Below, piece by piece: positions 1 through 64,000 of a stretch of 64,000 nt of DNA. The position numbers were made by a program, and so were the translations under genes. The stretch is from Clostridia bacterium (GTDB taxonomy: Bacteria; Bacillota; Clostridia; Christensenellales; UBA1242). Within the stretch, counting starts at the first letter, position 1, and each line of letters opens with the position of its first letter. The notes under the pieces are model-generated. The model was not told the origin of the DNA. It worked only from the letters and a program-made list of their open reading frames with translations, and ran no database searches. Where the stretch lies: assembly GCA_017501645.1 (NCBI GenBank), contig JAFVWN010000062.1, positions 2,980 through 66,979 of the forward strand. Direction: 5' to 3'.

Positions 1-241
1 AAGACCTCTGGGCTGCCAAATGTATCATTGTTGGTTGGTAGATGTTAAATTTAGTGTATTTTGTGCTCCTGTAGCTCAGTTGGCTTGGCGCGTGAAGCAA
101 ACAGTCCGGTGGACTGTTTGTAGTAGCCAAGGGGCTTTGAACTGTGTTCATTGCCCGGGAAGACCTCTGGGCTGCCAAATGTATCATTGTTGGTTGGTGG
201 ATGTTAAATTTAGTGTATTTTGTGCTCCTGTAGCTCAGTTG
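1..241 (+). repeat. Tandem direct repeat with 159-bp period (copy 1 = 1-82, copy 2 = 160-241, 1 mismatch). Each copy is an upstream spacer plus the first 19 nt of tRNA-Thr.
   Basis: AAGACCTCTGGGCTGCC...GCTCCTGTAGCTCAGTTGG is read twice. Copy 1 starts at the window edge, so more copies may lie upstream. Confidence 0.9.
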
Positions 242-299
242 GCAGAGCAACTGATTCGTAATCAGTAGGTCAGCGGTTCGAACCCGCTCAGGAGCTCCA
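224..299 (+). tRNA. tRNA-Thr (anticodon CGU), CCA encoded
   Basis: Acceptor stem GCTCCTG/CAGGAGC, anticodon loop TTCGTAA, T-loop GGTTCGAACCC, terminal TCCA. Confidence 0.9.
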
Positions 300-314
300 A
301 AAAGTTTTGAGGGT

Positions 315-869
315 ATGACTATGAAAGATAAAGAAGTTGAGTTGAAATTTGTTATTAATGAAGAAATAAAGAAAAATGTTATTGACGAGTTAAAAGATGC
401 AAAATATCTTGGAGAAACGCATCAAATTGACACATACTATATTCCAGATTTTAGAGACTTTGAAAAAAATGGTGAAACTATGGAATGTGTTCGTATTCGT
501 GAAGATGAAAAAGGTATAGTTTTGTGTTACAAAAAGATACACAGAGATGCCAATCCTGTTTATTGTGATGAGTACGAAACCAAAATTGATGATAAGAAAG
601 AAATGGAAAATATTTTCTTCGCTCTTGGGTTCTCTGTTCAAATGGTGATTGACAAGACAAGAAACTCATATCTTCTTGGAGAGTTAAGGTTTGACTTTGA
701 CTCAGTTAAAGACTTGGGTGAACTTATGGAAGTTGAACTCAAAGGTGAAAATTCATCTGTTGAAGAAATATATTCTTTTGTGGAAAAGTTTGGTTTAACA
801 GAAAAAGATGTTACATATGATGGTATTCAAAAGCAAATGAAAGAAGCAATGAGGAGGAAAGGTCTATGA
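315..869 (+). CDS. CYTH-domain protein (CyaB-like class IV adenylate cyclase / triphosphatase family)
   Basis: N-terminal EVELKF (ExExK) signature, later EVELKGE, length about 180 aa. ATG 321 is an alternative start with better spacing from GAGGG. Confidence 0.75.
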   Translation: MTMKDKEVELKFVINEEIKKNVIDELKDAKYLGETHQIDTYYIPDFRDFEKNGETMECVRIREDEKGIVLCYKKIHRDANPVYCDEYETKIDDKKEMENIFFALGFSVQMVIDKTRNSYLLGELRFDFDSVKDLGELMEVELKGENSSVEEIYSFVEKFGLTEKDVTYDGIQKQMKEAMRRKGL

Positions 870-1186
870 TGCAAAATAAAGTAAGAAAGTTTAATAAAGA
901 GAGGAACTATAATTTAGACCCAATGCCAGTTGCTGCAAGAATATTAGATATTCAAAGTGAAATGGGGGAGCTAGCAAAAGAATGTCTTAAGACATCAAAT
1001 TATGGTGCTGATGATTTTTATGTTACCACAGATTTTGAACTTGAATTTGGAGATGTTTTATACTCGTTGTTGTCTTTAGCGGAAGAAGTTAATGTTTCTG
1101 CAGAAAAGTGTTTAGACAAGGCTTTGTATAAGTATAAAAAGAGATTGGCTATGCAAAAAACAATGGGAAGCGAGGCGGATTTTTAA
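866..1186 (+). CDS. Small MazG-like nucleotide pyrophosphohydrolase
   Basis: All-helical ~100-aa protein with E-x-x-E-style motifs (SEMGELAKE, ELEFGDVLYSLLSLAE). ATGA overlap with the CYTH gene. Confidence 0.65.
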   Translation: MMQNKVRKFNKERNYNLDPMPVAARILDIQSEMGELAKECLKTSNYGADDFYVTTDFELEFGDVLYSLLSLAEEVNVSAEKCLDKALYKYKKRLAMQKTMGSEADF

Positions 1187-1302
1187 AAAAATAGTTATTA
1201 TAACCAAACAATTTATATTATTTGTGAAAAATGTTTGACATAAAATAACAAAAAATATTATTATTAATATAATATAAAAAATCTTTATAGGAGGATAGGG
1301 TT

Positions 1303-1629
1303 GTGAGTGAGAATAAGAATGAAAACAGTATGAAAGGTTTATTGGATGTTTTAGGTGGCATTTGTGCGTTTTTAACAGTTGCTGTTTACGCAGTGCTTCT
1401 AATTCACGCCAACTGGGCTTTCTTACCTGATTCAATATATAATATTTTGGTTGTATGTAAAGTTTGGGCACCATTAATCGTTGTGGTTATCACAGGTCTA
1501 GAATTTACAAGAGGAAAATCTTTGGTTTTCAAAATTATTTTCTATGCTTTGGTAGCTGCTGTTGTTGTATCAATGTTCTTCCCAGATACTTGGGCTCAGT
1601 TCGTTGGTTTAATCAATAAAAATGTATAA
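1303..1629 (+). CDS. Small integral membrane protein (3 predicted TM helices), function unknown
   Basis: GTG start 7 nt after AGGAGGA; hydrophobic segments. Confidence 0.6.
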   Translation: MSENKNENSMKGLLDVLGGICAFLTVAVYAVLLIHANWAFLPDSIYNILVVCKVWAPLIVVVITGLEFTRGKSLVFKIIFYALVAAVVVSMFFPDTWAQFVGLINKNV

Positions 1630-1637
1630 TAAGAAAA

Positions 1638-1666
1638 AATATTCCTTTTTTAAGGAATATTTTTTT
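1638..1666. terminator. Bidirectional rho-independent terminator between convergent genes
   Basis: AATATTCCTT / AAGGAATATT perfect stem, A-run before and T-run after. Confidence 0.8.
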
Positions 1667-1668
1667 GC

Positions 1669-2319
1669 CTACATATTAAGCATAGCTATACCAATGTTTA
1701 AATATAATGCGTATATGAGCCACATTGTATAAACTGTAAACATAATACCGGAATATAGATTTGCTCTATAGTATCTGTAAGTTACAACAATGGCTGTTGC
1801 AACTGTAAACAAGAGCCAGATTGCAGAAAAGATTGCAAGGTTTAATCTAAAATAAAATAGTGGCCACATAAAGTTGAAGAAGAGGTGAATGGCATACCAA
1901 ATAATATCATCTCTTCTTTTTTTATTTTCTTCAACACTCTTGAATGCCATATATGAGGCAACACCTATTGTAATATATAGAATTGACCAAGCGATAGTGA
2001 AAACAATGTCTGGTGGATAAGCAGGCGGTTTAGTAAGCCCGTCTCTCATTTTTCCGCCAAGAAGAGTTGCTATTATACCAACAATTATAGTTCCTGCAAT
2101 AAAAATAAGTATATACTTAATTTTGTGTCTTTTTGCATCTCTTGAGTTTGGCAATTTTTCAGCTGTTGTAAGATTGTTTTTTTGTTCAGGTTTGTTGTTT
2201 TTTTCAACTTGTTTAGAATTGTTTGTTTCTAAATCTTTTTCTGTGCTGTTTGTTTGATTTTTGTTTTTGTCATTTGTTGCTTTTTCGTGTCTCACTGAAT
2301 TGTTTTTACTTTCATTCAT
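1669..2319 (-). CDS. TspO/MBR (tryptophan-rich sensory protein) family membrane protein with an N/K/E-rich N-terminal extension
   Basis: C-terminal 150 aa has 5 TM helices with W/Y-rich TspO-like motifs (FTIAWSILY, FNFMWPLFYF, YTMWLIYALYLN). Confidence 0.7.
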   Translation of the reverse strand: MNESKNNSVRHEKATNDKNKNQTNSTEKDLETNNSKQVEKNNKPEQKNNLTTAEKLPNSRDAKRHKIKYILIFIAGTIIVGIIATLLGGKMRDGLTKPPAYPPDIVFTIAWSILYITIGVASYMAFKSVEENKKRRDDIIWYAIHLFFNFMWPLFYFRLNLAIFSAIWLLFTVATAIVVTYRYYRANLYSGIMFTVYTMWLIYALYLNIGIAMLNM

Positions 2320-2498
2320 ATAATAACCTCAACTATTATTTTCATTAATTATGAACGAAAGGTGATTGATTTATACATTGAAAAAAATATAGAAGTATTA
2401 ATTTTTTTTATTGATTTACATATGTTTTTTGTTTATTTAAAAGTATAGCAAGATAGTAACAAAGTGTAAATTTTGAAAAAATATAAAAATAAGAAAAA

Positions 2499-2524
2499 AG
2501 CATAAAATATTGAGATTTTATGCT
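2499..2524 (-). terminator. Hairpin terminator downstream of gpsA
   Basis: AGCATAAAAT / ATTTTATGCT stem flanked by A/T runs. Confidence 0.55.
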
Positions 2525-2568
2525 TTTATATATGTTTTTTAATTATTTTTATAGGGATTTTGCGTTTT

Positions 2569-3537
2569 TTAATAATAAAACTCTTCTTTTTGAGGTCTTG
2601 CAAATAAATCCATAAGGGCATTTTTAGTATCTTTTTTATGAGAGATAATTTCGCTTACTGTTTTTGTAATAGGTAAGTCGACATTATATTTTTCTGCAAG
2701 TTTCAAAAGTGCATTTGAAGTTTGAACACCTTCTGCAAGTTTGTCAAAATATTCACCTTTAACAAATAGCTCCCCAAACTTTCTGTTATGAGAGTGTAAG
2801 GAGAATAGAGTTGCTTCATAGTCTCCAAGATGACATAGTCCATAAGCAGAAAGTTCATTTCCGCCAGCAGAGTGAATGAGTCTTGCAATTTCACGAGTGC
2901 CTCTTGCCATTAGAGCGCCTTTGAGAGAAGATAGGTCAGCTCCGTCAAGCATACCTGCAGCAATTCCCATAACATTTTTAGCAGCAGCTCCAATTTCTGT
3001 ACCAATCATATCGTTACCTTGATAATATCTTATTAGGTCACTCTTTAAATCGTCAATCAGTGTTTTAGAAAGTTCTTTGTTATAAGAGTCGATAATCATT
3101 AGACTAGGAACGCCTCTTGTAAATTCTTGAATATGACCAGGTCCAACCCAAGTTGCAATATTATTTTTGTCAATTCCTGCATCTTCAATAACTTGAGAAA
3201 GTCTGTTTCCAGTGGTTTCCTCAATTCCTTTCATACAAATGATATAGTTCTTTTTGTTAAAACCGTCTATGTTTTTTACGCTTGTCATTAGAGAGCGTAG
3301 GTTTTGAGAACTAATTGAAATTATAATGTTTTGATTTTTGTTAAGAGCGTAGTTTAGGTCTGTAGTAAGTTCAATGCTTTCAGGGAATGTGACATAATTG
3401 TTTTTCCTAGTTGCGAAAAAGTTTGTGACATATGGGTCTGTGTCGAGTCCCCAGGTTGTAACTTTGTGTCCATTTCTGTCAAGATACCAAGCAATGAAAC
3501 TACCCCAACGCCCGCATCCAAGTATTGTATAATTCAT
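2569..3537 (-). CDS. gpsA: NAD(P)H-dependent glycerol-3-phosphate dehydrogenase
   Basis: N-terminal Rossmann motif ILGCGRWGS, internal GpsA-like blocks (TNRLSQVIE, KNVMGIAAGMLDG, TRGxREIARL). Confidence 0.8.
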   Translation of the reverse strand: MNYTILGCGRWGSFIAWYLDRNGHKVTTWGLDTDPYVTNFFATRKNNYVTFPESIELTTDLNYALNKNQNIIISISSQNLRSLMTSVKNIDGFNKKNYIICMKGIEETTGNRLSQVIEDAGIDKNNIATWVGPGHIQEFTRGVPSLMIIDSYNKELSKTLIDDLKSDLIRYYQGNDMIGTEIGAAAKNVMGIAAGMLDGADLSSLKGALMARGTREIARLIHSAGGNELSAYGLCHLGDYEATLFSLHSHNRKFGELFVKGEYFDKLAEGVQTSNALLKLAEKYNVDLPITKTVSEIISHKKDTKNALMDLFARPQKEEFYY

Positions 3538-3615
3538 AATTTACCTCCATTTGTTCTATAGTAACACATTTTTTGATTATTGCAAACGGTTTTTAGTGCT
3601 TTTTTTAAGTTTGGT

Positions 3616-3644
3616 TGACATATCCAACTAAATATAGTATATTT
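3616..3644 (+). promoter_or_regulatory. Sigma-A type promoter TTGACA-17-TATATT for the ABC-F gene
   Basis: Perfect -35 with 17-nt spacer, about 30 nt upstream of the RBS AGGAG. Confidence 0.6.
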
Positions 3645-3674
3645 ACAGGGTAATAAATTTTTAGGAGTTGTAAA

Positions 3675-5243
3675 ATGATTTTAGTAAATAATGTAAGGCT
3701 TCAATTTGGTGGAAGAGTTTTGTTTGATGAAGTTAACTTAAAGTTTACAAAAGGTAACTGTTATGGAATTATTGGTGCAAATGGTGCAGGAAAGTCAACC
3801 TTTCTAAAACTACTTTCTGGCGTTATTGAACCAAGTTCAGGTGAAGTGTTAATTGAAAAGGGTGAGAGAATGAGTGTTCTTTCTCAAAACCAAAATGAGT
3901 TTGATGATTATACAGTTCTTGATACTGTTATTCAAGGTCACTCAAAACTTATTGCTATTATGAAGGAAAGAGAGCAACTTTACGCAAAAGACCCGTTCAC
4001 TGATGAAGATGGTCTTCGTGCTGCGGAACTTGAAAACGAGTTTATGGAAATGAATGGTTGGGAAGCAGAGGGTGAGGCTCAAACACTTCTTCAAGAGTTA
4101 GGCATTTCTCCTGATTTCTTCGGTGTTTATATGAGAGATATGGAACCAAAAGCAAAAGTTAAGGTTCTTCTTGCTAAAGCTTTATTTATGAATCCTGATA
4201 TTTTAATTCTTGACGAGCCGACAAACAACCTTGATGTTAAGACTGTTAACTGGCTTGAGAATTTCCTTATTAACTATGAAAACACTGTAATTGTTGTTTC
4301 ACACAACAGATATTTCTTAAACAGAATTTGTACTCATATTTGTGATGTAGACTTTGGAAAAATCAATATGTATCTTGGAAACTATGATTTCTGGTATGAA
4401 ACATCTCAACTTCTTGCAAGACAAGCTAAGGAGCAAAATAAAAAGGCGGAGCAAAGAGCTAAGGAACTTCAAGATTTCATTGCAAGATTCTCTGCAAACG
4501 CTTCTAAGAGTAAGCAAGCAACAAGCAGAAAGAAAGAGCTTGAAAGACTTACTTTTGTTGACATTAAACCATCTTCAAGAAAGTATCCATATATTGACTT
4601 TAAACCAGCAAGAGAAGTTGGTAATGAGGTTTTGAAAGTTGAAAATCTTACTAAGCACGGTTATTTTGAAAATGTTAGCTTTACTGTTAATAAAAATGAC
4701 AAGATTGCATTCCTTTGTGATAAAGCAAATGTTATAACAATGCTCTTTAAAATTCTTGTTGGTGAAGAAGATGCTGACGGAGGTATGATTAGATGGGGTA
4801 ATACAACATCTGTTTCATATCTTCCTGAGAATAATGATGAATATTTTGCTGGTTGTGATTTGAGCTTGGTTGATTGGCTTGCTCAATATTCAACAGAAAA
4901 AGATGAAACCTTTGTAAGAAGCTGGCTTGGAAGAATGCTTTTCACTGGTGAAGAAGGCAAGAAGAAAGCAAAAGTTTTAAGCGGTGGTGAAAAGGTTAGA
5001 TGTATGCTTGCAAGAGCTATGCTCAAAGCTGGCAATGTTCTTATTTTAGATGAGCCTACAAACCATTTGGATTTGGAAAGTATCACAGCTCTTAACAAGG
5101 GTATGATTAACTACAAATCTCCAATGTTGTTTACATCTCAAGACCACGAGATTTTGCAAACTGTTGCAAACAGAATTATTGTTATTGAAAACACTAAGGT
5201 TTACGATAAAGAAACAACTTATGATGATTATTTAGGAATATAG
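3675..5243 (+). CDS. ABC-F family ATPase (two ABC cassettes, no TM domain; YbiT/EttA-like translation factor class)
   Basis: Two Walker A motifs (GANGAGKST and a degenerate second), two LSGGE signatures, charged inter-domain linker. Confidence 0.85.
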   Translation: MILVNNVRLQFGGRVLFDEVNLKFTKGNCYGIIGANGAGKSTFLKLLSGVIEPSSGEVLIEKGERMSVLSQNQNEFDDYTVLDTVIQGHSKLIAIMKEREQLYAKDPFTDEDGLRAAELENEFMEMNGWEAEGEAQTLLQELGISPDFFGVYMRDMEPKAKVKVLLAKALFMNPDILILDEPTNNLDVKTVNWLENFLINYENTVIVVSHNRYFLNRICTHICDVDFGKINMYLGNYDFWYETSQLLARQAKEQNKKAEQRAKELQDFIARFSANASKSKQATSRKKELERLTFVDIKPSSRKYPYIDFKPAREVGNEVLKVENLTKHGYFENVSFTVNKNDKIAFLCDKANVITMLFKILVGEEDADGGMIRWGNTTSVSYLPENNDEYFAGCDLSLVDWLAQYSTEKDETFVRSWLGRMLFTGEEGKKKAKVLSGGEKVRCMLARAMLKAGNVLILDEPTNHLDLESITALNKGMINYKSPMLFTSQDHEILQTVANRIIVIENTKVYDKETTYDDYLGI

Positions 5244-5269
5244 GGAAAATTTTTCCCTATATTTTTTTA
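5239..5269 (+). terminator. Rho-independent terminator
   Basis: ATAGGGAAAA/TTTTCCCTAT stem followed by T7. Confidence 0.8.
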
Positions 5270-5312
5270 TTTGCTTGACATTATTGCTTTAAAAGTGCGA
5301 TATATTATATAT

Positions 5313-5987
5313 ATGAATAGAAATGTATTGAAAATTATTGCAGTTGTTACTATGCTTGTCGACCATATTGGCTGGCAGTTTTTCCCAGACATAATTTGGT
5401 TTAGAGTTGTTGGAAGAATTGCTTTTCCAATCTTTGCATTTTTTATTGCTCAGGGAATGTTTTATACTAGAAGCAGAAAGAAATATATTCTTAATATGCT
5501 AGGGATTGGCGTTATTTCTCAAATACCATATATGTTTTTGTCTTACAGAATGTATAACTTAAATATTATGTTTACATTTATTTTAGCGTCTTTGGTTATT
5601 GTGTTGATAGAGGAACTTAATAAAAAGCCAAATGTTTGGTATTCAATACTTTTAGGTGTTATATTTGTTGTAAGTGTAATTCTTAGTGCTTTTGGCATAC
5701 TCAATTATGGCTTCCTTGGAATGATTTTGGTGTTGTGCTTCTATTTTATAAAAAGCAAAGGCTGGTCTTTTGCTGTTGCGGGCTTATTGCTAGTGTTGAT
5801 AACATTAAAAGACTGTTTGAAGAACGGTTTCTCGTTCAATAATGCCGTTCAAATTTTTAGCTTGCTTTCACTTGTGATTTTGTTGTTCTATAATGGAGGA
5901 AAGGGTAAGGCAAATTTGAAGTATATGTTCTATATCTTCTACCCAGCACATCTTGCTGTTATATTGATAATAACACTATTTATATAA
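5313..5987 (+). CDS. TraX-family integral membrane protein
   Basis: N-terminal LKIIAVVTMLVDHIG motif typical of TraX. Polytopic. ATG 5313 is preferred over the TTG at 5271 in the ORF track. Confidence 0.7.
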   Translation: MNRNVLKIIAVVTMLVDHIGWQFFPDIIWFRVVGRIAFPIFAFFIAQGMFYTRSRKKYILNMLGIGVISQIPYMFLSYRMYNLNIMFTFILASLVIVLIEELNKKPNVWYSILLGVIFVVSVILSAFGILNYGFLGMILVLCFYFIKSKGWSFAVAGLLLVLITLKDCLKNGFSFNNAVQIFSLLSLVILLFYNGGKGKANLKYMFYIFYPAHLAVILIITLFI

Positions 5988-6393
5988 ACGATTAAAAAGG
6001 ACAGAGTTGATACTCTGTTCTTTTTTTGTTTAATAAAAACCGTTTTTAAAAAAACAAAAGCAGGAGATAGGTATTATTTTATAGAATAAGAAGTGTGTGG
6101 GAGATAGGATAATATATTTAATACTGGGGAATAATAAGGCAGTTGTTATTCTTTTGTATCAATTTGTTTAAGGTTGTATTTTGATATAAGGATTGTTGCT
6201 TAGAGATTGCAAATTCTTTTTTATTAAAATTTTTTAAAGGGTTGATTTTTTTTGAAATTTGTGTATAATATAATTTGTTGTCTAGCAGGGGAGATACCTG
6301 AAGGAGTATAAAAGGGTAAAAATATAAGGGTTTGATTATACAAAAAACCTTTTTCAATAAAATAAAATTTTTTGATAATTTTTTATTTTTTTG

Positions 6394-6422
6394 TTGACAT
6401 TACTTCTTATATGGTGTATATT
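6394..6422 (+). promoter_or_regulatory. Candidate promoter TTGACA-17-TATATT driving the six-tRNA cluster
   Basis: Perfect -35, 17-nt spacer, 29 nt upstream of the first tRNA. Confidence 0.55.
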
Positions 6423-6450
6423 TATCTAGTCAGCTCACAGAAAAGGTTGT

Positions 6451-6527
6451 CGGGGTGTAGCGCAGTTTGGTAGCGCACGTGGTTTGGGTCCATGGGGCCG
6501 GGAGTTCGAGTCTCTCCACCCCGACCA
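6451..6527 (+). tRNA. tRNA-Pro (UGG)
   Basis: Cloverleaf readable; anticodon loop TTTGGGT; GGTTCGAGTC T-loop; ACCA end. Confidence 0.9.
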
Positions 6528-6556
6528 TATAAATTATGTGACTCCACAAAAGGTAA

Positions 6557-6633
6557 GGGCCTTTAGCTCAGTTGGTTAGAGCAACCGGCTCATAACCGGT
6601 CGGTCCTTGGTTCAAGTCCAAGAAGGCCCACCA
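6557..6633 (+). tRNA. tRNA with CAU anticodon, probably tRNA-Ile2 (lysidine) rather than elongator Met
   Basis: Anticodon loop CTCATAA. Not an initiator (G1-C72 pair, no GGG/CCC anticodon stem). The body resembles Ile tRNAs as I recall them. Confidence 0.8.
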
Positions 6634-6664
6634 ACAATTTATAAAGAATAACCAAAGAAAACTT

Positions 6665-6741
6665 GGCTCGGTAGTTCAGCTGGTTAGAACGCTAGCCTGT
6701 CACGCTAGAGGTCGAGGGTTCGAGTCCCTTCCGAGTCGCCA
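6665..6741 (+). tRNA. tRNA-Asp (GUC)
   Basis: Anticodon stem CTAGC/GCTAG, loop CTGTCAC. Confidence 0.9.
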
Positions 6742-6763
6742 CTTTCTTTATAAATTGCCTTAT

Positions 6764-6839
6764 GCCTCGGTAGCTCAGTCGGTAGAGCAAGGGACTGAAA
6801 ATCCCTGTGTCGGCGGTTCGATTCCGCCCTGAGGCACCA
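6764..6839 (+). tRNA. tRNA-Phe (GAA)
   Basis: Anticodon loop CTGAAAA; canonical D and T arms. Confidence 0.9.
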
Positions 6840-6850
6840 AACAATTTCAT

Positions 6851-6925
6851 GCTGGTGTGGCTCAATGGTAGAGCATCTGACTTGTAATCAGACGGTTGTT
6901 GGTTCGATTCCGACCACCAGCTCCA
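6851..6925 (+). tRNA. tRNA-Thr (UGU)
   Basis: Acceptor GCTGGTG/CACCAGC, anticodon loop CTTGTAA. Confidence 0.9.
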
Positions 6926-6965
6926 CAACAAAAGCCAATTGGAAACAATTGGCTTTAAATAATAT

Positions 6966-7050
6966 GGGTAGTTTGCAGAGCGGCCAAATGCAGCGGACTG
7001 TAAATCCGCCGACTATGTCTTCGGTGGTTCGAATCCACCACTGCCCACCA
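6966..7050 (+). tRNA. tRNA-Tyr (GUA), long variable arm; integration target of the downstream element
   Basis: Anticodon stem GCGGA/TCCGC, loop CTGTAAA, variable arm GACTATGTCTTCGGT, CCA encoded. Confidence 0.9.
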
Positions 7051-7051
7051 A
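6998..7051 (+). repeat. attL core: 3' 53 nt of tRNA-Tyr plus 1 nt
   Basis: Identical 54-mer CTGTAAATCCGCCGACTATGTCTTCGGTGGTTCGAATCCACCACTGCCCACCAA recurs at 19851-19904. Confidence 0.9.
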
Positions 7052-7145
7052 GTTTTAAAAGTGACTCAATCCTAGAAAATATCTAGCTTTGAGCCACTTT
7101 TCTTTTTGTAAAAATAATTTATTAATTTTACTAAAAATTATGCTT

Positions 7146-7191
7146 TTGGCTAAAATCTGTTGAAAAATTTGGGTCAAAAATTGGGTCAAAA
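7146..7191 (+). repeat. Left-arm repeat TTGGCTAAAA..AAAAATTTGGGTCAAAAATTGGGTCAAAA (candidate integrase arm-type sites)
   Basis: Tandem TTGGGTCAAAA units. The same block recurs at 19745-19780 in the same orientation. Confidence 0.6.
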
Positions 7192-8139
7192 TTCCGGGTA
7201 TAAATTATTATATAATTTTAAGATGTCCTCTTTAGTTATGTTAGGGTCTAATGTCGTGTAAATATCGTTAGTCATAACAATACTTGCGTGTCCCATATAG
7301 TATTGTCTTTCTTTATCAGGAACTCCAAGATAATATAAGTTTGTGCTAAAAGTATGTCTCAAGTCATGAAGTGTCTTACCGTAAATTCCAAGACTGTTTA
7401 TAAAGTTTTTGAAATACCTTGAATAAATATCACTATGAAGTTGGAACATTTCGTCAAAATGTTCGTCAAGAATAGTTTTGAATGCTGGAGATATTTTCAC
7501 ATATCTACGAGCAGAAGCCGTTTTAGTTCCATCAATAAAAATAGTATTGTTCGGTAAAATTTTGACATTTTTAGCCTCTTCTCTGCGACATCCAGTGAGG
7601 AGGTAAAATAAAATCTCATATTTTATAGATGTTTTATCAAGATTATGAATTATTAACTTCTGTTCTTCGAGAGTAAAAGCTTCACCTTTTTTACCTTTAT
7701 TCTTAGGTGCTTGCAAAAATTGACTTATATCTTTTTTTATTAAGTCTTTTTGTAAAGCATATTTGAAAACACCTTTAATGATATGATAAACATATTTTGC
7801 TGTTCTATGCTCTTTGATACTGTTCAAAAAATACTGAAGTTCATCAATTGTAATCTTGTTGATATTTACATGAAATAAGTTTATGTCAAATTTACTGTTT
7901 ATGACTTGGCTGTATCTTATATCTGTTTTGATTTGGTCTTTCTTAAATAAATTATACCATTCAGTTGCTAAAAAATAAAAACTTTTATTTGTTGTTTGAC
8001 CTGCGGTTTTTCCAACAGAAAATTGTTTTATTGCTTTCAACAATTCTTTTTGTGTATTTCTAATAATAGAGTAGGTGGTCTTGTTTTTCATCTTTCGATA
8101 CTCCCATCGACCATCAACTCTTTTTCTTATGTTTTTCAT
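7186..8139 (-). CDS. int: Tyrosine recombinase / phage integrase
   Basis: C-terminal catalytic region with TGCRREE, HDLRHTFST, GHASIVMTNDIYT (R..HxxR..H..Y pattern). Adjacent to the tRNA att site. Confidence 0.9.
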   Translation of the reverse strand: MKNIRKRVDGRWEYRKMKNKTTYSIIRNTQKELLKAIKQFSVGKTAGQTTNKSFYFLATEWYNLFKKDQIKTDIRYSQVINSKFDINLFHVNINKITIDELQYFLNSIKEHRTAKYVYHIIKGVFKYALQKDLIKKDISQFLQAPKNKGKKGEAFTLEEQKLIIHNLDKTSIKYEILFYLLTGCRREEAKNVKILPNNTIFIDGTKTASARRYVKISPAFKTILDEHFDEMFQLHSDIYSRYFKNFINSLGIYGKTLHDLRHTFSTNLYYLGVPDKERQYYMGHASIVMTNDIYTTLDPNITKEDILKLYNNLYPEF

Positions 8140-8276
8140 TTCTTCATCAACTCCTTTATTGGTAGTCTTTGAAGAAACAACTTGAACTTGTGTTTTTATA
8201 ATGTTCTCATCATAATCTGGATTGGTTATTGCGACCGGTTTCCAGTAATCGCTTTTCCCCTGAAAATAAATATCGA

Positions 8277-8308
8277 AGAGTTCGAGCTGTGTTTCGAACT
8301 CTTTTTTT
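8277..8308. terminator. Hairpin plus T7 between the repressor and integrase genes
   Basis: AGAGTTCGA/TCGAACTCT perfect stem. The T-run lies on the + strand, antisense to int. Confidence 0.55.
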
Positions 8309-8348
8309 ATGCTTTTTAAATTATTTAGAAGTTTTTATATATTCCATC

Positions 8349-8699
8349 TTATACTCCAACATTGAATCTGTCGTAGTTTCTTTTTGCTTCCTCTTTTCCG
8401 TCAAGCATGCCTTCTAAGTATGCTTCAGCTTTAAGACATGATAAGTCATCAAACTTAGAAATTATTTTAATTAGATTTTTCTGCGATTGAGTAAGATAAG
8501 CAACATCATTTGTAAACTCTCTACCAACAAGATAATCAAGAGAAACATTGTAATAATCCGCAAGTTTTATTAATGTTTCGATGTTTGGTTCGTTAATTTC
8601 TTTTTCATATCCGTTGTAAGTTGATTCTGCAACATTAAGAATTGAAGCCATTTCTTTTTGTGTCTTTTTTTCGGTTTTTCTTAGTTTTTTCAAATTCAC
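8349..8699 (-). CDS. XRE-family HTH repressor (cI-like)
   Basis: HTH segment TQKEMASILNVAESTYNGYEKE. GTG 8699 sits 9 nt after GGAGG and is preferred over the TTG at 8717 in the ORF track. Confidence 0.8.
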   Translation of the reverse strand: MNLKKLRKTEKKTQKEMASILNVAESTYNGYEKEINEPNIETLIKLADYYNVSLDYLVGREFTNDVAYLTQSQKNLIKIISKFDDLSCLKAEAYLEGMLDGKEEAKRNYDRFNVGV

Positions 8700-8766
8700 T
8701 TTTTTAATCCTCCACAAATAATGTAAATATTTTTTTAAAAAAATTCAAGAAAGTTGTGATTTTTAT

Positions 8767-8796
8767 TTGACAAACTCATAAAATATGAGGTATTAT
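8767..8796 (+). promoter_or_regulatory. Early promoter TTGACA-18-TATTAT with the palindrome CTCATAAAATATGAG in the spacer; flanking TCAAGAAA(G/C)TTG boxes at about 8743 and 8807
   Basis: Divergent from the repressor gene. The palindrome overlaps the spacer, giving a classic operator/promoter layout. Confidence 0.6.
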
Positions 8797-8886
8797 CAAG
8801 TTAATCTTCAAGAAACTTGAGGATTTGGCGTTCCCTTTTTCGCCGACTTAGTTTTTTCATTTGCTAATAATCTCCAATTTATTAGC

Positions 8887-9203
8887 GCGCTGTTCACGAG
8901 GGCATCAGCGGACAAAAGCCCTCTACCAAAGCCCAGGAAAAATAAAAAACCTTAAGAGCCAAATGTTCATTTTATCCTCACTCCTATTTGTATTCTATTG
9001 TTGTTAAAAGGTTTCAACAGAAAAGGGCGTGCAGTTTATGAGAGCATCTGCGTGTCTTAAAAACTCTCTACCAATACAGTCCCTCTTTGAGCAACGGAGG
9101 TTCTGTATGCTCCTTGGGTTTGTGTTGCTCTTTTGATTCTTCCGGGTAGTGACCGACACTCGCTGTTCATGAGGGCATCAGCGATACACAAGCCCTCTGC
9201 CAA
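8887..9203 (+). repeat. Three copies of a ~45-nt pseudoknot-capable motif (8887-8930, 9027-9074, 9161-9203) in the 420-nt early leader
   Basis: Consensus CGCTGTTCAyGAGGGCATCAGCG-N7-8-GCCCTCTrCCAA. Stem 1 is CGCTG/CAGCG and stem 2 is GAGGGC/GCCCTC, interleaved. Copy 2 carries compensatory changes. Confidence 0.7.
9089..9134 (+). terminator. Terminator/attenuator-like hairpin between motif copies 2 and 3
   Basis: GAGCAAC...GTTGCTC outer stem with inner GGAG/CTCC, followed by TTTT. Confidence 0.45.
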
Positions 9204-9222
9204 ATTTAGGAGGAATTAAAAT

Positions 9223-9630
9223 ATGAAAAATATTCAACAAACAATAAATGATTTTACTAGTAAAGCTTTATTTTATAAGTTTCAAGGAGAAGCTGATTTT
9301 TTCTTAAAAGCAAAACCTGTTGTTGATATGATTGAAAAAATAAAAAAGGAAATCGAGCATAAAAAAACCAAAGATTTTGAATTAATCACAAAAGATGCGA
9401 GATGTACTTTTAAAACACGAGCTGAGGCAGAAAAAATTGCTCAAATTCTAGAAAAGTCAGGAATTTCTACAATAATTCTTCCATCAAATAATGCTCCAGA
9501 GCGTTATATATTAAAAAAGTTATTATATGATGAGGAGTCTAAATTAGAAGTAATATTTGAATTCTTAGAATCTCTTGGTGATGATATAGAAAGATTGGAG
9601 AAGAAGGTGTTTGATAATGGAGAAAATTAA
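9223..9630 (+). CDS. Hypothetical protein (element early gene)
   Basis: AGGAGG RBS 8 nt upstream; soluble and charged. Confidence 0.6.
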   Translation: MKNIQQTINDFTSKALFYKFQGEADFFLKAKPVVDMIEKIKKEIEHKKTKDFELITKDARCTFKTRAEAEKIAQILEKSGISTIILPSNNAPERYILKKLLYDEESKLEVIFEFLESLGDDIERLEKKVFDNGEN

Positions 9631-9829
9631 AACACAACTTGAGTATTTTATTGTTGAAACAAAAGACAATTGCTATGTTTTTAAATCTCTTGATTCAGCA
9701 CTTAAAAAATTAAAAAGCTTAATAGCCCTTTTCGGTGTATCAATAATTATTAGACGATACAAACAGATGGAAGTAGAGGAATTTCTATCCAATATATGTT
9801 TAGAAAAAAACATAAGGTTGGAGGAGTAA
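9611..9829 (+). CDS. Hypothetical small protein
   Basis: Overlaps the upstream gene; alternative ATG at 9617. Confidence 0.45.
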   Translation: MIMEKIKTQLEYFIVETKDNCYVFKSLDSALKKLKSLIALFGVSIIIRRYKQMEVEEFLSNICLEKNIRLEE

Positions 9830-9831
9830 TT

Positions 9832-10158
9832 ATGGAAATTCCAAAAGATACTCAATGTAAAATCTGCGATTGGCTTGATGCTATGAGTAAAAAAGTTTCA
9901 ACGGAACGAAATTCTATAAAAAAGCAAGTTGAAAACTCAAAATATATTGGCGGAATCAAATTTGTTTTTGAAGCTGGCGGAAAAGTCGTTTATCGACCAA
10001 AACATAGTCATTCTATTTATTTTAACAATTCAAAAAATAAAATAATCATCAACGAGTTTACAACTAATCAAACAATTGGAGTTCTCCAAATGCTTGATTA
10101 TGCAGGGATTAGAACAAGTTTTACAGATAATGTTTTAACAATAAAGGAGGTTTTATGA
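9832..10158 (+). CDS. Hypothetical protein
   Basis: ATG 9832 follows GGAGGAG and is preferred over the upstream ORF-track start at 9796. ATGA overlap with the next gene. Confidence 0.55.
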   Translation: MEIPKDTQCKICDWLDAMSKKVSTERNSIKKQVENSKYIGGIKFVFEAGGKVVYRPKHSHSIYFNNSKNKIIINEFTTNQTIGVLQMLDYAGIRTSFTDNVLTIKEVL

Positions 10159-12995
10159 GAAAATTTCTAAAATCTATATCTTTATTTTTTATGGTATTGG
10201 CACTGGTGCTAATACCTTTTAGTATTTTTAAAAATACTGAAACTACAGCAGAGGCATCCTTTAATGATTCATATGTTCAAGAGTTATCATTTAAGAATAA
10301 CGCAATATTTGTAACATATGCAAATGAAACTCTTGTTGGTGTAGATAAAGATGGTTATTTTTATAAAATGACTGATGAAGGTGCTTTTAATAAAACAGGA
10401 TATAAGTTCTCAATTTCTTTAAAAGCATTCACTTTAAGTTCTGCGTACTATAAAGGTTCAAACAATTATATTGCATATACAAACAATACAATTGTTATTG
10501 CTGGAACAGACGGAACTAATACAATTCTTTATTATTCAGTCGATACCGGAACAACTTGGGAACAAGTAACTTTAGGAACAAAAACAGTTGCTGGTTATCC
10601 AATCAGTATAATAACAGGAAATGGATATTTTGCTCTAATAACGGCGGTTGTTAATGGCAGTGAAAAATATACTTCTGCAAACATATATTCATCAACAAAT
10701 GGTGCTGACTGGACTCTAGCAACTCCTAATGTTTATCTTGATTACCAATTCTCTTTCAGCAACGGTTATTTCTTTAGAACAGAATATACAACAAATGCGG
10801 ACCCAGTTGTATACTATTCAACAAACTTAAAAGACTGGAGTAGTTTTGTTTCTCCAATAGGTATAATTGCCGGCAACTCTGGATATTCGAATCCTCAACT
10901 TTCAATTTTATATACAAATAACACTTTCTGCATTTTTGGTTTTGACAAAATGTTCACCTCAGCAAGTTTGACTGGAGCATGGAAGCAGGTGGAGATACCC
11001 GCAGTAACACCTTTCAATGTAGAAAATATATTCAAAACTGTACCATATCAAAACGGAGCAATTTTATGTTCGGATGAATATATCTGGTACGCAGATGTAT
11101 CTCTTGATGGCTTGAGCAACTTAAAAATATTAATGTCTAAAGCAATTGATTTTACAATTGAGCAAACAGGAAATGCTTCTATTTACGGAAACACTGTAGC
11201 CGAATCAACAAACAGTCTTGTAATTGGTTTTAACAATTTCTACGGACAAACACTTGATTCAAGTTATAATTTAGCACATTTCAATATTTATAATAAGCTC
11301 GCAAAACACACTGTAACATTCCAGGACTGGAATGGCAATGTAATTTCTTCAGTTGAGGTTGTTGATGGTGAAACTGTTGTTGCTCCAACAAATCCAACAA
11401 GAGAAGGATACACATTCACTTCTTGGAGCGGAGACATCTCTCAAGCAATTACCAAAGATACAACCTTTATTGCTCAATACAGAATCAATGATTGCTCAGT
11501 TTTATTTATTGATTATAACGGTCAAACAATAAAACAAATGTATGTAGAATACGGAACTACTCTTTCAACAAGTGATATTCCAAGGCCAACAAGAGTGGGC
11601 TATCAATTTATTGGTTGGGATAAAGACACAGATGAAGTTATTAAAACAAATACAACTTTTACAGCTCAATACTCACAAGAGGCAAAATTAATTTTAAAAT
11701 ATCCAGCAATCTCTGGAACAGCTGGATTGATTAATCAATTCCATAAAACAACTGTAACAGAAAAAGAGTTTACTTTTAGAGTAGGCGACACAACTCAATC
11801 AGTAGAATATATAGATTTTGTTAATGATGTACTTACTCCATGGTATAACGACTTTACAGATGATGGCGATTACGATTATGATGTAAAGTTTATCTCTTGG
11901 GATAAAGAGGTTCCAAAATATATTTATGAAGACACTGTAGTAACAGCAGTATTTGAGAAGCTTTTAAATGTAAGACTTGAATACTACTCTCAATTAAGAT
12001 TCAAAGTTTCTACAGACAGTTTATATTATTCAACCTATATTGGTTACATGAAAATTGAGAAGCTTGTAACTTCTGGAACAGTAATTAATATTGAAGACTT
12101 TAAGAGAAGAGATGTTGATTATGAAGTTTACAATGCTCACACCGGGGCTTTTTATAACAATCTTGTTGGTTTTGAGTTCTTAGGCTGGAACACAGACATC
12201 TCTCAAGCAATTACTGAAGATACAATAATAAAAGGTAATTATAAAATGCCAACAATCAAAGTGAGAATGTATGATGCCGAAGACTACTTATTCCATGATG
12301 AAGACCAACAAATATCATTCCTCACAATTGAAGATATTATTAATATGATTGATGCTGGTTCAGTCTGGGATTCTTATAAAGAATTATTAAGAAATATGTT
12401 CTTGCTTCGTTGGGGTGAAATTGGAGACCAAATAACAGACAAGCTTGATTTTAACAGTTATGTTCGAGGGATAGGGGAATATCATAATGCTTCAACGCAA
12501 ATATTAACAGGTTATGTTCAAATCAATACGGATAATCCAGAGATTTACGATGGAGTTTTTGGAAGTGCTTCTGCAGAGGTTCAAGAAGGTGATATTTTAC
12601 ACTATCATTCTGGAACAGCAACAGAAAACAACTTAACATATTGGATTAATCCAATTGTTTTCAGTAATAGTCTATACAAACTTGAATGTCATGTAACCTA
12701 CGGAACTGCATTAGATGACGCAGTAAAAACGATTAATAATATTTGGAATAGTATTGCTAGTGTATTCAAATGGATATGGAATTTCATCAAAGAATGGTGG
12801 TGGGTCATTGTTCTTGTGGTGCTTGCAATAATATTCCGTAAGCCTCTTATCGCATTTTTAACAGTGGTCTTTCAAGCAATAGGAAAGTTCTTTAAATGGA
12901 TTGGTAACAAAATAAAATCCGCTTCTAACAAAACAAAGAAGTTGAATAAAGAGCATTCCAAGGCGAAAAAAGATAAAACTTGGAAAGGGAGGTAA
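10155..12995 (+). CDS. Large secreted, C-terminally membrane-anchored surface protein: Asp-box/BNR-like region plus two Listeria-Bacteroides repeats; candidate adsorption (pIII-like) protein
   Basis: Signal peptide MRKFLKSISLFFMVLALVLIPF..AEA. SVDTGTTW and STNGADW Asp-box-like motifs. Two Flg_new-type repeats (VTFQDWNGN..GYTFTSWSGD; VLFIDYNGQ..GYQFIGWDKD). C-terminal TM WWWVIVLVVLAIIF plus a basic tail. Confidence 0.7.
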   Translation: MRKFLKSISLFFMVLALVLIPFSIFKNTETTAEASFNDSYVQELSFKNNAIFVTYANETLVGVDKDGYFYKMTDEGAFNKTGYKFSISLKAFTLSSAYYKGSNNYIAYTNNTIVIAGTDGTNTILYYSVDTGTTWEQVTLGTKTVAGYPISIITGNGYFALITAVVNGSEKYTSANIYSSTNGADWTLATPNVYLDYQFSFSNGYFFRTEYTTNADPVVYYSTNLKDWSSFVSPIGIIAGNSGYSNPQLSILYTNNTFCIFGFDKMFTSASLTGAWKQVEIPAVTPFNVENIFKTVPYQNGAILCSDEYIWYADVSLDGLSNLKILMSKAIDFTIEQTGNASIYGNTVAESTNSLVIGFNNFYGQTLDSSYNLAHFNIYNKLAKHTVTFQDWNGNVISSVEVVDGETVVAPTNPTREGYTFTSWSGDISQAITKDTTFIAQYRINDCSVLFIDYNGQTIKQMYVEYGTTLSTSDIPRPTRVGYQFIGWDKDTDEVIKTNTTFTAQYSQEAKLILKYPAISGTAGLINQFHKTTVTEKEFTFRVGDTTQSVEYIDFVNDVLTPWYNDFTDDGDYDYDVKFISWDKEVPKYIYEDTVVTAVFEKLLNVRLEYYSQLRFKVSTDSLYYSTYIGYMKIEKLVTSGTVINIEDFKRRDVDYEVYNAHTGAFYNNLVGFEFLGWNTDISQAITEDTIIKGNYKMPTIKVRMYDAEDYLFHDEDQQISFLTIEDIINMIDAGSVWDSYKELLRNMFLLRWGEIGDQITDKLDFNSYVRGIGEYHNASTQILTGYVQINTDNPEIYDGVFGSASAEVQEGDILHYHSGTATENNLTYWINPIVFSNSLYKLECHVTYGTALDDAVKTINNIWNSIASVFKWIWNFIKEWWWVIVLVVLAIIFRKPLIAFLTVVFQAIGKFFKWIGNKIKSASNKTKKLNKEHSKAKKDKTWKGR

Positions 12996-13041
12996 GAGTA
13001 AAAATAAAACAACAAAATAAAAAAAAGGAGGAAATACAACC

Positions 13042-13305
13042 GTGAAAAAAGTTTTAATAGGAATTTTAGTAGTATTAGGAATTATTATTGGTGGAGGAGC
13101 AATCGCATATCATACTTCGCCAACATTTAAAGACTGGACTGATAAAAATATTTTAAAATATGAGCAAGTTGTAGATAAAGACGATGAATCTAGTGATGAT
13201 ACAACAGGCGATGATACAACTGGTGACGAAGTTCCTGGTGACAACACTACAGGAGACGAAGTTCCTGGCGATGACACAACTGGTGATGAAACCACTGATG
13301 CGTAG
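13042..13305 (+). CDS. Small membrane protein with an acidic TGDE(VPGD) repeat tail
   Basis: GTG start after AAGGAGG; N-terminal TM helix; tandem coding repeats. Confidence 0.6.
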   Translation: MKKVLIGILVVLGIIIGGGAIAYHTSPTFKDWTDKNILKYEQVVDKDDESSDDTTGDDTTGDEVPGDNTTGDEVPGDDTTGDETTDA

Positions 13306-13318
13306 TTAGGAGGAAATT

Positions 13319-14713
13319 ATGAGGGCTATTTGGAAATTTTTTAAATCTCTACTTGCCCTCTTTGGTTTTGCAATTGTTTTTTGGATTGGAGCATATTTTT
13401 TAGTTCCAGAAGTAAATCAATGGACTAATGAAAATGTTTTTAAAATAGAACAGAATAGCTCAAACAAAGAGGAAGTAGAATCTTTACAAATACAGCTTGA
13501 AGAAAAAGAAGCTGTAATTGTAACCATCAATTCACAGCTTACAGAAGAAAAAAATAATGTAACACAGCTTGAGACTGAAATAGCTGTGCTTACAAGTGAA
13601 AAAGAAACTCTTGAAGCAGACTTTGAAGCTAATAAAGAAGAGCTTGCAGAGGTTAATAGTCTGTTAGAAGAAAAACTTGCTGAATTAAATTCAGCTCAGG
13701 AAACAGTTAATTCTTTGGAAAGTGAATTAGCTTTAAAAGAAGTAGAAATTGCATCTTTGAACCAACAAATTGAAAGATACGAATCTGCTTCAGTAAAAGA
13801 CCCAGATAAACTATATATTGAAGATTTTTTAAACAACGGAAAAATTTATGCGTTCGATGTTGGCAATAATAAATTTTTAATAAGTGCAGAAAGTGGAGAA
13901 ACTGGTGTTTATGTCTTCGATAAAATCAACTATTCAATTAAACAAGTTTTTAAAAGCTTCACCGCTTGGGATTCAGTTTCGCAATTACCGAACGGAAACT
14001 TTATTGTATCTACTGCGAAATCAACTAAATGTGGAGTTTGCGTGTACAATCCGACAGACGATACTTTTGAGCAACTTTCAACAGCTGGTAAAAGTTTTAA
14101 ATTCTTAGCTCAAAAAAGCGATACTGAAGTGTTTGTCGCAGGAAGTATTTTATGTGTTTTAAATCTTGAAACGAAAGAAGTTAAAACAATTCTAACAGGA
14201 GCAACTCTTGATACTTACATGAAGGTTGATGATTATCATGTATTTTCATCTACCAACGGTTCTTTTCAAGGATTGTGGTTCATGAAGGAAGGAAGTGATT
14301 CTGTAACAAAGTTGTCTGGAGTTACAGGTCTACAATATACAGTATCTTTTAAACTAAGTGATGGAAGATATTTGATAAAATCAAGCGTTGGTTTGACTAG
14401 TAATACTCATTTGTTATTAGTCGATTTTGAAACCGCAACAGGTGAGTTATTATCTAAAACAGCACATGAAGAATTTTATAAATTTATTCAAGTTGATAAT
14501 TTTGTTTTAATGTTAAACAAAAGTGGTAACGGTACTTATTATGTAGATGTTTTAAATCTAGATACAAAGACAATTACAGAAAATGAGATTTCTGGAGGTA
14601 TAGATAGTCACGAAGTTTATGATGATTATGTAAAAATCTATTCAAGTAATCCAAATCGTACAGATGTTTATCATATCAGCAGAACCACAGGTGAAGTTAC
14701 AAAAGTTGCTTAG
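13319..14713 (+). CDS. Membrane-anchored coiled-coil protein with a beta-rich C-terminal domain
   Basis: N-terminal TM, ~110-aa heptad-like E/L/K region, then repetitive beta-strand-like sequence. Confidence 0.6.
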   Translation: MRAIWKFFKSLLALFGFAIVFWIGAYFLVPEVNQWTNENVFKIEQNSSNKEEVESLQIQLEEKEAVIVTINSQLTEEKNNVTQLETEIAVLTSEKETLEADFEANKEELAEVNSLLEEKLAELNSAQETVNSLESELALKEVEIASLNQQIERYESASVKDPDKLYIEDFLNNGKIYAFDVGNNKFLISAESGETGVYVFDKINYSIKQVFKSFTAWDSVSQLPNGNFIVSTAKSTKCGVCVYNPTDDTFEQLSTAGKSFKFLAQKSDTEVFVAGSILCVLNLETKEVKTILTGATLDTYMKVDDYHVFSSTNGSFQGLWFMKEGSDSVTKLSGVTGLQYTVSFKLSDGRYLIKSSVGLTSNTHLLLVDFETATGELLSKTAHEEFYKFIQVDNFVLMLNKSGNGTYYVDVLNLDTKTITENEISGGIDSHEVYDDYVKIYSSNPNRTDVYHISRTTGEVTKVA

Positions 14714-14723
14714 GAGACTCTAG

Positions 14724-15026
14724 ATGAAACAGTTTTTTAAAATATTACTCACAGTGTTAAACATTATTAGTTTTATACTTGTTGGCTATATGTCCTTCGA
14801 CTACCTTTCAGCAATCTTCTCTGGAGGAACGGAAGTGATTGGTGTTGCACTTACGCTTCCAATATTCCTGGCTGTAGTTGGAGTAGATTTAGTTCTATCA
14901 ATTATTAACTTAATTATTGGTAAAAAAACACAATCTAAAGAAAAAATATGGTTTAGTGTAGTATTCATATTTTTTGATATATTAACCACTATAACTATAT
15001 TTGCTGGTTTATATTTATTAAATTAA
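14724..15026 (+). CDS. Small polytopic membrane protein (3 TM)
   Basis: AGGAG RBS; strongly hydrophobic. Confidence 0.6.
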   Translation: MKQFFKILLTVLNIISFILVGYMSFDYLSAIFSGGTEVIGVALTLPIFLAVVGVDLVLSIINLIIGKKTQSKEKIWFSVVFIFFDILTTITIFAGLYLLN

Positions 15027-15076
15027 ACAAAAGGAAAAGGCTTACAGAAAGTCTGTAAGCCTTGGGGTTTTTAAAT

Positions 15077-15436
15077 ATGGCAAAAGAAATTAAACGAGGA
15101 CAATTTTATAGTATAAATAATAAAAAAGTTTTTGGCCATAGAGGAAGGGTTGTTTCTGTTAAAAAAAATAAGGTTAAGTTGGTTGCTGTTACGCACTCAA
15201 AAGAAATTGTTAGAAAAAAGAAAATTAAAGGCCTAATTCGAATTAGAAAAGAAAAAACAATACCTTTGTTAAAAAATCCTAATCCTAGTGACGCAAAAAA
15301 AGCTTATGTAGTAAAAAGACCCATACTTGCTAGTAAAAGACAAATTGGAAAGCACCATTCTAATATGTCTGTTACAAATGCTCATGATAAAAGCATTTTT
15401 AGAAAAGTCGGTCGAAAAAAAATCAAAAAAAAATAG
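15077..15436 (+). CDS. Very basic (K/R-rich) small protein, possible nucleic-acid-binding protein
   Basis: ATG 15077 is preferred. Sequence KRGQFYSIN..GHRGRVVSV..VAVTHS followed by a lysine-rich tail. Confidence 0.5.
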   Translation: MAKEIKRGQFYSINNKKVFGHRGRVVSVKKNKVKLVAVTHSKEIVRKKKIKGLIRIRKEKTIPLLKNPNPSDAKKAYVVKRPILASKRQIGKHHSNMSVTNAHDKSIFRKVGRKKIKKK

Positions 15437-15610
15437 ATGGGATTGGTTACCGAAAATAATTCGTACCGGGCCACCTCGTCGACTAGGTCAGTTAGGTGTA
15501 TCAACCATCTATATAATTATTATATGCTAATTAATTAAAAAAGTCAACACTAAATATAAAAAATCATCACAAAGTTGACTTTTTTTAATATAGATGCAGA
15601 GGAGAACTTT

Positions 15611-15823
15611 ATGCAGATTATTCAAATTATATTAATTGTAATTACATTATTAGGTTTATTATGTGGACACTGGCTAGGACCGATGCTTGCAAAGGTTCTC
15701 AATCCAATAATTAATAGTCCCTGGGGAGCAGTTATCACAACAATTGCACTATTAGTTTTAATAATTAACTTAATCAACTGGTTGATTTGTTTAGGAAGAA
15801 TTAATAAAAATGGAAGATATTAA
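15611..15823 (+). CDS. 70-aa two-TM membrane protein (coat/assembly-protein-sized)
   Basis: ATG 15611 after AGGAG; two hydrophobic helices; overlaps the ATPase gene. Confidence 0.55.
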   Translation: MQIIQIILIVITLLGLLCGHWLGPMLAKVLNPIINSPWGAVITTIALLVLIINLINWLICLGRINKNGRY

Positions 15824-17183
15824 AAACTTAAAATATCCAAATAAAGAAGCTTCAATGTTTTGGTATAAGCCAAACTGGAAAGCGAATCTACACATAAGAC
15901 AAGAGCCAATCCTACAGCCATGGCAGATTTTAAAAATGAAGCATAAGCCATGGCGATATTTAGGCTTAGCCCCATGGCAAGACAGAACTCCAGTATTTTA
16001 TTCATTCTCTGGAGATAAGGCGTATGCAATAGCACATACGCTTCCTCTTTTAAGTTTTGCATTTTGGTTTGGATTAATAGCTTTAACTTTAGCGTATCAC
16101 AACCTCCAATCAATTTTGTGGTGGATTCTGGCAGGAACAATAGGTTTCCCTTTTTTCATTCAAGCAATAAATTGTTTGAGACAACTTATTGCAGAAGTTA
16201 GAGTGAAGCACTTTATAGGTTACGGAATGGCCGGCGTTCATGCAATAGTGGTAGACGGTAAAGTAGGGGCAGGAAAAACATCCTCTCTACTTGAAAGTTA
16301 TACAATTTTGGCAAAAATGAGATGGAATCAAATTTGTCATGCGGTGAGGTTGTTACAGCCTTTTGAGGAAGATATTCCATACTGGAGGGCGGATTTAAGA
16401 AAGTCGGCAGAAGAAATACTTGAGACTTATTATTTTTTCTTAGACAGTGGAACAGTTCCTCTTTTATATACTTCTGTACCAGCAATGATTGATGGAATGT
16501 TTACGAATAAACTACAAGCATCTCATTTGATGCAAGAAGAACGATTGCCATATGGTGCAGTAATAATAATTGATGAAAGTGCGTTAGTACTTCCGCAGAG
16601 GTTATATACAGCTCAGCCATACGCATTAATAGAGTTCTTTAAGTTTTTAAGACATGACGGAGACTTTTATGTTGGAGCAACAGAGCAAGACGAAAACAGC
16701 AATCTAATATATTTGAGACGAGCTTGCGGAAAGGTTGTTCATGTCATCGAGCAAGAACACATATTAAAATCAAGATTGTTGCAATGGATATATGATTTTT
16801 TAAACAATCATATAAAAAACATGACACAGAAAAAAGCAGGTTTTTTACATCGTTTTAAAAAGATAATAGACAACTTTGGCTTTCGAAAATATTACTACAA
16901 AGAATATCTTGGTGGTGACGAAGAGAACGGAAGAATCAAATCCTTTGTTGTGAAACCGTCACTTTCAATAAAGTACAATAGTAGGTCATACAAGAATATT
17001 TACAGATGTAAAGATAAGCCATTAAAAGTTTCTACATGGATGAGTCTATATCTAACTGAACAAGAACTCAAAGAGGTTTTCTCTAACGATTTGAAAGACA
17101 TGGCAAAGAGTAAGGTTCAAATCAAGAGAGAAGCAACGGAGCGAAGAATAAATAAAAACAAAGGAGAATCAAATGGAAAATAA
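15810..17183 (+). CDS. Zot / filamentous-phage pI-like P-loop ATPase with an N-terminal membrane domain
   Basis: Walker A VDGKVGAGKTS, Walker B VIIIDESALVLPQR, then LIEFFKFLRHDGDF. This ordering matches the M13 gpI/Zot pattern as I recall it. TM helices at about residues 75-125. Confidence 0.6.
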   Translation: MEDIKNLKYPNKEASMFWYKPNWKANLHIRQEPILQPWQILKMKHKPWRYLGLAPWQDRTPVFYSFSGDKAYAIAHTLPLLSFAFWFGLIALTLAYHNLQSILWWILAGTIGFPFFIQAINCLRQLIAEVRVKHFIGYGMAGVHAIVVDGKVGAGKTSSLLESYTILAKMRWNQICHAVRLLQPFEEDIPYWRADLRKSAEEILETYYFFLDSGTVPLLYTSVPAMIDGMFTNKLQASHLMQEERLPYGAVIIIDESALVLPQRLYTAQPYALIEFFKFLRHDGDFYVGATEQDENSNLIYLRRACGKVVHVIEQEHILKSRLLQWIYDFLNNHIKNMTQKKAGFLHRFKKIIDNFGFRKYYYKEYLGGDEENGRIKSFVVKPSLSIKYNSRSYKNIYRCKDKPLKVSTWMSLYLTEQELKEVFSNDLKDMAKSKVQIKREATERRINKNKGESNGK

Positions 17184-17379
17184 ATTAAAAGTTGGGAAAG
17201 TAAAACCAAAAAATTCTAGTTACATATACACTTTATATGCCTACTTTAGCGAAAAGGGCAAATTTTTATATTTTAAATATGACAACATTATAACTTGCTA
17301 TGTTGATGACATTTTAGAGTTTGCAAGTATCTTTAACTGTGATAAAGAACAATTATATAAACTAGAGCAGTTGATTTAA
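17173..17379 (+). CDS. Hypothetical small protein
   Basis: AAAGGAGA RBS; overlaps the ATPase stop. Confidence 0.5.
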   Translation: MENKLKVGKVKPKNSSYIYTLYAYFSEKGKFLYFKYDNIITCYVDDILEFASIFNCDKEQLYKLEQLI

Positions 17380-17396
17380 TAAAGGAGAAAAATATA

Positions 17397-18263
17397 GTGG
17401 AATCTACAAAACAATTTTATGATAATTTAATTATGTTTTATGAGTCAGCCCCCGCCAGTGAACATACATTGGCACTTATAATTAAAAATCTTAAGGAGTG
17501 CCAGAAAAGGGAAGAGCACTTAAATTCAAAAATTGAAGCAAATGCCAGGGCTGAAGAGTGCTTATTAAGTCAATTTAATTTTGCCAGGGCTGATGCAGAA
17601 TACTATAAAACCGAACTCAAGAGAACGGAAGACCAGTTGCGAAGTGTAAACTTTTCTTCAAGGAGATCTGAAAGAATTGATGCAATCAATGCTGGATTAA
17701 AGAAAGAATGCAGAGAGAAAAAGCATCATGTTGAGTTCTTGCTAAAAAAAATACATGATGAACAAAATCAAATCGCCGACCTAGAAGCAAAACTTGCAGA
17801 GAGTGAAGACAAATGCAACAAACAGTGGTTGCAGATTCAAGCAGATACCGAACACATACAAAGACTAGAACAGCAACTTGCAGAGTTAGAAGTAAAAAAT
17901 GATAAGTTAGGAACAGAATTATGCAATGCTGATAATATTGTAAGTTATTTGCAACAGCAACTTGCAGAGAAAGAGCAAAAAATTGAAAAATTGCAACATT
18001 ATAATGATAGATTAGCACAGGGAATTTATCATAGTTATGGGGAGCATTTTATATTAAAAATAAACCAAGACAAAATATCGTTTGCAGTAGAGCAGTTGAA
18101 ATGTATTTTAAACATCACAGAAAGTATATTTGAAAAAGCATTAAAACAAAGTAGTATTAATCAATCTTTTTATGATGAGATTTTAAACTGCATAGATAAT
18201 CAAATTAAAAGCTTTAGAGGAGGGGAAAAACATAGCTGTAACCAAAGAACAAAAAAAAAGTAA
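17397..18263 (+). CDS. Coiled-coil protein, function unknown
   Basis: GTG start after AAGGAG. Repeated QQLAE(K/L)E heptads. Ends in an A9 run. Confidence 0.6.
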   Translation: MESTKQFYDNLIMFYESAPASEHTLALIIKNLKECQKREEHLNSKIEANARAEECLLSQFNFARADAEYYKTELKRTEDQLRSVNFSSRRSERIDAINAGLKKECREKKHHVEFLLKKIHDEQNQIADLEAKLAESEDKCNKQWLQIQADTEHIQRLEQQLAELEVKNDKLGTELCNADNIVSYLQQQLAEKEQKIEKLQHYNDRLAQGIYHSYGEHFILKINQDKISFAVEQLKCILNITESIFEKALKQSSINQSFYDEILNCIDNQIKSFRGGEKHSCNQRTKKK

Positions 18264-26832: not shown

Positions 26833-27063
26833 ATGGATAAACTAAAGACAATTATATGTAATTATGTGGATATAAAAGTTGCTGATATTAGAGATGATAT
26901 GAGTTTAAATGCAGACCTTGGTCTTGATTCGCTTTCTTTAACTATGATGATTATGGATATTGAGGAATCTTTTGGATGTGAAATCCCAGAGAGTGCTATA
27001 CACGAATTTCAAACATTGAACGATTTATATTCATATGTAGAAGAAAATGGAACAGGTATTTAG
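26833..27063 (+). CDS. Acyl/peptidyl carrier protein
   Basis: 76 aa, phosphopantetheine attachment motif LGLDSLSL, acidic helix after it. Confidence 0.8.
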   Translation: MDKLKTIICNYVDIKVADIRDDMSLNADLGLDSLSLTMMIMDIEESFGCEIPESAIHEFQTLNDLYSYVEENGTGI

Positions 27064-27070
27064 TAATATA

Positions 27071-27115
27071 AAAGACTTTGCGAAAATAAAATTTTAGTAA
27101 GCAAGGTCTTTTTTT
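27071..27115 (+). terminator. Rho-independent terminator ending the C-domain/carrier operon
   Basis: AAAGACTTTGC/GCAAGGTCTTT stem followed by T7. Confidence 0.7.
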
Positions 27116-27198
27116 ATGATTAATTTTAAAAAATTGTTCAAATTGCTTAACTATTAATAATAAGATATGTTATAATTGTTTTAATAAGGGAGGTTAAT

Positions 27199-27702
27199 AT
27201 GGAAGAAAATAAAGAAGTTGTAACTTTAAATCATAACATTTCTCCAAAATTTGTAAGCACAATAAGAGCAGATAGATTTTCTAGAATATTTTTCAATATG
27301 TCTGTAACATTGATGATTATTGCTTTATTTGCGGCTCTTTCTACATTTATATTACCATTTGCTCAAATGTTTTTAGTTCTTATAATTTTTCTTATTATCT
27401 TTTTAATGATTGTTGTTACTTTTGGAACAATATTTACTTTGCCAAACAATCCTATAATCCCATTGTGGGAGTTCTTGCAAAAAGCTATAGATTTTGAAAA
27501 GGTTCAAAGTCTGCTGGTTTATATTGTTAATGCAATACCTTATATTTGTATAGCTGGTTTGGTTTGTTCAGTTGTTTCACTTTTAATAACAGTGCTTAAC
27601 AAATCAAAAAGAGAAGTTGGAAAGATAGTTGCTTTATCTATATTTATTGGCATATTAATTATTGCGATTATACTATATTTTGTTTTGGGAGGTAGTTTAT
27701 AA
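27199..27702 (+). CDS. Polytopic membrane protein, unknown function
   Basis: GGGAGG RBS; 4 TM helices. Confidence 0.6.
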   Translation: MEENKEVVTLNHNISPKFVSTIRADRFSRIFFNMSVTLMIIALFAALSTFILPFAQMFLVLIIFLIIFLMIVVTFGTIFTLPNNPIIPLWEFLQKAIDFEKVQSLLVYIVNAIPYICIAGLVCSVVSLLITVLNKSKREVGKIVALSIFIGILIIAIILYFVLGGSL

Positions 27703-28199
27703 TGAAACTTGAAATAGAATTAGTTGGTGTTTATGATAAAGCAAATACTTTAGTTGTTGATGAAAAAGTTGTAAAACTAAAAAAGAAAGATGGCAACACT
27801 CGTTATGCTGTTGTAGAAACAGAAAAATCAAAGGTTGATGTTGCAATGTATAAGGCACACCATTATGTTGGAAAACATTGGTTCTGGTGGCAACTATTAT
27901 ACTTCTTTGTGAGTGTCTTTGGTATATTTGATATCAAGCAAGATAAAAAGATGCTTGTTGCTGATTGTAGTTTTACGGTTGATGTTACAGGGGACACAAA
28001 GGTCGTTTTGAAAAGAGAAAACTTTGTAGACCAAGGAAAATTCTTAAAAATAGAAACATCTTCAACTATTGAAGAAAAGAGTAACATTCAATATATTGAT
28101 AAAGAGGCTCTTAAAAGACATAAAAAAATGAAAAAGGCAAAAATTGGAATTTTTGCAGGCGTTGTGGTGTTAGCAATTTTATTAGTAATACTATTATAA
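27702..28199 (+). CDS. Membrane protein (central and C-terminal TM), unknown function
   Basis: ATG overlaps the upstream TAA (TAATG); hydrophobic segments. Confidence 0.55.
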   Translation: MKLEIELVGVYDKANTLVVDEKVVKLKKKDGNTRYAVVETEKSKVDVAMYKAHHYVGKHWFWWQLLYFFVSVFGIFDIKQDKKMLVADCSFTVDVTGDTKVVLKRENFVDQGKFLKIETSSTIEEKSNIQYIDKEALKRHKKMKKAKIGIFAGVVVLAILLVILL

Positions 28200-28219
28200 A
28201 ATTATAGGAGGAAAATATA

Positions 28220-28705
28220 ATGAAAGTATTTATTAAAAACAAAATTGTTTCTATAGGTGGTTCATCAATAGTTACAAACGAGCAAGGGGATGAAGTTTTT
28301 AAAATTGAAGGAAAGGTTTTAAGTCCAAGAAAAAAGAAATTAATGTATGATAAAGATGGTAATCTTATTTATATTATAAGAAACAGATTCTTTAATATGT
28401 TTGCTCACAAAGTTCATATTTTTGATGCAGAAAAGAATAGACTTGCAACTATTAAAAAGAACAAATTTAGCTTTAACCTAAAATACCAAATTGAAAATTG
28501 CGTTGATGAAATGGAACTTCAAGGTCAATGGTTTAAAGGTGAAAGCCTTATTATGAAAAACGGCGAACAAGTTGGTGTAATTAAAAAAGAATTTTCTATA
28601 TTTGCTGATAGTTACACTCTTGAAGCAGATGAGAAGGACATTCCTTTCTTAACAGCTTTATGTATTGCATTTGATAACCTTATTGATGAAAAGAATAAGG
28701 ATTAA
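28220..28705 (+). CDS. LURP-one-related / tubby C-terminal-like (DUF567, YxjI-like) protein
   Basis: Typical N-terminus MKVFIKNKIVSIGGSSIVTNEQGDEVFKIEGK and repeated beta-hairpin pattern, ~160 aa. Confidence 0.6.
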   Translation: MKVFIKNKIVSIGGSSIVTNEQGDEVFKIEGKVLSPRKKKLMYDKDGNLIYIIRNRFFNMFAHKVHIFDAEKNRLATIKKNKFSFNLKYQIENCVDEMELQGQWFKGESLIMKNGEQVGVIKKEFSIFADSYTLEADEKDIPFLTALCIAFDNLIDEKNKD

Positions 28706-28809
28706 TAACAAATAGGCAGATTGGAAAATTCTCCAATTTGTCTTTTTTTATTGAATAATATTTGGTGATATAATTTGTCTGTGTTATAATCTTGTTGGAG
28801 AATAAAATT

Positions 28810-29373
28810 ATGAAGTATAAAAAATATTATGATTTAATAAAAGAGCAAGCGGAAATTTTTGATAAAACTCAAAATTGTAAGATTGGACAAACTTGGGATT
28901 ATCATTTGTTGCCAGTTATTAAAAACGCTTTGATGCTTGCGGATAAATATGGTGCAGATAAAGATATTGTAGAGGTGTCTGCAATTTTTCACGATTATGC
29001 AGATTTGTTAGATTTTGCAAATAGGGAAAATCATCATATACTAGGAGCGGAACTTGCTGAAGGGGTTCTTATGCAAGATGGGTTTTCTCAAGATTTTATT
29101 GATAAGGTAAAAAGATGTATATTAAATCATAGGGCAAGTGTTGTAAGAGAAAAATTTTCAATTGAAGAAATTTGTGTTGCAGATGCAGATGCAATGAGTC
29201 ATTTAGATAGCGTTGTCGAACTTATATGCTGGCGTGCGTATCTTGGAGAAGATATACAAACCTGTAATGATTTTGTCAAAACTAAAATTAAAAAAAGTTA
29301 TGCAAAAATGAGTCCTCAAATCAAAGAAATGATGAGAGACAAATATGAAAGCATAATGAGTATTTTGCTATAA
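28810..29373 (+). CDS. HD-domain phosphohydrolase
   Basis: H...HD...D pattern (IFHDYAD, HHILGA, NHRA, DADAMSH). ATG 28810 after GGAGA. Confidence 0.7.
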   Translation: MKYKKYYDLIKEQAEIFDKTQNCKIGQTWDYHLLPVIKNALMLADKYGADKDIVEVSAIFHDYADLLDFANRENHHILGAELAEGVLMQDGFSQDFIDKVKRCILNHRASVVREKFSIEEICVADADAMSHLDSVVELICWRAYLGEDIQTCNDFVKTKIKKSYAKMSPQIKEMMRDKYESIMSILL

Positions 29374-29385
29374 TAGGAGACAGAT

Positions 29386-30750
29386 ATGATTATTTTAACA
29401 AGTAGTCTTAATCTTTATGAAAAAGATGAGAACGGAATTAAAAAAGCGCAAAAATTCCCAAATGATAATGATATTTTGGGTGTTTTTCGCAAAAATATTA
29501 AAAAATATGAAAATTTTCTATTTGTTGCAAGTCTTGAAAACGAGCCTGAAATTACTGAAAATTATGCAAGATTAACATTTGAATCTTTTTCTAAAACATT
29601 ACCATTTTTTAATTATAGAGTGTTAGATGGAAGAAGTGCGTCTCAAGCAAGTGAGTTAATAAAAAATGCTGATTTTATATTTTTAAGTGGTGGACATTTA
29701 CCAACCCAAAATGCTTTTTTTAATAAAATAAATCTCAAAAATTTATTACAAAATACTGAGGCTTTAATTTGTGGTGGAAGTGCAGGTTCTATGAATTGTG
29801 CTGATATTGTATATTGTCCACCTGAGATAGAAGGTGAGAGTCTGGATAAAAATTTCAAAAGATATTTGAAGGGTTTAGGATTTACAAACATTAATATTTT
29901 GCCACATTTTGAAGATTTTGAAAATTTTGTTTTGGATGGAAAAAATTATATTGAAGAAATTATTTTACCAGACACTTATAAAAATAAAGTTCTTGCCATT
30001 CCTGACGGTAGCTATATTGTTATTGACGAAAAACAGAATAAAAGCTTTTTGTATGGAGAAGGGTATATGCTCGATTGTGGAAAAATTACAAAAATCAACA
30101 ATGATGGACAGGTGAAAGATGTTACTGATTTGGAAGTTAAGACTGATATAGAAATTAATAGTCATTCATCAATTTTAATAAATAAAGATATTTATGTTGA
30201 CCCGTTCAACATAACTAAGAAAGGTGAGGCAAAATACATATTTATAACTCATTCTCATTATGACCATTTTTCACCACAGGATATACAAAAAATCATAACA
30301 GAAGACACAATTTTAATTTGTCCCCAAAATATGGAAAATGAAATGTCTGCTTACGATAACAAAAAAGTTTTTGTATTGCCAAATCAAAAATATAGTGTTG
30401 GTGATTTACATTTTGAGACTTTTGCATCTTATAATCTTAATAAAAAATTTCATCCAAAAGACAATTTGAATGTGGGATATATAGTTGATTGTGATGGAGA
30501 AAAAATTGCAATCGTTGGCGATAGCGACAATACTGAAGAATTGCAAAAAATAAAAACAGATGTTTTGCTTATTCCAATTGGCGGAACTTATACAATGACT
30601 GTAAGTGAGGCAGTTTTGGCTACGAAAGCAATTAAGCCAAAACTGGCAATCCCTACACATTATGGCTCTATTGTTGGAGATAAAAATCTAGGTGAAGAGT
30701 TTGAAAAACAAATAGCTATATCTAATATCAAATGTAAAATTTTAATATAA
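29386..30750 (+). CDS. Fusion protein: peptidase S51 (PepE-like, class I GATase fold) N-domain plus MBL-fold metallo-hydrolase C-domain
   Basis: N-domain: FIFLSGGH..LICGGSAGSMNCA (nucleophile-elbow Ser). C-domain: FITHSHYDHF plus IPTHYG. Confidence 0.65.
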   Translation: MIILTSSLNLYEKDENGIKKAQKFPNDNDILGVFRKNIKKYENFLFVASLENEPEITENYARLTFESFSKTLPFFNYRVLDGRSASQASELIKNADFIFLSGGHLPTQNAFFNKINLKNLLQNTEALICGGSAGSMNCADIVYCPPEIEGESLDKNFKRYLKGLGFTNINILPHFEDFENFVLDGKNYIEEIILPDTYKNKVLAIPDGSYIVIDEKQNKSFLYGEGYMLDCGKITKINNDGQVKDVTDLEVKTDIEINSHSSILINKDIYVDPFNITKKGEAKYIFITHSHYDHFSPQDIQKIITEDTILICPQNMENEMSAYDNKKVFVLPNQKYSVGDLHFETFASYNLNKKFHPKDNLNVGYIVDCDGEKIAIVGDSDNTEELQKIKTDVLLIPIGGTYTMTVSEAVLATKAIKPKLAIPTHYGSIVGDKNLGEEFEKQIAISNIKCKILI

Positions 30751-30827
30751 ATATGAAATAATATATTAAATTCGTTTTGTGGTATAAAAAGATATATGGT
30801 ATAATAAATTTATTAAAGGAGAAATTT

Positions 30828-31286
30828 ATGGACATTATGTTTTGGGTATGGCTTGCAATTATTGTTGTGACAATTGTTGTAGAAGCCTTTACAATGGAAA
30901 TCATTTCTATATGGTTTACAGTTGGTGCAATTCCGTCATTTATCTTAGCAGGTTTTAATGCTGTTGGTTGGGAAATTCAGCTTGTAATATTTATTGTTAT
31001 TTCAGCAGTATTGATTTTGTCTCTACGCAAGATAACAAAAAATTTCTTGTTAAGAAACTCAAATGCTAAGACCAATTTGGCTTCAGTGATTGGGACAAAA
31101 GTAAGAATGATTGAAATGACTGATTTTGATAGTATAGGAACTGTAAAGCTTAACGGTGTTACTTGGAGTGCCGTTGGTGAAAATGGTGAAACAATAGAAA
31201 GTGGAGCTGTTGTTGAAATCGTAAAAATTGAAGGAAATAAACTTTTTGTAAAAGAAGTTGATTCAAAAGAAAAAAATAAAAAATAG
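30828..31286 (+). CDS. NfeD-family membrane protein
   Basis: Three N-terminal TM helices plus a C-terminal OB-like GTVKLNGVTWSAVGE..VVEIVKIEGNKLFV. ATG 30828 after AAAGGAGA. Confidence 0.8.
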   Translation: MDIMFWVWLAIIVVTIVVEAFTMEIISIWFTVGAIPSFILAGFNAVGWEIQLVIFIVISAVLILSLRKITKNFLLRNSNAKTNLASVIGTKVRMIEMTDFDSIGTVKLNGVTWSAVGENGETIESGAVVEIVKIEGNKLFVKEVDSKEKNKK

Positions 31287-31300
31287 AGGAGAAAATATTT

Positions 31301-32275
31301 ATGAATCCATTATTAATAGTATTAATAGTTTTAGGTGCAATATTTTTAATTTTACTATGTGCATCAATAAGAATTGTAAGACAGGCAACATCAGTTGTTG
31401 TAGAAAGATTAGGGAAATATCACAAGACACTTGAAACAGGTGTTCATATGGTAATACCATTTTTTGATAGATGCTCTCCAGCAATATCATTAAAAGAAAT
31501 CGTTGCAGACTTTGCTCCACAACCAGTCATTACAAAGGATAATGTAACAATGCAAATCGACACAGTTGTGTATTTCCAAGTAACTGATGCAAAATTATTT
31601 TCATACGGCGTAGATAAGCCAATAAGAGCTATTGAAAATTTAACAGCTACAACACTTAGAAACATTGTTGGTGAATTAGAACTTGATGAAACTTTAACAT
31701 CTCGTGATACTGTAAACTCAAAAATGAGAGCCATTCTAGATGAAGCGACAGACCCTTGGGGTATTAAGATTAATCGTGTTGAACTTAAAAATATTTTACC
31801 ACCAAAAGATATTCAAGATGCAATGGAAAAGCAAATGAGGGCAGAGCGTGAAAGGCGTGAACAAATCCTTAAAGCAGAAGGTGAAAAGCGTTCAAGTATC
31901 TTAGTTGCAGAAGGTGAAAAGCAAGCACAAATTTTAAAAGCTGAAGCAGAAAAAGAAACAAAGATTTTAAGAGCAGAGGCAGACAAGGCAGCAATGATTG
32001 CAAAAGCTGAAGCAGAAAACAAAGCTATCGAACTTATCAATAAGGCAAGACCAGATGCCGCATACATTACTCTTCAAGGTTTTGAAGCACTAAAGGTGTT
32101 GGCTGAAGGTAATGCAACAAAGATTATTGTTCCAAGTGAAATTCAAAATGTTGCAGGATTACTTACTAGTATGACTGAAGTTGTAAAGGGAGAAAAAGGA
32201 CTTGCGGACAAAAAAGAAAAAGAACCTGCAAAGAAATCTGAAACTCCAGAAAAAGACACTAAAAAAGCAAAATAA
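31301..32275 (+). CDS. SPFH/band-7 (stomatin/slipin-like) protein
   Basis: N-terminal TM, SPFH core (VVERLGKYHKTL..GIKINRVELKNI), AEAEK coiled-coil tail. Canonical partner of NfeD. Confidence 0.85.
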   Translation: MNPLLIVLIVLGAIFLILLCASIRIVRQATSVVVERLGKYHKTLETGVHMVIPFFDRCSPAISLKEIVADFAPQPVITKDNVTMQIDTVVYFQVTDAKLFSYGVDKPIRAIENLTATTLRNIVGELELDETLTSRDTVNSKMRAILDEATDPWGIKINRVELKNILPPKDIQDAMEKQMRAERERREQILKAEGEKRSSILVAEGEKQAQILKAEAEKETKILRAEADKAAMIAKAEAENKAIELINKARPDAAYITLQGFEALKVLAEGNATKIIVPSEIQNVAGLLTSMTEVVKGEKGLADKKEKEPAKKSETPEKDTKKAK

Positions 32276-32320
32276 TTAGTAAAAAGCGGTGAAAAACCGC
32301 TTTTTTTAATACTTTTGGTC

Positions 32321-32349
32321 TTGAAAATGCGTTTTTTATATGTTATAAT
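32321..32349 (+). promoter_or_regulatory. Promoter TTGAAA-17-TGtTATAAT
   Basis: Follows the terminator AAAAGCGGTGAAAAACCGCTTTTTTT (32282-32307). Confidence 0.6.
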
Positions 32350-32384
32350 GTAAACAATAACATAATTAATATGGGGGTAAAATT

Positions 32385-33068
32385 ATGGCTGAAAATGATA
32401 ACAGACAAATGAGAACTTATGGTGATGATGAACGCACAGGAAAAGCAAGACAAAGAGCCCCAAAGGTTTCTGGTACTGCTGGTGTGGTTCCTGCATCATA
32501 CAGAGTTCCAGCTGGTAAAGATGTAATGCTTAAGGACATTCTTTACAGAATTGATAACAGAGAGTTTGGTAAAGATATTTTTGAAGACAAGGCTTGGCTT
32601 GAAAGAAGGCTTTATGAGCTTTCTTGTCATAAAGATAAATCTTCTTATCAGGGTACTGAATATGATTGGTCGAAAGGCAGAAAGGTTTCTTTGAGAGTAA
32701 CAAAAGAACAATTAGTAGAAAGAGTTGCAGGAATGCTTGAAACTGTTAATAATGATATTTATAATCATACAATTCCAGTAATTATTGTTGATGAAGCTAT
32801 TGCTTATTTACAAGATGAGGCCTCAACAGTTAAAGAGAAGGCTGAAGCAAAAAAGAATCTTGAGGGTGTAATTAAGTTTATGTTGCAAGAAGAAGCTCCG
32901 CAAGAATATTACTCTAATCCAACATATGATAGAAAAACTGGTGAATTTGTAAGAAAAAGAATTAAAAAAGAAGAGATTTTAGAAGTTGCAATGGATCTTA
33001 ATGTTCAACTTCAAACAGAACTTGCTGGTAAAGTTGCAACAGAAGATGATACAGAGCCAGAGGTTTAA
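32385..33068 (+). CDS. Hypothetical soluble acidic protein
   Basis: GGGGG RBS; no motif recognised. Confidence 0.55.
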   Translation: MAENDNRQMRTYGDDERTGKARQRAPKVSGTAGVVPASYRVPAGKDVMLKDILYRIDNREFGKDIFEDKAWLERRLYELSCHKDKSSYQGTEYDWSKGRKVSLRVTKEQLVERVAGMLETVNNDIYNHTIPVIIVDEAIAYLQDEASTVKEKAEAKKNLEGVIKFMLQEEAPQEYYSNPTYDRKTGEFVRKRIKKEEILEVAMDLNVQLQTELAGKVATEDDTEPEV

Positions 33069-33138
33069 AACTTAGATAAAAACCCTTTGATAGGGGTTTT
33101 TATTTTTTGTATAAAATGAAGTAAAAAAAGAGGTAAAA

Positions 33139-34020
33139 ATGTTTAGTTTTATTAATCTTCCTGCGGTAAGAATTAAAAAATCTAAGTTGACCCATAATGA
33201 ACTTATCAATCTTTTTGAAACAAAAGAAAATGAAGGCAAAAAATGGGAAACTTCTTTTTTTAATGCTCTTTATAATGAAGATATGGACAGAATTAATATG
33301 CTTTTGAAAGAGGGTGGAATTACTAACAAGTCTCTAGCAATGTACTATATTGATTTGCTGTTAGCATATTTCACAGAAAAAGATTACGATAACAATATTA
33401 ATTATCTTCTTGTAAGAAAGATTTTACTTGGCGACAAAGAGGAAAAGAAAGGATTTGTTCAATCGATTGATGTAGATGGTGAAATAATAAAAGTTGAAAC
33501 AAAAGACGGGCTTATAAGTGCAACAAAAATATCTGCAATTTATCCAAATGTAAAGAAGTTGTTTCCTGAGATAGAGGGGAAAAACAGGTATGGATATTGC
33601 CACGATTTTTCTAAAAGATTAGCAAAAAATTTAAATGTTCCTTGCAGGGTTGCAACTGGTTATGTTGCTCCATTATCAAGAAAAGCGCAGTGTCTTCACT
33701 CTTGGGTTGAATATAACAGAGAGGGTGAAAATTGGGTTTTAGATGTAACAAGAAATTTGTTTATCAAAAGAGATTTATACTACAAGTTAAGAGGGGTAAA
33801 ATACCCTGTGTATAAAATAAGTAAAGAGACATTAATGGCAGATACTGAAATGATTTCTTATTTGTTTGACCACGAGGTGTGGTCGGGAAAGGTTTACTTT
33901 GCAAACAGGCCTCTTGCGATAAGATGGTATAACCACTTAATGAGAGAAGAAAAAAGACGAAACAAAGAGGTTGAGAGTAGTTCTTCTATCGTTGACCATT
34001 CTCAAGAACCTGAAAAATAG
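33139..34020 (+). CDS. Transglutaminase-like / papain-fold putative cysteine peptidase
   Basis: Ordered C-H-D triad candidates: GYCHDFS, LHSWVEY, WVLDVT. Confidence 0.5.
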   Translation: MFSFINLPAVRIKKSKLTHNELINLFETKENEGKKWETSFFNALYNEDMDRINMLLKEGGITNKSLAMYYIDLLLAYFTEKDYDNNINYLLVRKILLGDKEEKKGFVQSIDVDGEIIKVETKDGLISATKISAIYPNVKKLFPEIEGKNRYGYCHDFSKRLAKNLNVPCRVATGYVAPLSRKAQCLHSWVEYNREGENWVLDVTRNLFIKRDLYYKLRGVKYPVYKISKETLMADTEMISYLFDHEVWSGKVYFANRPLAIRWYNHLMREEKRRNKEVESSSSIVDHSQEPEK

Positions 34021-34119
34021 AAAAAGCAATATTAAGTCTAAATAAGATTAGATATTAATGTTGCTTTTTATTTTGATATTTTAAACATCTGTGATATAAT
34101 AGACCAAGAGGTAAAAGTA

Positions 34120-34731
34120 ATGAAAATATTTTTAATTTGTAGTAAATCTTTTTATGGAAAGATAGAATATTATAAAACAAATCTCGAGAAGATGGGGCAT
34201 AATGTAACTTTGCCTAATTGTTATGATGCTCCAGAAACAGAGGCTAAGTATAGGGGGACGGATGCTCATTCGTCTTGGAAGGCAGAAATGATTAAGCATA
34301 GCGAAGAAGTAATCAAAGATATGGATGCAGTGTTGGTTCTTAATTTTGATAAGAATGGTCAAAAGAATTATATAGGAGGGGCAACATTTCTTGAAATTTA
34401 TGATGCTTTTAGACTTGGCAAAAAAATATATTTTATAAACGATTTGCCTGAAGGAATGCTTAAAGATGAGTTGATAGGTTTTTCTCCAATTATTCTAAAT
34501 AATGACTTATCAGTGTTTAAAACAGATGAGATTTGTGTTGGGGATAAGTTAAAGCATTATAAAGGTGGAGAATATACGGTTCTTGCCATAGCTGAGAATA
34601 CTGAAACAAATGAAAAAATGGTGGTTTATCAAGCAAATTACGGAGATAATAAGGTTTGGGTTAGACCTCAAACAATGTTTTTTGATAAAATAAACAATTC
34701 TACAAATAGATTTGAAAAAATAAACAAATAA
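34120..34731 (+). CDS. Fusion of a nucleoside 2-deoxyribosyltransferase-like flavodoxin-fold domain with DUF1653
   Basis: C-terminal YKGGEYTVLAIAENTETNEKMVVYQANYGDNKVWVRPQTMF matches the DUF1653 pattern as I recall it. The N-domain call is weaker. Confidence 0.5.
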   Translation: MKIFLICSKSFYGKIEYYKTNLEKMGHNVTLPNCYDAPETEAKYRGTDAHSSWKAEMIKHSEEVIKDMDAVLVLNFDKNGQKNYIGGATFLEIYDAFRLGKKIYFINDLPEGMLKDELIGFSPIILNNDLSVFKTDEICVGDKLKHYKGGEYTVLAIAENTETNEKMVVYQANYGDNKVWVRPQTMFFDKINNSTNRFEKINK

Positions 34732-34875
34732 ATATGGTTTTTTACTGTTGGTATTGAAGCACAATAAAGAATGACTATATATTTTTTGATAAAGCGATTA
34801 ATAAAAAAGGAAGTGTGTAATTAAGTGTATAATAAAGACTTAATTAGACAATTCCTTTTTATTTTTTAATATTTT

Positions 34876-35577
34876 TTATTGTTTTTCTTTTAATTTTTTG
34901 CTCTTTTTTCTTCGTAAAAGTTCAACAATTAAAACTGTAGTTCCGTAGAGGACTATATATATAGGCGCCATAAGCCAAGCATTTAGAGGTGTTCCACTAA
35001 GGATAGGTGTTATTATGTGGAAGGCATCATCATAGCCTAGACAACCAATAAGGAAAGCACCAAAGGTGAAATAACTAGTAAAACCAAAAAGAGTGCAATA
35101 CCACTTTTTATATGAGATTTCTATTTGATTGAACACAAGGAGTATAACAACCATTACTATTGAAAGAGAGTGATGAAGCATACCTGTTATTGTTGGAGGG
35201 TAAAAGAAAGATGGATTTTGCGGAAGAAAATCAGGATATACCATTGTTAAGATTCCACCAAGTAAAGCTATAAACCAAACAAAGTGATATACATTGTTGT
35301 TTTTCTTTCCAAAAATAACAGCCAAGGCTAAAACCAAACTGCTCATACCACAAAATTGGTTTGGAAACATATAGTGCCATTTTGGAGGATTGCAATATAA
35401 AGTAATAGACAATCTGCTTGCAAAGATAGATAAAAACAATATAATTCCCATTATTTTAATAATAATATTTTGTGATTTTTCTGTTTTTGCGAATTTTTTT
35501 GCACAAATGATGCCAACGGTTGCAAGTGTAAAAAAGACAGCTAAATAAGTAAAGTGTTCCCGCCCAAAAATTTTCAT
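34876..35577 (-). CDS. Polytopic membrane protein (YwaF/TIGR02206-like, tentative)
   Basis: 7 hydrophobic helices; N-terminal FG..HF pattern. Confidence 0.55.
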   Translation of the reverse strand: MKIFGREHFTYLAVFFTLATVGIICAKKFAKTEKSQNIIIKIMGIILFLSIFASRLSITLYCNPPKWHYMFPNQFCGMSSLVLALAVIFGKKNNNVYHFVWFIALLGGILTMVYPDFLPQNPSFFYPPTITGMLHHSLSIVMVVILLVFNQIEISYKKWYCTLFGFTSYFTFGAFLIGCLGYDDAFHIITPILSGTPLNAWLMAPIYIVLYGTTVLIVELLRRKKSKKLKEKQ

Positions 35578-35910
35578 AATAAAACTCCATTTTTTATAAA
35601 TTTCTCTGTTAAGATTATTTTATCATTTTATTAGTTATAAATCAAATGAAAAAAAAGATTAAAACAAATAAAAAATACTAGTTGTTGTATTATTAAAAAG
35701 CTAATGATAAAAACAGAGAAGAAATTTATAGACAAGCGAATTAAAGTATCAGGTAGATAAATATTTCAATGATTTATAATTTAACAGCGGTGGAAACACT
35801 GCTGTTTTTTATGTTGTGCGAAAGAAAGACAATAATTGATAATAATAGTCAATATTTGTTTGGTTTAAAGTGAAAGAATTGTGATAATGTATTTCTAGGA
35901 GGGAAAAGAA

Positions 35911-36225
35911 ATGGAAATAAAATATTCTTTCCAGGGAGAAGAGTTGAATGTTGTTATGAAAGGAGAACTTGATGAATGTACCGCACCATATGTAAGGCTG
36001 TCTCTTGATACAATATTGAAAGACCTTAACGGAGGTGACACAAAACTTGTGCTTGATTTAGGGGGCGTTTCTTTTATGGATAGCACAGGGATAGGTGTTC
36101 TTTTAGGCAGATATAATAAGTTTAGAAAAAGTAATGTGAATATTTATATAAAAAATCCTCAAGGGCATGTAAACAGGATTCTTGAGATGACAGGAATTTA
36201 TGAGATAATGCCAAAAATATCATAG
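35911..36225 (+). CDS. spoIIAA: Anti-sigma-F factor antagonist SpoIIAA (STAS domain)
   Basis: LDLGGVSFMDSTGIGVLLGRY with the phosphorylatable Ser; operon context. Confidence 0.9.
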   Translation: MEIKYSFQGEELNVVMKGELDECTAPYVRLSLDTILKDLNGGDTKLVLDLGGVSFMDSTGIGVLLGRYNKFRKSNVNIYIKNPQGHVNRILEMTGIYEIMPKIS

Positions 36226-36236
36226 GAGTTAAAATA

Positions 36237-36683
36237 ATGGATAGTTTTGAAAATTTTGAAAATAAGTTTTATTTGAAGTTAGATGCAAAATTAATAAACG
36301 AGGGTTTTGCAAGAAGTATGGTTGCGACTTTTTGTGTTCAACTTAATCCGTCAATCAGTGAGATTAACGATATAAAGACTGCTGTTAGTGAGGCTGTAAC
36401 TAATTCAATAGTGCACGGCTATTCTAAAGAAAAAAGAGGAGATATTGAAATTTATGTAGGAATAAAAAATAATGTTGTTTATATTAAGGTTGTTGACTTG
36501 GGTACTGGAATAGAAGATATTGATAAGGCAAGACAACCGTTTTTTACGACAAAATCTCAGGAAGAAAGGTCTGGTATGGGTTTTACATTGATGGAGTCTT
36601 TTATGGATACGCTAAATGTATATAACAATGCTGATGGTGGCGTAACTGTAGAGATGACAAAGGAAATAAAATCAAATCTATAG
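36237..36683 (+). CDS. spoIIAB: Anti-sigma-F factor SpoIIAB (HATPase-type Ser kinase)
   Basis: N-box EAVTNSIVHGY, G-boxes DLGTGI and GMGF. Confidence 0.9.
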   Translation: MDSFENFENKFYLKLDAKLINEGFARSMVATFCVQLNPSISEINDIKTAVSEAVTNSIVHGYSKEKRGDIEIYVGIKNNVVYIKVVDLGTGIEDIDKARQPFFTTKSQEERSGMGFTLMESFMDTLNVYNNADGGVTVEMTKEIKSNL

Positions 36684-36693
36684 GGTATAAGCA

Positions 36694-37437
36694 ATGATTG
36701 AGGAATTTAAACCGCTTGGTATAAATGAAACAAATGAGCTTATTGAAAAAGCAAAGAATGGAGATAATGAAGCAAAAGAAAAATTAATTCAGGGAAATTT
36801 TCCTCTTATAAAATCAATTATAAAAAATTATCAAAATAAAGGGGTTGATTATGATGACTTATATCAACTTGGTTGTGTTGGGTTCTTGAAAGCAATTAAT
36901 AATTTTGATGAGAAGTTTGAGGTTAAATTTTCCACATATGCCGTGCCAATGATTGCAGGAGAGATAAAAAGATTTTTGAGAGATGATGGAAGTATCAAAG
37001 TGAGTAGGGCAATAAAGGCTCTTTGGATAAAAATAAGAAGTTTGCTTGACCAATATAAAACAAAGGGAGAATCTGCTCCAACAATTGATGAGATGGCAAA
37101 AATATTTGAGGTTGATACAGCAGATATTGTTTATGCAATGGATTCTGCTCAATCAATAATAAGTCTTAACGCTCAACTTGATGAAAGTTCAAATAATTCT
37201 CAGTCTGTCATAGATAAAGTTGCTAGTGATGATAAAGCAGAACAACTCATTGATAAAATATTGTTAAAAGATGCAATATCAAAACTTCCAGAAAGGGAAA
37301 AGAAAATTATTTTGCTTAGATATTTTAGAGGAAAAACACAAAGTGAAGTTGCAGAGCTTATGGGGGTTTCCCAGGTACAAATTTCAAGAATTGAAACAAA
37401 AATAATATCAAAATTAAAATATAAGTTAGCAGAATAA
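36694..37437 (+). CDS. sigF: Sporulation sigma factor SigF
   Basis: Sigma-70 regions 2-4 (DLYQLGCVGFLKAINNFD, YAVPMIAGEIKRFLRDD, TQSEVAELMGVSQVQISR). Position directly after spoIIAB. Confidence 0.85.
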   Translation: MIEEFKPLGINETNELIEKAKNGDNEAKEKLIQGNFPLIKSIIKNYQNKGVDYDDLYQLGCVGFLKAINNFDEKFEVKFSTYAVPMIAGEIKRFLRDDGSIKVSRAIKALWIKIRSLLDQYKTKGESAPTIDEMAKIFEVDTADIVYAMDSAQSIISLNAQLDESSNNSQSVIDKVASDDKAEQLIDKILLKDAISKLPEREKKIILLRYFRGKTQSEVAELMGVSQVQISRIETKIISKLKYKLAE

Positions 37438-37519
37438 ATGATATATAATATATGTATAAATAAAAAACAGCACACAAAAAAGTGCAAAACCAAATAAAAA
37501 TTGTGAAAATTTACAAATA

Positions 37520-37557
37520 AAAACACTCAAATATTATTTTTTGAGTGTTTTTATTTT
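37520..37557. terminator. Bidirectional terminator
   Basis: AAAACACTCAA/TTGAGTGTTTT stem with flanking A/T runs. Confidence 0.8.
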
Positions 37558-37567
37558 GATGATTATT

Positions 37568-39382
37568 TTAATTAATATATGGTGTAGGAATAGCTTTTTC
37601 GTTTCTATTTATAACATAACCATTGCTGACGATAGGTTGATTATTAATAGTTTTACTTTTGTTGTTTTTGTTTTTATCAATAAACATAGAAGCAAAACAA
37701 GTTAAGCAATCTTTATTGTTTGTGTCTCCTTCGAGTATTGAAGTGTCTTCATTTATTATATCTGTTTCAAGTGTCCTATCTTGGTTATTGGTTGTGTTCT
37801 GCAAAGTGTTTGATGGAGTAATACTACTAATATTTGAGATTTCTGGTTTGTTTTCAACTTGAGGTACTGGACAGTTTTCACACTCATCAGTTACAAGATT
37901 TTGATTAACTGTAATATTTGTGTTGTTTAAATTAGGGTAGTCTTTATTTTTAATCGGTAATGATTTGTTCTCTGTAGTTGGACAGTCGATACATTCAGTT
38001 TGTAATGCTTTGTCTTTTATTATTTGACCGTTTATACAACAGTCAGGGCAATCTTCACAATTTGTACAGTTTTTGCAATCTATATTTTGAGTTTTATTAG
38101 TTTTGTTTGTGGTTAAGTTTTGAGATGTGTTGTCTATTTTGTTTTTTAACAATAAAGAACCGTTTTGTGTGTTTGTTAAATCATTTATTTTGTTATTATT
38201 TGTCAACTTGTTTATTTTGTTTTCATCTGTTTGTTTAAACTGGGTTGTTGAGATATCTTCTGTGTTTAAAATTAAATCTTCTTGATTTCTGTTTTCTAAA
38301 TTGTAAATATTATCGCTTAAAGCGTCACTATTTACATTTGTATTGTTAATATTTGTGTTGTTGGTTAAATTGTTGTAACTGTTTTCGTGAATTGATTTAT
38401 TAAAGTTTGGTGAATTTTCTGTTAAGCTTAAACTTAAAATATCGCAAATAGATTCTATTGCAAGAATAGAAGAATCAATCTTTGCAAGTCTTGTTTGGAT
38501 TGTTTCGTTTGTTCTTATTATATACGCATTAATAAGAGGTGAAGTGTTGTTTGTACTTGCTAATGATTTTGCGTGATTGATTTGATTTCTAATCATACCT
38601 CTGTTTGAGTTTAAATATGAAGTATTGTCTTTGATAATATTAATATAAGCGTTGATGGCTTGTTTGCTTTGGTTTGTTAAGTTGACATAGCCTTTATATA
38701 AGTCATTGATATATAATAAAACATTAGCTCTTTGATTTATAAGATTGGTTATAGTTTCTTGAATATCAGTTTCTTTATTCTCAATGCTTTCAGTTGAATA
38801 TGCAACCATCATTATATTGTTGTTCTCTGTTGTGGTATTCAAATTGTAATAACCGTTACTTTTTGTAGGTAATGATATGTTTTTTGTTGGGTAATTATTA
38901 TATCTTTCTAAAGAATTTGAAACTGTATCCTGTGAATCAAAAAGGTTGTCATTGTTTGCGTGATGATGAGGGAGTCTCCTTCGATAGTGTCTTGGTTTTA
39001 AGTTTGTGTTTTTGTAATGTGTTGTTGGTGTGCGTAATGGTTGGTGGTTGTTTCGTAATGGTTCATTGTTGTTGGTATCTGTGTTGGCCTCGCTGTTTTC
39101 AATATTTGTATCTAGAGTTGTTTGGTTACTCTCGTTTATGTTTAAAAGTCTGGCATTTTCGTTGGTGCTTATAACTGATTGTTGAGATGTTCCATAGTTG
39201 TTTAATTCTTCTAAAATGCTTTGGTCTGCCCAATCCAAACTGCTGACAGAATATACTAAATTTGCAACAGTGTCATCTAGGTTTCTTGCAAGTGTTTTAT
39301 CTTCGTTTTTACATCCCGTAAATAAAAAACTAAAGCAAATTAATGGAATTAATAATAAGTATTTGAGTGTTTTTTTAATCAT
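37568..39382 (-). CDS. N/T-rich low-complexity lipoprotein with Cys-rich CxxC clusters
   Basis: ATG 39382 after GGAGG. Lipobox FLFTGC. Motif block CKNCTNCEDCPDCC..CIDCP..CENCP. Confidence 0.65.
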   Translation of the reverse strand: MIKKTLKYLLLIPLICFSFLFTGCKNEDKTLARNLDDTVANLVYSVSSLDWADQSILEELNNYGTSQQSVISTNENARLLNINESNQTTLDTNIENSEANTDTNNNEPLRNNHQPLRTPTTHYKNTNLKPRHYRRRLPHHHANNDNLFDSQDTVSNSLERYNNYPTKNISLPTKSNGYYNLNTTTENNNIMMVAYSTESIENKETDIQETITNLINQRANVLLYINDLYKGYVNLTNQSKQAINAYINIIKDNTSYLNSNRGMIRNQINHAKSLASTNNTSPLINAYIIRTNETIQTRLAKIDSSILAIESICDILSLSLTENSPNFNKSIHENSYNNLTNNTNINNTNVNSDALSDNIYNLENRNQEDLILNTEDISTTQFKQTDENKINKLTNNNKINDLTNTQNGSLLLKNKIDNTSQNLTTNKTNKTQNIDCKNCTNCEDCPDCCINGQIIKDKALQTECIDCPTTENKSLPIKNKDYPNLNNTNITVNQNLVTDECENCPVPQVENKPEISNISSITPSNTLQNTTNNQDRTLETDIINEDTSILEGDTNNKDCLTCFASMFIDKNKNNKSKTINNQPIVSNGYVINRNEKAIPTPYIN

Positions 39383-39496
39383 AAAATTTCCTCCGTAATT
39401 GTGTTTAGTATGTGAATAAAAGTAAAAAATATTTGTCAAAAGTATAAAATATAGTTATTTTGACAATATTTACATAAAGAAAATGCGATTTTTATT

Positions 39497-39964
39497 ATGG
39501 GGGAGAATATGAATAACGAAGAAAGAAATGAAAAATATTTGGAATATGTAGAACAAAAATCACCAAAGGCGGGTTGGTTTAATTCTTTATTTCATGCATT
39601 TGTAATGGGGGCGACAATTTGTTGTTTAGGGCAAATGTTTGGAGATATCATTCGCTCATTTTATCCTGTTTTAGATTTATTAACTGTCGGTGCTTGGAGT
39701 AGTATTATTATTATTGTTCTAACAATATTTTTAACAGCTTTTGGATGTTTTGATAGACTTGCTAAATATGGAGGTGCAGGAACATTTATTCCAATTTCTG
39801 GGTTTGCAAATTCGATTGCTTCTTGTGCTATTGAGTTTAAAAAAGAAGGGTTGGTTTTTGGTGTAGGCTCAAAGATGTTTTATGTTGCGGGGCCGGTGTT
39901 GGTTAATGGTGTTGCTTACTCGTTGATAGTTGGTGTTGTTTATTTTATTATAGGATTGTTTTAG
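39497..39964 (+). CDS. spoVAC: Stage V sporulation protein AC
   Basis: SpoVAC-like 4-TM protein (GGAGTFIPISGFANSI). ATG 39509 is an alternative start. Confidence 0.85.
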   Translation: MGENMNNEERNEKYLEYVEQKSPKAGWFNSLFHAFVMGATICCLGQMFGDIIRSFYPVLDLLTVGAWSSIIIIVLTIFLTAFGCFDRLAKYGGAGTFIPISGFANSIASCAIEFKKEGLVFGVGSKMFYVAGPVLVNGVAYSLIVGVVYFIIGLF

Positions 39965-39973
39965 GAGGGAGAA

Positions 39974-40984
39974 ATGAAAAAGCTTGGGAGTCAAACATAT
40001 TCTTTTGAAAGTGATATATCAATAATATCTGGAGTTAGTTTGGTTGGTGGCAAAGAAGGGGCTGGTCCTTTGAAGAAGTATTTTGATTTTGTTGAAGAAG
40101 ATGACAAGATGGGGCAGAAGACTTTTGAAAAAGGTGAGCGTCTTATGTTTTTAAAAACTATATCTTCAGCAATTAAAAAATCAAAGGTAGAAAAAGATAA
40201 TATTGATTTGTACCTTGGTGGAGATTTAATGAATCAATTGGTTAGCTCTAATTATACGGCGAGCGAATTAAATATTCCGTTTGTTGGTCTTTATAATGCG
40301 TGTGCAACAATGGCTGAAAGTTTGATTGTGGGAAGTATATTTCTTGACTCTAAGGGGATGAAAAATATTGTCTGTGCAACTGGTAGTCATTTTAGCACAG
40401 CTGAAAGACAATATCGTTACCCGTTGGAATTTGGAAATCAACGCCAGTCTTATGCGCAATGGACAGTGACTGGTGTTGGGGCAACTGTTGTATCAACAGA
40501 AAAAACATCTAATATAAAAATCAAAATGGCGACCATTGGTAAAGTGACAGATTATGGCGTTAGTGATATTGCAAATATGGGGGCAGCAATGGCGCCTGCG
40601 GCAATGGAAACTTTAGTTGCTTTTTTTACGGATACTAACACAACTCAAAAAGATTATGACTTGATTGCGACTGGAGATTTGGGGAAGCTTGGCAGTGATA
40701 TTTTTAAAGATTTAATGATGGAGAAGGGGTATGATATAGAAACCAATTATGTGGATTGTGGGCATATGATATTTAATATTGACCAAGATACATTACAAGG
40801 TGGTAGTGGTGCTGGCTGTAGTGCGAGTGTTTTTAATTCGTATATTCTTAGTAAACTGAGAAGTGGAGAACTAAAAAAAGTTTTGTTAATATCGACAGGT
40901 GCTCTTATGAGTACGACAACAAACCAGCAAGGAGATTCCATTCCTTGTATTGCTCATTTGGTTTTAGTAGAGGGAGAGAATTAA
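39974..40984 (+). CDS. spoVAD: Stage V sporulation protein AD (thiolase-like fold)
   Basis: Length, YNACATMAES, and position between spoVAC and spoVAE. Confidence 0.85.
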   Translation: MKKLGSQTYSFESDISIISGVSLVGGKEGAGPLKKYFDFVEEDDKMGQKTFEKGERLMFLKTISSAIKKSKVEKDNIDLYLGGDLMNQLVSSNYTASELNIPFVGLYNACATMAESLIVGSIFLDSKGMKNIVCATGSHFSTAERQYRYPLEFGNQRQSYAQWTVTGVGATVVSTEKTSNIKIKMATIGKVTDYGVSDIANMGAAMAPAAMETLVAFFTDTNTTQKDYDLIATGDLGKLGSDIFKDLMMEKGYDIETNYVDCGHMIFNIDQDTLQGGSGAGCSASVFNSYILSKLRSGELKKVLLISTGALMSTTTNQQGDSIPCIAHLVLVEGEN

Positions 40985-40985
40985 T

Positions 40986-41360
40986 ATGGGTGAAGCATTA
41001 TTAATGTATTTAAAAGTCATATTGGTTGGAGGAAGCATTTGTACAATTGCTGAGCTGATTGTGATAAGAACAAAAATTACACCCGCTAGAATTCTTGTAA
41101 TCTTTTTGATGGTGGGGGCAATTCTTGGTGGGTTTGGTTTGTATAATTATGTAGTTGATTGGGCAGGAGCTGGAGCAACACTTCCTATTGTTGGTTTTGG
41201 AAATTCATTGGCGAATGGAGCTATTACTGCTGTTAAAACGGATGGCTTTTTTGGTGCTTTGTCTGGTGGGCTTATTGCAACAAGTGCGGGTATTGCAATA
41301 TCGATAGGTCTTAGTTATTTAGTTTCATTTTTTGTTAGTTCAAAGACTAAAAAGGATTAA
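40986..41360 (+). CDS. spoVAEB: Stage V sporulation protein AE (SpoVAEB type)
   Basis: Paralogous to SpoVAC (LPIVGFGNSLANGA), ~120 aa. Confidence 0.8.
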   Translation: MGEALLMYLKVILVGGSICTIAELIVIRTKITPARILVIFLMVGAILGGFGLYNYVVDWAGAGATLPIVGFGNSLANGAITAVKTDGFFGALSGGLIATSAGIAISIGLSYLVSFFVSSKTKKD

Positions 41361-41402
41361 AAATTTATAATAAAAACAAATAATTATTCATATTATTTTT
41401 AT

Positions 41403-42083
41403 ATGAGTAATATTTACAAAAAATATTTTTCGGCAAAAAAATCTGTTAAAAGAAGCAGATTTGTGTTGTTTTTTGCAATTTTAGTGTTTGTTTTTGCAGT
41501 TTTTATTTTATACTTCACTTTTTTGGTGACTCCATTAATAGTTGATACAAGTAGAGCGCAAATAAAAGTTTTTGCGACTAAATCAATGAACTTTGCAATC
41601 ACTGAAGCTATCAATCAAAATATAAGTTATGACGATTTGGTGAATATAATAACTGATGGTTACGGCAAGATAAATATGATTCAAGCCAACACTGTAAAAA
41701 TAAATAATCTTAGTACAATGATTGAAAGGATAACACTTTCTCATCTTTTAGAAGTTGGTAAGAAACCAATACAGATACCTCTTGGTGCGTTTACTGGAAT
41801 AACTTTAATTTCTGGTTATGGTCCACCTGTTGAAATCGAGATTTTTCCGTATGGTGAAGTTGGGTGTAGATTTTTATCTCAGTTTGTAAGTGCAGGGATA
41901 AACCAAACGCAACATAAGATTTATGTTCAGGTTGACACTTTAGTGAATGTGGTTTTGCCATTTAGGACTGTTAGGGTAAAGATGTCAAATGAGGTTTTGG
42001 TTTGTGAAAGTGTTATAATTGGAGAAATACCTGAAACCTATTTAAAGTCAAATGCTCTTAATGAAATGACAGGTCTTGTATAG
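41403..42083 (+). CDS. yunB: Sporulation protein YunB
   Basis: N-terminal TM, then the YunB-like region (IPLGAFTGITLISGYGPPVEIEIFPYG..). Confidence 0.7.
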   Translation: MSNIYKKYFSAKKSVKRSRFVLFFAILVFVFAVFILYFTFLVTPLIVDTSRAQIKVFATKSMNFAITEAINQNISYDDLVNIITDGYGKINMIQANTVKINNLSTMIERITLSHLLEVGKKPIQIPLGAFTGITLISGYGPPVEIEIFPYGEVGCRFLSQFVSAGINQTQHKIYVQVDTLVNVVLPFRTVRVKMSNEVLVCESVIIGEIPETYLKSNALNEMTGLV

Positions 42084-42181
42084 TAAAAATATAAAAAATA
42101 GAGGGTAAAATAGTAATAAAGTTTTAAAACTTTATTGCTTTTTCTTTTGTTTGATATTACAATATATGCAGAGGAAATGAT

Positions 42182-43327
42182 ATGGAACAAAAGATATATT
42201 ATTTAGATAATGCTGCAACAACTAAAATGTTTGATGATGTTTTAAGTGAGGGTGTTAAGTATTATAAAGATGAGTTTTATAATCCAAGTAGTGTTTATTA
42301 TAAATCGGTTGAAGTAAAAAGGTGTTTGAGTGAAGCAAAGAAAACTTTACTCAACTGCCTTGGTGCTGATGATGGTGAGATAATTTTTACAGGTTCTGCG
42401 ACTGAAGCAAACAATATGGTTGTGTTTTCGCAAAAGAATATGAAAGGCAAAAAGTTTTTGTTTGGTGCTGGTGAGCATCCTTCAGTTTTAGAGTGTGCAA
42501 AAGAACTTTTAAAGAGGGGATATGATGTTGAGTTTATTCCTCTTTCAAAAGAAGGCTCTGTTGATATGGAAAGCTACAAGCAAATGGTGTCTTGTGGAAA
42601 TGTTGCTTTTGTAAGCGTTCAACATACTAGTAATGAAACTGGTGCTGTGAATCCAATAGCGAAACTTGTTAAGCTTGCAAGAAAGTTTAATAAGGATGTT
42701 TTATTTCATAGTGATGGTGTCCAGGCGTTTTCAAAATTTGGTTATAGTGTTTTAGATTTGGATGTTGACTACTATACAATTTCTGCTCATAAAATTTATG
42801 GTGCAAAAGGTGTTGGTGCTTTGTATATAAAAAAGGGAGTAAAAATTAATCCATTAATCTTCGGTGGTGGTCAAGAGTCTGGATTAAGGTCTGGAACGGA
42901 AAATGTTTTTGGCATAATGACTTTTAAAATGTGTGCCGAAAAAGTGATAAAAGACATAGAGAAAAATTATAATAAAGTTCAAAATATGAGGAAGGAACTA
43001 CTTGATGAACTTACAAAAAATGGTATTGATTATGTAATTCACGGAGAGGGTGTTCCTCATACAATGAATATATGTTTATCAAAAAAAGTGAGAGGTGAAA
43101 CTTTGGTTCACGCGCTTGAAAAACAAAACATTTTTGTGTCAACAGGTTCAGCTTGTTCTTCAACAAAAAATTACAATACTACTCTTGAAGCAATGGGTGT
43201 TCCTGCAGAAGAGATACTTTCAAGTATAAGAATATCATTTAGTCCTTATATGGATTTTGATGCTAAATTTATTGCAAAAACAATTTGTGAACAGTTGAAA
43301 AAATTAGAGGTGAAAAGTTATGAATAA
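42182..43327 (+). CDS. Cysteine desulfurase (NifS/IscS class V aminotransferase)
   Basis: PLP lysine in SAHKIYGAKG, active-site loop GSACSS. Coupled to thiI. Confidence 0.85.
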   Translation: MEQKIYYLDNAATTKMFDDVLSEGVKYYKDEFYNPSSVYYKSVEVKRCLSEAKKTLLNCLGADDGEIIFTGSATEANNMVVFSQKNMKGKKFLFGAGEHPSVLECAKELLKRGYDVEFIPLSKEGSVDMESYKQMVSCGNVAFVSVQHTSNETGAVNPIAKLVKLARKFNKDVLFHSDGVQAFSKFGYSVLDLDVDYYTISAHKIYGAKGVGALYIKKGVKINPLIFGGGQESGLRSGTENVFGIMTFKMCAEKVIKDIEKNYNKVQNMRKELLDELTKNGIDYVIHGEGVPHTMNICLSKKVRGETLVHALEKQNIFVSTGSACSSTKNYNTTLEAMGVPAEEILSSIRISFSPYMDFDAKFIAKTICEQLKKLEVKSYE

Positions 43328-44489
43328 AGTTGTTTTGGTTCGATATGGAGAAATTTTTTTAAAAGGAAAAAACCGCAAATTCTTTGAAGATTGCTTAAAA
43401 AACAATATCCAAAATGCACTTTTAGGGCTAAATTGTGCTGTTTTTAAAATTTCTGGAAGGTTTATGGTAGAGGGGTATAATCCTAAAGATGAGCAAAGAA
43501 TTATTAATATAATTATCAAACAAGCGGGTGTATTTTCTGTATCTCCAGCAACTTGTATTGATACTGATAAAGAGCAAATTATTGGGCTTGTGAAAGAACT
43601 TACAGAAGACGAAGTTGGAACTTTTAAAGTTGTGACTAATAGAGCGGATAAGACATTTCAGCCAAACTCAATGGAGTTTAGTAGGCAACTCGGTGGGGTG
43701 ATTTTGAAGAATAATAACGACTTAAAAGTTGATGTTGTTAATCCAGAATTTGTTGTAAATATTGATATAAGAGAAAACAAAAAAACTTATATTTTTACAA
43801 AAACTTTTATGGGTGTTGGTGGTATGCCTGTTGGCTCTGCGGGTAAAGGTTTATTACTTTTGTCTGGAGGAATTGATAGTCCAGTAGCCGGCTTTATGAT
43901 GGCAAAAAGAGGAACAAAACTTCAAGCTCTTCACTTCCATAGTTTTCCTTATACAAGTGAGCTTGCGAGATTAAAAGTTGAAGAACTTGCAGGTAAGATT
44001 GCTGATTATAATGCGGGTGATTTAGAAATTTATATGTGTCCAATGACCCATTATCAAGAAGAGATTAATAAAAATTGCAGAAACATTTATAATATAACTT
44101 TGCTTAGAAGAGCAATGTTTAGAATTGCTGAAAGACTATGCAAAGAAAAAGGTTTGCAAATGATAATTACTGGGGAAAACTTAGGGCAAGTTGCAAGCCA
44201 GACAATTGAAAGTATGACAGTCGTTGGAAATGTTGTTGAAGATATTCAAATTATGAGACCACTTGTTGCTTTTGATAAGCAAGAGATTATTGAGGTGTCA
44301 AAAAAGATAGATACTTACGAAATTTCTATAAGACCATATGAAGATTGTTGTACTGTTTTTGTTCCAGATACCCCTGTAACTAAGCCAAGATTAGAAAATG
44401 TTATAGAAGAAGAAAAGAAACTTAATTTTGAAGAACTAATTGATGAAGCTTATTCAAAAATAGAGGTTGTAACAATTAAAAATTCATAG
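43320..44489 (+). CDS. thiI: tRNA 4-thiouridine(8) synthase ThiI
   Basis: N-terminal RYGEIFLKGKNR, THUMP region, PP-loop SGGIDSPVA. Confidence 0.9.
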   Translation: MNKVVLVRYGEIFLKGKNRKFFEDCLKNNIQNALLGLNCAVFKISGRFMVEGYNPKDEQRIINIIIKQAGVFSVSPATCIDTDKEQIIGLVKELTEDEVGTFKVVTNRADKTFQPNSMEFSRQLGGVILKNNNDLKVDVVNPEFVVNIDIRENKKTYIFTKTFMGVGGMPVGSAGKGLLLLSGGIDSPVAGFMMAKRGTKLQALHFHSFPYTSELARLKVEELAGKIADYNAGDLEIYMCPMTHYQEEINKNCRNIYNITLLRRAMFRIAERLCKEKGLQMIITGENLGQVASQTIESMTVVGNVVEDIQIMRPLVAFDKQEIIEVSKKIDTYEISIRPYEDCCTVFVPDTPVTKPRLENVIEEEKKLNFEELIDEAYSKIEVVTIKNS

Positions 44490-44498
44490 AAAATAAAG

Positions 44499-44528
44499 CA
44501 CTTCCAAGAAAATTTGGAGGTGTTTTTT
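44499..44528 (+). terminator. Rho-independent terminator after thiI
   Basis: CACTTCCAA/TTGGAGGTG stem followed by T6. Confidence 0.75.
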
Positions 44529-44572
44529 ATTATTAATAAAATGAGTTGATAAAAATAAAAATTAAAAATTTC

Positions 44573-45012
44573 AAAAAGGGGTTAAAATCGCTTGACATTT
44601 TCGTGGGGGGGGGGGGTAAAAATATATTATGAAAGTATAAAGAAAAATTCTCTATCAATACTAATAAGAAAAGTGATGCGATTTCTTATTAGAAAAGTAA
44701 AGAGTTTGCTTATACAAAAATATACGGAGGAATGTATGAAGAAACAAAAAGTAGAAAATTCTACAAAGAAGAAAGGCTTTTTCAAAAAAAGTTTGGCTCT
44801 AGCCCTTGTTGCAGGAACGCTTGCTGTCAGCTCAGTTGGACTTGTTGGTTGTAGTGATGGCAAAGACGGCAAAAATGGTTCAACTTGGTTTAGTGGTCAA
44901 GACGCTCCTTTTGAGTCTACAGGAAAAATTGGCGACTATTATTTTGATACTGATGACTTCAATATTTACAAAAAGGGAGAAACTGGTTGGGTAATCATTT
45001 CTAACATTAAAG
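44573..45012 (+). repeat. Copy 1 of a ~440-bp duplicated module (promoter cassette, 5'UTR, lipoprotein signal peptide and first protein module)
   Basis: Near-identical to 49246-49410 in the non-coding part and roughly 80% similar onward to 49689. Confidence 0.9.
44592..44622 (+). promoter_or_regulatory. Candidate phase-variable promoter: TTGACA - TTTTCGT - G12 - TAAAAA
   Basis: Perfect -35 at 44592-44597, uninterrupted G run 44605-44616, A/T-rich -10-like box from 44617. Confidence 0.55.
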
Positions 45013-48000
45013 GTGAACAAGGAAATCCTGCAGTTCCGCCAACAGTTGAAATTGATGCGAATGGATACTGGGTTATTAATGGTATTCCAACTGAACATCT
45101 TGCACATGGTAAAGATGGTGCAAAATGGTTGTTTGGCAACAATGTCCCAACAACAGAAGGTGTTGTGGGTGACTTCTATTTAAGAGGAGAAACTTGTGAC
45201 ATTTATGAAAAAATAGAAACTGGTTGGGTAAAAATTGGAAACATCAAAGGCTCTGGAACAGTACAAGAAACTGATTCTAAGGCTATTGGTGACCACACTA
45301 TGATTAGTGATGGTTTAACAGAAATGGCAGCAAACGCCGTTGAGTTTGTTGTTGACGACAATACAGGTATTGCTTATGCTGTTTATCTTGCTAGTGAAAC
45401 ATCTCTTGGAGAAAGTAGTGCGCTTGTAAAGATGGCAAAGTTTAACATTTTACAACCAACAAATGTAGAATGGGTAACAGTATTTAATAAAAGCACTGAT
45501 TTTGGCGGAAGTTCATTATCAGAGTGTAATATTATCAACCTCAACAGTAGTACAGTAAGAGTTTATGCAATTAACAAAAATGGCTGGGGATATTATTATA
45601 AGGATGTAAATAAAAAGACTTTAGCACTTGGTGCAAAAACTGAAGTGAAGTTTAAGTCAAGCGAAGCATCTGATCCAGTAGCTCTTAATATTGCAAACTT
45701 AAATACATATATTTCATCAATTGGTGGAAAGTCTTTTGGTGAACTTCAAATGACAACAAAAATCATAGAAGTTGATGGATACTATTATGCAAATCTTGTT
45801 GGTGGAAATGGAACTCAAAATGTATTGTTTGTAAAGTCTAGTGATGGTGCAACTTGGACTCTTCAATCTGTAATTAGACATAGCGCAAACTATGAAGCTA
45901 TGCTAGAGTACCACGATGGTAAGTTCTGGGTAATGTGTAGAAATGGTGTAACAACACCTACATCAAGCACTCAACAAAACTTAATGTATTCAACAGATGG
46001 TATTACTTGGACTCAAAGTAATCTTGCGTTGACTACATCTGATACAAGACCATACTTATTTAGATATCAAGGTGAACTATATCTTGCATATTCTTCACCA
46101 ATGCCTACAAACTATTCAACAGTAAGAAACTGGAGATGTAATATCCATATTGGTAAAATCGTTTCTTCAGGTGGAGTTGAAACTTTTGATGAGGTTATCT
46201 ATAAAGAAAGTAAGTTTGGTATTGTTTACTATGCATTACATGACTGGTATGGCAATATGGTAATGCTATACTCTTCTGGCGAACTCAATCCAACAGAAGG
46301 TTTGATGGGTGGCTGGTCTCAAGGAAAGGACTGCTTGAACTATACAGTTTTAAAAACTCAAGCTCCTGAACTTTCATTCAAGACATTATCATCAATTAGC
46401 GTAACTAATGAACCAAATGTGACAGAGTATGCTGTTGGCGATACTTTTGACCCAACAGGATTAACTGTAAGAGCACAATTTAGCGATAACACATATTCAA
46501 CAGTTACAGGATATACTTTGTCAACACCAGATATGACAACAGCTGGTACAAAAACTATCACTGTTACATATACAGTAAATGGTGTTGCAAAAACTGCGAC
46601 ATTTGATATTGAAGTTTCTCAAATTGAAAAGGTTTTACAATCAATCGAGGTTGTTTCAAATCCAACAAAATCAAACTATTTATTAAATGAAACATTTGAC
46701 CCAAGTGGTTTAGTTGTTAAGGCTAATTATAATATTGGTTCACCAGCAACTATTTCAAACTATTCACTTTCAACACCTGATATGAGTACAGTTGGTACAA
46801 AAACAATTACTGTTTCTTATATCGAAGAGGGCGTAACAAAAACAACTACATTTACTATTGAAGTAAGTGAAGAACTAAGAGAATATAATGAATTTGACTC
46901 TCTTCAATCTTCTGGTGTGCAATATATTAACACTGGGATTAAAACAACAGCAAACACTAAAATTGTTGTAAGAATGAACAAGCCTGACAACAGTGGTGTG
47001 GATGGCGGAAAATGGTTGTTTAGTTCTGCAGATAATAGTAGTGCTCGAAATTTTGGTTTTTGTATTAAACCAGATGGAGCATATGTACTAGACTTTGGTG
47101 GTACAAGATATCAAACAGGCACTATTAACTGGCAAGATGGAGTTAACACAATTACTATTGGTAATGGTGTGTTTACAATAAATGATACAGCTCTTGTTAC
47201 AGGTTTAAGTGTTACAGGAACACCTTCAAATTCTAATAACACACTATATTTCTATCAATCACCAACAAGCACTAATAACACATACTTAGCTGGTATTGTT
47301 TACGAGATTTCAATTTATGAAGGTGATAACCTTGTAATGCATTTAATCCCAGCTCAAAGAACCAGTGATAACAAAATTGGTTTCTATGATACAGTAGGTG
47401 AAGCGTTTATTTTCTCTGCAACAGGAACTGACTTTGCTCAAGGACCTGCAGAAGTTGTTAAGGTGTTGACTGAGATTTCAGTAGTAACCAATCCAACTAC
47501 AACTCAGTATGTAAAGGGAGATGCTTTTGACCCTACTGGTTTAGTAGTCAAAGCAACTTACGAAGATGGTTCATATAAAAATGTAACAAACTATTCTTTA
47601 TCAACACCAGATATGACAACAGCTGGTACAAAAACAATCACTGTAACATATCAAGAAAAAGGTGTAACACAAACAACATCTTTTACAATTACTGTAATTG
47701 ATGTTCAAAAGGTTTTGGATTCTATTGAAATAAAAACCAACCCTACAAAAACAACCTATGCAATAAATGACACATTCTCTTCAAACGGTTTGGTTGTTGT
47801 TGCAAATTACAATGTTGGAAGTCCTGCAATGGTTACTAATTATTCACTTTCAACACCAGATATGACAACAATTGGAACAAAAACAGTTACTGTTTCTTAC
47901 ACAGAAGAGGGTGTGACCAAAACTGCAACTTTTGAAATTGTTGTTACTGAATTAAATTATATTCAGCTTGAATCAGTAACCGCTAATGGTAATCAATATA

Positions 48001-49118
48001 TTGATACTGGTTATACAACAAAAGCGAACACCAAAATTGTTATTGAAATTGATAAGCCAAATGATGAAGATGTAACTGGTGGTAAGTGGTTGTTCAATTC
48101 AACACCATCATCAGGAAACAGGAACTTTGGTTTTAATGTTAAACCATCAGGTGCTTATGTACTTGATTTTGGTAACACAAGATATCAAACAGGAACAATC
48201 AATTGGCAAAATGGTAAAAACACAATTACTATTGGTAATGGTGTATTTACTATTAATGGTGGTGCTTTAGTTACAGGTCTTAATGTAACAGCAACTCCAA
48301 CCACTTCAACAGGAACACTATGGTTCTTAACTGCTGCAAGTTCAGATTCTACAGCATATTTTAAGACAAATATTTATAAGATAGCTGTTTATGAGGGTGA
48401 TACTCTTGTAATGAATTTAGTTCCTGCTCAAAGCAAAGAGAATGGAAGAGTTGGTTTCTATGATACAGTAGCCGATAGTTTTGTTTGTTCATCAACAGCG
48501 AGCGACTTTACATCTAATTCTTCAGTAGACATTGAAGAAACTTATACAACTCTTCAATCTGTAACTACAGATGGCACGGGTTATATCAACACTGGTTACA
48601 CAACAACAGCAAACACTAAAGTTGTTGTAACAATGGAAAAACCTGATAATAGTGGTGTAACTGGTGGAAAATGGTTGTTTTCATCAGATGCGAGAAATTC
48701 ATCAACAAAGAATTTTGGTTTCTGTATTAAAGAAAATGGTGCTTATGTTTTAGATATAGGTGGTACTAGATATGATACAGGCACTATTAATTGGCAAGAT
48801 GGAGAAAATACTATTACAATTGGTAATGGCGAGTTTTCTATCAATGATACTGATTTAGTTACTGGCTTAAATATTACTACAAGTTCAGGAAATTCAGCTG
48901 TTCCTCTTCATATATTCACAACTCTTAACACAACATCAACAACATACTTTGCTGGTACTGTTTATGAGATTTCAATATATGAGGGAGATACTCTTGCAAT
49001 GCATTTAGTTCCTAGCAAGAGAGGTAGTGATGGAAAAGTTGGTTTCTATGATACAATAAGTGAAGCATTCTTTGTTTCATCAACTGGTACAGGTTTAACT
49101 GGCGGAGCTGAAGTCTAA
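44736..49118 (+). CDS. 1460-aa surface lipoprotein: N-terminal GDYYxD..NIKG modules, Asp-box/sialidase-like beta-propeller region, 4 Big_3-type Ig-like domains, and 3 copies of an unclassified ~190-aa module
   Basis: ATG 44736 after GGAGG. Lipobox LVGCS. SSDGATW and STDGITW Asp-boxes. Ig repeats (YAVGDTFDPTGLTV..AGTKTITVTY). The ORF-track start at 44592 is actually the -35 box. Confidence 0.8.
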   Translation: MKKQKVENSTKKKGFFKKSLALALVAGTLAVSSVGLVGCSDGKDGKNGSTWFSGQDAPFESTGKIGDYYFDTDDFNIYKKGETGWVIISNIKGEQGNPAVPPTVEIDANGYWVINGIPTEHLAHGKDGAKWLFGNNVPTTEGVVGDFYLRGETCDIYEKIETGWVKIGNIKGSGTVQETDSKAIGDHTMISDGLTEMAANAVEFVVDDNTGIAYAVYLASETSLGESSALVKMAKFNILQPTNVEWVTVFNKSTDFGGSSLSECNIINLNSSTVRVYAINKNGWGYYYKDVNKKTLALGAKTEVKFKSSEASDPVALNIANLNTYISSIGGKSFGELQMTTKIIEVDGYYYANLVGGNGTQNVLFVKSSDGATWTLQSVIRHSANYEAMLEYHDGKFWVMCRNGVTTPTSSTQQNLMYSTDGITWTQSNLALTTSDTRPYLFRYQGELYLAYSSPMPTNYSTVRNWRCNIHIGKIVSSGGVETFDEVIYKESKFGIVYYALHDWYGNMVMLYSSGELNPTEGLMGGWSQGKDCLNYTVLKTQAPELSFKTLSSISVTNEPNVTEYAVGDTFDPTGLTVRAQFSDNTYSTVTGYTLSTPDMTTAGTKTITVTYTVNGVAKTATFDIEVSQIEKVLQSIEVVSNPTKSNYLLNETFDPSGLVVKANYNIGSPATISNYSLSTPDMSTVGTKTITVSYIEEGVTKTTTFTIEVSEELREYNEFDSLQSSGVQYINTGIKTTANTKIVVRMNKPDNSGVDGGKWLFSSADNSSARNFGFCIKPDGAYVLDFGGTRYQTGTINWQDGVNTITIGNGVFTINDTALVTGLSVTGTPSNSNNTLYFYQSPTSTNNTYLAGIVYEISIYEGDNLVMHLIPAQRTSDNKIGFYDTVGEAFIFSATGTDFAQGPAEVVKVLTEISVVTNPTTTQYVKGDAFDPTGLVVKATYEDGSYKNVTNYSLSTPDMTTAGTKTITVTYQEKGVTQTTSFTITVIDVQKVLDSIEIKTNPTKTTYAINDTFSSNGLVVVANYNVGSPAMVTNYSLSTPDMTTIGTKTVTVSYTEEGVTKTATFEIVVTELNYIQLESVTANGNQYIDTGYTTKANTKIVIEIDKPNDEDVTGGKWLFNSTPSSGNRNFGFNVKPSGAYVLDFGNTRYQTGTINWQNGKNTITIGNGVFTINGGALVTGLNVTATPTTSTGTLWFLTAASSDSTAYFKTNIYKIAVYEGDTLVMNLVPAQSKENGRVGFYDTVADSFVCSSTASDFTSNSSVDIEETYTTLQSVTTDGTGYINTGYTTTANTKVVVTMEKPDNSGVTGGKWLFSSDARNSSTKNFGFCIKENGAYVLDIGGTRYDTGTINWQDGENTITIGNGEFSINDTDLVTGLNITTSSGNSAVPLHIFTTLNTTSTTYFAGTVYEISIYEGDTLAMHLVPSKRGSDGKVGFYDTISEAFFVSSTGTGLTGGAEV

Positions 49119-49145
49119 AAAATAATTGAATCAAATAATACTAAA

Positions 49146-49184
49146 AGAGTAAAAGAGCGATTATTCTCTCTTTACTCTTTTTTT
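49146..49184 (+). terminator. Rho-independent terminator
   Basis: AGAGTAAAAGAG / CTCTCTTTACTCT imperfect stem followed by T7. Confidence 0.65.
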
Positions 49185-49245
49185 GTTTGTTTTTTAATGT
49201 TAAATATAAGAAAAGATTGTTTGTTAATAAAATTAAAAAAATTAA

Positions 49246-49689
49246 AAAAAGGGGTTAAAATCGCTTGACATTTTCGTGGGGGGGGGGGGGTAAAAATATA
49301 TTATGAAAGTATAAAGAAAAATTCTCTATCAATACTAATAAGAAAAGTGATGCGATTTCTTATTAGAAAAGTAAAAAGAGTTTGCTTATACAAAATATAC
49401 GGAGGAAGTTATGAAAAAACAAAAAGTAGAAAAATCTACGAAGAAGAAAGGCTTTTTCAAAAGAGGCTTGGCACTAGCGTTGGTTGCAGGAACAATGGCT
49501 GTTGGTTCTATTGGACTTGTTGGTTGTAGTGCTGGTGAAAAAGGAGCAGATGGTTCAACTTGGTTTAGTGGAAAAGACACTCCTTTTGAGTCTACAGGAA
49601 AAATTGGTGATTTTTATTTTGATACTGATGACTATAACATTTACCAAAAAGGTGAAACTGGTTGGGTGATTATTTCTAACATCAAAGGA
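49246..49689 (+). repeat. Copy 2 of the duplicated promoter/5'UTR/signal-peptide module
   Basis: See 44573-45012. Confidence 0.9.
49265..49296 (+). promoter_or_regulatory. Candidate phase-variable promoter: TTGACA - TTTTCGT - G13 - TAAAAA
   Basis: Perfect -35 at 49265-49270, G run 49278-49290. Confidence 0.55.
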
Positions 49690-52119
49690 CCTCAGGGTGA
49701 TGTTGGTCAAACTGGACCTCAAGGCCCTCAAGGTGAACCTGGTACACCGGGTGAACCGGGAACTCCTGGTACCCCAGCAGAAGACCCGCTTATTGAAATT
49801 AATGAAGATGGGTATTGGGTTATTAATGGTACTGAGACAGATGTTCTTGCAAAGGGCCAAGATGGCGAAGATGGTGAAATGCCAGTTATTGAAATCAATA
49901 CTGAGGGATACTGGGTTATTAATGGAGACCCTACAACTATAAAGGCTACAGGTAGCGAAGGACCAGAAGGTCCAAAAGGAGATGCTGGTGCATCATTCTT
50001 AACAGGTAAAGGTGCTCCTGATAGTACTTTAGGAAATGACAATGATGTTTATTTGGATGAAAACTCTTATGAACTTTATAAAAAGACTTCTGGAGTTTGG
50101 GCATCTATTGGTAACATAAAGGGTGATAAGGGTGATAGCGGTGATGTTGTTATTACTAATGGCCCTCTTTATGGCAAGACAATCCTTGCAATTGGAGATA
50201 GTTATGTAAAAGGACACACTTCTCCAGAGGCTGACACTTGGATTTCTCAACTTGCAACAAGAAATAGTATGACTAAGTATGTTTATGCTCAAAACGGCAT
50301 AAGTGTTTCTCACGCAACAACTGCTTCTTCAAGCGGACTTGTTGATATGATAGATATGATTACTACAAATGTTGCAAAAACAGATTATATTGTGTTTTTA
50401 GCAGGTCATAATGATGCAAACCCACAATTAAATGGTGGTACAGCAGTCCCAATTGGAACAAATGATGACAATACTGTTACAACATACAAAGGCTCTTTGA
50501 ATATTATTATTGAGGCTTTAACAGAAAAATATCCAACAGCAAAAATATTGTTCTTAACACCATTCAATAGAAGAGCTATCGAAGAGCCATATGTTACAGC
50601 TATGCAAGAAGTTTGTGCGAAGTGGGCAATCCCTTGCTTTGACAACTATCATAATAGTGGTATAAGTTGGCAAAATCCAGCACAAAAAGAAGCTTACGAA
50701 AGTGATTCTCTTCACTTTAATAAAGCTGGTCACGAGAGAATTTCTTTGATGTATCAATCAATTTTAGAAAACAACTTAGTTATTGGTGGAAACATCATTG
50801 ACGGTGTTGGTGATGGAGATTGTTCTTGCGATAATACTACTAGTGGAGGAAACAACTCTGGTAGTGGAGATAATACTGGTGGTAACACAGGATCAGAGGG
50901 TGGTGGTAACAGCGGAAGTGAAGTTACTCCTCCAACTGGTGGAGGCGAAGATGTTGGTTTAACATTTAGCTTTGTTACTCACAGCACAGGAGAGAATACA
51001 AGAGCGGTAGCTACTTATACATTTACTGCTGGTCAAACAATAGATTTTGCTGATGTTTCAAATGGTGCAATTTATAAGTATGCGGTAGGTCCAGGAAATA
51101 ATGGTGTTGCAACTTCTTGGATTGGTGGTGGATATCAAACTGCTGGTACACCCTGCACGATTCCAACATCCGGACTTTATACAATTATGATTGCAAAAGT
51201 TGATAGTGCAAACCCTGATATGACAGATGTTGAACTTGAAGCATTCTCAACATTTTTTGTGATTACTGAAGTTGGTGGTGGTTCTTCTGGTTCAGGTGGC
51301 GATGGTTCAGGTACTGGTGGTACAGAAACAGAAGACCCAGAAACTCCAGAAGTTCCCGATTCTATATTTGACGATACAGCAACAGAGATTACTTTCGATT
51401 CAAGAACTTTAACAGTTGTTGAAGATTTAGCAGAAATGGAGTTTGTTGCTGGTAAAACTCTAGGTGGACCACAAAATGTTGTGTATAGTGATTCTGTAGG
51501 TAGAGCGGTTTCTCAAACTCATGTTTTAAAAGTTAACAAAAATGTAACATATTATTTTACAAACGAAGCAATGGAAGCTGGTGTTACATATGTTGCATAT
51601 GCATTTAGCGGAGCTCCATTGTCTCAAGCGACATATTATGCAGATGAGTCTGTTTCTGTATACTCTCAATCAAATTTAGTTTTAACAAGCGCAACAAAAT
51701 ATTTGTTGATTATTTTTAAAAATGGTGGTGGTACAACTGATTTTTCAAGTGATGATTTATTAAAGTTACCATTATATTTCACAACAGAAGAACCTGATTT
51801 TGAGCCTCTTTGGTTAACAGACTTCAATAACTCAGCACAAGCAAATAGGGCAATAGCAACAATTTCTCTTGATGTGGGATATACTGTGGATTTTATAAAT
51901 GATTCAATTTGGGAAACCTATAAATATGCCATTGGACCAGGAACTAAGGGTGCTGCAACTACTTGGATTGGTGGTGGTTATCAAAACCAAGGAACACCTT
52001 GTACAATTCCTTCAAAAAATACTTATACAATTATGATTGCAAAACAAGACAATTCTGATTTTACAGAACAAGACTTAGCGTTTCTTAAAGGTTATATGTC
52101 TATTCAACCTGCGGAATAG
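49411..52119 (+). CDS. 902-aa surface lipoprotein: shared N-module, short collagen-like GXY tract, SGNH/GDSL hydrolase domain, G/S linkers, and two copies of an unclassified C-terminal domain
   Basis: Lipobox LVGCS. GPQGDVGQTGPQGPQGEPGTPGEPGTPG. SGNH blocks AIGDSYVKG and DSLHFNKAGH. Twin domains containing YKYA(V/I)GPG..W IGGGYQ..GTPCTIP..YTIMIAK. Confidence 0.8.
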   Translation: MKKQKVEKSTKKKGFFKRGLALALVAGTMAVGSIGLVGCSAGEKGADGSTWFSGKDTPFESTGKIGDFYFDTDDYNIYQKGETGWVIISNIKGPQGDVGQTGPQGPQGEPGTPGEPGTPGTPAEDPLIEINEDGYWVINGTETDVLAKGQDGEDGEMPVIEINTEGYWVINGDPTTIKATGSEGPEGPKGDAGASFLTGKGAPDSTLGNDNDVYLDENSYELYKKTSGVWASIGNIKGDKGDSGDVVITNGPLYGKTILAIGDSYVKGHTSPEADTWISQLATRNSMTKYVYAQNGISVSHATTASSSGLVDMIDMITTNVAKTDYIVFLAGHNDANPQLNGGTAVPIGTNDDNTVTTYKGSLNIIIEALTEKYPTAKILFLTPFNRRAIEEPYVTAMQEVCAKWAIPCFDNYHNSGISWQNPAQKEAYESDSLHFNKAGHERISLMYQSILENNLVIGGNIIDGVGDGDCSCDNTTSGGNNSGSGDNTGGNTGSEGGGNSGSEVTPPTGGGEDVGLTFSFVTHSTGENTRAVATYTFTAGQTIDFADVSNGAIYKYAVGPGNNGVATSWIGGGYQTAGTPCTIPTSGLYTIMIAKVDSANPDMTDVELEAFSTFFVITEVGGGSSGSGGDGSGTGGTETEDPETPEVPDSIFDDTATEITFDSRTLTVVEDLAEMEFVAGKTLGGPQNVVYSDSVGRAVSQTHVLKVNKNVTYYFTNEAMEAGVTYVAYAFSGAPLSQATYYADESVSVYSQSNLVLTSATKYLLIIFKNGGGTTDFSSDDLLKLPLYFTTEEPDFEPLWLTDFNNSAQANRAIATISLDVGYTVDFINDSIWETYKYAIGPGTKGAATTWIGGGYQNQGTPCTIPSKNTYTIMIAKQDNSDFTEQDLAFLKGYMSIQPAE

Positions 52120-52252
52120 TATAGAAAGAAAAACACCTTACTTTTTAAGTAAAGTGTTTTTGTTGAGTCTAATAATATAAAATTAATTATTGAAAATAAA
52201 AAACACATTAAAAATTAGTTAATGTGTTTTTTTTGATGAAAAGCATTTATTC

Positions 52253-53500
52253 TTAGCCTTGTTTGTTGTGGTTTTTAATTAAGTATTCATATCTTTCCAT
52301 TGTTCTTTTTGCTACATCATCCCAAGAAACATAGAGTTCGTTGTGTGCATTTTCTGCAATTTCTTTAAGTTTTTCAGGGTTGCTGATAGCCTCTTTAATA
52401 GTAGATGCAAAGTCTTCAGCGGTTTCTTTACAAAGGAAACCATTATGCCTGTCAATGATTGTTCCTGCAGTAGCGGTGTTTTCAATAAACACACCTGCCG
52501 TTTTATAAGTGGCAGCCTCAATTTGAACCAAAGAAGAGGTGTCGTAGGTGCTAGGGAAGAGGAATAGGTTTGCTCTTTGATAATAGCCTGCAAGTTCCTC
52601 TCTGTCGTCTATTCTGCCTGTTTGGATAACTTTATCTTCAAGATTATATTCTTTAATTTTGTCGGTTAGTTTTTGGTCATCTGGGCCATTGCCAACGAAG
52701 AACATTCTAAAATCTAAACCTTGCTTATTGAGAATGTTTAAACTGTCCATAATTAGGAAAATATTCTTTTGAGTAACAATTCTTCCAACAAAGGTAAAAA
52801 CGGGCACATCTTCTGTTATATTATATTTTTTGTTTATGATTTCGTTTAAGTACTCAGGGTTTTCAGGGATCTTATAATCTGTTGCGTTTGGTACAAAATA
52901 GAAATTATCTTTTTTATAGCCATACTCTTTTAAAACATTTGCAACTTTTTGGTGCATTGTCCAAACCTCAGTGCTTTTGTTATAGACTTTAACAACATTT
53001 TTTATAAGAGCCTTTGTTAAAAGTTCGCTGTTGTTTGTATGGTGCATAAAGTCTTGTTTATATTGGCTGTGCATAGTCATAACCATTGGAACATTTCTTT
53101 TCTTTGCAAGTTTACCTGCAAATACACCCATACTAAAAGCACTGTGGGTGTGAATTAAGTCAATTTTAATTTTCTTTACGATTTTTGTAAGGTAGTTATC
53201 AAGGTTAGGGAAAGCTAAATCATAATTTACAAACTTAAAATACACACTCGCAACACCAATAACCAAATATTTATCGTGTTTAACGGTTAAATTTTTGTGT
53301 TTTGGAACAATAAGAATTATGTTATATTTTTCAGCTTGTCTAACAGCATAATTTTCCATAACTTTAATTACGCCGTCAACAATAGGGTAATAAGTATCAC
53401 AGATATGAACAATGGTTTTTTTGCCGTTGTTATTGTATTCTTCAATAGTTTTTTCTATATAGGCTTTATATTCTTTATCTTGCTTTTCTTCATTTTTCAT
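52253..53500 (-). CDS. Family-4 (GT-B) glycosyltransferase
   Basis: C-terminal EX7E-type region (FLFPSTYDTSSLVQIEA), ~415 aa, N-terminal GT4-like fold pattern. Confidence 0.75.
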   Translation of the reverse strand: MKNEEKQDKEYKAYIEKTIEEYNNNGKKTIVHICDTYYPIVDGVIKVMENYAVRQAEKYNIILIVPKHKNLTVKHDKYLVIGVASVYFKFVNYDLAFPNLDNYLTKIVKKIKIDLIHTHSAFSMGVFAGKLAKKRNVPMVMTMHSQYKQDFMHHTNNSELLTKALIKNVVKVYNKSTEVWTMHQKVANVLKEYGYKKDNFYFVPNATDYKIPENPEYLNEIINKKYNITEDVPVFTFVGRIVTQKNIFLIMDSLNILNKQGLDFRMFFVGNGPDDQKLTDKIKEYNLEDKVIQTGRIDDREELAGYYQRANLFLFPSTYDTSSLVQIEAATYKTAGVFIENTATAGTIIDRHNGFLCKETAEDFASTIKEAISNPEKLKEIAENAHNELYVSWDDVAKRTMERYEYLIKNHNKQG

Positions 53501-53635
53501 AATTTAGTCCTCTTGTATTTATAATAGCACAATAAAGCTGTAAGAGGCAAACATAATATTAAAATGCTTTAAATAATTTCTAGGTTAATTAATACTGTAT
53601 AATCTTAACATAATATTTTTAACTTGTTTATTTGG

Positions 53636-53679
53636 TTGACAATATGAAAAAATATTCATATACTCTTGAGTGAATATAA
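53636..53679 (+). promoter_or_regulatory. Promoter TTGACA-17-TATACT overlapped by inverted repeats ATATGAA..TTCATAT and ATATTCA-N12-TGAATAT (candidate ArsR/SmtB operator)
   Basis: Read directly; lies immediately upstream of the ArsR-family gene. Confidence 0.6.
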
Positions 53680-53691
53680 AAAGAGGTAAAT

Positions 53692-53979
53692 ATGGATAGG
53701 CAAGAAATTGAAAAACTTAGTAGTTTTTATAAGGTGTTAGCTGAGAAAAATAGGCTTGGGATTTTGTCTTTACTAGAACGCCAAGATATGTGTGTTCACG
53801 AGCTTATGTGTAAACTTAGTATCTCACAATCTTTGGTGTCTCATCAATTAAAAATTTTGAGAGATGCTAATGTTGTGGTAACAAGAAGAAGAGGAAATGA
53901 GGTTGTTTATAGTCTTGCAGACAAGCATATAGAAGTACTGCTAGACATAGCAAAAGAACATATAAATGAAGGTAAGTAA
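53692..53979 (+). CDS. ArsR/SmtB-family metalloregulator (CadC-like)
   Basis: Winged HTH: FKVLAEKNRLGILSLLERQDMCVHELMCKLSISQSLVSHQLKILRDANVV. Confidence 0.85.
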   Translation: MDRQEIEKLSSFYKVLAEKNRLGILSLLERQDMCVHELMCKLSISQSLVSHQLKILRDANVVVTRRRGNEVVYSLADKHIEVLLDIAKEHINEGK

Positions 53980-53982
53980 TTT

Positions 53983-56085
53983 ATGAAAAAACTAATAAAA
54001 TTAACAAGAATTCACTGTGCTGGTTGTGCGGTAAATCTTGAGGATAAAATTAAAGAGATAGAAGGGGTTCAAAACGCTTCTATTGATTTTTTAACCAAGA
54101 CCGTAACAGTTGATATTTCTTCAAAAAACGCAAAAGAAGTGCTTGAAAATGTAAAAAACACTATAATTTCATTTGATAGTTCGATAAAAATAGTTGATAC
54201 ATCTCAAGAAGAGAAACAAGAAAGAAGAGAAAAAGTTAAAAAGATAATTGATATTGTTCGTGTTGCGGTAGCTCTTTTATTGGCGGTTTCGGCAATATTT
54301 GCGCCAATAAATTGGCTTAAAATTTCAATGTTTGTTGTGTCATATTTAGCCGTTGCTTACGAGATAATTTTCTTGGCTTTTTATAACATATTTAAAGGTA
54401 AGATGCTTGATGAAAATTTCTTGATGACTATAGCAACAATTGGTGCTTTTGTTTTGGTGGAATATATTGAAGCGATTGCTGTAGTGTTTCTTTATACCAT
54501 AGGTGAGTTTCTGGAGAAGCTTGCAGTTGAGAAGTCTAGGCGCAGGGTTAAAAGTTTAATAAGTATTAAAGCTGATGTTGCAAACCTTGTTACGGATTTT
54601 GAGGAAACACAAGTATCTCTTGATGTAATTAAAAAGAATGATATTATAAGAATAAAAGCGGGAGAGAAAGTTCCTCTTGATTGTGTAGTAATAGAGGGTA
54701 AGTCTTCTCTTAATACCTCTGCAATTACTGGAGAAAGTAAAGAGGTTTTTGTTGGTGAAGGTGATGAGCTTTTAAGTGGAAGTATAAACATTGATGGCGT
54801 TCTTCTCTGCAGGGTTTTAAAAACAGAGAAAGAAAGTACTGTTACAAAAATTATCGAAATGGTTGAAACTGCCACAAAAAATAAAGCAAGTACAGAAAAA
54901 TTTATCACCAAGTTTGCAAAGTGGTACACTCCAATTGTTGTTTTTTGCGCAATATGTTTAGCCTTTATTCCTTGGGCTTGTGGTGAGTCTATTGCAGTTT
55001 GGGGTTATAGGGCGTTAACATTCTTGGTTGTATCTTGTCCTTGTGCGTTGGTAATCTCAATACCTCTTGGATATTTTGCAGGTATTGGTGCATCTGCAAG
55101 AAAAGGAATTTTAGTTAAAGGTGCTTCATATATTGATTTGCTTGCAGGTGTAGATAATGTAATTTTTGATAAAACAGGAACGCTTACTTATGGTGATTTT
55201 GAGGTGTCTCATATTCACGCAGAAGAAAATTCTTCACCTGAAGAGGTTCTTGAGTTAATTGCTTATGCTGAAAGTTTTTCTAATCACAGAATAGCTAAGT
55301 CTATTGTGAAAAAGTATAACAAGAGTATTAACACTGCTTGGGTTAATGATTATAAAGAGGTTGCCGGACTTGGAGTTGAGGTAGAACTTTTTAATGAAGA
55401 ATGTTTGGTTGGAAACGCTAAACTTCTTGAAAAACATCAAATTAAATTTACTCAAGCAAAAGAGATTGGAACTGTCGTGTATATTGCAAAAAGTCAGGAG
55501 TTTTTGGGATATATAATAGTTGAAGACAAAATTAAAGAAGATAGTTACAGTGCTGTATCTGCTCTCAAAAATGTAGGTGTTCATACCATATCAATGTTTA
55601 CTGGAGACAATGAAGAGATTGCAAAAAAAGTTTCTGGTGAGCTTGGTATTGATAAGTATTACTCTGGGCTTATGCCAGAGGGAAAGGTTGAAATGCTAAA
55701 AGAGCTTTCTGGACATAAACAAATAGCTTTTGTTGGTGATGGAATTAATGATGCTCCAGTTCTTGCAAGTGTTGATGTTGGGGTAAGTATGGGTGGTGTT
55801 GCAAGTGATGTTGCTATCGAAACTGCAGATGTTGTGCTTATGACGGATAAGCCTAGCCAACTTGCAGATGCTATAAAAATCTCAAAGAAGACAAAAAGAA
55901 TAATATTACAAAACATTATTTTTATAATGGCAACAAAAATTGCCGTAATGGTGCTTAGTACTCTTGGTATTACAGGAATGTGGCTCGCAATATTTGCAGA
56001 TGTTGGCGTTTGTTTGTTAACAGTGCTTAATTCGCTAAGAGCAATGATAGTAAAGAAAAAGGAGAAAAACAAAAATGCAAAATAA
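53983..56085 (+). CDS. Heavy-metal (Cd/Zn/Co-type) translocating P1B-ATPase
   Basis: N-terminal HMA CAGC, TM CPC motif (SCPCALV), DKTGTLT, GDGINDAP. Confidence 0.9.
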   Translation: MKKLIKLTRIHCAGCAVNLEDKIKEIEGVQNASIDFLTKTVTVDISSKNAKEVLENVKNTIISFDSSIKIVDTSQEEKQERREKVKKIIDIVRVAVALLLAVSAIFAPINWLKISMFVVSYLAVAYEIIFLAFYNIFKGKMLDENFLMTIATIGAFVLVEYIEAIAVVFLYTIGEFLEKLAVEKSRRRVKSLISIKADVANLVTDFEETQVSLDVIKKNDIIRIKAGEKVPLDCVVIEGKSSLNTSAITGESKEVFVGEGDELLSGSINIDGVLLCRVLKTEKESTVTKIIEMVETATKNKASTEKFITKFAKWYTPIVVFCAICLAFIPWACGESIAVWGYRALTFLVVSCPCALVISIPLGYFAGIGASARKGILVKGASYIDLLAGVDNVIFDKTGTLTYGDFEVSHIHAEENSSPEEVLELIAYAESFSNHRIAKSIVKKYNKSINTAWVNDYKEVAGLGVEVELFNEECLVGNAKLLEKHQIKFTQAKEIGTVVYIAKSQEFLGYIIVEDKIKEDSYSAVSALKNVGVHTISMFTGDNEEIAKKVSGELGIDKYYSGLMPEGKVEMLKELSGHKQIAFVGDGINDAPVLASVDVGVSMGGVASDVAIETADVVLMTDKPSQLADAIKISKKTKRIILQNIIFIMATKIAVMVLSTLGITGMWLAIFADVGVCLLTVLNSLRAMIVKKKEKNKNAK

Positions 56086-56677
56086 CTATGAAGAATTAAT
56101 TGATAAGTTGTTTAGATTTGAATTATCAAGCACAGAGATTGTTGATTTCACACAAAAATTAGAAGAAGAAATTCTTTTTGATTTCGATACATTCAAAAAG
56201 TATTATAATCAAAAGCTTGTTTTTGACGCTTTAAAAAAGTATGAAAACGGAGAAATTACTGGTGATTATTTGAATGATTGGTCCAATTGTTATGCTTGTT
56301 TATTAAATGCTCAAGACATTGAAAAATTTTCATTTGTTGATGAATTAAAAGCGTCTATTGTGGAATGTTTGTTTGATTTAGAAGTTGGTGAGGGATGCGA
56401 CACAAAAGAAGAACTTGATTTTTTAAAATACGCAAGCGAATTATTAGAAAGTGTTCTAGCTAGTGAAAACTTAATGACTTATTGTATGATAGACAAGTAT
56501 GAAGAGGGGTTGCCAAGGTTAAACTATTTAGTGATTGATGAAACAAATAAAAAATATTGTTTTTGGTTCACAGTTTTAATGGTTGAAAAGTCTATGATAG
56601 TTGAACCAATTATAACTAAGAGTCAATTTTATGAAAAAATTGAAAGCCTTCAACAAATAGGCTACGAGGAATTTTAA
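56075..56677 (+). CDS. Hypothetical acidic protein, paralog 1
   Basis: Overlaps the ATPase stop by 11 nt. Shares the pattern F..Y(Y/K)....F(D)..L.KY...EI...Y...WS..Y with the next ORF. Confidence 0.55.
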   Translation: MQNNYEELIDKLFRFELSSTEIVDFTQKLEEEILFDFDTFKKYYNQKLVFDALKKYENGEITGDYLNDWSNCYACLLNAQDIEKFSFVDELKASIVECLFDLEVGEGCDTKEELDFLKYASELLESVLASENLMTYCMIDKYEEGLPRLNYLVIDETNKKYCFWFTVLMVEKSMIVEPIITKSQFYEKIESLQQIGYEEF

Positions 56678-56697
56678 ACACAATAAAGGGGTTTAGT

Positions 56698-57312
56698 ATG
56701 ATTGATGAAAACTTGATACAAAGAATAATTTCTGCAGAGGCGAGCAAAGAAGAGGTTTTTGAGTGTGCAAAAGCAATAATGAAAGAGACTTGCAGAGAAA
56801 GATTTACTTTTGAAACATATTACAAAAAAGAAGATTTTGATGTTATTTTGGAAAAATATAAAAGTAAAGAAATTGATGCTGAGTATATTTCATATTGGTC
56901 TCATATCTACACAAATTTAATAATGTCTTCGGTATGGAAAGAAAGTGCAGATAGAGACTTGTATCCAATTGAGGTAATTATGTATAAAATAAGCGATTAT
57001 CTTGATGAGATGTATTTTGCAGACAGTTATGATATTTATGCTTTTGAAAAAGTTATAAAAAGTGTTGGTGTTGCAGATAAAGTTTATAAAGCACTAAAAA
57101 ACAAAAATAAGGTTAGAGTGGTTTGTAATGTTTCACCAGCAGTACTTGAAATTGTATATGTTCTTGAAGAACAAAAAGAATTTGCTCCTTTTGAAATGCT
57201 TGTTGAAGAAGACCAAGTGTATGATGCAGAGCAGGTTGAGTTGGAGGAGTATAACAGTCTTTTAAGTAAATTAAAAGAAGAAGGATACAAAAATCTGTTT
57301 GAGGCTTTTTAA
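56698..57312 (+). CDS. Hypothetical acidic protein, paralog 2
   Basis: GGGG RBS; same length and motif order as 56075-56677. Confidence 0.55.
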   Translation: MIDENLIQRIISAEASKEEVFECAKAIMKETCRERFTFETYYKKEDFDVILEKYKSKEIDAEYISYWSHIYTNLIMSSVWKESADRDLYPIEVIMYKISDYLDEMYFADSYDIYAFEKVIKSVGVADKVYKALKNKNKVRVVCNVSPAVLEIVYVLEEQKEFAPFEMLVEEDQVYDAEQVELEEYNSLLSKLKEEGYKNLFEAF

Positions 57313-57431
57313 AAATATTAGTTAAAGGTTTGTCATTTGTTTGGCAAATCTTTTTTTATAAAAGATAATGAGACTAAAAGTTACTTGATTTTAAAATGGC
57401 TGTGTGTTATACTAGGTGCGGAGTAAAAATT

Positions 57432-59198
57432 ATGGCATTAATTGTAAAAGATATATTATATAAAAAACTAGAGAAAGCTTTTGAAAAACTAGGTTATGAT
57501 AAAGAACTTATCACAATAGCATACGCAAATAAACCAGAGGTGGCGGATTATCAATGTAATTCGGCTTTTGCTATTGCAAAAAAAGTAGGAAAGAACCCTG
57601 TTGAAATTGCAACTAAGATTGCTGAAGAATTATCAACTGCTGAAGAGTTTGATGCAGTTGTCTCAATGCCTGCATTTATTAATATAAAACTTAAAGATGA
57701 GTTTTTGATGCAGGTTGCGGAAGCCGTTTTGGAAGACGAAGAAAGTCTTATCAAGAAACCGGAAAGAAAAATGACAGTAGTTCTTGATTACGGTGGGGCG
57801 AATGTTGCAAAAGAACTTCATATTGGACACTTGCGTTCTCCAATTATTGGTGAGGCTCTTTATAGGCTTTATAAACTTATGGGGCACAATGTAATTTCGG
57901 ATACTCACCTTGGTGACTGGGGATTGCAAATGGGCTTGACAATTGCTCAACTTGAAGAAGATGGGTATCTAGAGGGCTATTTTGGTAGAGGTAAGAATAA
58001 GGAAATTACTCTTGATACACTTAATGAAGAGTACCCAAAAGCAAGTAAAAGAAAAGCCGTTGAAGAAGCTTTCAAGCAAAAGGCTGAAAAGTATACTGTT
58101 TATATTCAAAAGAAACAAGAGCCGTTTTGGACAATTTATACAGATATAAGAAACTTGTCTGTAGAGAAAATTAAAGATAACTATTTGACTCTTGGTTGCC
58201 ATTTTGATTTGTGGTATGGTGAAAGCAATGCTTATCCATATATTAATAAAACTGTTCAAATTTTCAAAGATAAAGGCCTTACAAGAGAATATGAGGGGGC
58301 TTTAGTTGTAGATGTTGCTTTAGAGGGTGAAAATATTCCTATAGAAAGAAAGAGTGAAGATGAGCCTCAAAGATATAAAAATCCAATGCCGCCAGTAAAG
58401 ATAAAAACTCATGATGATGCGGATGTCTATGCAACAACAGATATCGCAACTATTATGATGAGAAATAAAGACTACAATCCTGACAGAATTTTGTATATTG
58501 TAGACTTTAGACAAGGTCAACATTTTACAAGGGTGTTTAGGGCTACAAAGATGGCTGGCATTTCTCCAAAGGAACAAGAACTTATTCATATTGCTTATGG
58601 AACAATGAATGGTGCAGACGGAAAGCCGTTCAAAACAAGGTCTGGTGAAACTGTTAAGCTTCAAGATATTATTGATATGCTTTATGAAAAGTCAAGTCAA
58701 AGACTTGCAGAAAATGGCATTACAGACAATCCTGAACTTGCAATGCAAATTGGTGTCGCTTCAATGAAATTTGGAGATTTGTCAAATGTTGTTTCAAAAG
58801 ATTATGTATTTGACCTTGATAAGTTTTCTTCATTTGAGGGAAGAACAGGCCCTTATATTCAATATACTGGTGCAAGAATTAATTCTCTTTTGGAAAAGGG
58901 TGAAAACAATATTGGAAAGATTTATGTTTCATCTAACGAAGAAAGAAACATTATTGTGAACCTTATTAAGATGTATGATAGTTTTGTTACTTCTTATAAT
59001 GATAATTCATTAAACAGTTTGTGTATGTCATTATATAATTTGGCAAGTGCTTATTCATTATTCTATAACAACATAAAGGTTTTGAGCGAAAAAGATGAGA
59101 CAAAGAAAAAGAGTTATTTGGCTCTTTCAAAAGTTGTTTTAAAAGCTTTAAAACTTGGTCTTAACACTCTTGGTATTGATATGCCAAACAAAATGTAA
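57432..59198 (+). CDS. argS: Arginine--tRNA ligase
   Basis: Class I HIGH motif (AKELHIGHLRS) and ArgS-like anticodon-binding C-terminus. ATG 57432 is preferred. Confidence 0.85.
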   Translation: MALIVKDILYKKLEKAFEKLGYDKELITIAYANKPEVADYQCNSAFAIAKKVGKNPVEIATKIAEELSTAEEFDAVVSMPAFINIKLKDEFLMQVAEAVLEDEESLIKKPERKMTVVLDYGGANVAKELHIGHLRSPIIGEALYRLYKLMGHNVISDTHLGDWGLQMGLTIAQLEEDGYLEGYFGRGKNKEITLDTLNEEYPKASKRKAVEEAFKQKAEKYTVYIQKKQEPFWTIYTDIRNLSVEKIKDNYLTLGCHFDLWYGESNAYPYINKTVQIFKDKGLTREYEGALVVDVALEGENIPIERKSEDEPQRYKNPMPPVKIKTHDDADVYATTDIATIMMRNKDYNPDRILYIVDFRQGQHFTRVFRATKMAGISPKEQELIHIAYGTMNGADGKPFKTRSGETVKLQDIIDMLYEKSSQRLAENGITDNPELAMQIGVASMKFGDLSNVVSKDYVFDLDKFSSFEGRTGPYIQYTGARINSLLEKGENNIGKIYVSSNEERNIIVNLIKMYDSFVTSYNDNSLNSLCMSLYNLASAYSLFYNNIKVLSEKDETKKKSYLALSKVVLKALKLGLNTLGIDMPNKM

Positions 59199-59263
59199 AA
59201 AACGCAAAAACAATCAATAAAAACTGCAAAAACGCATAAAATTTAATGTTTAGAAGGGGAAAT

Positions 59264-59824
59264 ATGGAAAATAAAGAAAAAATGTTATTGCATAGTTGTT
59301 GCGGGCCTTGTAGTACTACAGCCATATTTTCTCTATCAAAAATATATGATATAACTATTTGTTATTACAATCCAAATATATATCCGGAAGAAGAGTATTT
59401 GAAAAGAAAGGAAGAACAAATCAAGCTTATAAATAAGGTGAATGAAGAAGGGGAAATACAAATAAAAATGCTAGATGTTGAGTATGACCCTGAGACTTAT
59501 GAGGAAGCGGTTTGTTCCCTTCGTGAAGAAAAAGAAGGTGGGCTTAGATGCAATGTTTGTTTCAGGCTAAGACTTGAAAAGGTGGCAAAACTTGCTCTTG
59601 AAAATGGTTATGATTTGTTTGCAACAACGCTAACAGTTAGTCCTCACAAGAATGCTCCACTTATTAATAGCATAGGAGAAGAGGTTTCAAAAATTTATAA
59701 TATTAGATATTTGCCAACAGATTTGAAAAAACAAGATGGCTACAAAAAGAGTATTGAGTATTCAAAACAGTATGAACTTTATAGGCAAAACTATTGCGGT
59801 TGTAAATATAGTAAATGGTATTAA
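59264..59824 (+). CDS. queH: Epoxyqueuosine reductase QueH (DUF208)
   Basis: LLHSCCGPCS N-terminal motif, C-terminal YRQNYCGC, ~185 aa. Confidence 0.8.
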   Translation: MENKEKMLLHSCCGPCSTTAIFSLSKIYDITICYYNPNIYPEEEYLKRKEEQIKLINKVNEEGEIQIKMLDVEYDPETYEEAVCSLREEKEGGLRCNVCFRLRLEKVAKLALENGYDLFATTLTVSPHKNAPLINSIGEEVSKIYNIRYLPTDLKKQDGYKKSIEYSKQYELYRQNYCGCKYSKWY

Positions 59825-59861
59825 AAAAAGAAGCTGATAGTCTCAGCTTCTTTTAATTTGT

Positions 59862-60527
59862 TTATTTTTTAGAATTTATAATTTTTATGATTTTCTCTAC
59901 ACATTCATCAATTGTGTAAGAAGTTGTATCTATGATAACTGAATCACTTGTCATAATAAGAGGGGAAAGCTCACGGTTTCTGTCTTCATTGTCTCTTTCT
60001 TCAAGTTCACTAAGAACTTCTTCAAGTGTTTTATTTTTCCCTTGAGCGATATAGTCTGCAAGTCTTCTTTTGGCTCTTATGGTTTGGTCTGCATCAATAA
60101 AGATTTTAACTTCTGCGTTAGGGAATACAACGCTACCAATATCTCTGCCTTCAATTATAATATCTTTATGGTTAAGAGCCTCTTGCTTTTGGATTTTTCT
60201 CACAAACTCACGAACAATTTCTTTACAAGCCATTTTAGGGGTAAACTTAGAAACATTCGGGCTGTTTAAGTCGTTAGGTTTTTGAAGGATTCCATCAACA
60301 ATAACAGAAATTTTTCCGGCACTAAAACCAATGTTTATAATAGTGCTATCAAGCATAGTGTTAATTCTTGAATCATCATTTTCATCAATACCAAAGTTTA
60401 ACATTTTAAGAGCGATTGCTCTATAAATCGACCCCGTTCCTATAACAGATATATTAAGTTTCTTTCCAAGCGCTCTTGCAATAGAAGATTTTCCGCTTGA
60501 AGATGTTCCATCAATGGCAATTATCAT
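59862..60527 (-). CDS. cmk: Cytidylate kinase
   Basis: P-loop IIAIDGTSSSGKSS, GSIYRA, EGRDIGSVVFP. Confidence 0.85.
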   Translation of the reverse strand: MIIAIDGTSSSGKSSIARALGKKLNISVIGTGSIYRAIALKMLNFGIDENDDSRINTMLDSTIINIGFSAGKISVIVDGILQKPNDLNSPNVSKFTPKMACKEIVREFVRKIQKQEALNHKDIIIEGRDIGSVVFPNAEVKIFIDADQTIRAKRRLADYIAQGKNKTLEEVLSELEERDNEDRNRELSPLIMTSDSVIIDTTSYTIDECVEKIIKIINSKK

Positions 60528-60638
60528 AGAATATTCTCCATTTTGTGTGCTTTTTAATATTGTATCATAAAGAAATTTATATAGTAAAGCAAAAAAGGGC
60601 TATTTTAGTTTGTTTTTTTGAAAAAATAGGTTTATAAT

Positions 60639-61298
60639 ATGATTATGAAGAAGAAAAATGTTAATTTTGCGGAAAATAAGAATCAAGAAGAGAAGAAAAA
60701 GCCATCTTTTGCAAGGCGATTTTTCTCTATTTTATTTTTAATAATTTTAAGCCCTGTGTTTTTGCTTTACTTTTTTATAAAGTGGATTGTAAAAACGGTA
60801 AAGAAGAATAAGTGGGAAAAAGAGGGGAAAAGAGGAAAACTTCTTTTGTTGTCTGCTGATATTTCTCAAATAGACATAATGGAAGGTTATGAGTTTGAAG
60901 AGTATCTTAAAACCCTGTTTTTTTATGAGGGGTTTGCAACAGAAACAACTATTAAAGCAAGGGATTTTGGAGCTGATATAATTTTGGTTGCACCAAACGA
61001 AAAAATTATTGTTCAAGCCAAAAGATATTCAAAAGCTGTTGGTGTGAAAAGTGTTCAAGAGATTTTGGGGGCTGTTCCGCATTATAGGGCAACCGGTGCT
61101 ATGGTTGTAACAAACTCATACTTTACTCAATCAGCAGAAACTCTTGCAAAAGAGAATAATATTCGTCTAGTTGATAGAGATGAATTGATTGAAATTTACA
61201 CAAGGGTTAAAGAAAAACTTCAGCTTTCGACAAGGGAAAGTGAGCTTGTTGATAAAACAGATATGTACATAGAGGACAGGTTTCCTCATATGATTTAA
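60639..61298 (+). CDS. Membrane-anchored Mrr-type restriction-endonuclease-fold protein
   Basis: N-terminal TM (FFSILFLIILSPVFLLYFFI), then GYEFEEYL..DFGADIIL..VQAKRY..VVTNSYFT (D-(D/E)xK core). Confidence 0.7.
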   Translation: MIMKKKNVNFAENKNQEEKKKPSFARRFFSILFLIILSPVFLLYFFIKWIVKTVKKNKWEKEGKRGKLLLLSADISQIDIMEGYEFEEYLKTLFFYEGFATETTIKARDFGADIILVAPNEKIIVQAKRYSKAVGVKSVQEILGAVPHYRATGAMVVTNSYFTQSAETLAKENNIRLVDRDELIEIYTRVKEKLQLSTRESELVDKTDMYIEDRFPHMI

Positions 61299-61420
61299 GA
61301 CGAAAGCAATTTTCGTCTTTTTTTGTTGCTGCAAAAAAAATAGAATTAAAAAAAACATCCAATCTACTCCTGTGTGGGGAATAAATACCACAATTGGGTA
61401 AAATAATTTTAAGGAAAAAA

Positions 61421-61573
61421 ATGAAAACATTTATGCATAATAAAATCGTGCGACAGGTTACTCATCGAGCCTTGTATAATGCTCAAATATTAGGCTATTT
61501 TAAAGCCATATGGTTAAAGAAAGCAAACTTTAAGCATTCTACTGCGTTAACTGGTGAGCAAATAAAATCATAA
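61421..61573 (+). CDS. Possible 50-aa basic ORF (not in the ORF track)
   Basis: AAGGA RBS 6 nt upstream; a strong terminator follows directly. Confidence 0.3.
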   Translation: MKTFMHNKIVRQVTHRALYNAQILGYFKAIWLKKANFKHSTALTGEQIKS

Positions 61574-61577
61574 GAAA

Positions 61578-61603
61578 AACGAGGTGTTAACCTCGTTTTT
61601 TTT
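61578..61603. terminator. Bidirectional terminator
   Basis: AACGAGGT/ACCTCGTT stem with A5 before and T8 after. Confidence 0.8.
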
Positions 61604-61613
61604 GTGTCTTATT

Positions 61614-61898
61614 TTATATTAAAAATGGATTTTCTTTAAGTTTTGACTCAATGTTTGTTCCTAATTTTAATAGTGTTTTTGCAAGCTCTTCAGGGTCACT
61701 AAGTAAGAAATCCGGGTTTGTTAAAATTAATGAGTCCATATCAAACTTAGGGAAGCCAAACTGCTCAACAAGGCTTATGTTTTTTATAATTCTTTCAGTG
61801 TCCACAATTTGCAAACCAGGGCAGATTGTTAAAATATCTTCATAATCTTCATCTGTAATGCCGTAAAGAGAAAGAATGTTTTTTGTATTATTTTCCAT
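61614..61898 (-). CDS. 94-aa helical-repeat protein related to the C-terminus of the upstream ORF
   Basis: ATG 61898 after GAGGAA, overlapping the upstream stop by 11 nt. The ORF-track start at 61988 is probably too long. Confidence 0.55.
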   Translation of the reverse strand: MENNTKNILSLYGITDEDYEDILTICPGLQIVDTERIIKNISLVEQFGFPKFDMDSLILTNPDFLLSDPEELAKTLLKLGTNIESKLKENPFLI

Positions 61899-64000
61899 AC
61901 TCAATTTCCTCTTCAGTAAGTTGTAGTTTTCTTGATGAATTTTTGTCATTATAAAGTCTTTCGATTTGCTTCTTTTGAACTTCGCCAAGTGGGTAGAGTT
62001 TCATAAGTTGTTCGTCAAGGTCTTGGTCAAAAGAGAAGTGGTGGCTAACACCTTTGGCTTCAAGAGTGTTTTTGAATTGTCTAGCAAAATTAGCGGAAGC
62101 ATTGTAAACACCAATGTTTGTTCCATAAATAAAGTTTGCCATTGTTCTTGCGTAAACTTTTGATTCACGAGTAAAGTAATTTCTGTCCAAAAATTCTTCA
62201 ACAGGCTCGCCGTTAATCATATTGAGCATAAATCTAAGTTTTACTGAGTTTTCATTAACGGCAATAGCACTTGGGTGTGATAAAATTTCTTCTTTTGTAA
62301 AGATTGTTTTGAGTTTCTTTAGTTTTGAAGATAGTTTATCAGTAGAATCAGTATAAAGCCTTTTGCATCTAATAAGTGCATTTGTAACTTGAGGGAATGG
62401 AGAGTTGAGCTCTTGAGCAATTATACAAGCCCTCTTATAGATTTCTTCTTTATTTCTTCCAATCATTTCAGGGGCTTTTGTTAAAACCTCTTTAATTTGT
62501 TCGTCAGAGAACAATAAATATTCTTTACAGTAAGTTCTAAAATCTTCAATTGCCTCAATAGTTCTGTTTGCAAGTGAAATATCTGTTCTTAAAGCTTTTG
62601 CAAATTCCTTATCTGTAAAACCATAGTCTTGAATAAATGTTTCTCTTAAAGATTGAAGGTCTTTAGGGTTGATCGCAAGAAGTTCAGGATAAACAGCAAC
62701 TGCTTTTTCAAGCTCTGTAATTGAACAACCAAAGATTTCCATAAGTTCAGTCTTTCTATCACTTGGTATTTCTTCAAAACTTTTAGCAGGAACAAAAGAT
62801 TCTTCAATTATCTTTTCTTGAGGCTCTGCGATTGTTTGTTTTGCGTCAGTAACTTTATCTTTTTCTGTTGTAACAGACTCACCATTGCTTAAATCTGGAT
62901 TAACTGTTCTTTGGGCTTGTTGAGAGTATAGTCTAAATGACTTTTTCCATTTGTAACCATTAGCAAGTTCTTGGTTGTAAAGTTCATCAATTTCAGCAAG
63001 TGCTTGCTCGTCAAGAGGATACTTAGCCATAAGTTCTTCAGTTCTTAAACCAGTTTCGTTTCTAAAGACTTCTTCTTCAATATAGTATTTATTAAAGTCT
63101 GTTAATCCGTTTTTATTAGCTTGCATTCTTGCCCATACAGCAGCCTCGTTATTTCTGCAAGCACCTCTAACAAATGTGTCGCTATAAATATGGTTAACAA
63201 AAGCAAGTTTAATTTTTGTTTCAGTTCTGTTTTGGTTGCCTCTAAGAATTATGAAGTTTTGTGCAAGGTCATCAAGAGTTAAACCATATTTACCATAAGT
63301 ATCAATCTTTTCCGCCACCTTTTTTGCAACAAATTCTGGGACAGGAAGTGGTAAAAACTTTACAAAAGAAGCAAGATGCTTTTCTTCAAGAGGTGTAATT
63401 GTTAAAAGGTTTTCTTTGCTTTCATATAATTGTTCTTCAGTGCAAGAAAGGATATCTGTTGAATAATTTAGTTTTTTATCAAACTCTGTTTGAGATAAGC
63501 CAAATATTTCTTCGCAAAGTGCTTGTCTTTCGGCAATAAAAGTTGGTTCATATTCATAAGTATTAGAGTAATATGATGGTTTTCTAACATCTGGTTGTGT
63601 TTGAATAGTTTCTGTAGTGCTTTCATTTAAAGAACTTGTTTCATTAGTTGAAACTTGAGTTTGTTCATTGTTTACAAGAGCAGTTTCTTTTGCTTGTGTA
63701 GGTCTAATTCTTGAATACATTGTTTTTTGATTGTTGCTAGAAGATGTTTCTTTTTGAATCTCTTGAACTTCTTGGTTTTCTTCAGTGGTAAACTCTTGAT
63801 GTTCGTTAAAAAATGTTGCAAAAGGGGTGTTTCTTACAGCCTCGCCAGAAGAGTATACAATATCAGTACGAGGTTCAAGATTGCTAACTGCTGTGCGAAT
63901 TTTTGGTTTATTACTTAAAGAAGAGTTGTCCCTAGCGTAGATAGCTCTTATTTTTTCTTTAAGTTCCAACTTTCTTGGGTCTACAGGTCTTTTTCTTTTT
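61888..64000 (-). CDS. At least 693-aa protein: disordered N-region plus a long array of ~35-aa helical repeats (mTERF-like pattern, tentative). Probably continues beyond the window.
   Basis: The frame stays open to position 64000 upstream of the TTG at 63969. Repeats such as FG(L/C)S..E..K......P..L......L. Confidence 0.6.
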   Translation of the reverse strand, partial: KRKRPVDPRKLELKEKIRAIYARDNSSLSNKPKIRTAVSNLEPRTDIVYSSGEAVRNTPFATFFNEHQEFTTEENQEVQEIQKETSSSNNQKTMYSRIRPTQAKETALVNNEQTQVSTNETSSLNESTTETIQTQPDVRKPSYYSNTYEYEPTFIAERQALCEEIFGLSQTEFDKKLNYSTDILSCTEEQLYESKENLLTITPLEEKHLASFVKFLPLPVPEFVAKKVAEKIDTYGKYGLTLDDLAQNFIILRGNQNRTETKIKLAFVNHIYSDTFVRGACRNNEAAVWARMQANKNGLTDFNKYYIEEEVFRNETGLRTEELMAKYPLDEQALAEIDELYNQELANGYKWKKSFRLYSQQAQRTVNPDLSNGESVTTEKDKVTDAKQTIAEPQEKIIEESFVPAKSFEEIPSDRKTELMEIFGCSITELEKAVAVYPELLAINPKDLQSLRETFIQDYGFTDKEFAKALRTDISLANRTIEAIEDFRTYCKEYLLFSDEQIKEVLTKAPEMIGRNKEEIYKRACIIAQELNSPFPQVTNALIRCKRLYTDSTDKLSSKLKKLKTIFTKEEILSHPSAIAVNENSVKLRFMLNMINGEPVEEFLDRNYFTRESKVYARTMANFIYGTNIGVYNASANFARQFKNTLEAKGVSHHFSFDQDLDEQLMKLYPLGEVQKKQIERLYNDKNSSRKLQLTEEEIEYGK

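Follow-up and report, generated by a model that had tools for sequence, protein, structure and literature searches.

A candidate family of small H-type pseudoknot RNAs with a conserved U-R-CCA tail in the leaders and intergenic regions of integrated phage-like elements

Three units of about 45 nt in the early leader of an integrated phage-like element very probably represent a real and undescribed family of sense-strand H-type pseudoknot RNAs, 40–46 nt long, carried by small integrated phage-like elements. The window, meaning the whole stretch of DNA that was analysed, comprises 64,000 nucleotides of a Clostridia contig (JAFVWN010000062.1). The units had been picked out in an initial annotation made from the letters of the window, and they are present on the + strand within 1–3 nt of the positions given there. 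The interleaving of a 5-bp stem (S1) with a 6-bp stem (S2), which makes the units pseudoknot-capable, was confirmed in each copy. What emerges is a compact class of structured RNA in which both pseudoknot helices covary and which no Rfam model covers. The class resides in 10–13-kb integrated elements that are barely characterised and known from metagenome assemblies alone, and nearly all of their proteins are orphans. Its importance is limited by its distribution, which extends to four element lineages with no pattern-level presence in GTDB species genomes, JGI metagenomes or IMG/VR.

The element and its early leader

The leader is part of a 12.9-kb integrated phage-like element (6998–19904), bounded by a 54-bp direct repeat that corresponds to the 3' part of tRNA-Tyr (6998–7051 and 19851–19904). 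The integrase gene (7186–8139) and an HTH_3 repressor gene (8349–8717) are encoded on the − strand. Divergent from the repressor gene is the early promoter (TTGACA-18 nt-TATTAT, 8767–8796, + strand), which matches 11/12 consensus positions and contains the palindrome CTCATAAAATATGAG (8775–8789), a likely operator. The early operon leader that follows is ∼418 nt long, contains the three pseudoknot copies, and has a G+C content of 42% compared with 32% for the genome. MFE folds predict two + strand hairpins at the 5' end of the leader RNA (8808–8844). The first is formed by the palindrome TCAAGAAACTTGA (8808–8820) and the second by GGCG-N10-CGCC (8827–8844). An orthologous leader, L018, has a different sequence at the equivalent place (AAGCC...GGCTT) that is still hairpin-forming.

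Copy 1 (8888–8930, + strand, 64.6 bits) has an S1 stem of CGCTG (S1a, 8888–8892) and CAGCG (S1b, 8906–8910) and an S2 stem of GAGGGC (S2a, 8898–8903) and GCCCTC (S2b, 8918–8923). TTCAC (L1) connects S1a to S2a, AT (L2) connects S2a to S1b, and GACAAAA (L3) connects S1b to S2b, after which comes the tail TACCAAA. Copy 3 (9161–9204, + strand, 63.8 bits) has stems identical to those of copy 1 and the tail TGCCAAA. Copy 2 (9030–9075, + strand) has S1 TGCAG/CTGCG, S2 GAGAGC/ACTCTC and the tail TACCAAT. Two compensatory changes had been claimed for copy 2, a flip of T-A to A-T in S1 and of G-C to A-T in S2, and both were seen. Copy 2 additionally has one U.G pair and one C.A mismatch, the latter at the last S2 pair. 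In copy 2 of L018 this sixth S2 pair is restored as U-A, and the first S1 pair is also changed to U-A. One perfect 5+6-bp interleaved pair arises in 0.1–0.6% of dinucleotide shuffles of one unit. A single copy is therefore weak evidence, and the weight rests on covariation.

Copy 3 ends 3 nt before the SD (AGGAGG, 9208–9213, + strand) of the first operon gene, ORF1 (135 aa, + strand, ATG at 9223, end at 9630). ORF1 is an orphan protein. Only one other full-length cluster was found among 5.8 billion proteins, and a HMMER search of 1.84 billion cluster representatives returned no further full-length relative and two weak partial matches. ORF1 belongs to no Pfam, PHROG or PADLOC family, its AF2 model (pLDDT 51) is unusable, and a PDB sequence search gave no match. 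Homologue searches showed ORF2 to be an orphan as well, and therefore no more leaders were reachable through these two genes. A long-range 'anti-RBS' pairing between 8966–8986 and 9207–9227 (inverted repeat I1) was set aside, as it is AT-rich and weakly conserved.

Relatives of the leader and distribution of the motif

Homologues of the repressor led to four variants of the leader. Nucleotide identity among orthologous leaders was 84–98% for the motif copies, 53–77% for the spacers and 79–80% for ORF1. Copy 1 of L018 stands out as a conserved island, with 84% identity against 53% in its flanks. From copy 2 to the RBS, a stretch that takes in the terminator-like hairpin and copy 3, identity is 89–100%, compared with 79% for ORF1.

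Diverged copies, here given the letters X, Y and Z, were found in three other small integrated elements (L026/L027, L025 and L037). Model R1, which was built from window-type copies alone and contained S2 as its sole structure, matched L026/L027 with E=1e-4 to 7e-3 and L025 with E=0.017 and 0.09. All copies found with R1 lie in intergenic DNA on the gene strand, and their S1 arms differ in sequence yet remain complementary (GGUAG/CUACC, UGCGG/CCGUA and CACAG/CUGUG). Because S1 was absent from the search model, its covariation is an unbiased test. For the X and Y copies the search model already included S2 pairing, and Z1 emerged from a scan in which pairing was a requirement. All loci were reached via one repressor family and represent only four independent lineages.

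The copies always occupy the gene strand and are situated in leaders or intergenic regions. Occurrences outside early leaders could not be known to the initial annotation, and the U-R-CCA tail was missed there as a tRNA-like signature. An SD lies 1–13 nt beyond the tail in three copies (copy 3, Y2 and X1), and a hairpin with a T-run follows copy 2 and Z1. The genes downstream of the copies are unrelated orphans, except that those downstream of X2 and Z1 are homologues of each other. In the comparisons that were run, no protein common to all motif-bearing lineages was detectable beyond the repressor and integrase. Elements with related repressors are missing the motif. The carriers are low-GC bacteria known so far from metagenome assemblies alone.

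Wider searches did not extend this set. Against GenBank phages, blastn with the leader or the L026 region as query gave AT-rich chance matches or none. Pattern scans of IMG/VR, GTDB genomes and JGI metagenomes returned chance matches only, with non-complementary stems or within ORFs. Related loci were also sought in IMG/VR using the P-loop protein, the L025 505-aa gene, the X2/Z1 gene family and the L037 Rep, and none were found.

Two motif-bearing relatives encode Viral_Rep. One of these also encodes Zot, and its Rep is ∼29% identical to an Inoviridae Rep. Such genes would suit a structure that acts as ssDNA and not as RNA, for example the minus-strand origin of a filamentous (rolling-circle) phage or its packaging signal. 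The inovirus packaged strand is mRNA sense, so the strand bias of the copies is compatible with this explanation. An ssDNA origin or packaging structure had been among the roles first suggested, and it is unsupported for the element in the window, where no Rep was detected; for the Rep-bearing relatives it is conceivable. The window's element and the L026/L027 type have no detectable Rep or Zot. Each genome has several copies, which stand immediately upstream of SDs, and five G.U pairs are tolerated. Furthermore, Bajarodino inovirus genomes (Inoviridae), whose related Rep is ∼29% identical, lack the motif. We consider an ssDNA function very improbable.

Covariation and conserved anatomy

Alignment A5 contains 15 distinct copies. 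In this alignment 97.5% of the stem cells are paired, and 9/11 pairs have both-sided changes. The covariation score is 0.515, compared with 0.25 in shuffles, and 0/500 shuffles reach 0.515. When the register was slid as a control, pairing fell to 33–54% with both-sided changes at 0–1 pairs. A manual alignment that includes Z1 gave 97% pairing, with at least two Watson-Crick pair types at 10/11 positions. Diverged copies in other elements keep both helices with different stem sequences, and the outcome of the covariation check favours structure. The wobbles comprise 5 G.U and 3 C.A, and the sense strand is favoured because G.U outnumber C.A.

These data bear directly on two further explanations, a chance repeat and duplex-DNA sites bound by the repressor or some other protein. 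The region does adjoin operator palindromes. However, the two interleaved inverted repeats co-vary by complementarity while the half-site sequence is not kept, the orientation is always with transcription, and in other elements the copies are far from promoters. Chance is also opposed by a 19-nt degenerate core pattern, which with ≤3 mismatches occurs at 3 sites in 64 kb versus 0.06 expected. Duplex-DNA sites or a chance repeat are scarcely credible.

Several parts of the unit are invariant or nearly so. S1 has 5 bp and a conserved closing G-C pair. L1 is UU(Y)AY, L2 is AU (0–2 nt across copies), and the end of L3 is A-rich. S2 has 6–7 bp; its 5' arm is G-rich and SD-like, and its 3' arm is rich in C and U. 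A single-stranded U-R-CCA-A, again invariant or nearly so, is found directly 3' of S2, and most copies have U immediately 5' of S2. The T-R-CCA tail is present in 15/15 distinct copies while the stems vary; the one exception, which was not counted, is the deleted copy 2 of L022/L023. We infer that S2 stacks coaxially on S1. The 6–7 bp of S2 plus the 5 bp of S1, found in every copy, match a ∼12-bp stack like that of a 7-bp acceptor and a 5-bp T stem.

The hairpins between copies 2 and 3

A terminator-like hairpin had been proposed between copies 2 and 3 (9089–9134, + strand). A 7-bp stem, GAGCAAC (9089–9095) with GTTGCTC (9124–9130), is followed by TTTT, and both stem arms and the T-run are invariant across all leader variants. 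However, a simple terminator scan does not call the hairpin, because the loop exceeds 8 nt, and there is a rival fold. The interior of the terminator-like hairpin is large and structured. The rival is an anti-terminator-like hairpin (9076–9123, + strand, repeat D7, inverted repeat I14) in which GAGCAACGGA (9089–9098) pairs with UCUGU-A-UGCUC (9102–9112), enclosed by CCC/GGG and ACAG/UUGU. The local MFE is −16.6 kcal/mol for the alternative hairpin and −13.6 kcal/mol for the terminator fold, and the two compete. UCCCUCU (9080–9086), in the alternative-hairpin region, looks like S2b.

With copies 1 and 2 promoter-proximal and upstream of this hairpin, the nascent pseudoknot could conceivably bind RNA polymerase and cause processive read-through of 9089–9134 and of later terminators, in the manner of put RNAs. 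Z1 too precedes a T-run hairpin. Like HK022 put-type RNAs, the units are cis-acting structured RNAs in a phage early leader, upstream of a terminator. Antitermination, one of the options first listed for the motif, is nevertheless a poor fit. Just 2/8 positions precede a terminator-like hairpin, and 3 lie just before an SD. The latter (copy 3, Y2 and X1) come after terminators or have none, and copies also occur in internal intergenic regions. Whereas put RNAs consist of two stem-loops, the fold here is a pseudoknot, and it has no Rfam match. A put site is promoter-proximal, precedes terminators and occurs once per operon. The pseudoknot fold and the copies that abut SDs or lie in internal intergenic regions depart from this, and antitermination is highly unlikely.

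Comparison with known RNA classes

The initial annotation could name no RNA class for the motif, and comparison with Rfam 15 bears this out. No match overlapped any copy in the window at E≤10 or at the gathering threshold, and none overlapped the copies in L018, L025, L026 and L037 at E≤1.

Type III TA antitoxin RNAs (ToxI, CptI and TenpI) are likewise repeated pseudoknot-forming RNAs encoded between a promoter and a protein-coding gene, with a hairpin restricting read-through and a mobile-element context. Their repeats are 34–45 nt and head-to-tail, whereas start-to-start spacing here is 142 and 131 nt with unrelated spacers. Here one copy follows the hairpin, and elsewhere the motif also precedes unrelated genes. 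Type III TA was ruled out by this repeat geometry and by the lack of a toxin, since ORF1–3 have no Pfam/PADLOC match to ToxN, CptN, TenpN or AbiF.

The pistol self-cleaving ribozyme, built of a P1 hairpin and a loop pseudoknot, shares a 5-bp hairpin whose loop starts with UU, is G-rich and pairs with a downstream C/U-rich segment past an A-containing linker. It also shares phage contexts and several copies. The P2/P3 helices and the cleavage-site junction are missing from the units, the sequence beyond the tail is not conserved, and there is no Rfam match.

Two other possibilities were considered. As to a CRISPR repeat mimic (a solitary repeat unit or RNA anti-CRISPR), a relaxed scan covering 185,579 genomes of species, JGI metagenomes and IMG/VR gave no arrays, only single chance matches with non-complementary stems. 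As to a −1 frameshift pseudoknot, the copies are non-coding, the leader variants differ by indels, and no X XXY YYZ slippery site was present in the 5' flanks that were read.

The units also resemble the small pseudoknot riboswitches (preQ1-I, SAM-II/SAM-V, guanidine-III and NAD+-II). These too have 35–55 nt, a first helix of 5 bp, a third loop that is A-rich and lies in the minor groove, and a location beside an SD or terminator. In contrast, helix 2 has 6–7 bp in the units, L2 is only 2 nt, a conserved 3' tail extends beyond the knot, the SD is outside helix 2, there are up to three spaced copies, and the downstream genes are orphans. Guanidine-III shares the short strings ACGAGG and GACAA with the motif, though these occupy different structural positions. 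Guanidine-III was ruled out, as its CM gives no match.

The main rival to the RNase P reading given below is a factor-responsive switch, in which the pseudoknot is an aptamer or operator whose S2 is stabilised by binding of a small molecule or RNA-binding protein. In the unbound state the anti-SD-like S2b would be available to the SD at copy 3, and next to copy 2 the RNA would alternate between terminator and alternative hairpins; with several sites, the early operon would be controlled cooperatively and at multiple levels. In size, topology and A-rich L3 the unit is like small pseudoknot riboswitches, and unpaired nucleotides of L1, L2 and the tail are conserved. CCUCU in S2b of copy 3 can pair with GGAGG of the SD. 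The three SD-proximal copies, the T-run hairpins after copy 2 and Z1, and the higher conservation of the copy 2-to-RBS stretch relative to ORF1 also speak for a switch. Against it, no Rfam riboswitch model matches and S2 (∼ −10 kcal/mol) is far stronger than the S2b:SD pairing. The SD lies outside the helix that a ligand would stabilise. The downstream genes point to no coherent function or pathway, no phage protein is common to all motif-bearing elements, and the expression platforms vary from copy to copy. We regard a switch as somewhat unlikely.

A possible tRNA mimic recognised by RNase P

The RNA subunit of RNase P pairs with the RCCA of pre-tRNAs, and the U-R-CCA tail suggests recognition by this enzyme. 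Our best guess, put forward tentatively on the basis of sequence, is that the pseudoknot mimics a tRNA acceptor arm and that RNase P cuts it in loop 1. S2 stacked on S1 would make an 11–13-layer helix ending in R-CCA and thereby mimic the acceptor/T-arm minihelix of tRNA. All 7/7 tRNA genes in the window encode CCA. The tail would be the docking site of host RNase P, which would cut L1 at or beside the 5' end of S2. A host factor, rather than a phage factor, was preferred because the motif-bearing elements compared share no detectable protein across all lineages but the repressor/integrase and because elements with related repressors lack the motif. [quoted passage not shown] At copy 3 and the SD-adjacent copies elsewhere, this hairpin would be just upstream of a free SD, and the outcome would be a processed, 5'-protected, translatable cistron. 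Copy 2 lies directly before the bistable hairpin, where cleavage or factor binding could also shift read-through.

There is a precedent for such a substrate. In vitro, an H-type pseudoknot becomes an RNase P substrate only with RCCA after helix 2; the cut falls in loop 1, at helix 2's 5' end, and U at N-1 gives the fastest reaction (PMC12710915). Type B RNase P RNA also cuts RCCA pseudoknots, and whether RNase P targets pseudoknots in vivo is an open question (PMC12710915). [quoted passage not shown] The residue 5' of helix 2 is likewise single-stranded in loop 1 and often U, and the stack is approximately the length of the acceptor/T arm. The units differ in that their CCA lies inside an mRNA leader or an intergenic region, an extra U precedes R-CCA, there is no adjoining T, D or anticodon domain, and they belong to DNA phage-like elements of bacteria.

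Some of these differences count against RNase P. The extra U separates S2 from R-CCA, while in the engineered substrate RCCA directly follows the helix (PMC12710915). Consequently the terminal position of the helix would be mismatched, as U.U or C.U (A-U in X2 alone), or else the register would be shifted by one. The CCA is also not 3'-terminal, and a T-loop equivalent is absent. Conserved L1 (UUYAY), L2 (AU) and the A after CCA are not obvious needs of RNase P and could mark a ligand or protein pocket. Three copies per leader are not explained by simple processing. Mimicry of the T-loop by L1 was ruled out, as the fifth L1 position is not A. Pairing of the tail with upstream UUGG strings was ruled out as well, as the strings are not conserved between variants.

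The same placement at cistron heads, just upstream of SDs, would serve a passive stabiliser or roadblock, that is, an uncleaved and ligand-free pseudoknot that blocks 5'-to-3' decay (RNase J1-type) or shields the transcript. Both helices are stable, the A-rich L3 is typical of compact pseudoknots, and several copies per leader would act as successive blocks. A roadblock leaves the invariant single-stranded U-R-CCA tail and the conserved L1 unexplained, and we know of no precedent for exonuclease-resistant pseudoknots in bacteria. Such a role is decidedly unlikely.

If RNase P does cut the units, they may be the first natural 'pseudoknot plus RCCA' RNAs of bacterial viruses used in vivo by this enzyme, with cutting as punctuation that yields hairpin-capped cistrons, a proposal we regard as possible but doubtful. 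Such punctuation would parallel that by mitochondrial tRNAs, cutting the leader and polycistronic RNA of small inovirus-like elements. In a more exotic variant, the multi-copy leader may act as a decoy, diverting host enzymes or defence toxins whose target is the CCA end of tRNAs. The invariant U-R-CCA tail makes the in vivo RNase P question testable, with a natural candidate substrate of 45 nt to hand in several stem variants. Should the RNase P interpretation fail, the motif would remain a candidate for a new riboswitch or a protein operator of the lysogenic-to-productive change in expression.

Three interleaved units in the early leader

Reading of 8400-9600 together with a repeat search placed three related + strand units (copies 1-3) at 8888-8930, 9030-9075 and 9161-9204, within 1-3 nt of the initial annotation. 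Two helices, S1 and S2, interleave in the order S1a(5)-L1(5)-S2a(6)-L2(AT)-S1b(5)-L3(7-10, A-rich)-S2b(6), where a and b are helix arms and L1-L3 loops, and a tail T-R-CCAA follows. Copies 1 and 3 have the same stems, CGCTG/CAGCG for S1 and GAGGGC/GCCCTC for S2. The two compensatory changes ascribed to copy 2 are real (TGCAG/CTGCG and GAGAGC/ACTCTC); it additionally contains a U.G pair and one C.A mismatch. A degenerate 19-mer core with up to 3 mismatches matches only these three sites in 64 kb (0.06 expected by chance). However, a single interleaved 5+6-bp arrangement is not very rare, occurring in 0.1-0.6% of shuffles of one unit, and the case must therefore rest on comparative evidence.

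The leader has a G+C content of 42% versus 32% for the window. The early promoter predicted previously, TTGACA-18-TATTAT (8767-8796, + strand), matched at 11/12 positions. The SD AGGAGG is at 9208-9213 (+ strand) and the ATG of ORF1 at 9223.

Orthologous leaders

Homologue searches with ORF1 and ORF2 gave essentially no relatives. Close homologues of the adjacent repressor led to contigs with the same leader (loci L002/L003, L018/L019 and L022/L023). In the leader alignment, nucleotide identity to the window is 84-98% in the units, 53-77% in the spacers and 79-80% in ORF1. The best-conserved part of the locus extends from copy 2 to the start codon. Identity drops to 53% over the entire 5' half of the L018 leader, where copy 1 is a conserved island. 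Substitutions inside the units respect pairing. Copy 1 of L018 reads CGUAG/CUGCG, which adds a second flip from T-A to A-T as well as a U.G pair; in L018 copy 2 the U.G pair and the C.A mismatch have both become U-A. Among the 10 distinct copies from the window and these leaders, 97.3% of stem cells are paired and 4/11 pairs have changed on both sides; in slid registers 33-56% of cells were paired and no pair had changed on both sides.

A hairpin, GGCG-N10-CGCC (8827-8844), lies close to the leader's 5' end. Its L018 equivalent has another sequence, AAGCC-N10-GGCTT, also forms a hairpin and is followed by TTTT; the structure is conserved. The first ~585 nt of L002 (1-585) are unrelated, G+C-richer DNA with an abrupt junction to the leader where transcription would start; this ENA contig is probably a chimeric assembly.

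Covariation in a wider family

Only the window and orthologous-leader copies went into a covariance model, R1, which had S2 as its sole structure and was run over loci reached via more distant repressor homologues. In L026, L027 and L029 two copies were found. Y1 (L026 6965-6922; 29.7 bits, E=1e-4) is intergenic on the gene strand and reads UGCGG UUAU GAGGGUU AU CCGUA UUUUAAA AACCCUC UACCAG. Y2 (L026 6845-6801; 21-25 bits) reads CACAG UUAU GGGAGUU AU CUGUG ... AACUCCC UACCAAU, with GAGGAG and an ATG directly 3'. L025 also has two copies. X1 (8944-8905; E=0.017), GGUAG UUUAU AGGGGU U CUACC UAAAA ACCCCU UGCCAAA, has an SD ~13 nt downstream. X2 (4941-4904; E=0.09), AUAG UUUA GGUGGC AU CUAU AAAAA CCACC UACCAAG, is intergenic on the gene strand. 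S2 pairing in these copies is part of the search model. Their S1 arms are unlike the model sequence and still complementary. S1 pairing is not encoded in R1, which makes this test of S1 unbiased.

A further candidate, Z1 in L037 (AGUUG...CAACU / GGGGA...UCCCC UGCCAAG), came from a pairing-dependent scan that gives ~7 matches per shuffled data set. It is made more credible by its position: the 128-aa product of the gene downstream is homologous to that downstream of X2 (31% identity, E=3e-9), and both knots start 0-3 nt past the stop codon of the upstream gene (L025 4941-4943; L037 3015-3017). A terminating ribosome would melt S1 there, and through this the state of the knot could depend on translation of the upstream gene.

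In the model-made alignment of 15 distinct copies (A5), 97.5% of cells are paired and 9/11 pairs have changed on both sides, bearing out the earlier interpretation as a pseudoknot RNA with compensatory changes. The covariation score was 0.515 versus 0.25 in shuffles (0/500 reached 0.515), and slid registers gave at most 1 pair changed on both sides. A manual alignment that includes Z1 has 155 Watson-Crick, 5 G.U and 5 mismatched cells, with at least 2 Watson-Crick pair types at 10/11 positions. Every copy lies on the strand of its flanking genes. With 5 G.U pairs against 3 C.A mismatches, the sense strand is slightly more likely to be the one that folds. The pseudoknot is very probably a real functional RNA structure. 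Duplex-DNA sites or chance, contradicted by both the complementarity-preserving covariation and the strand bias, are hardly tenable.

All of these loci, representing four lineages, were reached through one repressor family. The related elements L033, L035, L036, L037 (Z1 excepted), L039 and L041 yielded no motif. Exact-pattern scans of whole collections (IMG/VR, GTDB genomes, JGI metagenomes) and blastn of the leader against GenBank phages found nothing real, and the distribution beyond ENA and Logan assemblies may be narrow. Upstream of Y1, L026 7000-7045 (- strand) contains a hairpin, CGCTG-GAACAGA-CAGCG, with the S1 arms of the window copies, then CCCCACCTATCAAAG; it may be a decayed third copy without S2a.

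Leader folds and possible regulation

S2a is always G-rich and SD-like, S2b C/U-rich and anti-SD-like. Copy 3 stops 3 nt short of the SD, and in a nested-only fold its S2b CCUCU pairs with GGAGG of the SD. The region adjoining copy 2 has two mutually exclusive folds whose balance varies among leader variants: a terminator-like stem, 9089-9095 / 9124-9130, followed by UUUU (-13.6 kcal/mol), and an alternative hairpin, 9089-9098 / 9102-9112 (-16.6 kcal/mol). The hairpin at 9089-9134 was absent from the calls of a simple terminator scan. Directly 3' of copy 2, ACAGTCCCTCT (9076-9086) resembles ACAAGCCCTCT (9188-9198), the L3/S2b segment of copy 3. It is nearly invariant among leader variants, with one C/T difference in L002/L003, and forms an extra S2b-like arm that could compete for the GAGGG arms or pair with GAGG 9097-9100.

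A ligand- or protein-responsive switch would account for the SD/anti-SD logic, the bistable hairpin and the conserved loops. We consider it rather unlikely; it comes without a coherent regulon, a phage protein common to the elements or any Rfam match. Processive antitermination fits only 2/8 positions and is quite improbable. Three other candidates were rejected: type III toxin-antitoxin (repeats not tandem, no toxin family match), CRISPR-repeat mimicry (no arrays in pattern scans of GTDB species genomes and JGI metagenomes) and frameshift stimulation (copies non-coding, no slippery site).

A tRNA-like tail and a possible role for RNase P

Stacking energies of the helices as duplexes are substantial, about -4 to -6 kcal/mol for S1 and about -7 to -10 kcal/mol for S2. 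The S1-closing G-C pair is invariant (15/15 copies). L1 takes the forms UUCAC, UUCAU, UUUAU, UUAU and UUUA, L2 is AU, and L3 varies from 3 to 11 nt with A's at its end. The tail U-(A/G)-C-C-A-(A/G) is present in every distinct copy with one exception: in L022 (961-1025) and L023, copy 2 has lost the CCAA through a 6-nt deletion confined to this leader variant. Copy 2 could be dispensable or have a different use.

The elements have at least two unrelated backbones. The window and L026/L027 types have genes in common, among them that for a P-loop protein (64% identity), while L025 and L037 share with them only repressor and integrase. A host factor or a metabolite is therefore a likelier partner for the invariant loops and tail than a phage protein. 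L025 and L037 both encode Viral_Rep, L037 also Zot, and the L037 Rep is ~29% identical to Inoviridae Rep proteins. An ssDNA structure is conceivable for such Rep-bearing relatives, but neither Rep nor Zot was detectable in the window's element, and the SD-adjacent, multi-copy placement speaks for RNA; we regard it as very improbable.

The tail is the most specific clue. A 6-7 + 5 bp stack followed by purine-CCA is what characterises a tRNA acceptor/T-arm minihelix, and each of the window's 7 tRNA genes encodes CCA. The motif defines a new class of pseudoknot RNA whose 3' tail is tRNA-like and whose function we infer. For an H-type pseudoknot, Kosek et al. (PMC12710915) showed that RNase P accepts it as a substrate only with an RCCA trailer after helix 2. 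The cut falls in loop 1, where helix 2 has its 5' end; U at N-1 gives the fastest cleavage, and type B RNase P RNA is active on it too. The same authors call targeting of pseudoknots by RNase P in vivo an open question. In most of our copies the nucleotide 5' of S2a is U. Based on the tail, these substrate data and this U, we tentatively favour a model in which RNase P would dock on the U-R-CCA tail and cleave in L1. The leader or operon RNA would thereby be processed, with a hairpin capping the resulting 5' end a short way upstream of the SD. Its weak points are the extra U between S2 and R-CCA, the internal CCA, and that RNase P explains neither the conserved L1 and L2 nor the presence of three copies. 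A passive exonuclease block leaves the tail unexplained and is improbable. As a hypothesis, RNase P cleavage is specific and could be tested at little cost.

The host element and its genes

The units sit inside a 12.9-kb integrated element. Its boundaries are two identical 54-bp direct repeats that correspond to the tRNA-Tyr 3' part (6998-7051 and 19851-19904). A GTDB species-genome pattern scan gave no match to the window's own genome, or at least to this element. Tyrosine integrase (7186-8139) and HTH_3 repressor (8349-8717) genes lie on the - strand, the latter divergent from the leader. Behind the leader, the operon codes for the orphans ORF1-3, for a 946-aa membrane-anchored protein containing Listeria-Bacteroides repeats, and for a 457-aa P-loop protein (15810-17183) with N-terminal membrane segments and the Walker A motif GKVGAGKTS. 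This last protein has no family match in Pfam, PHROG or PADLOC, is 37% identical to one L033 protein, and may serve elements of this type as their ATPase for assembly or export.

An 87-aa ORF (13042-13305) has a signal-anchor-like N-terminus, acidic tandem repeats (TTGDEVPGD...) and weak relatives in L018, L026 and L027. Just inside both element ends (7163-7191 and 19751-19782) are tandem motifs, AAATTTGGGTCAAAAATTGGGTCAAAA, probable arm-type sites for the binding of integrase or excisionase. Outside the element, 22468-24654 encodes a 728-aa protein whose N-terminal HTH_3 domain precedes a long, uncharacterised C-terminal region.

Follow-up and report, generated by a model that had tools for sequence, protein, structure and literature searches.

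Simple-repeat contingency loci are mostly known from pathogens. In Mycoplasma hyorhinis, the Vlp lipoprotein genes reportedly share a 5′ region comprising the promoter, leader, and signal peptide, and homopolymers in their promoter spacers are said to cause independent, combinatorial on/off switching of the genes. Perfect in-frame tandem repeats further cause size variation among the Vlp proteins. A review of phase variation (PV) lists "combinatorial lipoprotein PV in mycoplasmas" (PMC11868660). In Neisseria meningitidis, a poly-G tract lies between the −35 and −10 elements of porA, and the spacer length sets transcription, with 17 nt being optimal (PMC7864442). [quoted passage not shown] Replication slippage in a G run switches a pilus in Bifidobacterium breve (PMC9187656). 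In the Clostridia, phase variation is so far known almost solely as DNA inversion in C. difficile, in which invertible promoters (cwpV, flgB, cmrRST, and pdcB/pdcC) control phase-variable surface and signalling genes (PMC11868660).

Herein, we analysed a 64 kb stretch of DNA from a Clostridia contig (31.8% G+C; hereafter the window), and all coordinates below are on its forward strand. Two homopolymers, G12 at 44605–44616 and G13 at 49278–49290, were the sole G or C runs of at least 6 nt in the window. Runs of this kind are far beyond chance: about 1.4 × 10−4 runs of at least 12 nt would be expected in the window, and the 27-nt flank GGGGTTAAAATCGCTTGACATTTTCGT occurred exactly twice in the window versus 0 times in 100 shuffles. 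In the promoter of the first lipoprotein gene (gene 1), the −35 hexamer TTGACA (44592–44597) is followed by a fixed spacer part, TTTTCGT (44598–44604), by the unbroken G12 run as the variable spacer part, and by the predicted −10 hexamer TAAAAA (44617–44622), which is equivalent by position to the −10 hexamers of related promoters. The sequence from 44617, directly 3′ of the run, is TAAAAATATATTAT, and the total spacer is 19 nt. The promoter of the next lipoprotein gene (gene 2) has the same order, with TTGACA at 49265–49270, TTTTCGT at 49271–49277, the G13 run, and a predicted TAAAAA at 49291–49296, giving a spacer of 20 nt. The ribosome-binding site GGAGG was read at 44726–44730 for gene 1 and at 49401–49405 for gene 2. 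An initial annotation of the window had described the first cassette as TTGACA, TTTTCGT, G12, a hairpin, GGAGG, and ATG, and this layout was exact at every coordinate. Its spacer lengths of 19 and 20 nt from TTGACA to TAAAAA were also correct on re-reading, and the near-identical cassette of ~165 bp that it placed before the second lipoprotein gene, with a run of 13 G, was indeed present.

Gene 1 (44736–49118, starting with the ATG at 44736) encodes a 1460-aa lipoprotein identical to NCBI MBR2909855.1, and gene 2 (49411–52119, ATG at 49411) encodes a lipoprotein of 902 aa. As read from the translation, the lipoprotein signal peptide of gene 1, including the lipobox LVGC with Cys39, is encoded at 44736–44852, and gene 2 has the same lipobox with Cys39. 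Residues 1 to about 95 are common to both proteins, which diverge beyond this point; at the nucleotide level, this coding part of the cassette in gene 1 (44736–45020) shows 85% identity to 49392–49600. Besides the shared N-terminal module, gene 1 encodes two Asp-box-like motifs (SSDGATWT and STDGITWT, from direct reading of the translation), four Big_3 domains, and three repeats of ~180 aa, and gene 2 encodes collagen-like repeats and an SGNH/GDSL hydrolase domain. The Asp-box region of gene 1 was unsupported by Pfam, and a PDB sequence search with gene 1 found no relative. In a cluster look-up, both proteins were singletons with no further variants. The signal peptide, lipobox, and domains suggest that the products of both genes are surface-exposed, and a lipoprotein signal peptide with a lipobox fits the expectation for a phase-variable surface component.

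Among the described systems, we regard the Vlp genes of M. hyorhinis as the closest overall analogue, in the sense of an analogy and not of family membership. As in the Vlp system, several lipoprotein genes (three loci in this organism, including one outside the window) combine a common 5′ region with divergent mature regions. The Vlp tract, however, is poly-A, and mycoplasmas are wall-less and non-sporulating. Unlike Vlp, genes 1 and 2 contained no high-identity tandem array according to TRF, and the domain repeats of gene 1 were diverged, with 63–76% identity. No homology to Vlp was detected, and Pfam gave only Big_3, collagen, and GDSL domains.

The extent of the shared 5′ region was determined by DNA alignment of the copies. 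Upstream of cassette 1 lie the thiI gene and then a terminator at 44495–44526. The 5′ edge of the cassette is at 44573–44591 (AAAAAGGGGTTAAAATCGC), after an A/T-rich stretch, and is where the similarity among the two window copies and two assemblies of a third locus (L006 and L007) starts. From ~15 nt upstream of the −35 hexamer, the similarity continues through the 5′ UTR and into the coding region, which together with the divergent outer domains indicates that the unit is a 5′ cassette consisting of the promoter, leader, signal peptide, and N-terminal module. Between 15 nt upstream of the −35 hexamer and the ATG, the two window cassettes differ by 3 indels and 2 substitutions. The substitutions adjoin the start codon, and all 3 indels fall in homopolymers (G12/G13, A3/A5, and A5/A4), so the statement in the initial annotation that most differences between the copies are changes in homopolymer length is true within the cassette proper.

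Downstream of the promoter, a 5′ UTR of about 105 nt (44629–44735) is predicted for gene 1 from the putative transcription start. It contains a hairpin at 44661–44692 with an 11-bp stem (CTAATAAGAAA / TTTCTTATTAG) and a 10-nt loop, in which 44661–44671 pair with 44682–44692, and a hairpin of the same sequence is found at 49335–49366 upstream of gene 2. The predicted fold of the leader RNA has a free energy of −21.1 kcal/mol and is more stable than shuffled controls (z = −3.4). An Rfam search with the 5′ UTR matched no family. In L006 and L007, the 5′ arm of the hairpin has 2 A-to-G changes that keep the pairing solely as G-U, which suggests an RNA structure. A function of the hairpin as a terminator was rejected, as no T run follows it; at a guess, it may stabilise the transcript.

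As the transcription start is a prediction, a start further upstream is conceivable, in which case the tract itself would be transcribed and would act at the RNA level, either by reiterative transcription, as in B. subtilis pyrG, or as a G-rich leader. Second −10-like hexamers located 15–19 nt downstream in some copies (TATAAA at 44636–44641 and TATAAT in L005) are compatible with this idea. But these hexamers are unconserved (TAAAAG in L015), and the G run would occupy their −35 position, whereas conservation is seen in the TTGACA and TATACT hexamers that flank the tract. The roughly 65 A/T-rich bases between the thiI terminator and TTGACA also contain no other −35/−10 pair. A transcribed tract is thus very improbable. 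Two nearby hexamers, TATATT (44623–44628) and TATAAA (44636–44641), were also considered as the real −10 element and rejected, because neither has a usable −35 at 16–18 nt and neither is conserved across species. Translation from the TTG of TTGACA, whose frame is open from 44592, was rejected as well, as a ribosome-binding site is lacking and the G13 copy does not keep the frame open.

A search for further copies of the cassette, which the initial annotation had proposed, revealed a third locus in the same organism outside the window. This locus lies between yajC and a DnaB_C-like gene and carries the same cassette before the gene for an 860-aa collagen/GDSL lipoprotein, MBR2909005.1. It is probably from the same MAG as gene 1, because its accession is numbered close to that of gene 1. 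Across the three loci of this organism, the cassette is highly identical and the remainder of each gene is different. An exact-pattern scan for the window cassette in one genome per GTDB species gave no match; the window species, or the cassette locus, is absent from that genome collection. The same scan in JGI metagenomes gave one chance match (L003), which had no G run.

The tract lengths were then compared among assemblies. At locus 1, G12 was found both in the window and in an independent metagenome assembly (L066), and at locus 2, G13 was found both in the window and in an independent metagenome assembly (L001). A further assembly of locus 2 (L002) had G11, which is weak evidence given its position at a contig end inside a repeat. 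At locus 3, the tract was G13 in L006 and G11 in L007, in both cases internal to the contig, and the encoded 860-aa proteins were identical. The promoters of L006 and L007 also differ by 2 substitutions (TTGACAG vs. TTGACAT and TATAAA vs. TAAAAA), indicating different strains and not a single switching clone. In other members of the family, the flanks of L015 and L020 were near-identical with tracts of G9 and G8, respectively, the orthologues L005 and L065 both had G10, and poly-C runs differed in length between L045 (C8) and L048 (C9). All these lengths are short-read consensus values, and errors in long G runs could explain differences of 1–2 bases. With this limit, the length-lability that the initial annotation had proposed is borne out between populations at least, as seen at locus 3, in L015/L020, and in the two window copies.

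Could the tracts be artefacts of sequencing or assembly, such as the poly-G of two-colour chemistry? Assemblers do stumble here, as illustrated by L069, a short contig with a chimeric join to unrelated sequence right after GTGGG. However, the tracts are internal to long contigs with unique sequence on both sides, and independent assemblies, like MAGs of different studies and hosts, show them at one and the same place in the promoter, which makes an artefact scarcely credible. Contig ends near the tract were also considered as a sign of length heterogeneity. This was rejected, since the repeated cassette or a chimeric join explains the breaks: L068 breaks off after 30 nt of the repeated cassette, which is the behaviour expected of a k=31 unitig, and the break in L069 is the join mentioned above.

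For a comparison across species, the N-terminal modules of 25 homologues were aligned and used to search one genome per GTDB species, which yielded 55 loci. A further 13 promoters, spread over four other MAG species, had the form TTGAC(A/T)-N9-G7–10-TA(T/G/A)(A/G)(C/A)T and stood before genes of the same family. Three of these species are "uncultured Christensenella sp.", "Clostridia bacterium RGIG3948" (from roe deer caecum), and "Candidatus Caccovivens sp.", in which the tract begins 72–101 nt before the ATG. Six such promoters were present on the contigs seen of the Caccovivens MAG, and a further contig (L065) carried an orthologue of one Caccovivens gene with the same promoter design. In total, 17 distinct promoters from five species could be compared. 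Upstream of the tract, the −35 hexamer was TTGAC(A/T) in 16/17 and TTGCCT in 1/17. The hexamer downstream of the tract had T at position 1 in 16/17 and A at position 2 in 17/17, and it was TATACT in 9/17; the equivalents of the window TAAAAA were TATAAA in L006 and TATACT, TAGACT, or TAAGAT in the other species. Between the −35 hexamer and the tract there were 7 or 9 fixed bases, followed by an unbroken run of G7–G13. The resulting spacers were 16 nt (n = 1), 17 nt (n = 1), 18 nt (n = 6), 19 nt (n = 7), and 20 nt (n = 2). That the tract lies within a promoter spacer, as the initial annotation had claimed, is supported by these flanking hexamers, which are conserved as TTGAC(A/T) and TA-A-- across the five species.

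Several family members lack the tract. Their readable promoters, five in all, were TTGACT-17-TATAAT or TTGACT-17-TATTAT in L011, L038, and L054, and TTGACT-18-TATAAT in L064. In L039, the promoter was TTGACA-18-TATACT with a decayed tract, GGAAGGGGG. A look-up of P0007 (24 contigs) led to a single place, with an ordinary TTGACT-18-TATAAT promoter without a tract.

Within the tract-bearing promoters, no interruption was found across 169 G positions, and the adjoining 9-nt spacer segment was 64% identical pairwise. Unbroken runs beside divergent neighbouring bases indicate selection for the run itself, beyond mere length. This bears on an alternative in which the tract is a fixed, stiff, G-rich spacer, with G at −14/−15, that tunes a constitutive or conventionally regulated promoter and whose length changes by slow neutral drift. 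The equal consensus lengths of the two assemblies at locus 1 and at locus 2, the shared G10 of L005 and L065, and the concentration of spacers at 18–19 nt, possibly a fixed optimum for a G-rich spacer, would all agree with it. Yet any sequence could hold the length of a spacer, and nevertheless all tracts are unbroken while the neighbouring bases have diverged. Tract lengths moreover cover 7 to 13 nt, near-identical copies do not agree in length, and in the bacteria examined to date runs of at least 8 G are intrinsically prone to slippage (PMC7864442, PMC9187656). We therefore consider a fixed spacer unlikely.

The position of the run, fixed beside the −10 hexamer in five species, would also be expected if the tract were a binding site for a regulator or formed non-B DNA (a G-quadruplex or i-motif), so that its sequence would matter and its length would not; the poly-C of Neisseria opc is thought to work partly via a regulator (PMC7864442). 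However, apart from the promoter hexamers, no conserved partner motif flanks the tract, and no inverted repeats flank the promoter. A single run of 7–13 G is too short for a three-layer quadruplex, which takes at least 15 G including loops, and each of the promoters contains just one such run, with no others close by. A role of this kind is accordingly improbable.

The distribution of such runs was also counted in 476 kb of low-GC sequence. There were 27 G or C runs of at least 7 nt, and 24 of the 27 were at the 5′ ends of family genes; the loci had been chosen around family genes, so this count is biased, and each locus contained several other genes, none with such a run. Twenty of the runs were in the promoter design described above, made up of the 17 distinct promoters and of three further assemblies of window loci. 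Two others were poly-C runs directly after TTGACA before another family gene (L045 and L048), with a spacer of 16/17 nt to TATCCT. Two were just within family ORFs: G14 at about codon 13 in L053 and G9 after the lipobox in L046. The remaining three runs (L050, L060, and L062) were unrelated and came from Alistipes, Bacteroidaceae, and Cyclobacteriaceae assemblies.

With a G run between the predicted −35 and −10 hexamers of a surface-protein gene promoter, the Clostridia loci resemble porA. But porA is a single-gene Gram-negative outer-membrane porin, whereas the Clostridia host is an uncultured, spore-forming lineage with lipoprotein products and many paralogues. Each paralogue has a separate tract, which in every case directly adjoins the −10 hexamer. 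T. pallidum offers two likenesses, the spacer poly-G of tp0126 and the separate poly-G tracts on several paralogous tpr genes. It differs in being a spirochaete with outer-membrane proteins, and most tpr tracts are just upstream of the start site, outside the spacer. For T. pallidum, the variation and the reporter effects are experimental.

Taken together, we judge it likely that the G run is a slippage-prone variable spacer of a sigma-70-type promoter, which would switch the lipoproteins of the family gene by gene. In such a model, each G run would be the length-variable spacer part of a housekeeping-sigma promoter, TTGACA-TTTTCGT-Gn-TAAAAA, and each such promoter would drive one member of a surface-lipoprotein multigene family, the members of which would have a common 5′ cassette (promoter, hairpin 5′ UTR, signal peptide, and ~95 residues) and different outer domains. 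Slipped-strand mispairing during replication would add or remove one G. The gain or loss would change both the distance and the rotation between the −35 and −10 hexamers, so that transcription of that gene alone would go up or down, and a clonal population would become a mixture of cells with different lipoprotein sets. Sigma-B, sigma-E, and sigma-K promoter types were considered and rejected, as the conserved hexamers are of the sigma-70-type consensus.

The on state is likely a spacer of 18 nt or shorter, i.e. G11 or fewer in this species, because the tract-free relatives use spacers of 17–18 nt. On this estimate, the window copies with G12 (19 nt) and G13 (20 nt) are predicted to be weak or off, and the loss of one to three G would presumably turn them on. 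The spacers among the lengths of the window species are 18–20 nt and never 17 nt, and those of all tract promoters seen (16–20 nt) appear to straddle the presumed boundary between on and off. A G-rich spacer might shift the length optimum slightly. In addition, the window −10 hexamer TAAAAA lacks the usual, strongly conserved final T, which weakens the window copies.

The promoter-spacer mechanism itself is known from porA, tp0126, and Vlp; the taxon and the gene family are new, and the promoters compared here suggest that the arrangement runs through the whole family and is conserved between species. The initial annotation had also noted no known description of such a switch in a sporulating low-GC Firmicute. 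The wording "spore-forming low-GC Firmicute" is reasonable, since the window contains the sporulation genes SpoVAD (39974–40984) and YunB (41403–42083). As for novelty, the claim stands within the literature searched, whose coverage was incomplete: no Clostridia report was found, nor any simple-repeat promoter switching for Clostridia or Christensenellales.

We lean, by a little, towards the broader reading that an uncultured spore-forming lineage of gut Clostridia keeps a phase-variable gene set built on one modular lipoprotein family, in which many paralogues with a common N-terminal anchor module would each have a hypermutable switch of their own. The relatives included in this reading are labelled Christensenella-like or Candidatus Caccovivens, and the usual switch would be a poly-G spacer, with a poly-C spacer or a G run inside the ORF in some cases and perhaps an invertible promoter in others. 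If so, bacteria living as commensals in the guts of ruminants and other animals would have Vlp-like combinatorial surface variation, and no earlier simple-repeat contingency system would be on record for Clostridia. Should the tracts switch, individual cells of abundant but uncultured commensals in the guts of ruminants and other hosts would differ in their surface enzymes and adhesins; the proteins concerned have SGNH esterase domains, Ig-like domains, and Asp-box-like regions, possibly of the propeller type. Such diversity would be relevant to phage and immune evasion and to glycan foraging, and the interpretation of metagenome assemblies and expression data from these organisms would be affected as well. 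With a motif as sharply defined as TTGACA, 7–9 bases, Gn, and TAnAnn (TATACT in most relatives), archived reads already allow the claim to be tested directly.

Two further systems share features with these loci. The G run of B. breve resembles them in that slippage affects a surface structure of a Gram-positive gut commensal, but its tract causes frameshifts from within the coding sequence, and B. breve is an actinobacterium. In-ORF tracts of the B. breve type occur in the two family members mentioned above, L053 (G14) and L046 (G9). The likeness to C. difficile lies in phase-variable expression in a spore-forming member of the Clostridia. The C. difficile switches, however, depend on site-specific inversion between inverted repeats, whereas around both window promoters the search for inverted repeats gave nothing beyond low-complexity A/T matches, which excludes an inverton there. 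In a related MAG (L004), inverted repeats bounding a segment of 106–112 bp were observed around the promoter region of a gene of the same family.

Besides the G run of the window cassettes, a second design with a homopolymer in the promoter spacer was found in L045 and L048, which represent one family gene in two MAGs. A poly-C run lies immediately after TTGACA, C8 in L045 (3966-3973) and C9 in L048 (11-19), so its length is polymorphic between the two genomes. The C run and 8 further bases make up a spacer of 16 or 17 nt from TTGACA to TATCCT.

Two family members from other MAGs have the G run in the coding sequence and not in the promoter. The ORF of L053 (CAKVOD010000001.1) contains G14 at approximately codon 13 (4042-4055), which keeps the reading frame in the assembled sequence (KRQGGGGVFSK), and the ORF of L046 (CAZJWC010000002.1) contains G9 directly 3' of the lipobox (3463-3471). 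Both in-ORF runs are candidate frameshift-type switches.

Short-read assemblies are unreliable at such G tracts. The contig L069 (ERZ28655036 scaffold_74589) matches cassette 1, the window copy with G12, as far as TTGACATTTTCGTGGG, departs from it after position 1255, and continues as unrelated sequence of higher GC; it is a chimeric join located at the G run.

In L004, a locus of a related MAG (GCA_017456385.1, JAFTJK010000180.1), two family lipoprotein genes are arranged in tandem, both without a G run. Each is preceded by one pair of inverted repeats immediately 5' of the ribosome-binding site (2597-2631/2744-2778 and 5797-5839/5946-5988). The arms are 35-43 nt long with complementarities of 91% and 81%, respectively, and are separated by 106-112 nt; every arm is a hairpin in its own right, and the loops are mutually reverse-complementary. 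These repeats may represent an invertible promoter that serves the same lipoprotein family as the window genes. No recombinase gene was present in the 14.5 kb of L004 sequence covered.

Some other family genes, L011 and L064, have an ordinary promoter with a palindrome inside its spacer, TAGAACAAAATGTTCCA in L011 and TGGAACAAAATGTTCCA in L064, and an adjoining, divergently transcribed HTH_3 regulator gene was observed at L064. Members of this type look to be under repressor control rather than repeat control.

Elsewhere in the window, Listeria-Bacteroides (Flg_new) repeats occur in a protein of 946 aa (10155-12995, + strand) that is probably another surface protein and whose gene has no homopolymer tract upstream. 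A 693-aa ORF (61888-63969, - strand) matched mTERF (Pfam PF02536) with E = 7e-7 and a score of 28.8 bits, where the cut-off is 23.1; this family is characteristic of eukaryotic organelles, and its occurrence in a bacterium is unusual. A stand-alone 464-aa protein (25427-26821, + strand) consists of a complete NRPS condensation domain (match to PF00668 with E = 2e-29). Six clustered tRNA genes (Rfam RF00005) are located at 6451-7047, and one more lies close to the window start (224-296, RF00005).

Follow-up and report, generated by a model that had tools for sequence, protein, structure and literature searches.

A repeated poly-G cassette in front of surface lipoprotein genes of a gut Clostridia bacterium, probably a promoter-spacer repeat switch

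Two adjacent lipoprotein genes of an uncultured Clostridia bacterium are preceded by the same non-coding cassette, in which a long poly-G tract directly follows a perfect -35 box and the heptamer TTTTCGT, and a further copy of the cassette precedes a third lipoprotein gene of the same genome. The cassette is real and non-random, and it is most likely a repeat switch located in the promoter spacer, through which a family of three or more surface lipoproteins would be controlled. We put the probability that slipped-strand phase variation at the promoter spacer, operating at each gene independently, is the best explanation at about 0.7. A switch of this type is known from pathogens and is rarely reported in gut Clostridia; the host here would be an unusual one.

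The two adjacent copies lie on the plus strand of the window, by which we mean the whole 64-kb stretch of DNA analyzed. In copy 2, upstream of the gene for P2, a conserved A-rich block (49246..49264) is followed by the -35 box TTGACA (49265..49270) and by TTTTCGT (49271-77), then by a G13 tract (49278..49290), which gives a spacer of 20 bp, and a putative -10 box, TAAAAA (49291..49296). Farther downstream are a hairpin in the 5' untranslated region (UTR) (49335..49366), with the arms CTAATAAGAAA/TTTCTTATTAG at 49335-45/49356-66, the ribosome-binding site GGAGG (49401..49405), and the start codon ATG of P2 (49411). The positions assigned to the TTGACA, the G13 tract, the hairpin, the GGAGG, and the ATG in a first-pass annotation of this DNA were all exact to the base. 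Copy 1, upstream of the gene for P1, begins with the A-rich block AAAAAGGGGTTAAAATCGC (44573..44591), at which conservation among the three loci sets in and which thus marks the left edge of the cassette; it is a possible UP element. It continues with the -35 box TTGACA (44592..44597), a perfect consensus kept in all copies, a G12 tract (44605..44616) forming a spacer of 19 bp, a putative -10 box TAAAAA (44617..44622) directly 3' of the tract, a 5' UTR hairpin (44661..44692) with an 11-bp stem and a 10-nt loop that is identical to that of copy 2, the ribosome-binding site GGAGG (44726..44730), and the start codon ATG of P1 (44736).

Between the two genes, a terminator-like hairpin with a T run lies 3' of P1 on the same strand (49147..49186; by eye, GAGTAAAAGAG..CTCTCTTTACTC and then TTTTTTT). 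It was not called by a simple scan because its stem is poor in G-C pairs; if it terminates transcription, the second gene, encoding P2, needs a promoter of its own.

The products of both genes have lipoprotein signal peptides and are therefore surface exposed. P1 (1460 aa; 44736..49118, plus strand) consists of a signal peptide with the lipobox LVGC, an N-terminal module shared with P2, a sialidase-like beta-propeller, four Big_3 domains, and three C-terminal modules of ~195 aa. P2 (902 aa; 49411..52119, plus strand) begins with the same signal peptide and N-terminal module as P1, which are followed by a collagen-like stretch and an SGNH/GDSL esterase domain; its C-terminal domains are repeated. 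Phage proteins, namely a tail lysin and tail fibres (6v8i), were among its weaker matches. The two proteins are ~80% identical over the first ~96 residues and then diverge. The earlier description of the pair as having a common N terminus and different C-terminal parts was thus correct, with Big_3 Ig-like domains and a sialidase-like fold in P1 and a collagen-like stretch and an SGNH/GDSL domain in P2.

The sialidase-like label is supported for P1 at the level of the predicted fold. The AlphaFold model of residues ~173-548 (~375 aa; window 45252-46379) had a pLDDT of 93 and a pTM of 0.91, and its best matches in the PDB were GH33 sialidases, with a TM score of ~0.6 and E values down to ~1e-9. 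The six-bladed beta-propeller and the Asp-box motifs SSDGATW and STDGITW are present, and an alignment of the domain contains columns of invariant Arg, Tyr, Glu, and Asp. Pfam gave no significant match for the sialidase-like domain of the window protein.

The N-terminal module (GxxWxxG...GDxYxDTDDxxxYxKxxxGWxxxxNIKG) is found at 44856-45023 and 49531-49698 of the window, and again at ~45117-45250 and 49987-50123. The first-pass annotation named it as a first module common to the two proteins. An HMMER search at an E value of 0.001 or below returned 2745 cluster representatives, with up to 23 modules per protein and with giant-virus collagen-repeat proteins among the carriers, so it is a very widespread repeat and not specific to this family. 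An exhaustive HMMER listing of paralogs by their N terminus was consequently swamped by proteins carrying many copies of the module, and a word-indexed search with the 96-aa N terminus gave no matches.

A homology search with P2 identified the third member, P0017, a protein of 860 aa with collagen-like and GDSL domains and a signal peptide identical to that of P1. P0017 and P1 come from the same NCBI metagenome-assembled genome (MAG) (MBR2909005.1, locus tag IKC11_01500, and MBR2909855.1, accessions in one close range). The gene for P0017 is at a separate locus, 3' of ruvABC-queA-tgt-yajC, and is likewise preceded by the cassette; the genome therefore contains at least three copies, and the cassette that had been described as duplicated is at least triplicated. 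Across the three loci of this MAG, the signal peptides are near-identical, with the lipobox LVGC, and the C-terminal parts are unrelated. At 90% clustering, both P1 and P0017 were singletons.

Directly upstream of the lipoprotein locus, at 35911-44489 of the window, are a spoIIAA-spoIIAB-sigF-like operon, spoVAC/D/E, and yunB; the upstream genes also include one for a cysteine desulfurase-like aminotransferase and thiI. The sporulation genes identify the host as an endospore-forming member of the Firmicutes. DNA identical to the window is present in ENA assemblies labelled XIEF21-1, which we infer to belong to a ruminant gastrointestinal MAG project, judging from the RGIG isolate name and PMC8199421.

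In a window of 32% G+C, the G12 and G13 tracts are the only runs of six or more G or C residues in 64 kb, and in 100 shuffles of the window a G run of 10 or more was expected 0.00 times; both tracts are therefore extreme outliers. When the window was combined with contig L009, which carries locus 3 (~84 kb of non-redundant DNA), all G or C runs of eight or more fell in cassettes. The conservation of the cassette is equally confined. Copies 1 and 2 can be aligned from ~20 nt before the TTGACA through the signal peptide. Their non-coding part, from ~20 nt 5' of the TTGACA to the ATG, is 96.4% identical; identity is 83% in the first 288 coding nucleotides and falls to ~54-60% in the sequence flanking the cassette. 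As the first-pass annotation had it, two adjacent genes bear the same cassette with tracts one G apart. Since the non-coding part is better conserved than the start of the coding sequence, selection or gene conversion acting on the cassette is indicated. Identity of the cassette across the three loci was 89-96%; at all three the conserved block begins ~20 nt upstream of the TTGACA, and farther upstream identity is 54-68%. A conserved block that begins at this distance from the -35 box fits a promoter starting there. Exact-pattern scans for the cassette gave no match in GTDB species representatives or JGI metagenomes, a protein-guided scan of genome contigs returned distant relatives only (33-47% identity), and a blastn comparison of the cassette with phage records gave no match and hence no support for a phage origin.

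We then compared tract lengths in the available assemblies, which provided seven readings. Locus 1 had G12 in the window and also in the independent contig L001. Locus 2 had G13 in the window and in L006 and G11 in L007, where the tract is 2 nt from the contig end. Locus 3 had G13 in L009 and G11 in L010, the tract being internal to the contig in both, and the downstream 860-aa protein was identical in the two. Over 4642 nt, L007, which comes from another sample, matches the window at 100% identity except for the tract (G11 versus G13), and in sample SAMN15830035 locus 2 had G11 and locus 3 had G13. As the tract was the sole difference in 4642 nt and its lengths were unlike between loci, it changes faster than its surroundings and does so independently at each locus, as judged from seven readings. 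The variability in length that independent switching presupposes was therefore found, both between assemblies of near-identical DNA (G11, G12, and G13) and between loci within one sample. Further readings were sought through the glycosyltransferase encoded downstream, but the contigs retrieved in this way end short of the cassette.

The breaks of contigs close to the tract were considered as a sign of heterogeneity and rejected as such: the Logan unitigs terminate at 44602 of the window, having run exactly 30 nt into sequence that the cassettes have in common, as expected of a repeat assembled with k=31. In short-read assemblies, breaks fall at the repeated cassette or within it (window 44569-44800; ends of L001-L005, L007, and L019), five contigs end inside or just before it, and L005 contains a chimeric join directly after CGTGGG. 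Because the repeated cassette breaks short-read assemblies, such loci are easily lost from MAGs or split in them.

In the mechanism that we propose, each cassette would be a sigma-A-type promoter whose spacer consists of TTTTCGT plus the poly-G tract and thus measures 7+n bp, i.e., 17 bp for G10, 18 bp for G11, 19 bp for G12, and 20 bp for G13. The TTGACA ends 7 nt before the tract, and the hexamer TA(A/T)AAA, a weak -10 candidate, follows directly after it; at locus 3 of L009 it reads TATAAA. Slipped-strand mispairing during replication would add or remove G residues, each such change would alter how far apart and at what rotational angle TTGACA and TA(A/T)AAA stand as -35 and -10 boxes, and transcription of the downstream lipoprotein gene would be switched or graded by this altered geometry. 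For copy 2, the predicted transcription start is ~49303, with a 5' UTR of ~110 nt. Canonical promoters of the window have TTGACA followed after 17-18 bp by TATATT, TATTAT, or TATACT (for example, at 6394, in front of the tRNA cluster, and also at 3615, 8767, and 53636). Since these ordinary promoters use spacers of 17-18 bp, the on state would be expected at about G10-G11 and a weak or off state at G12-G13. Both genes of the window, with G12 and G13, would then be low or off. The suggestion that the two genes form on/off combinations consequently stands in part: the tract does occupy the putative -35/-10 spacer and its length does vary per locus, but the spacers of 19 and 20 bp in the window are both predicted to be weak or off, and the two lengths are thus not an on/off pair. 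With at least three cassettes switching separately, the cell could present different combinations of one sialidase-like/Ig protein and two collagen-like/SGNH esterases.

Several findings count against a spacer switch. The observed lengths give spacers of 18-20 bp, the optimal 17 bp being absent from the seven readings, and TAAAAA matches the -10 consensus at 4/6 positions and does not have the conserved final T. A simple promoter scan did not call the cassette promoter at the present tract lengths. The other -10 sequences TATATT (49297-302) and TATTAT (49299-304) were set aside as candidates, being 26-28 bp from the TTGACA and having no -35 box of their own.

That all the observed lengths, 11-13, exceed the predicted optimum would also be expected if the tract were mutable and had little or no regulatory effect, a hitchhiker in a cassette that duplication or gene conversion had spread. 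The genes would then be either constitutive or controlled by a conventional regulator at the palindrome in the UTR. The conserved hairpin/palindrome is a possible regulatory site of this kind. We nevertheless consider this account unlikely, since a G run of 12-13 nt at 32% G+C, where there is no other run of six or more, is expected to erode without selection, and yet the run has been kept at three loci and in several strains, in the same spacer position.

The tract might instead be transcribed from a promoter farther upstream, as part of the 5' UTR, and act at the RNA level through transcriptional slippage, a G-rich RNA structure, or protein binding. A candidate for such a promoter is TTAAAA-17-TAAAAT at 49233-49261, a 9/12 promoter-like site found by the scan, the -10 box of which (TAAAAT, 49256-61) is inside the conserved block. 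Its -35 box, however, falls in non-conserved sequence, in which copy 1 reads AATTAA, and the perfect TTGACA is kept in all copies. A change in UTR length, moreover, has no obvious on/off consequence. Concerning RNA structure in general, the copy 2 hairpin folds as an 11-bp stem, the whole leader having a z score of -1.96, and in the locus 3 hairpin two A residues of the 5' arm are replaced by G, with pairing preserved as G-U, a weak hint of a stem formed at the RNA level. No Rfam match was obtained in 49150-49480 at an E value of 1 or below, so that no known cis-regulatory RNA family was recognized there, which speaks against the upstream-promoter account as well. We regard that account as rather improbable.

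It is very improbable that errors of sequencing or assembly produced the poly-G runs or the differences in their length. Illumina reads do miscall long G runs, and one of the G11 readings is at a contig end (L007). The tracts are, however, internal, with unique flanks, in four independent assemblies (L001, L006, L009, and L010), and the G11 and G13 readings of locus 3 (L010 and L009) both come from internal tracts; as the same tracts recur in the independent assemblies L001, L006, and L007, they are not an artefact of one assembly. Almost no weight can be given to a coding tract that would frameshift a translation starting upstream, e.g., at TTG 44592, open in frame to P1: in copy 1 no stop interrupts the ATG frame over the 50 preceding codons, which include the tract, and a 1508-aa open reading frame starts at that TTG, but this is not common to the other copies, the model is refuted for loci 2 and 3 by in-frame stops that lie 3' of the tract, just 12 and 19 codons ahead of the ATG, a strong GGAGG is located 5 nt before the ATG in copies 1 and 2, and the lipoprotein signal peptide begins at that ATG.

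Promoter switches based on repeat tracts are a textbook feature of pathogens of mucosal surfaces, among them Neisseria, Haemophilus, and the mycoplasmas. In porA of Neisseria meningitidis, expression is highest at G11 (17 bp), lower at G10, and lowest at G9, and in opc of Neisseria, expression is high at C12-13. [quoted passage not shown] The Neisseria genes differ in encoding outer-membrane proteins of a Gram-negative organism and in being single genes that share no family cassette, and the spacers found here are 18-20 bp.

The closest parallel in design is the Vlp system of Mycoplasma (Mesomycoplasma) hyorhinis, in which every vlp lipoprotein gene has a homopolymeric A tract in its promoter and insertions or deletions in it switch the gene on and off (PMC10502178). 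In both families each lipoprotein gene has a conserved 5' region, comprising the promoter, leader, and signal peptide, followed by a divergent, repetitive mature part, and in both, indels in a promoter homopolymer would switch each gene independently, as established for Vlp and as proposed here from sequence only. The tract is poly-A in Vlp and poly-G here, at 32% G+C; the host there is a mollicute pathogen and here a walled, spore-forming commensal of the Clostridia; and the variable proteins are short repeat antigens there and large, modular, enzyme-bearing proteins (sialidase-like, SGNH) here. Sequence searches of Pfam, NCBIfam, and the PDB gave no match to Vlp. The cassette resembles Vlp in design and not by descent.

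Other systems share single features with the cassette. Repeat slippage in the -35/-10 spacer of hifA/hifB of Haemophilus influenzae controls a surface structure (cited in PMC9187656); there the repeat is the dinucleotide TA, the promoters form a divergent pair, and the products are fimbriae. In Bifidobacterium breve, replication slippage at G tracts generates on/off surface diversity of pilus genes, and promoter-spacer G tracts are mentioned as well (PMC9187656). This is likewise a gut commensal that uses G tracts to diversify a surface structure, but the characterized tracts are intragenic and act by frameshift, and the host is a high-G+C actinobacterium. The switches documented in gut anaerobes are mostly invertible promoters, and invertons of Clostridioides difficile and gut Bacteroidales produce stochastic on/off expression of surface proteins (PMC11868660, PMC11892184). 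Invertons operate by site-specific inversion between inverted repeats, and an inverton was rejected for the window: no inverted-repeat pair brackets either promoter, and the UTR hairpin is local. Our literature search, the coverage of which was incomplete, turned up no description of a poly-G switch in a promoter spacer of Clostridia, which is no proof that none exists.

A cassette present in at least three copies in the MAG of an uncultured ruminant-gut member of the Clostridia suggests that commensal Firmicutes also make use of repeat-tract promoter switches. What this switch would vary are large surface enzymes, a sialidase-like protein and SGNH esterases, which probably act on host or dietary glycans, and the variation is perhaps a response to host antibody, phage, or substrate.

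A distant relative, represented by contigs L008 and L023 (protein P0001, 46% identical to P2), has four paralogous lipoprotein genes with a duplicated upstream cassette that is devoid of poly-G. Each cassette there contains a palindromic hairpin resembling a terminator, which recurs in inverted form 106-112 nt farther downstream, immediately ahead of the ribosome-binding site. The repeat pairs are at 3142-3188 and 3291-3333 and at 6348-6390 and 6497-6539 of L008 and at ~2800-2840 and ~2945-2985 and at ~5993-6035 and ~6143-6180 of L023. A sigma-70-like promoter between the repeats of L008 and L023 was not found. The centers of the paired hairpins co-vary as reverse complements in all four pairs (TCCGT/ACGGA, TCGGT/ACCGA, TGTGT/ACATA, and TCTGA/TCAGA), and each of the four was observed in a single orientation. 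Such pairs may represent an inverton, a switch by loop-loop pairing in the RNA, or paired operators. It is conceivable, although on balance doubtful, that the lipoprotein family serves a little-known lineage of gut Clostridia as a general "variable surface enzyme" system and that one type of switch has given way to another in the course of its evolution, the switch being a poly-G spacer in the window and co-varying inverted hairpin repeats around the upstream region of the homologous genes, perhaps as an inverton or RNA switch, in L008 and L023. If so, commensal spore formers run mycoplasma-style combinatorial switching of antigens and enzymes, and a single gene family illustrates the replacement of one phase-variation mechanism by another.

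Two further observations concern P1. Proteins of ~370 aa that consist of the sialidase-like domain by itself, at 53-69% identity, are encoded in other metagenome and MAG assemblies, and the few of these that carry a name are Ruminococcaceae/Oscillospiraceae and Clostridia MAGs; in P1 the domain appears to have been fused into a lipoprotein scaffold. The long direct repeats of the P1 gene (window 46492-49113) correspond to two Big_3 pairs and three modules of ~585 nt, are 63-76% identical, and could recombine to give proteins of different size, as happens in other variable surface proteins.
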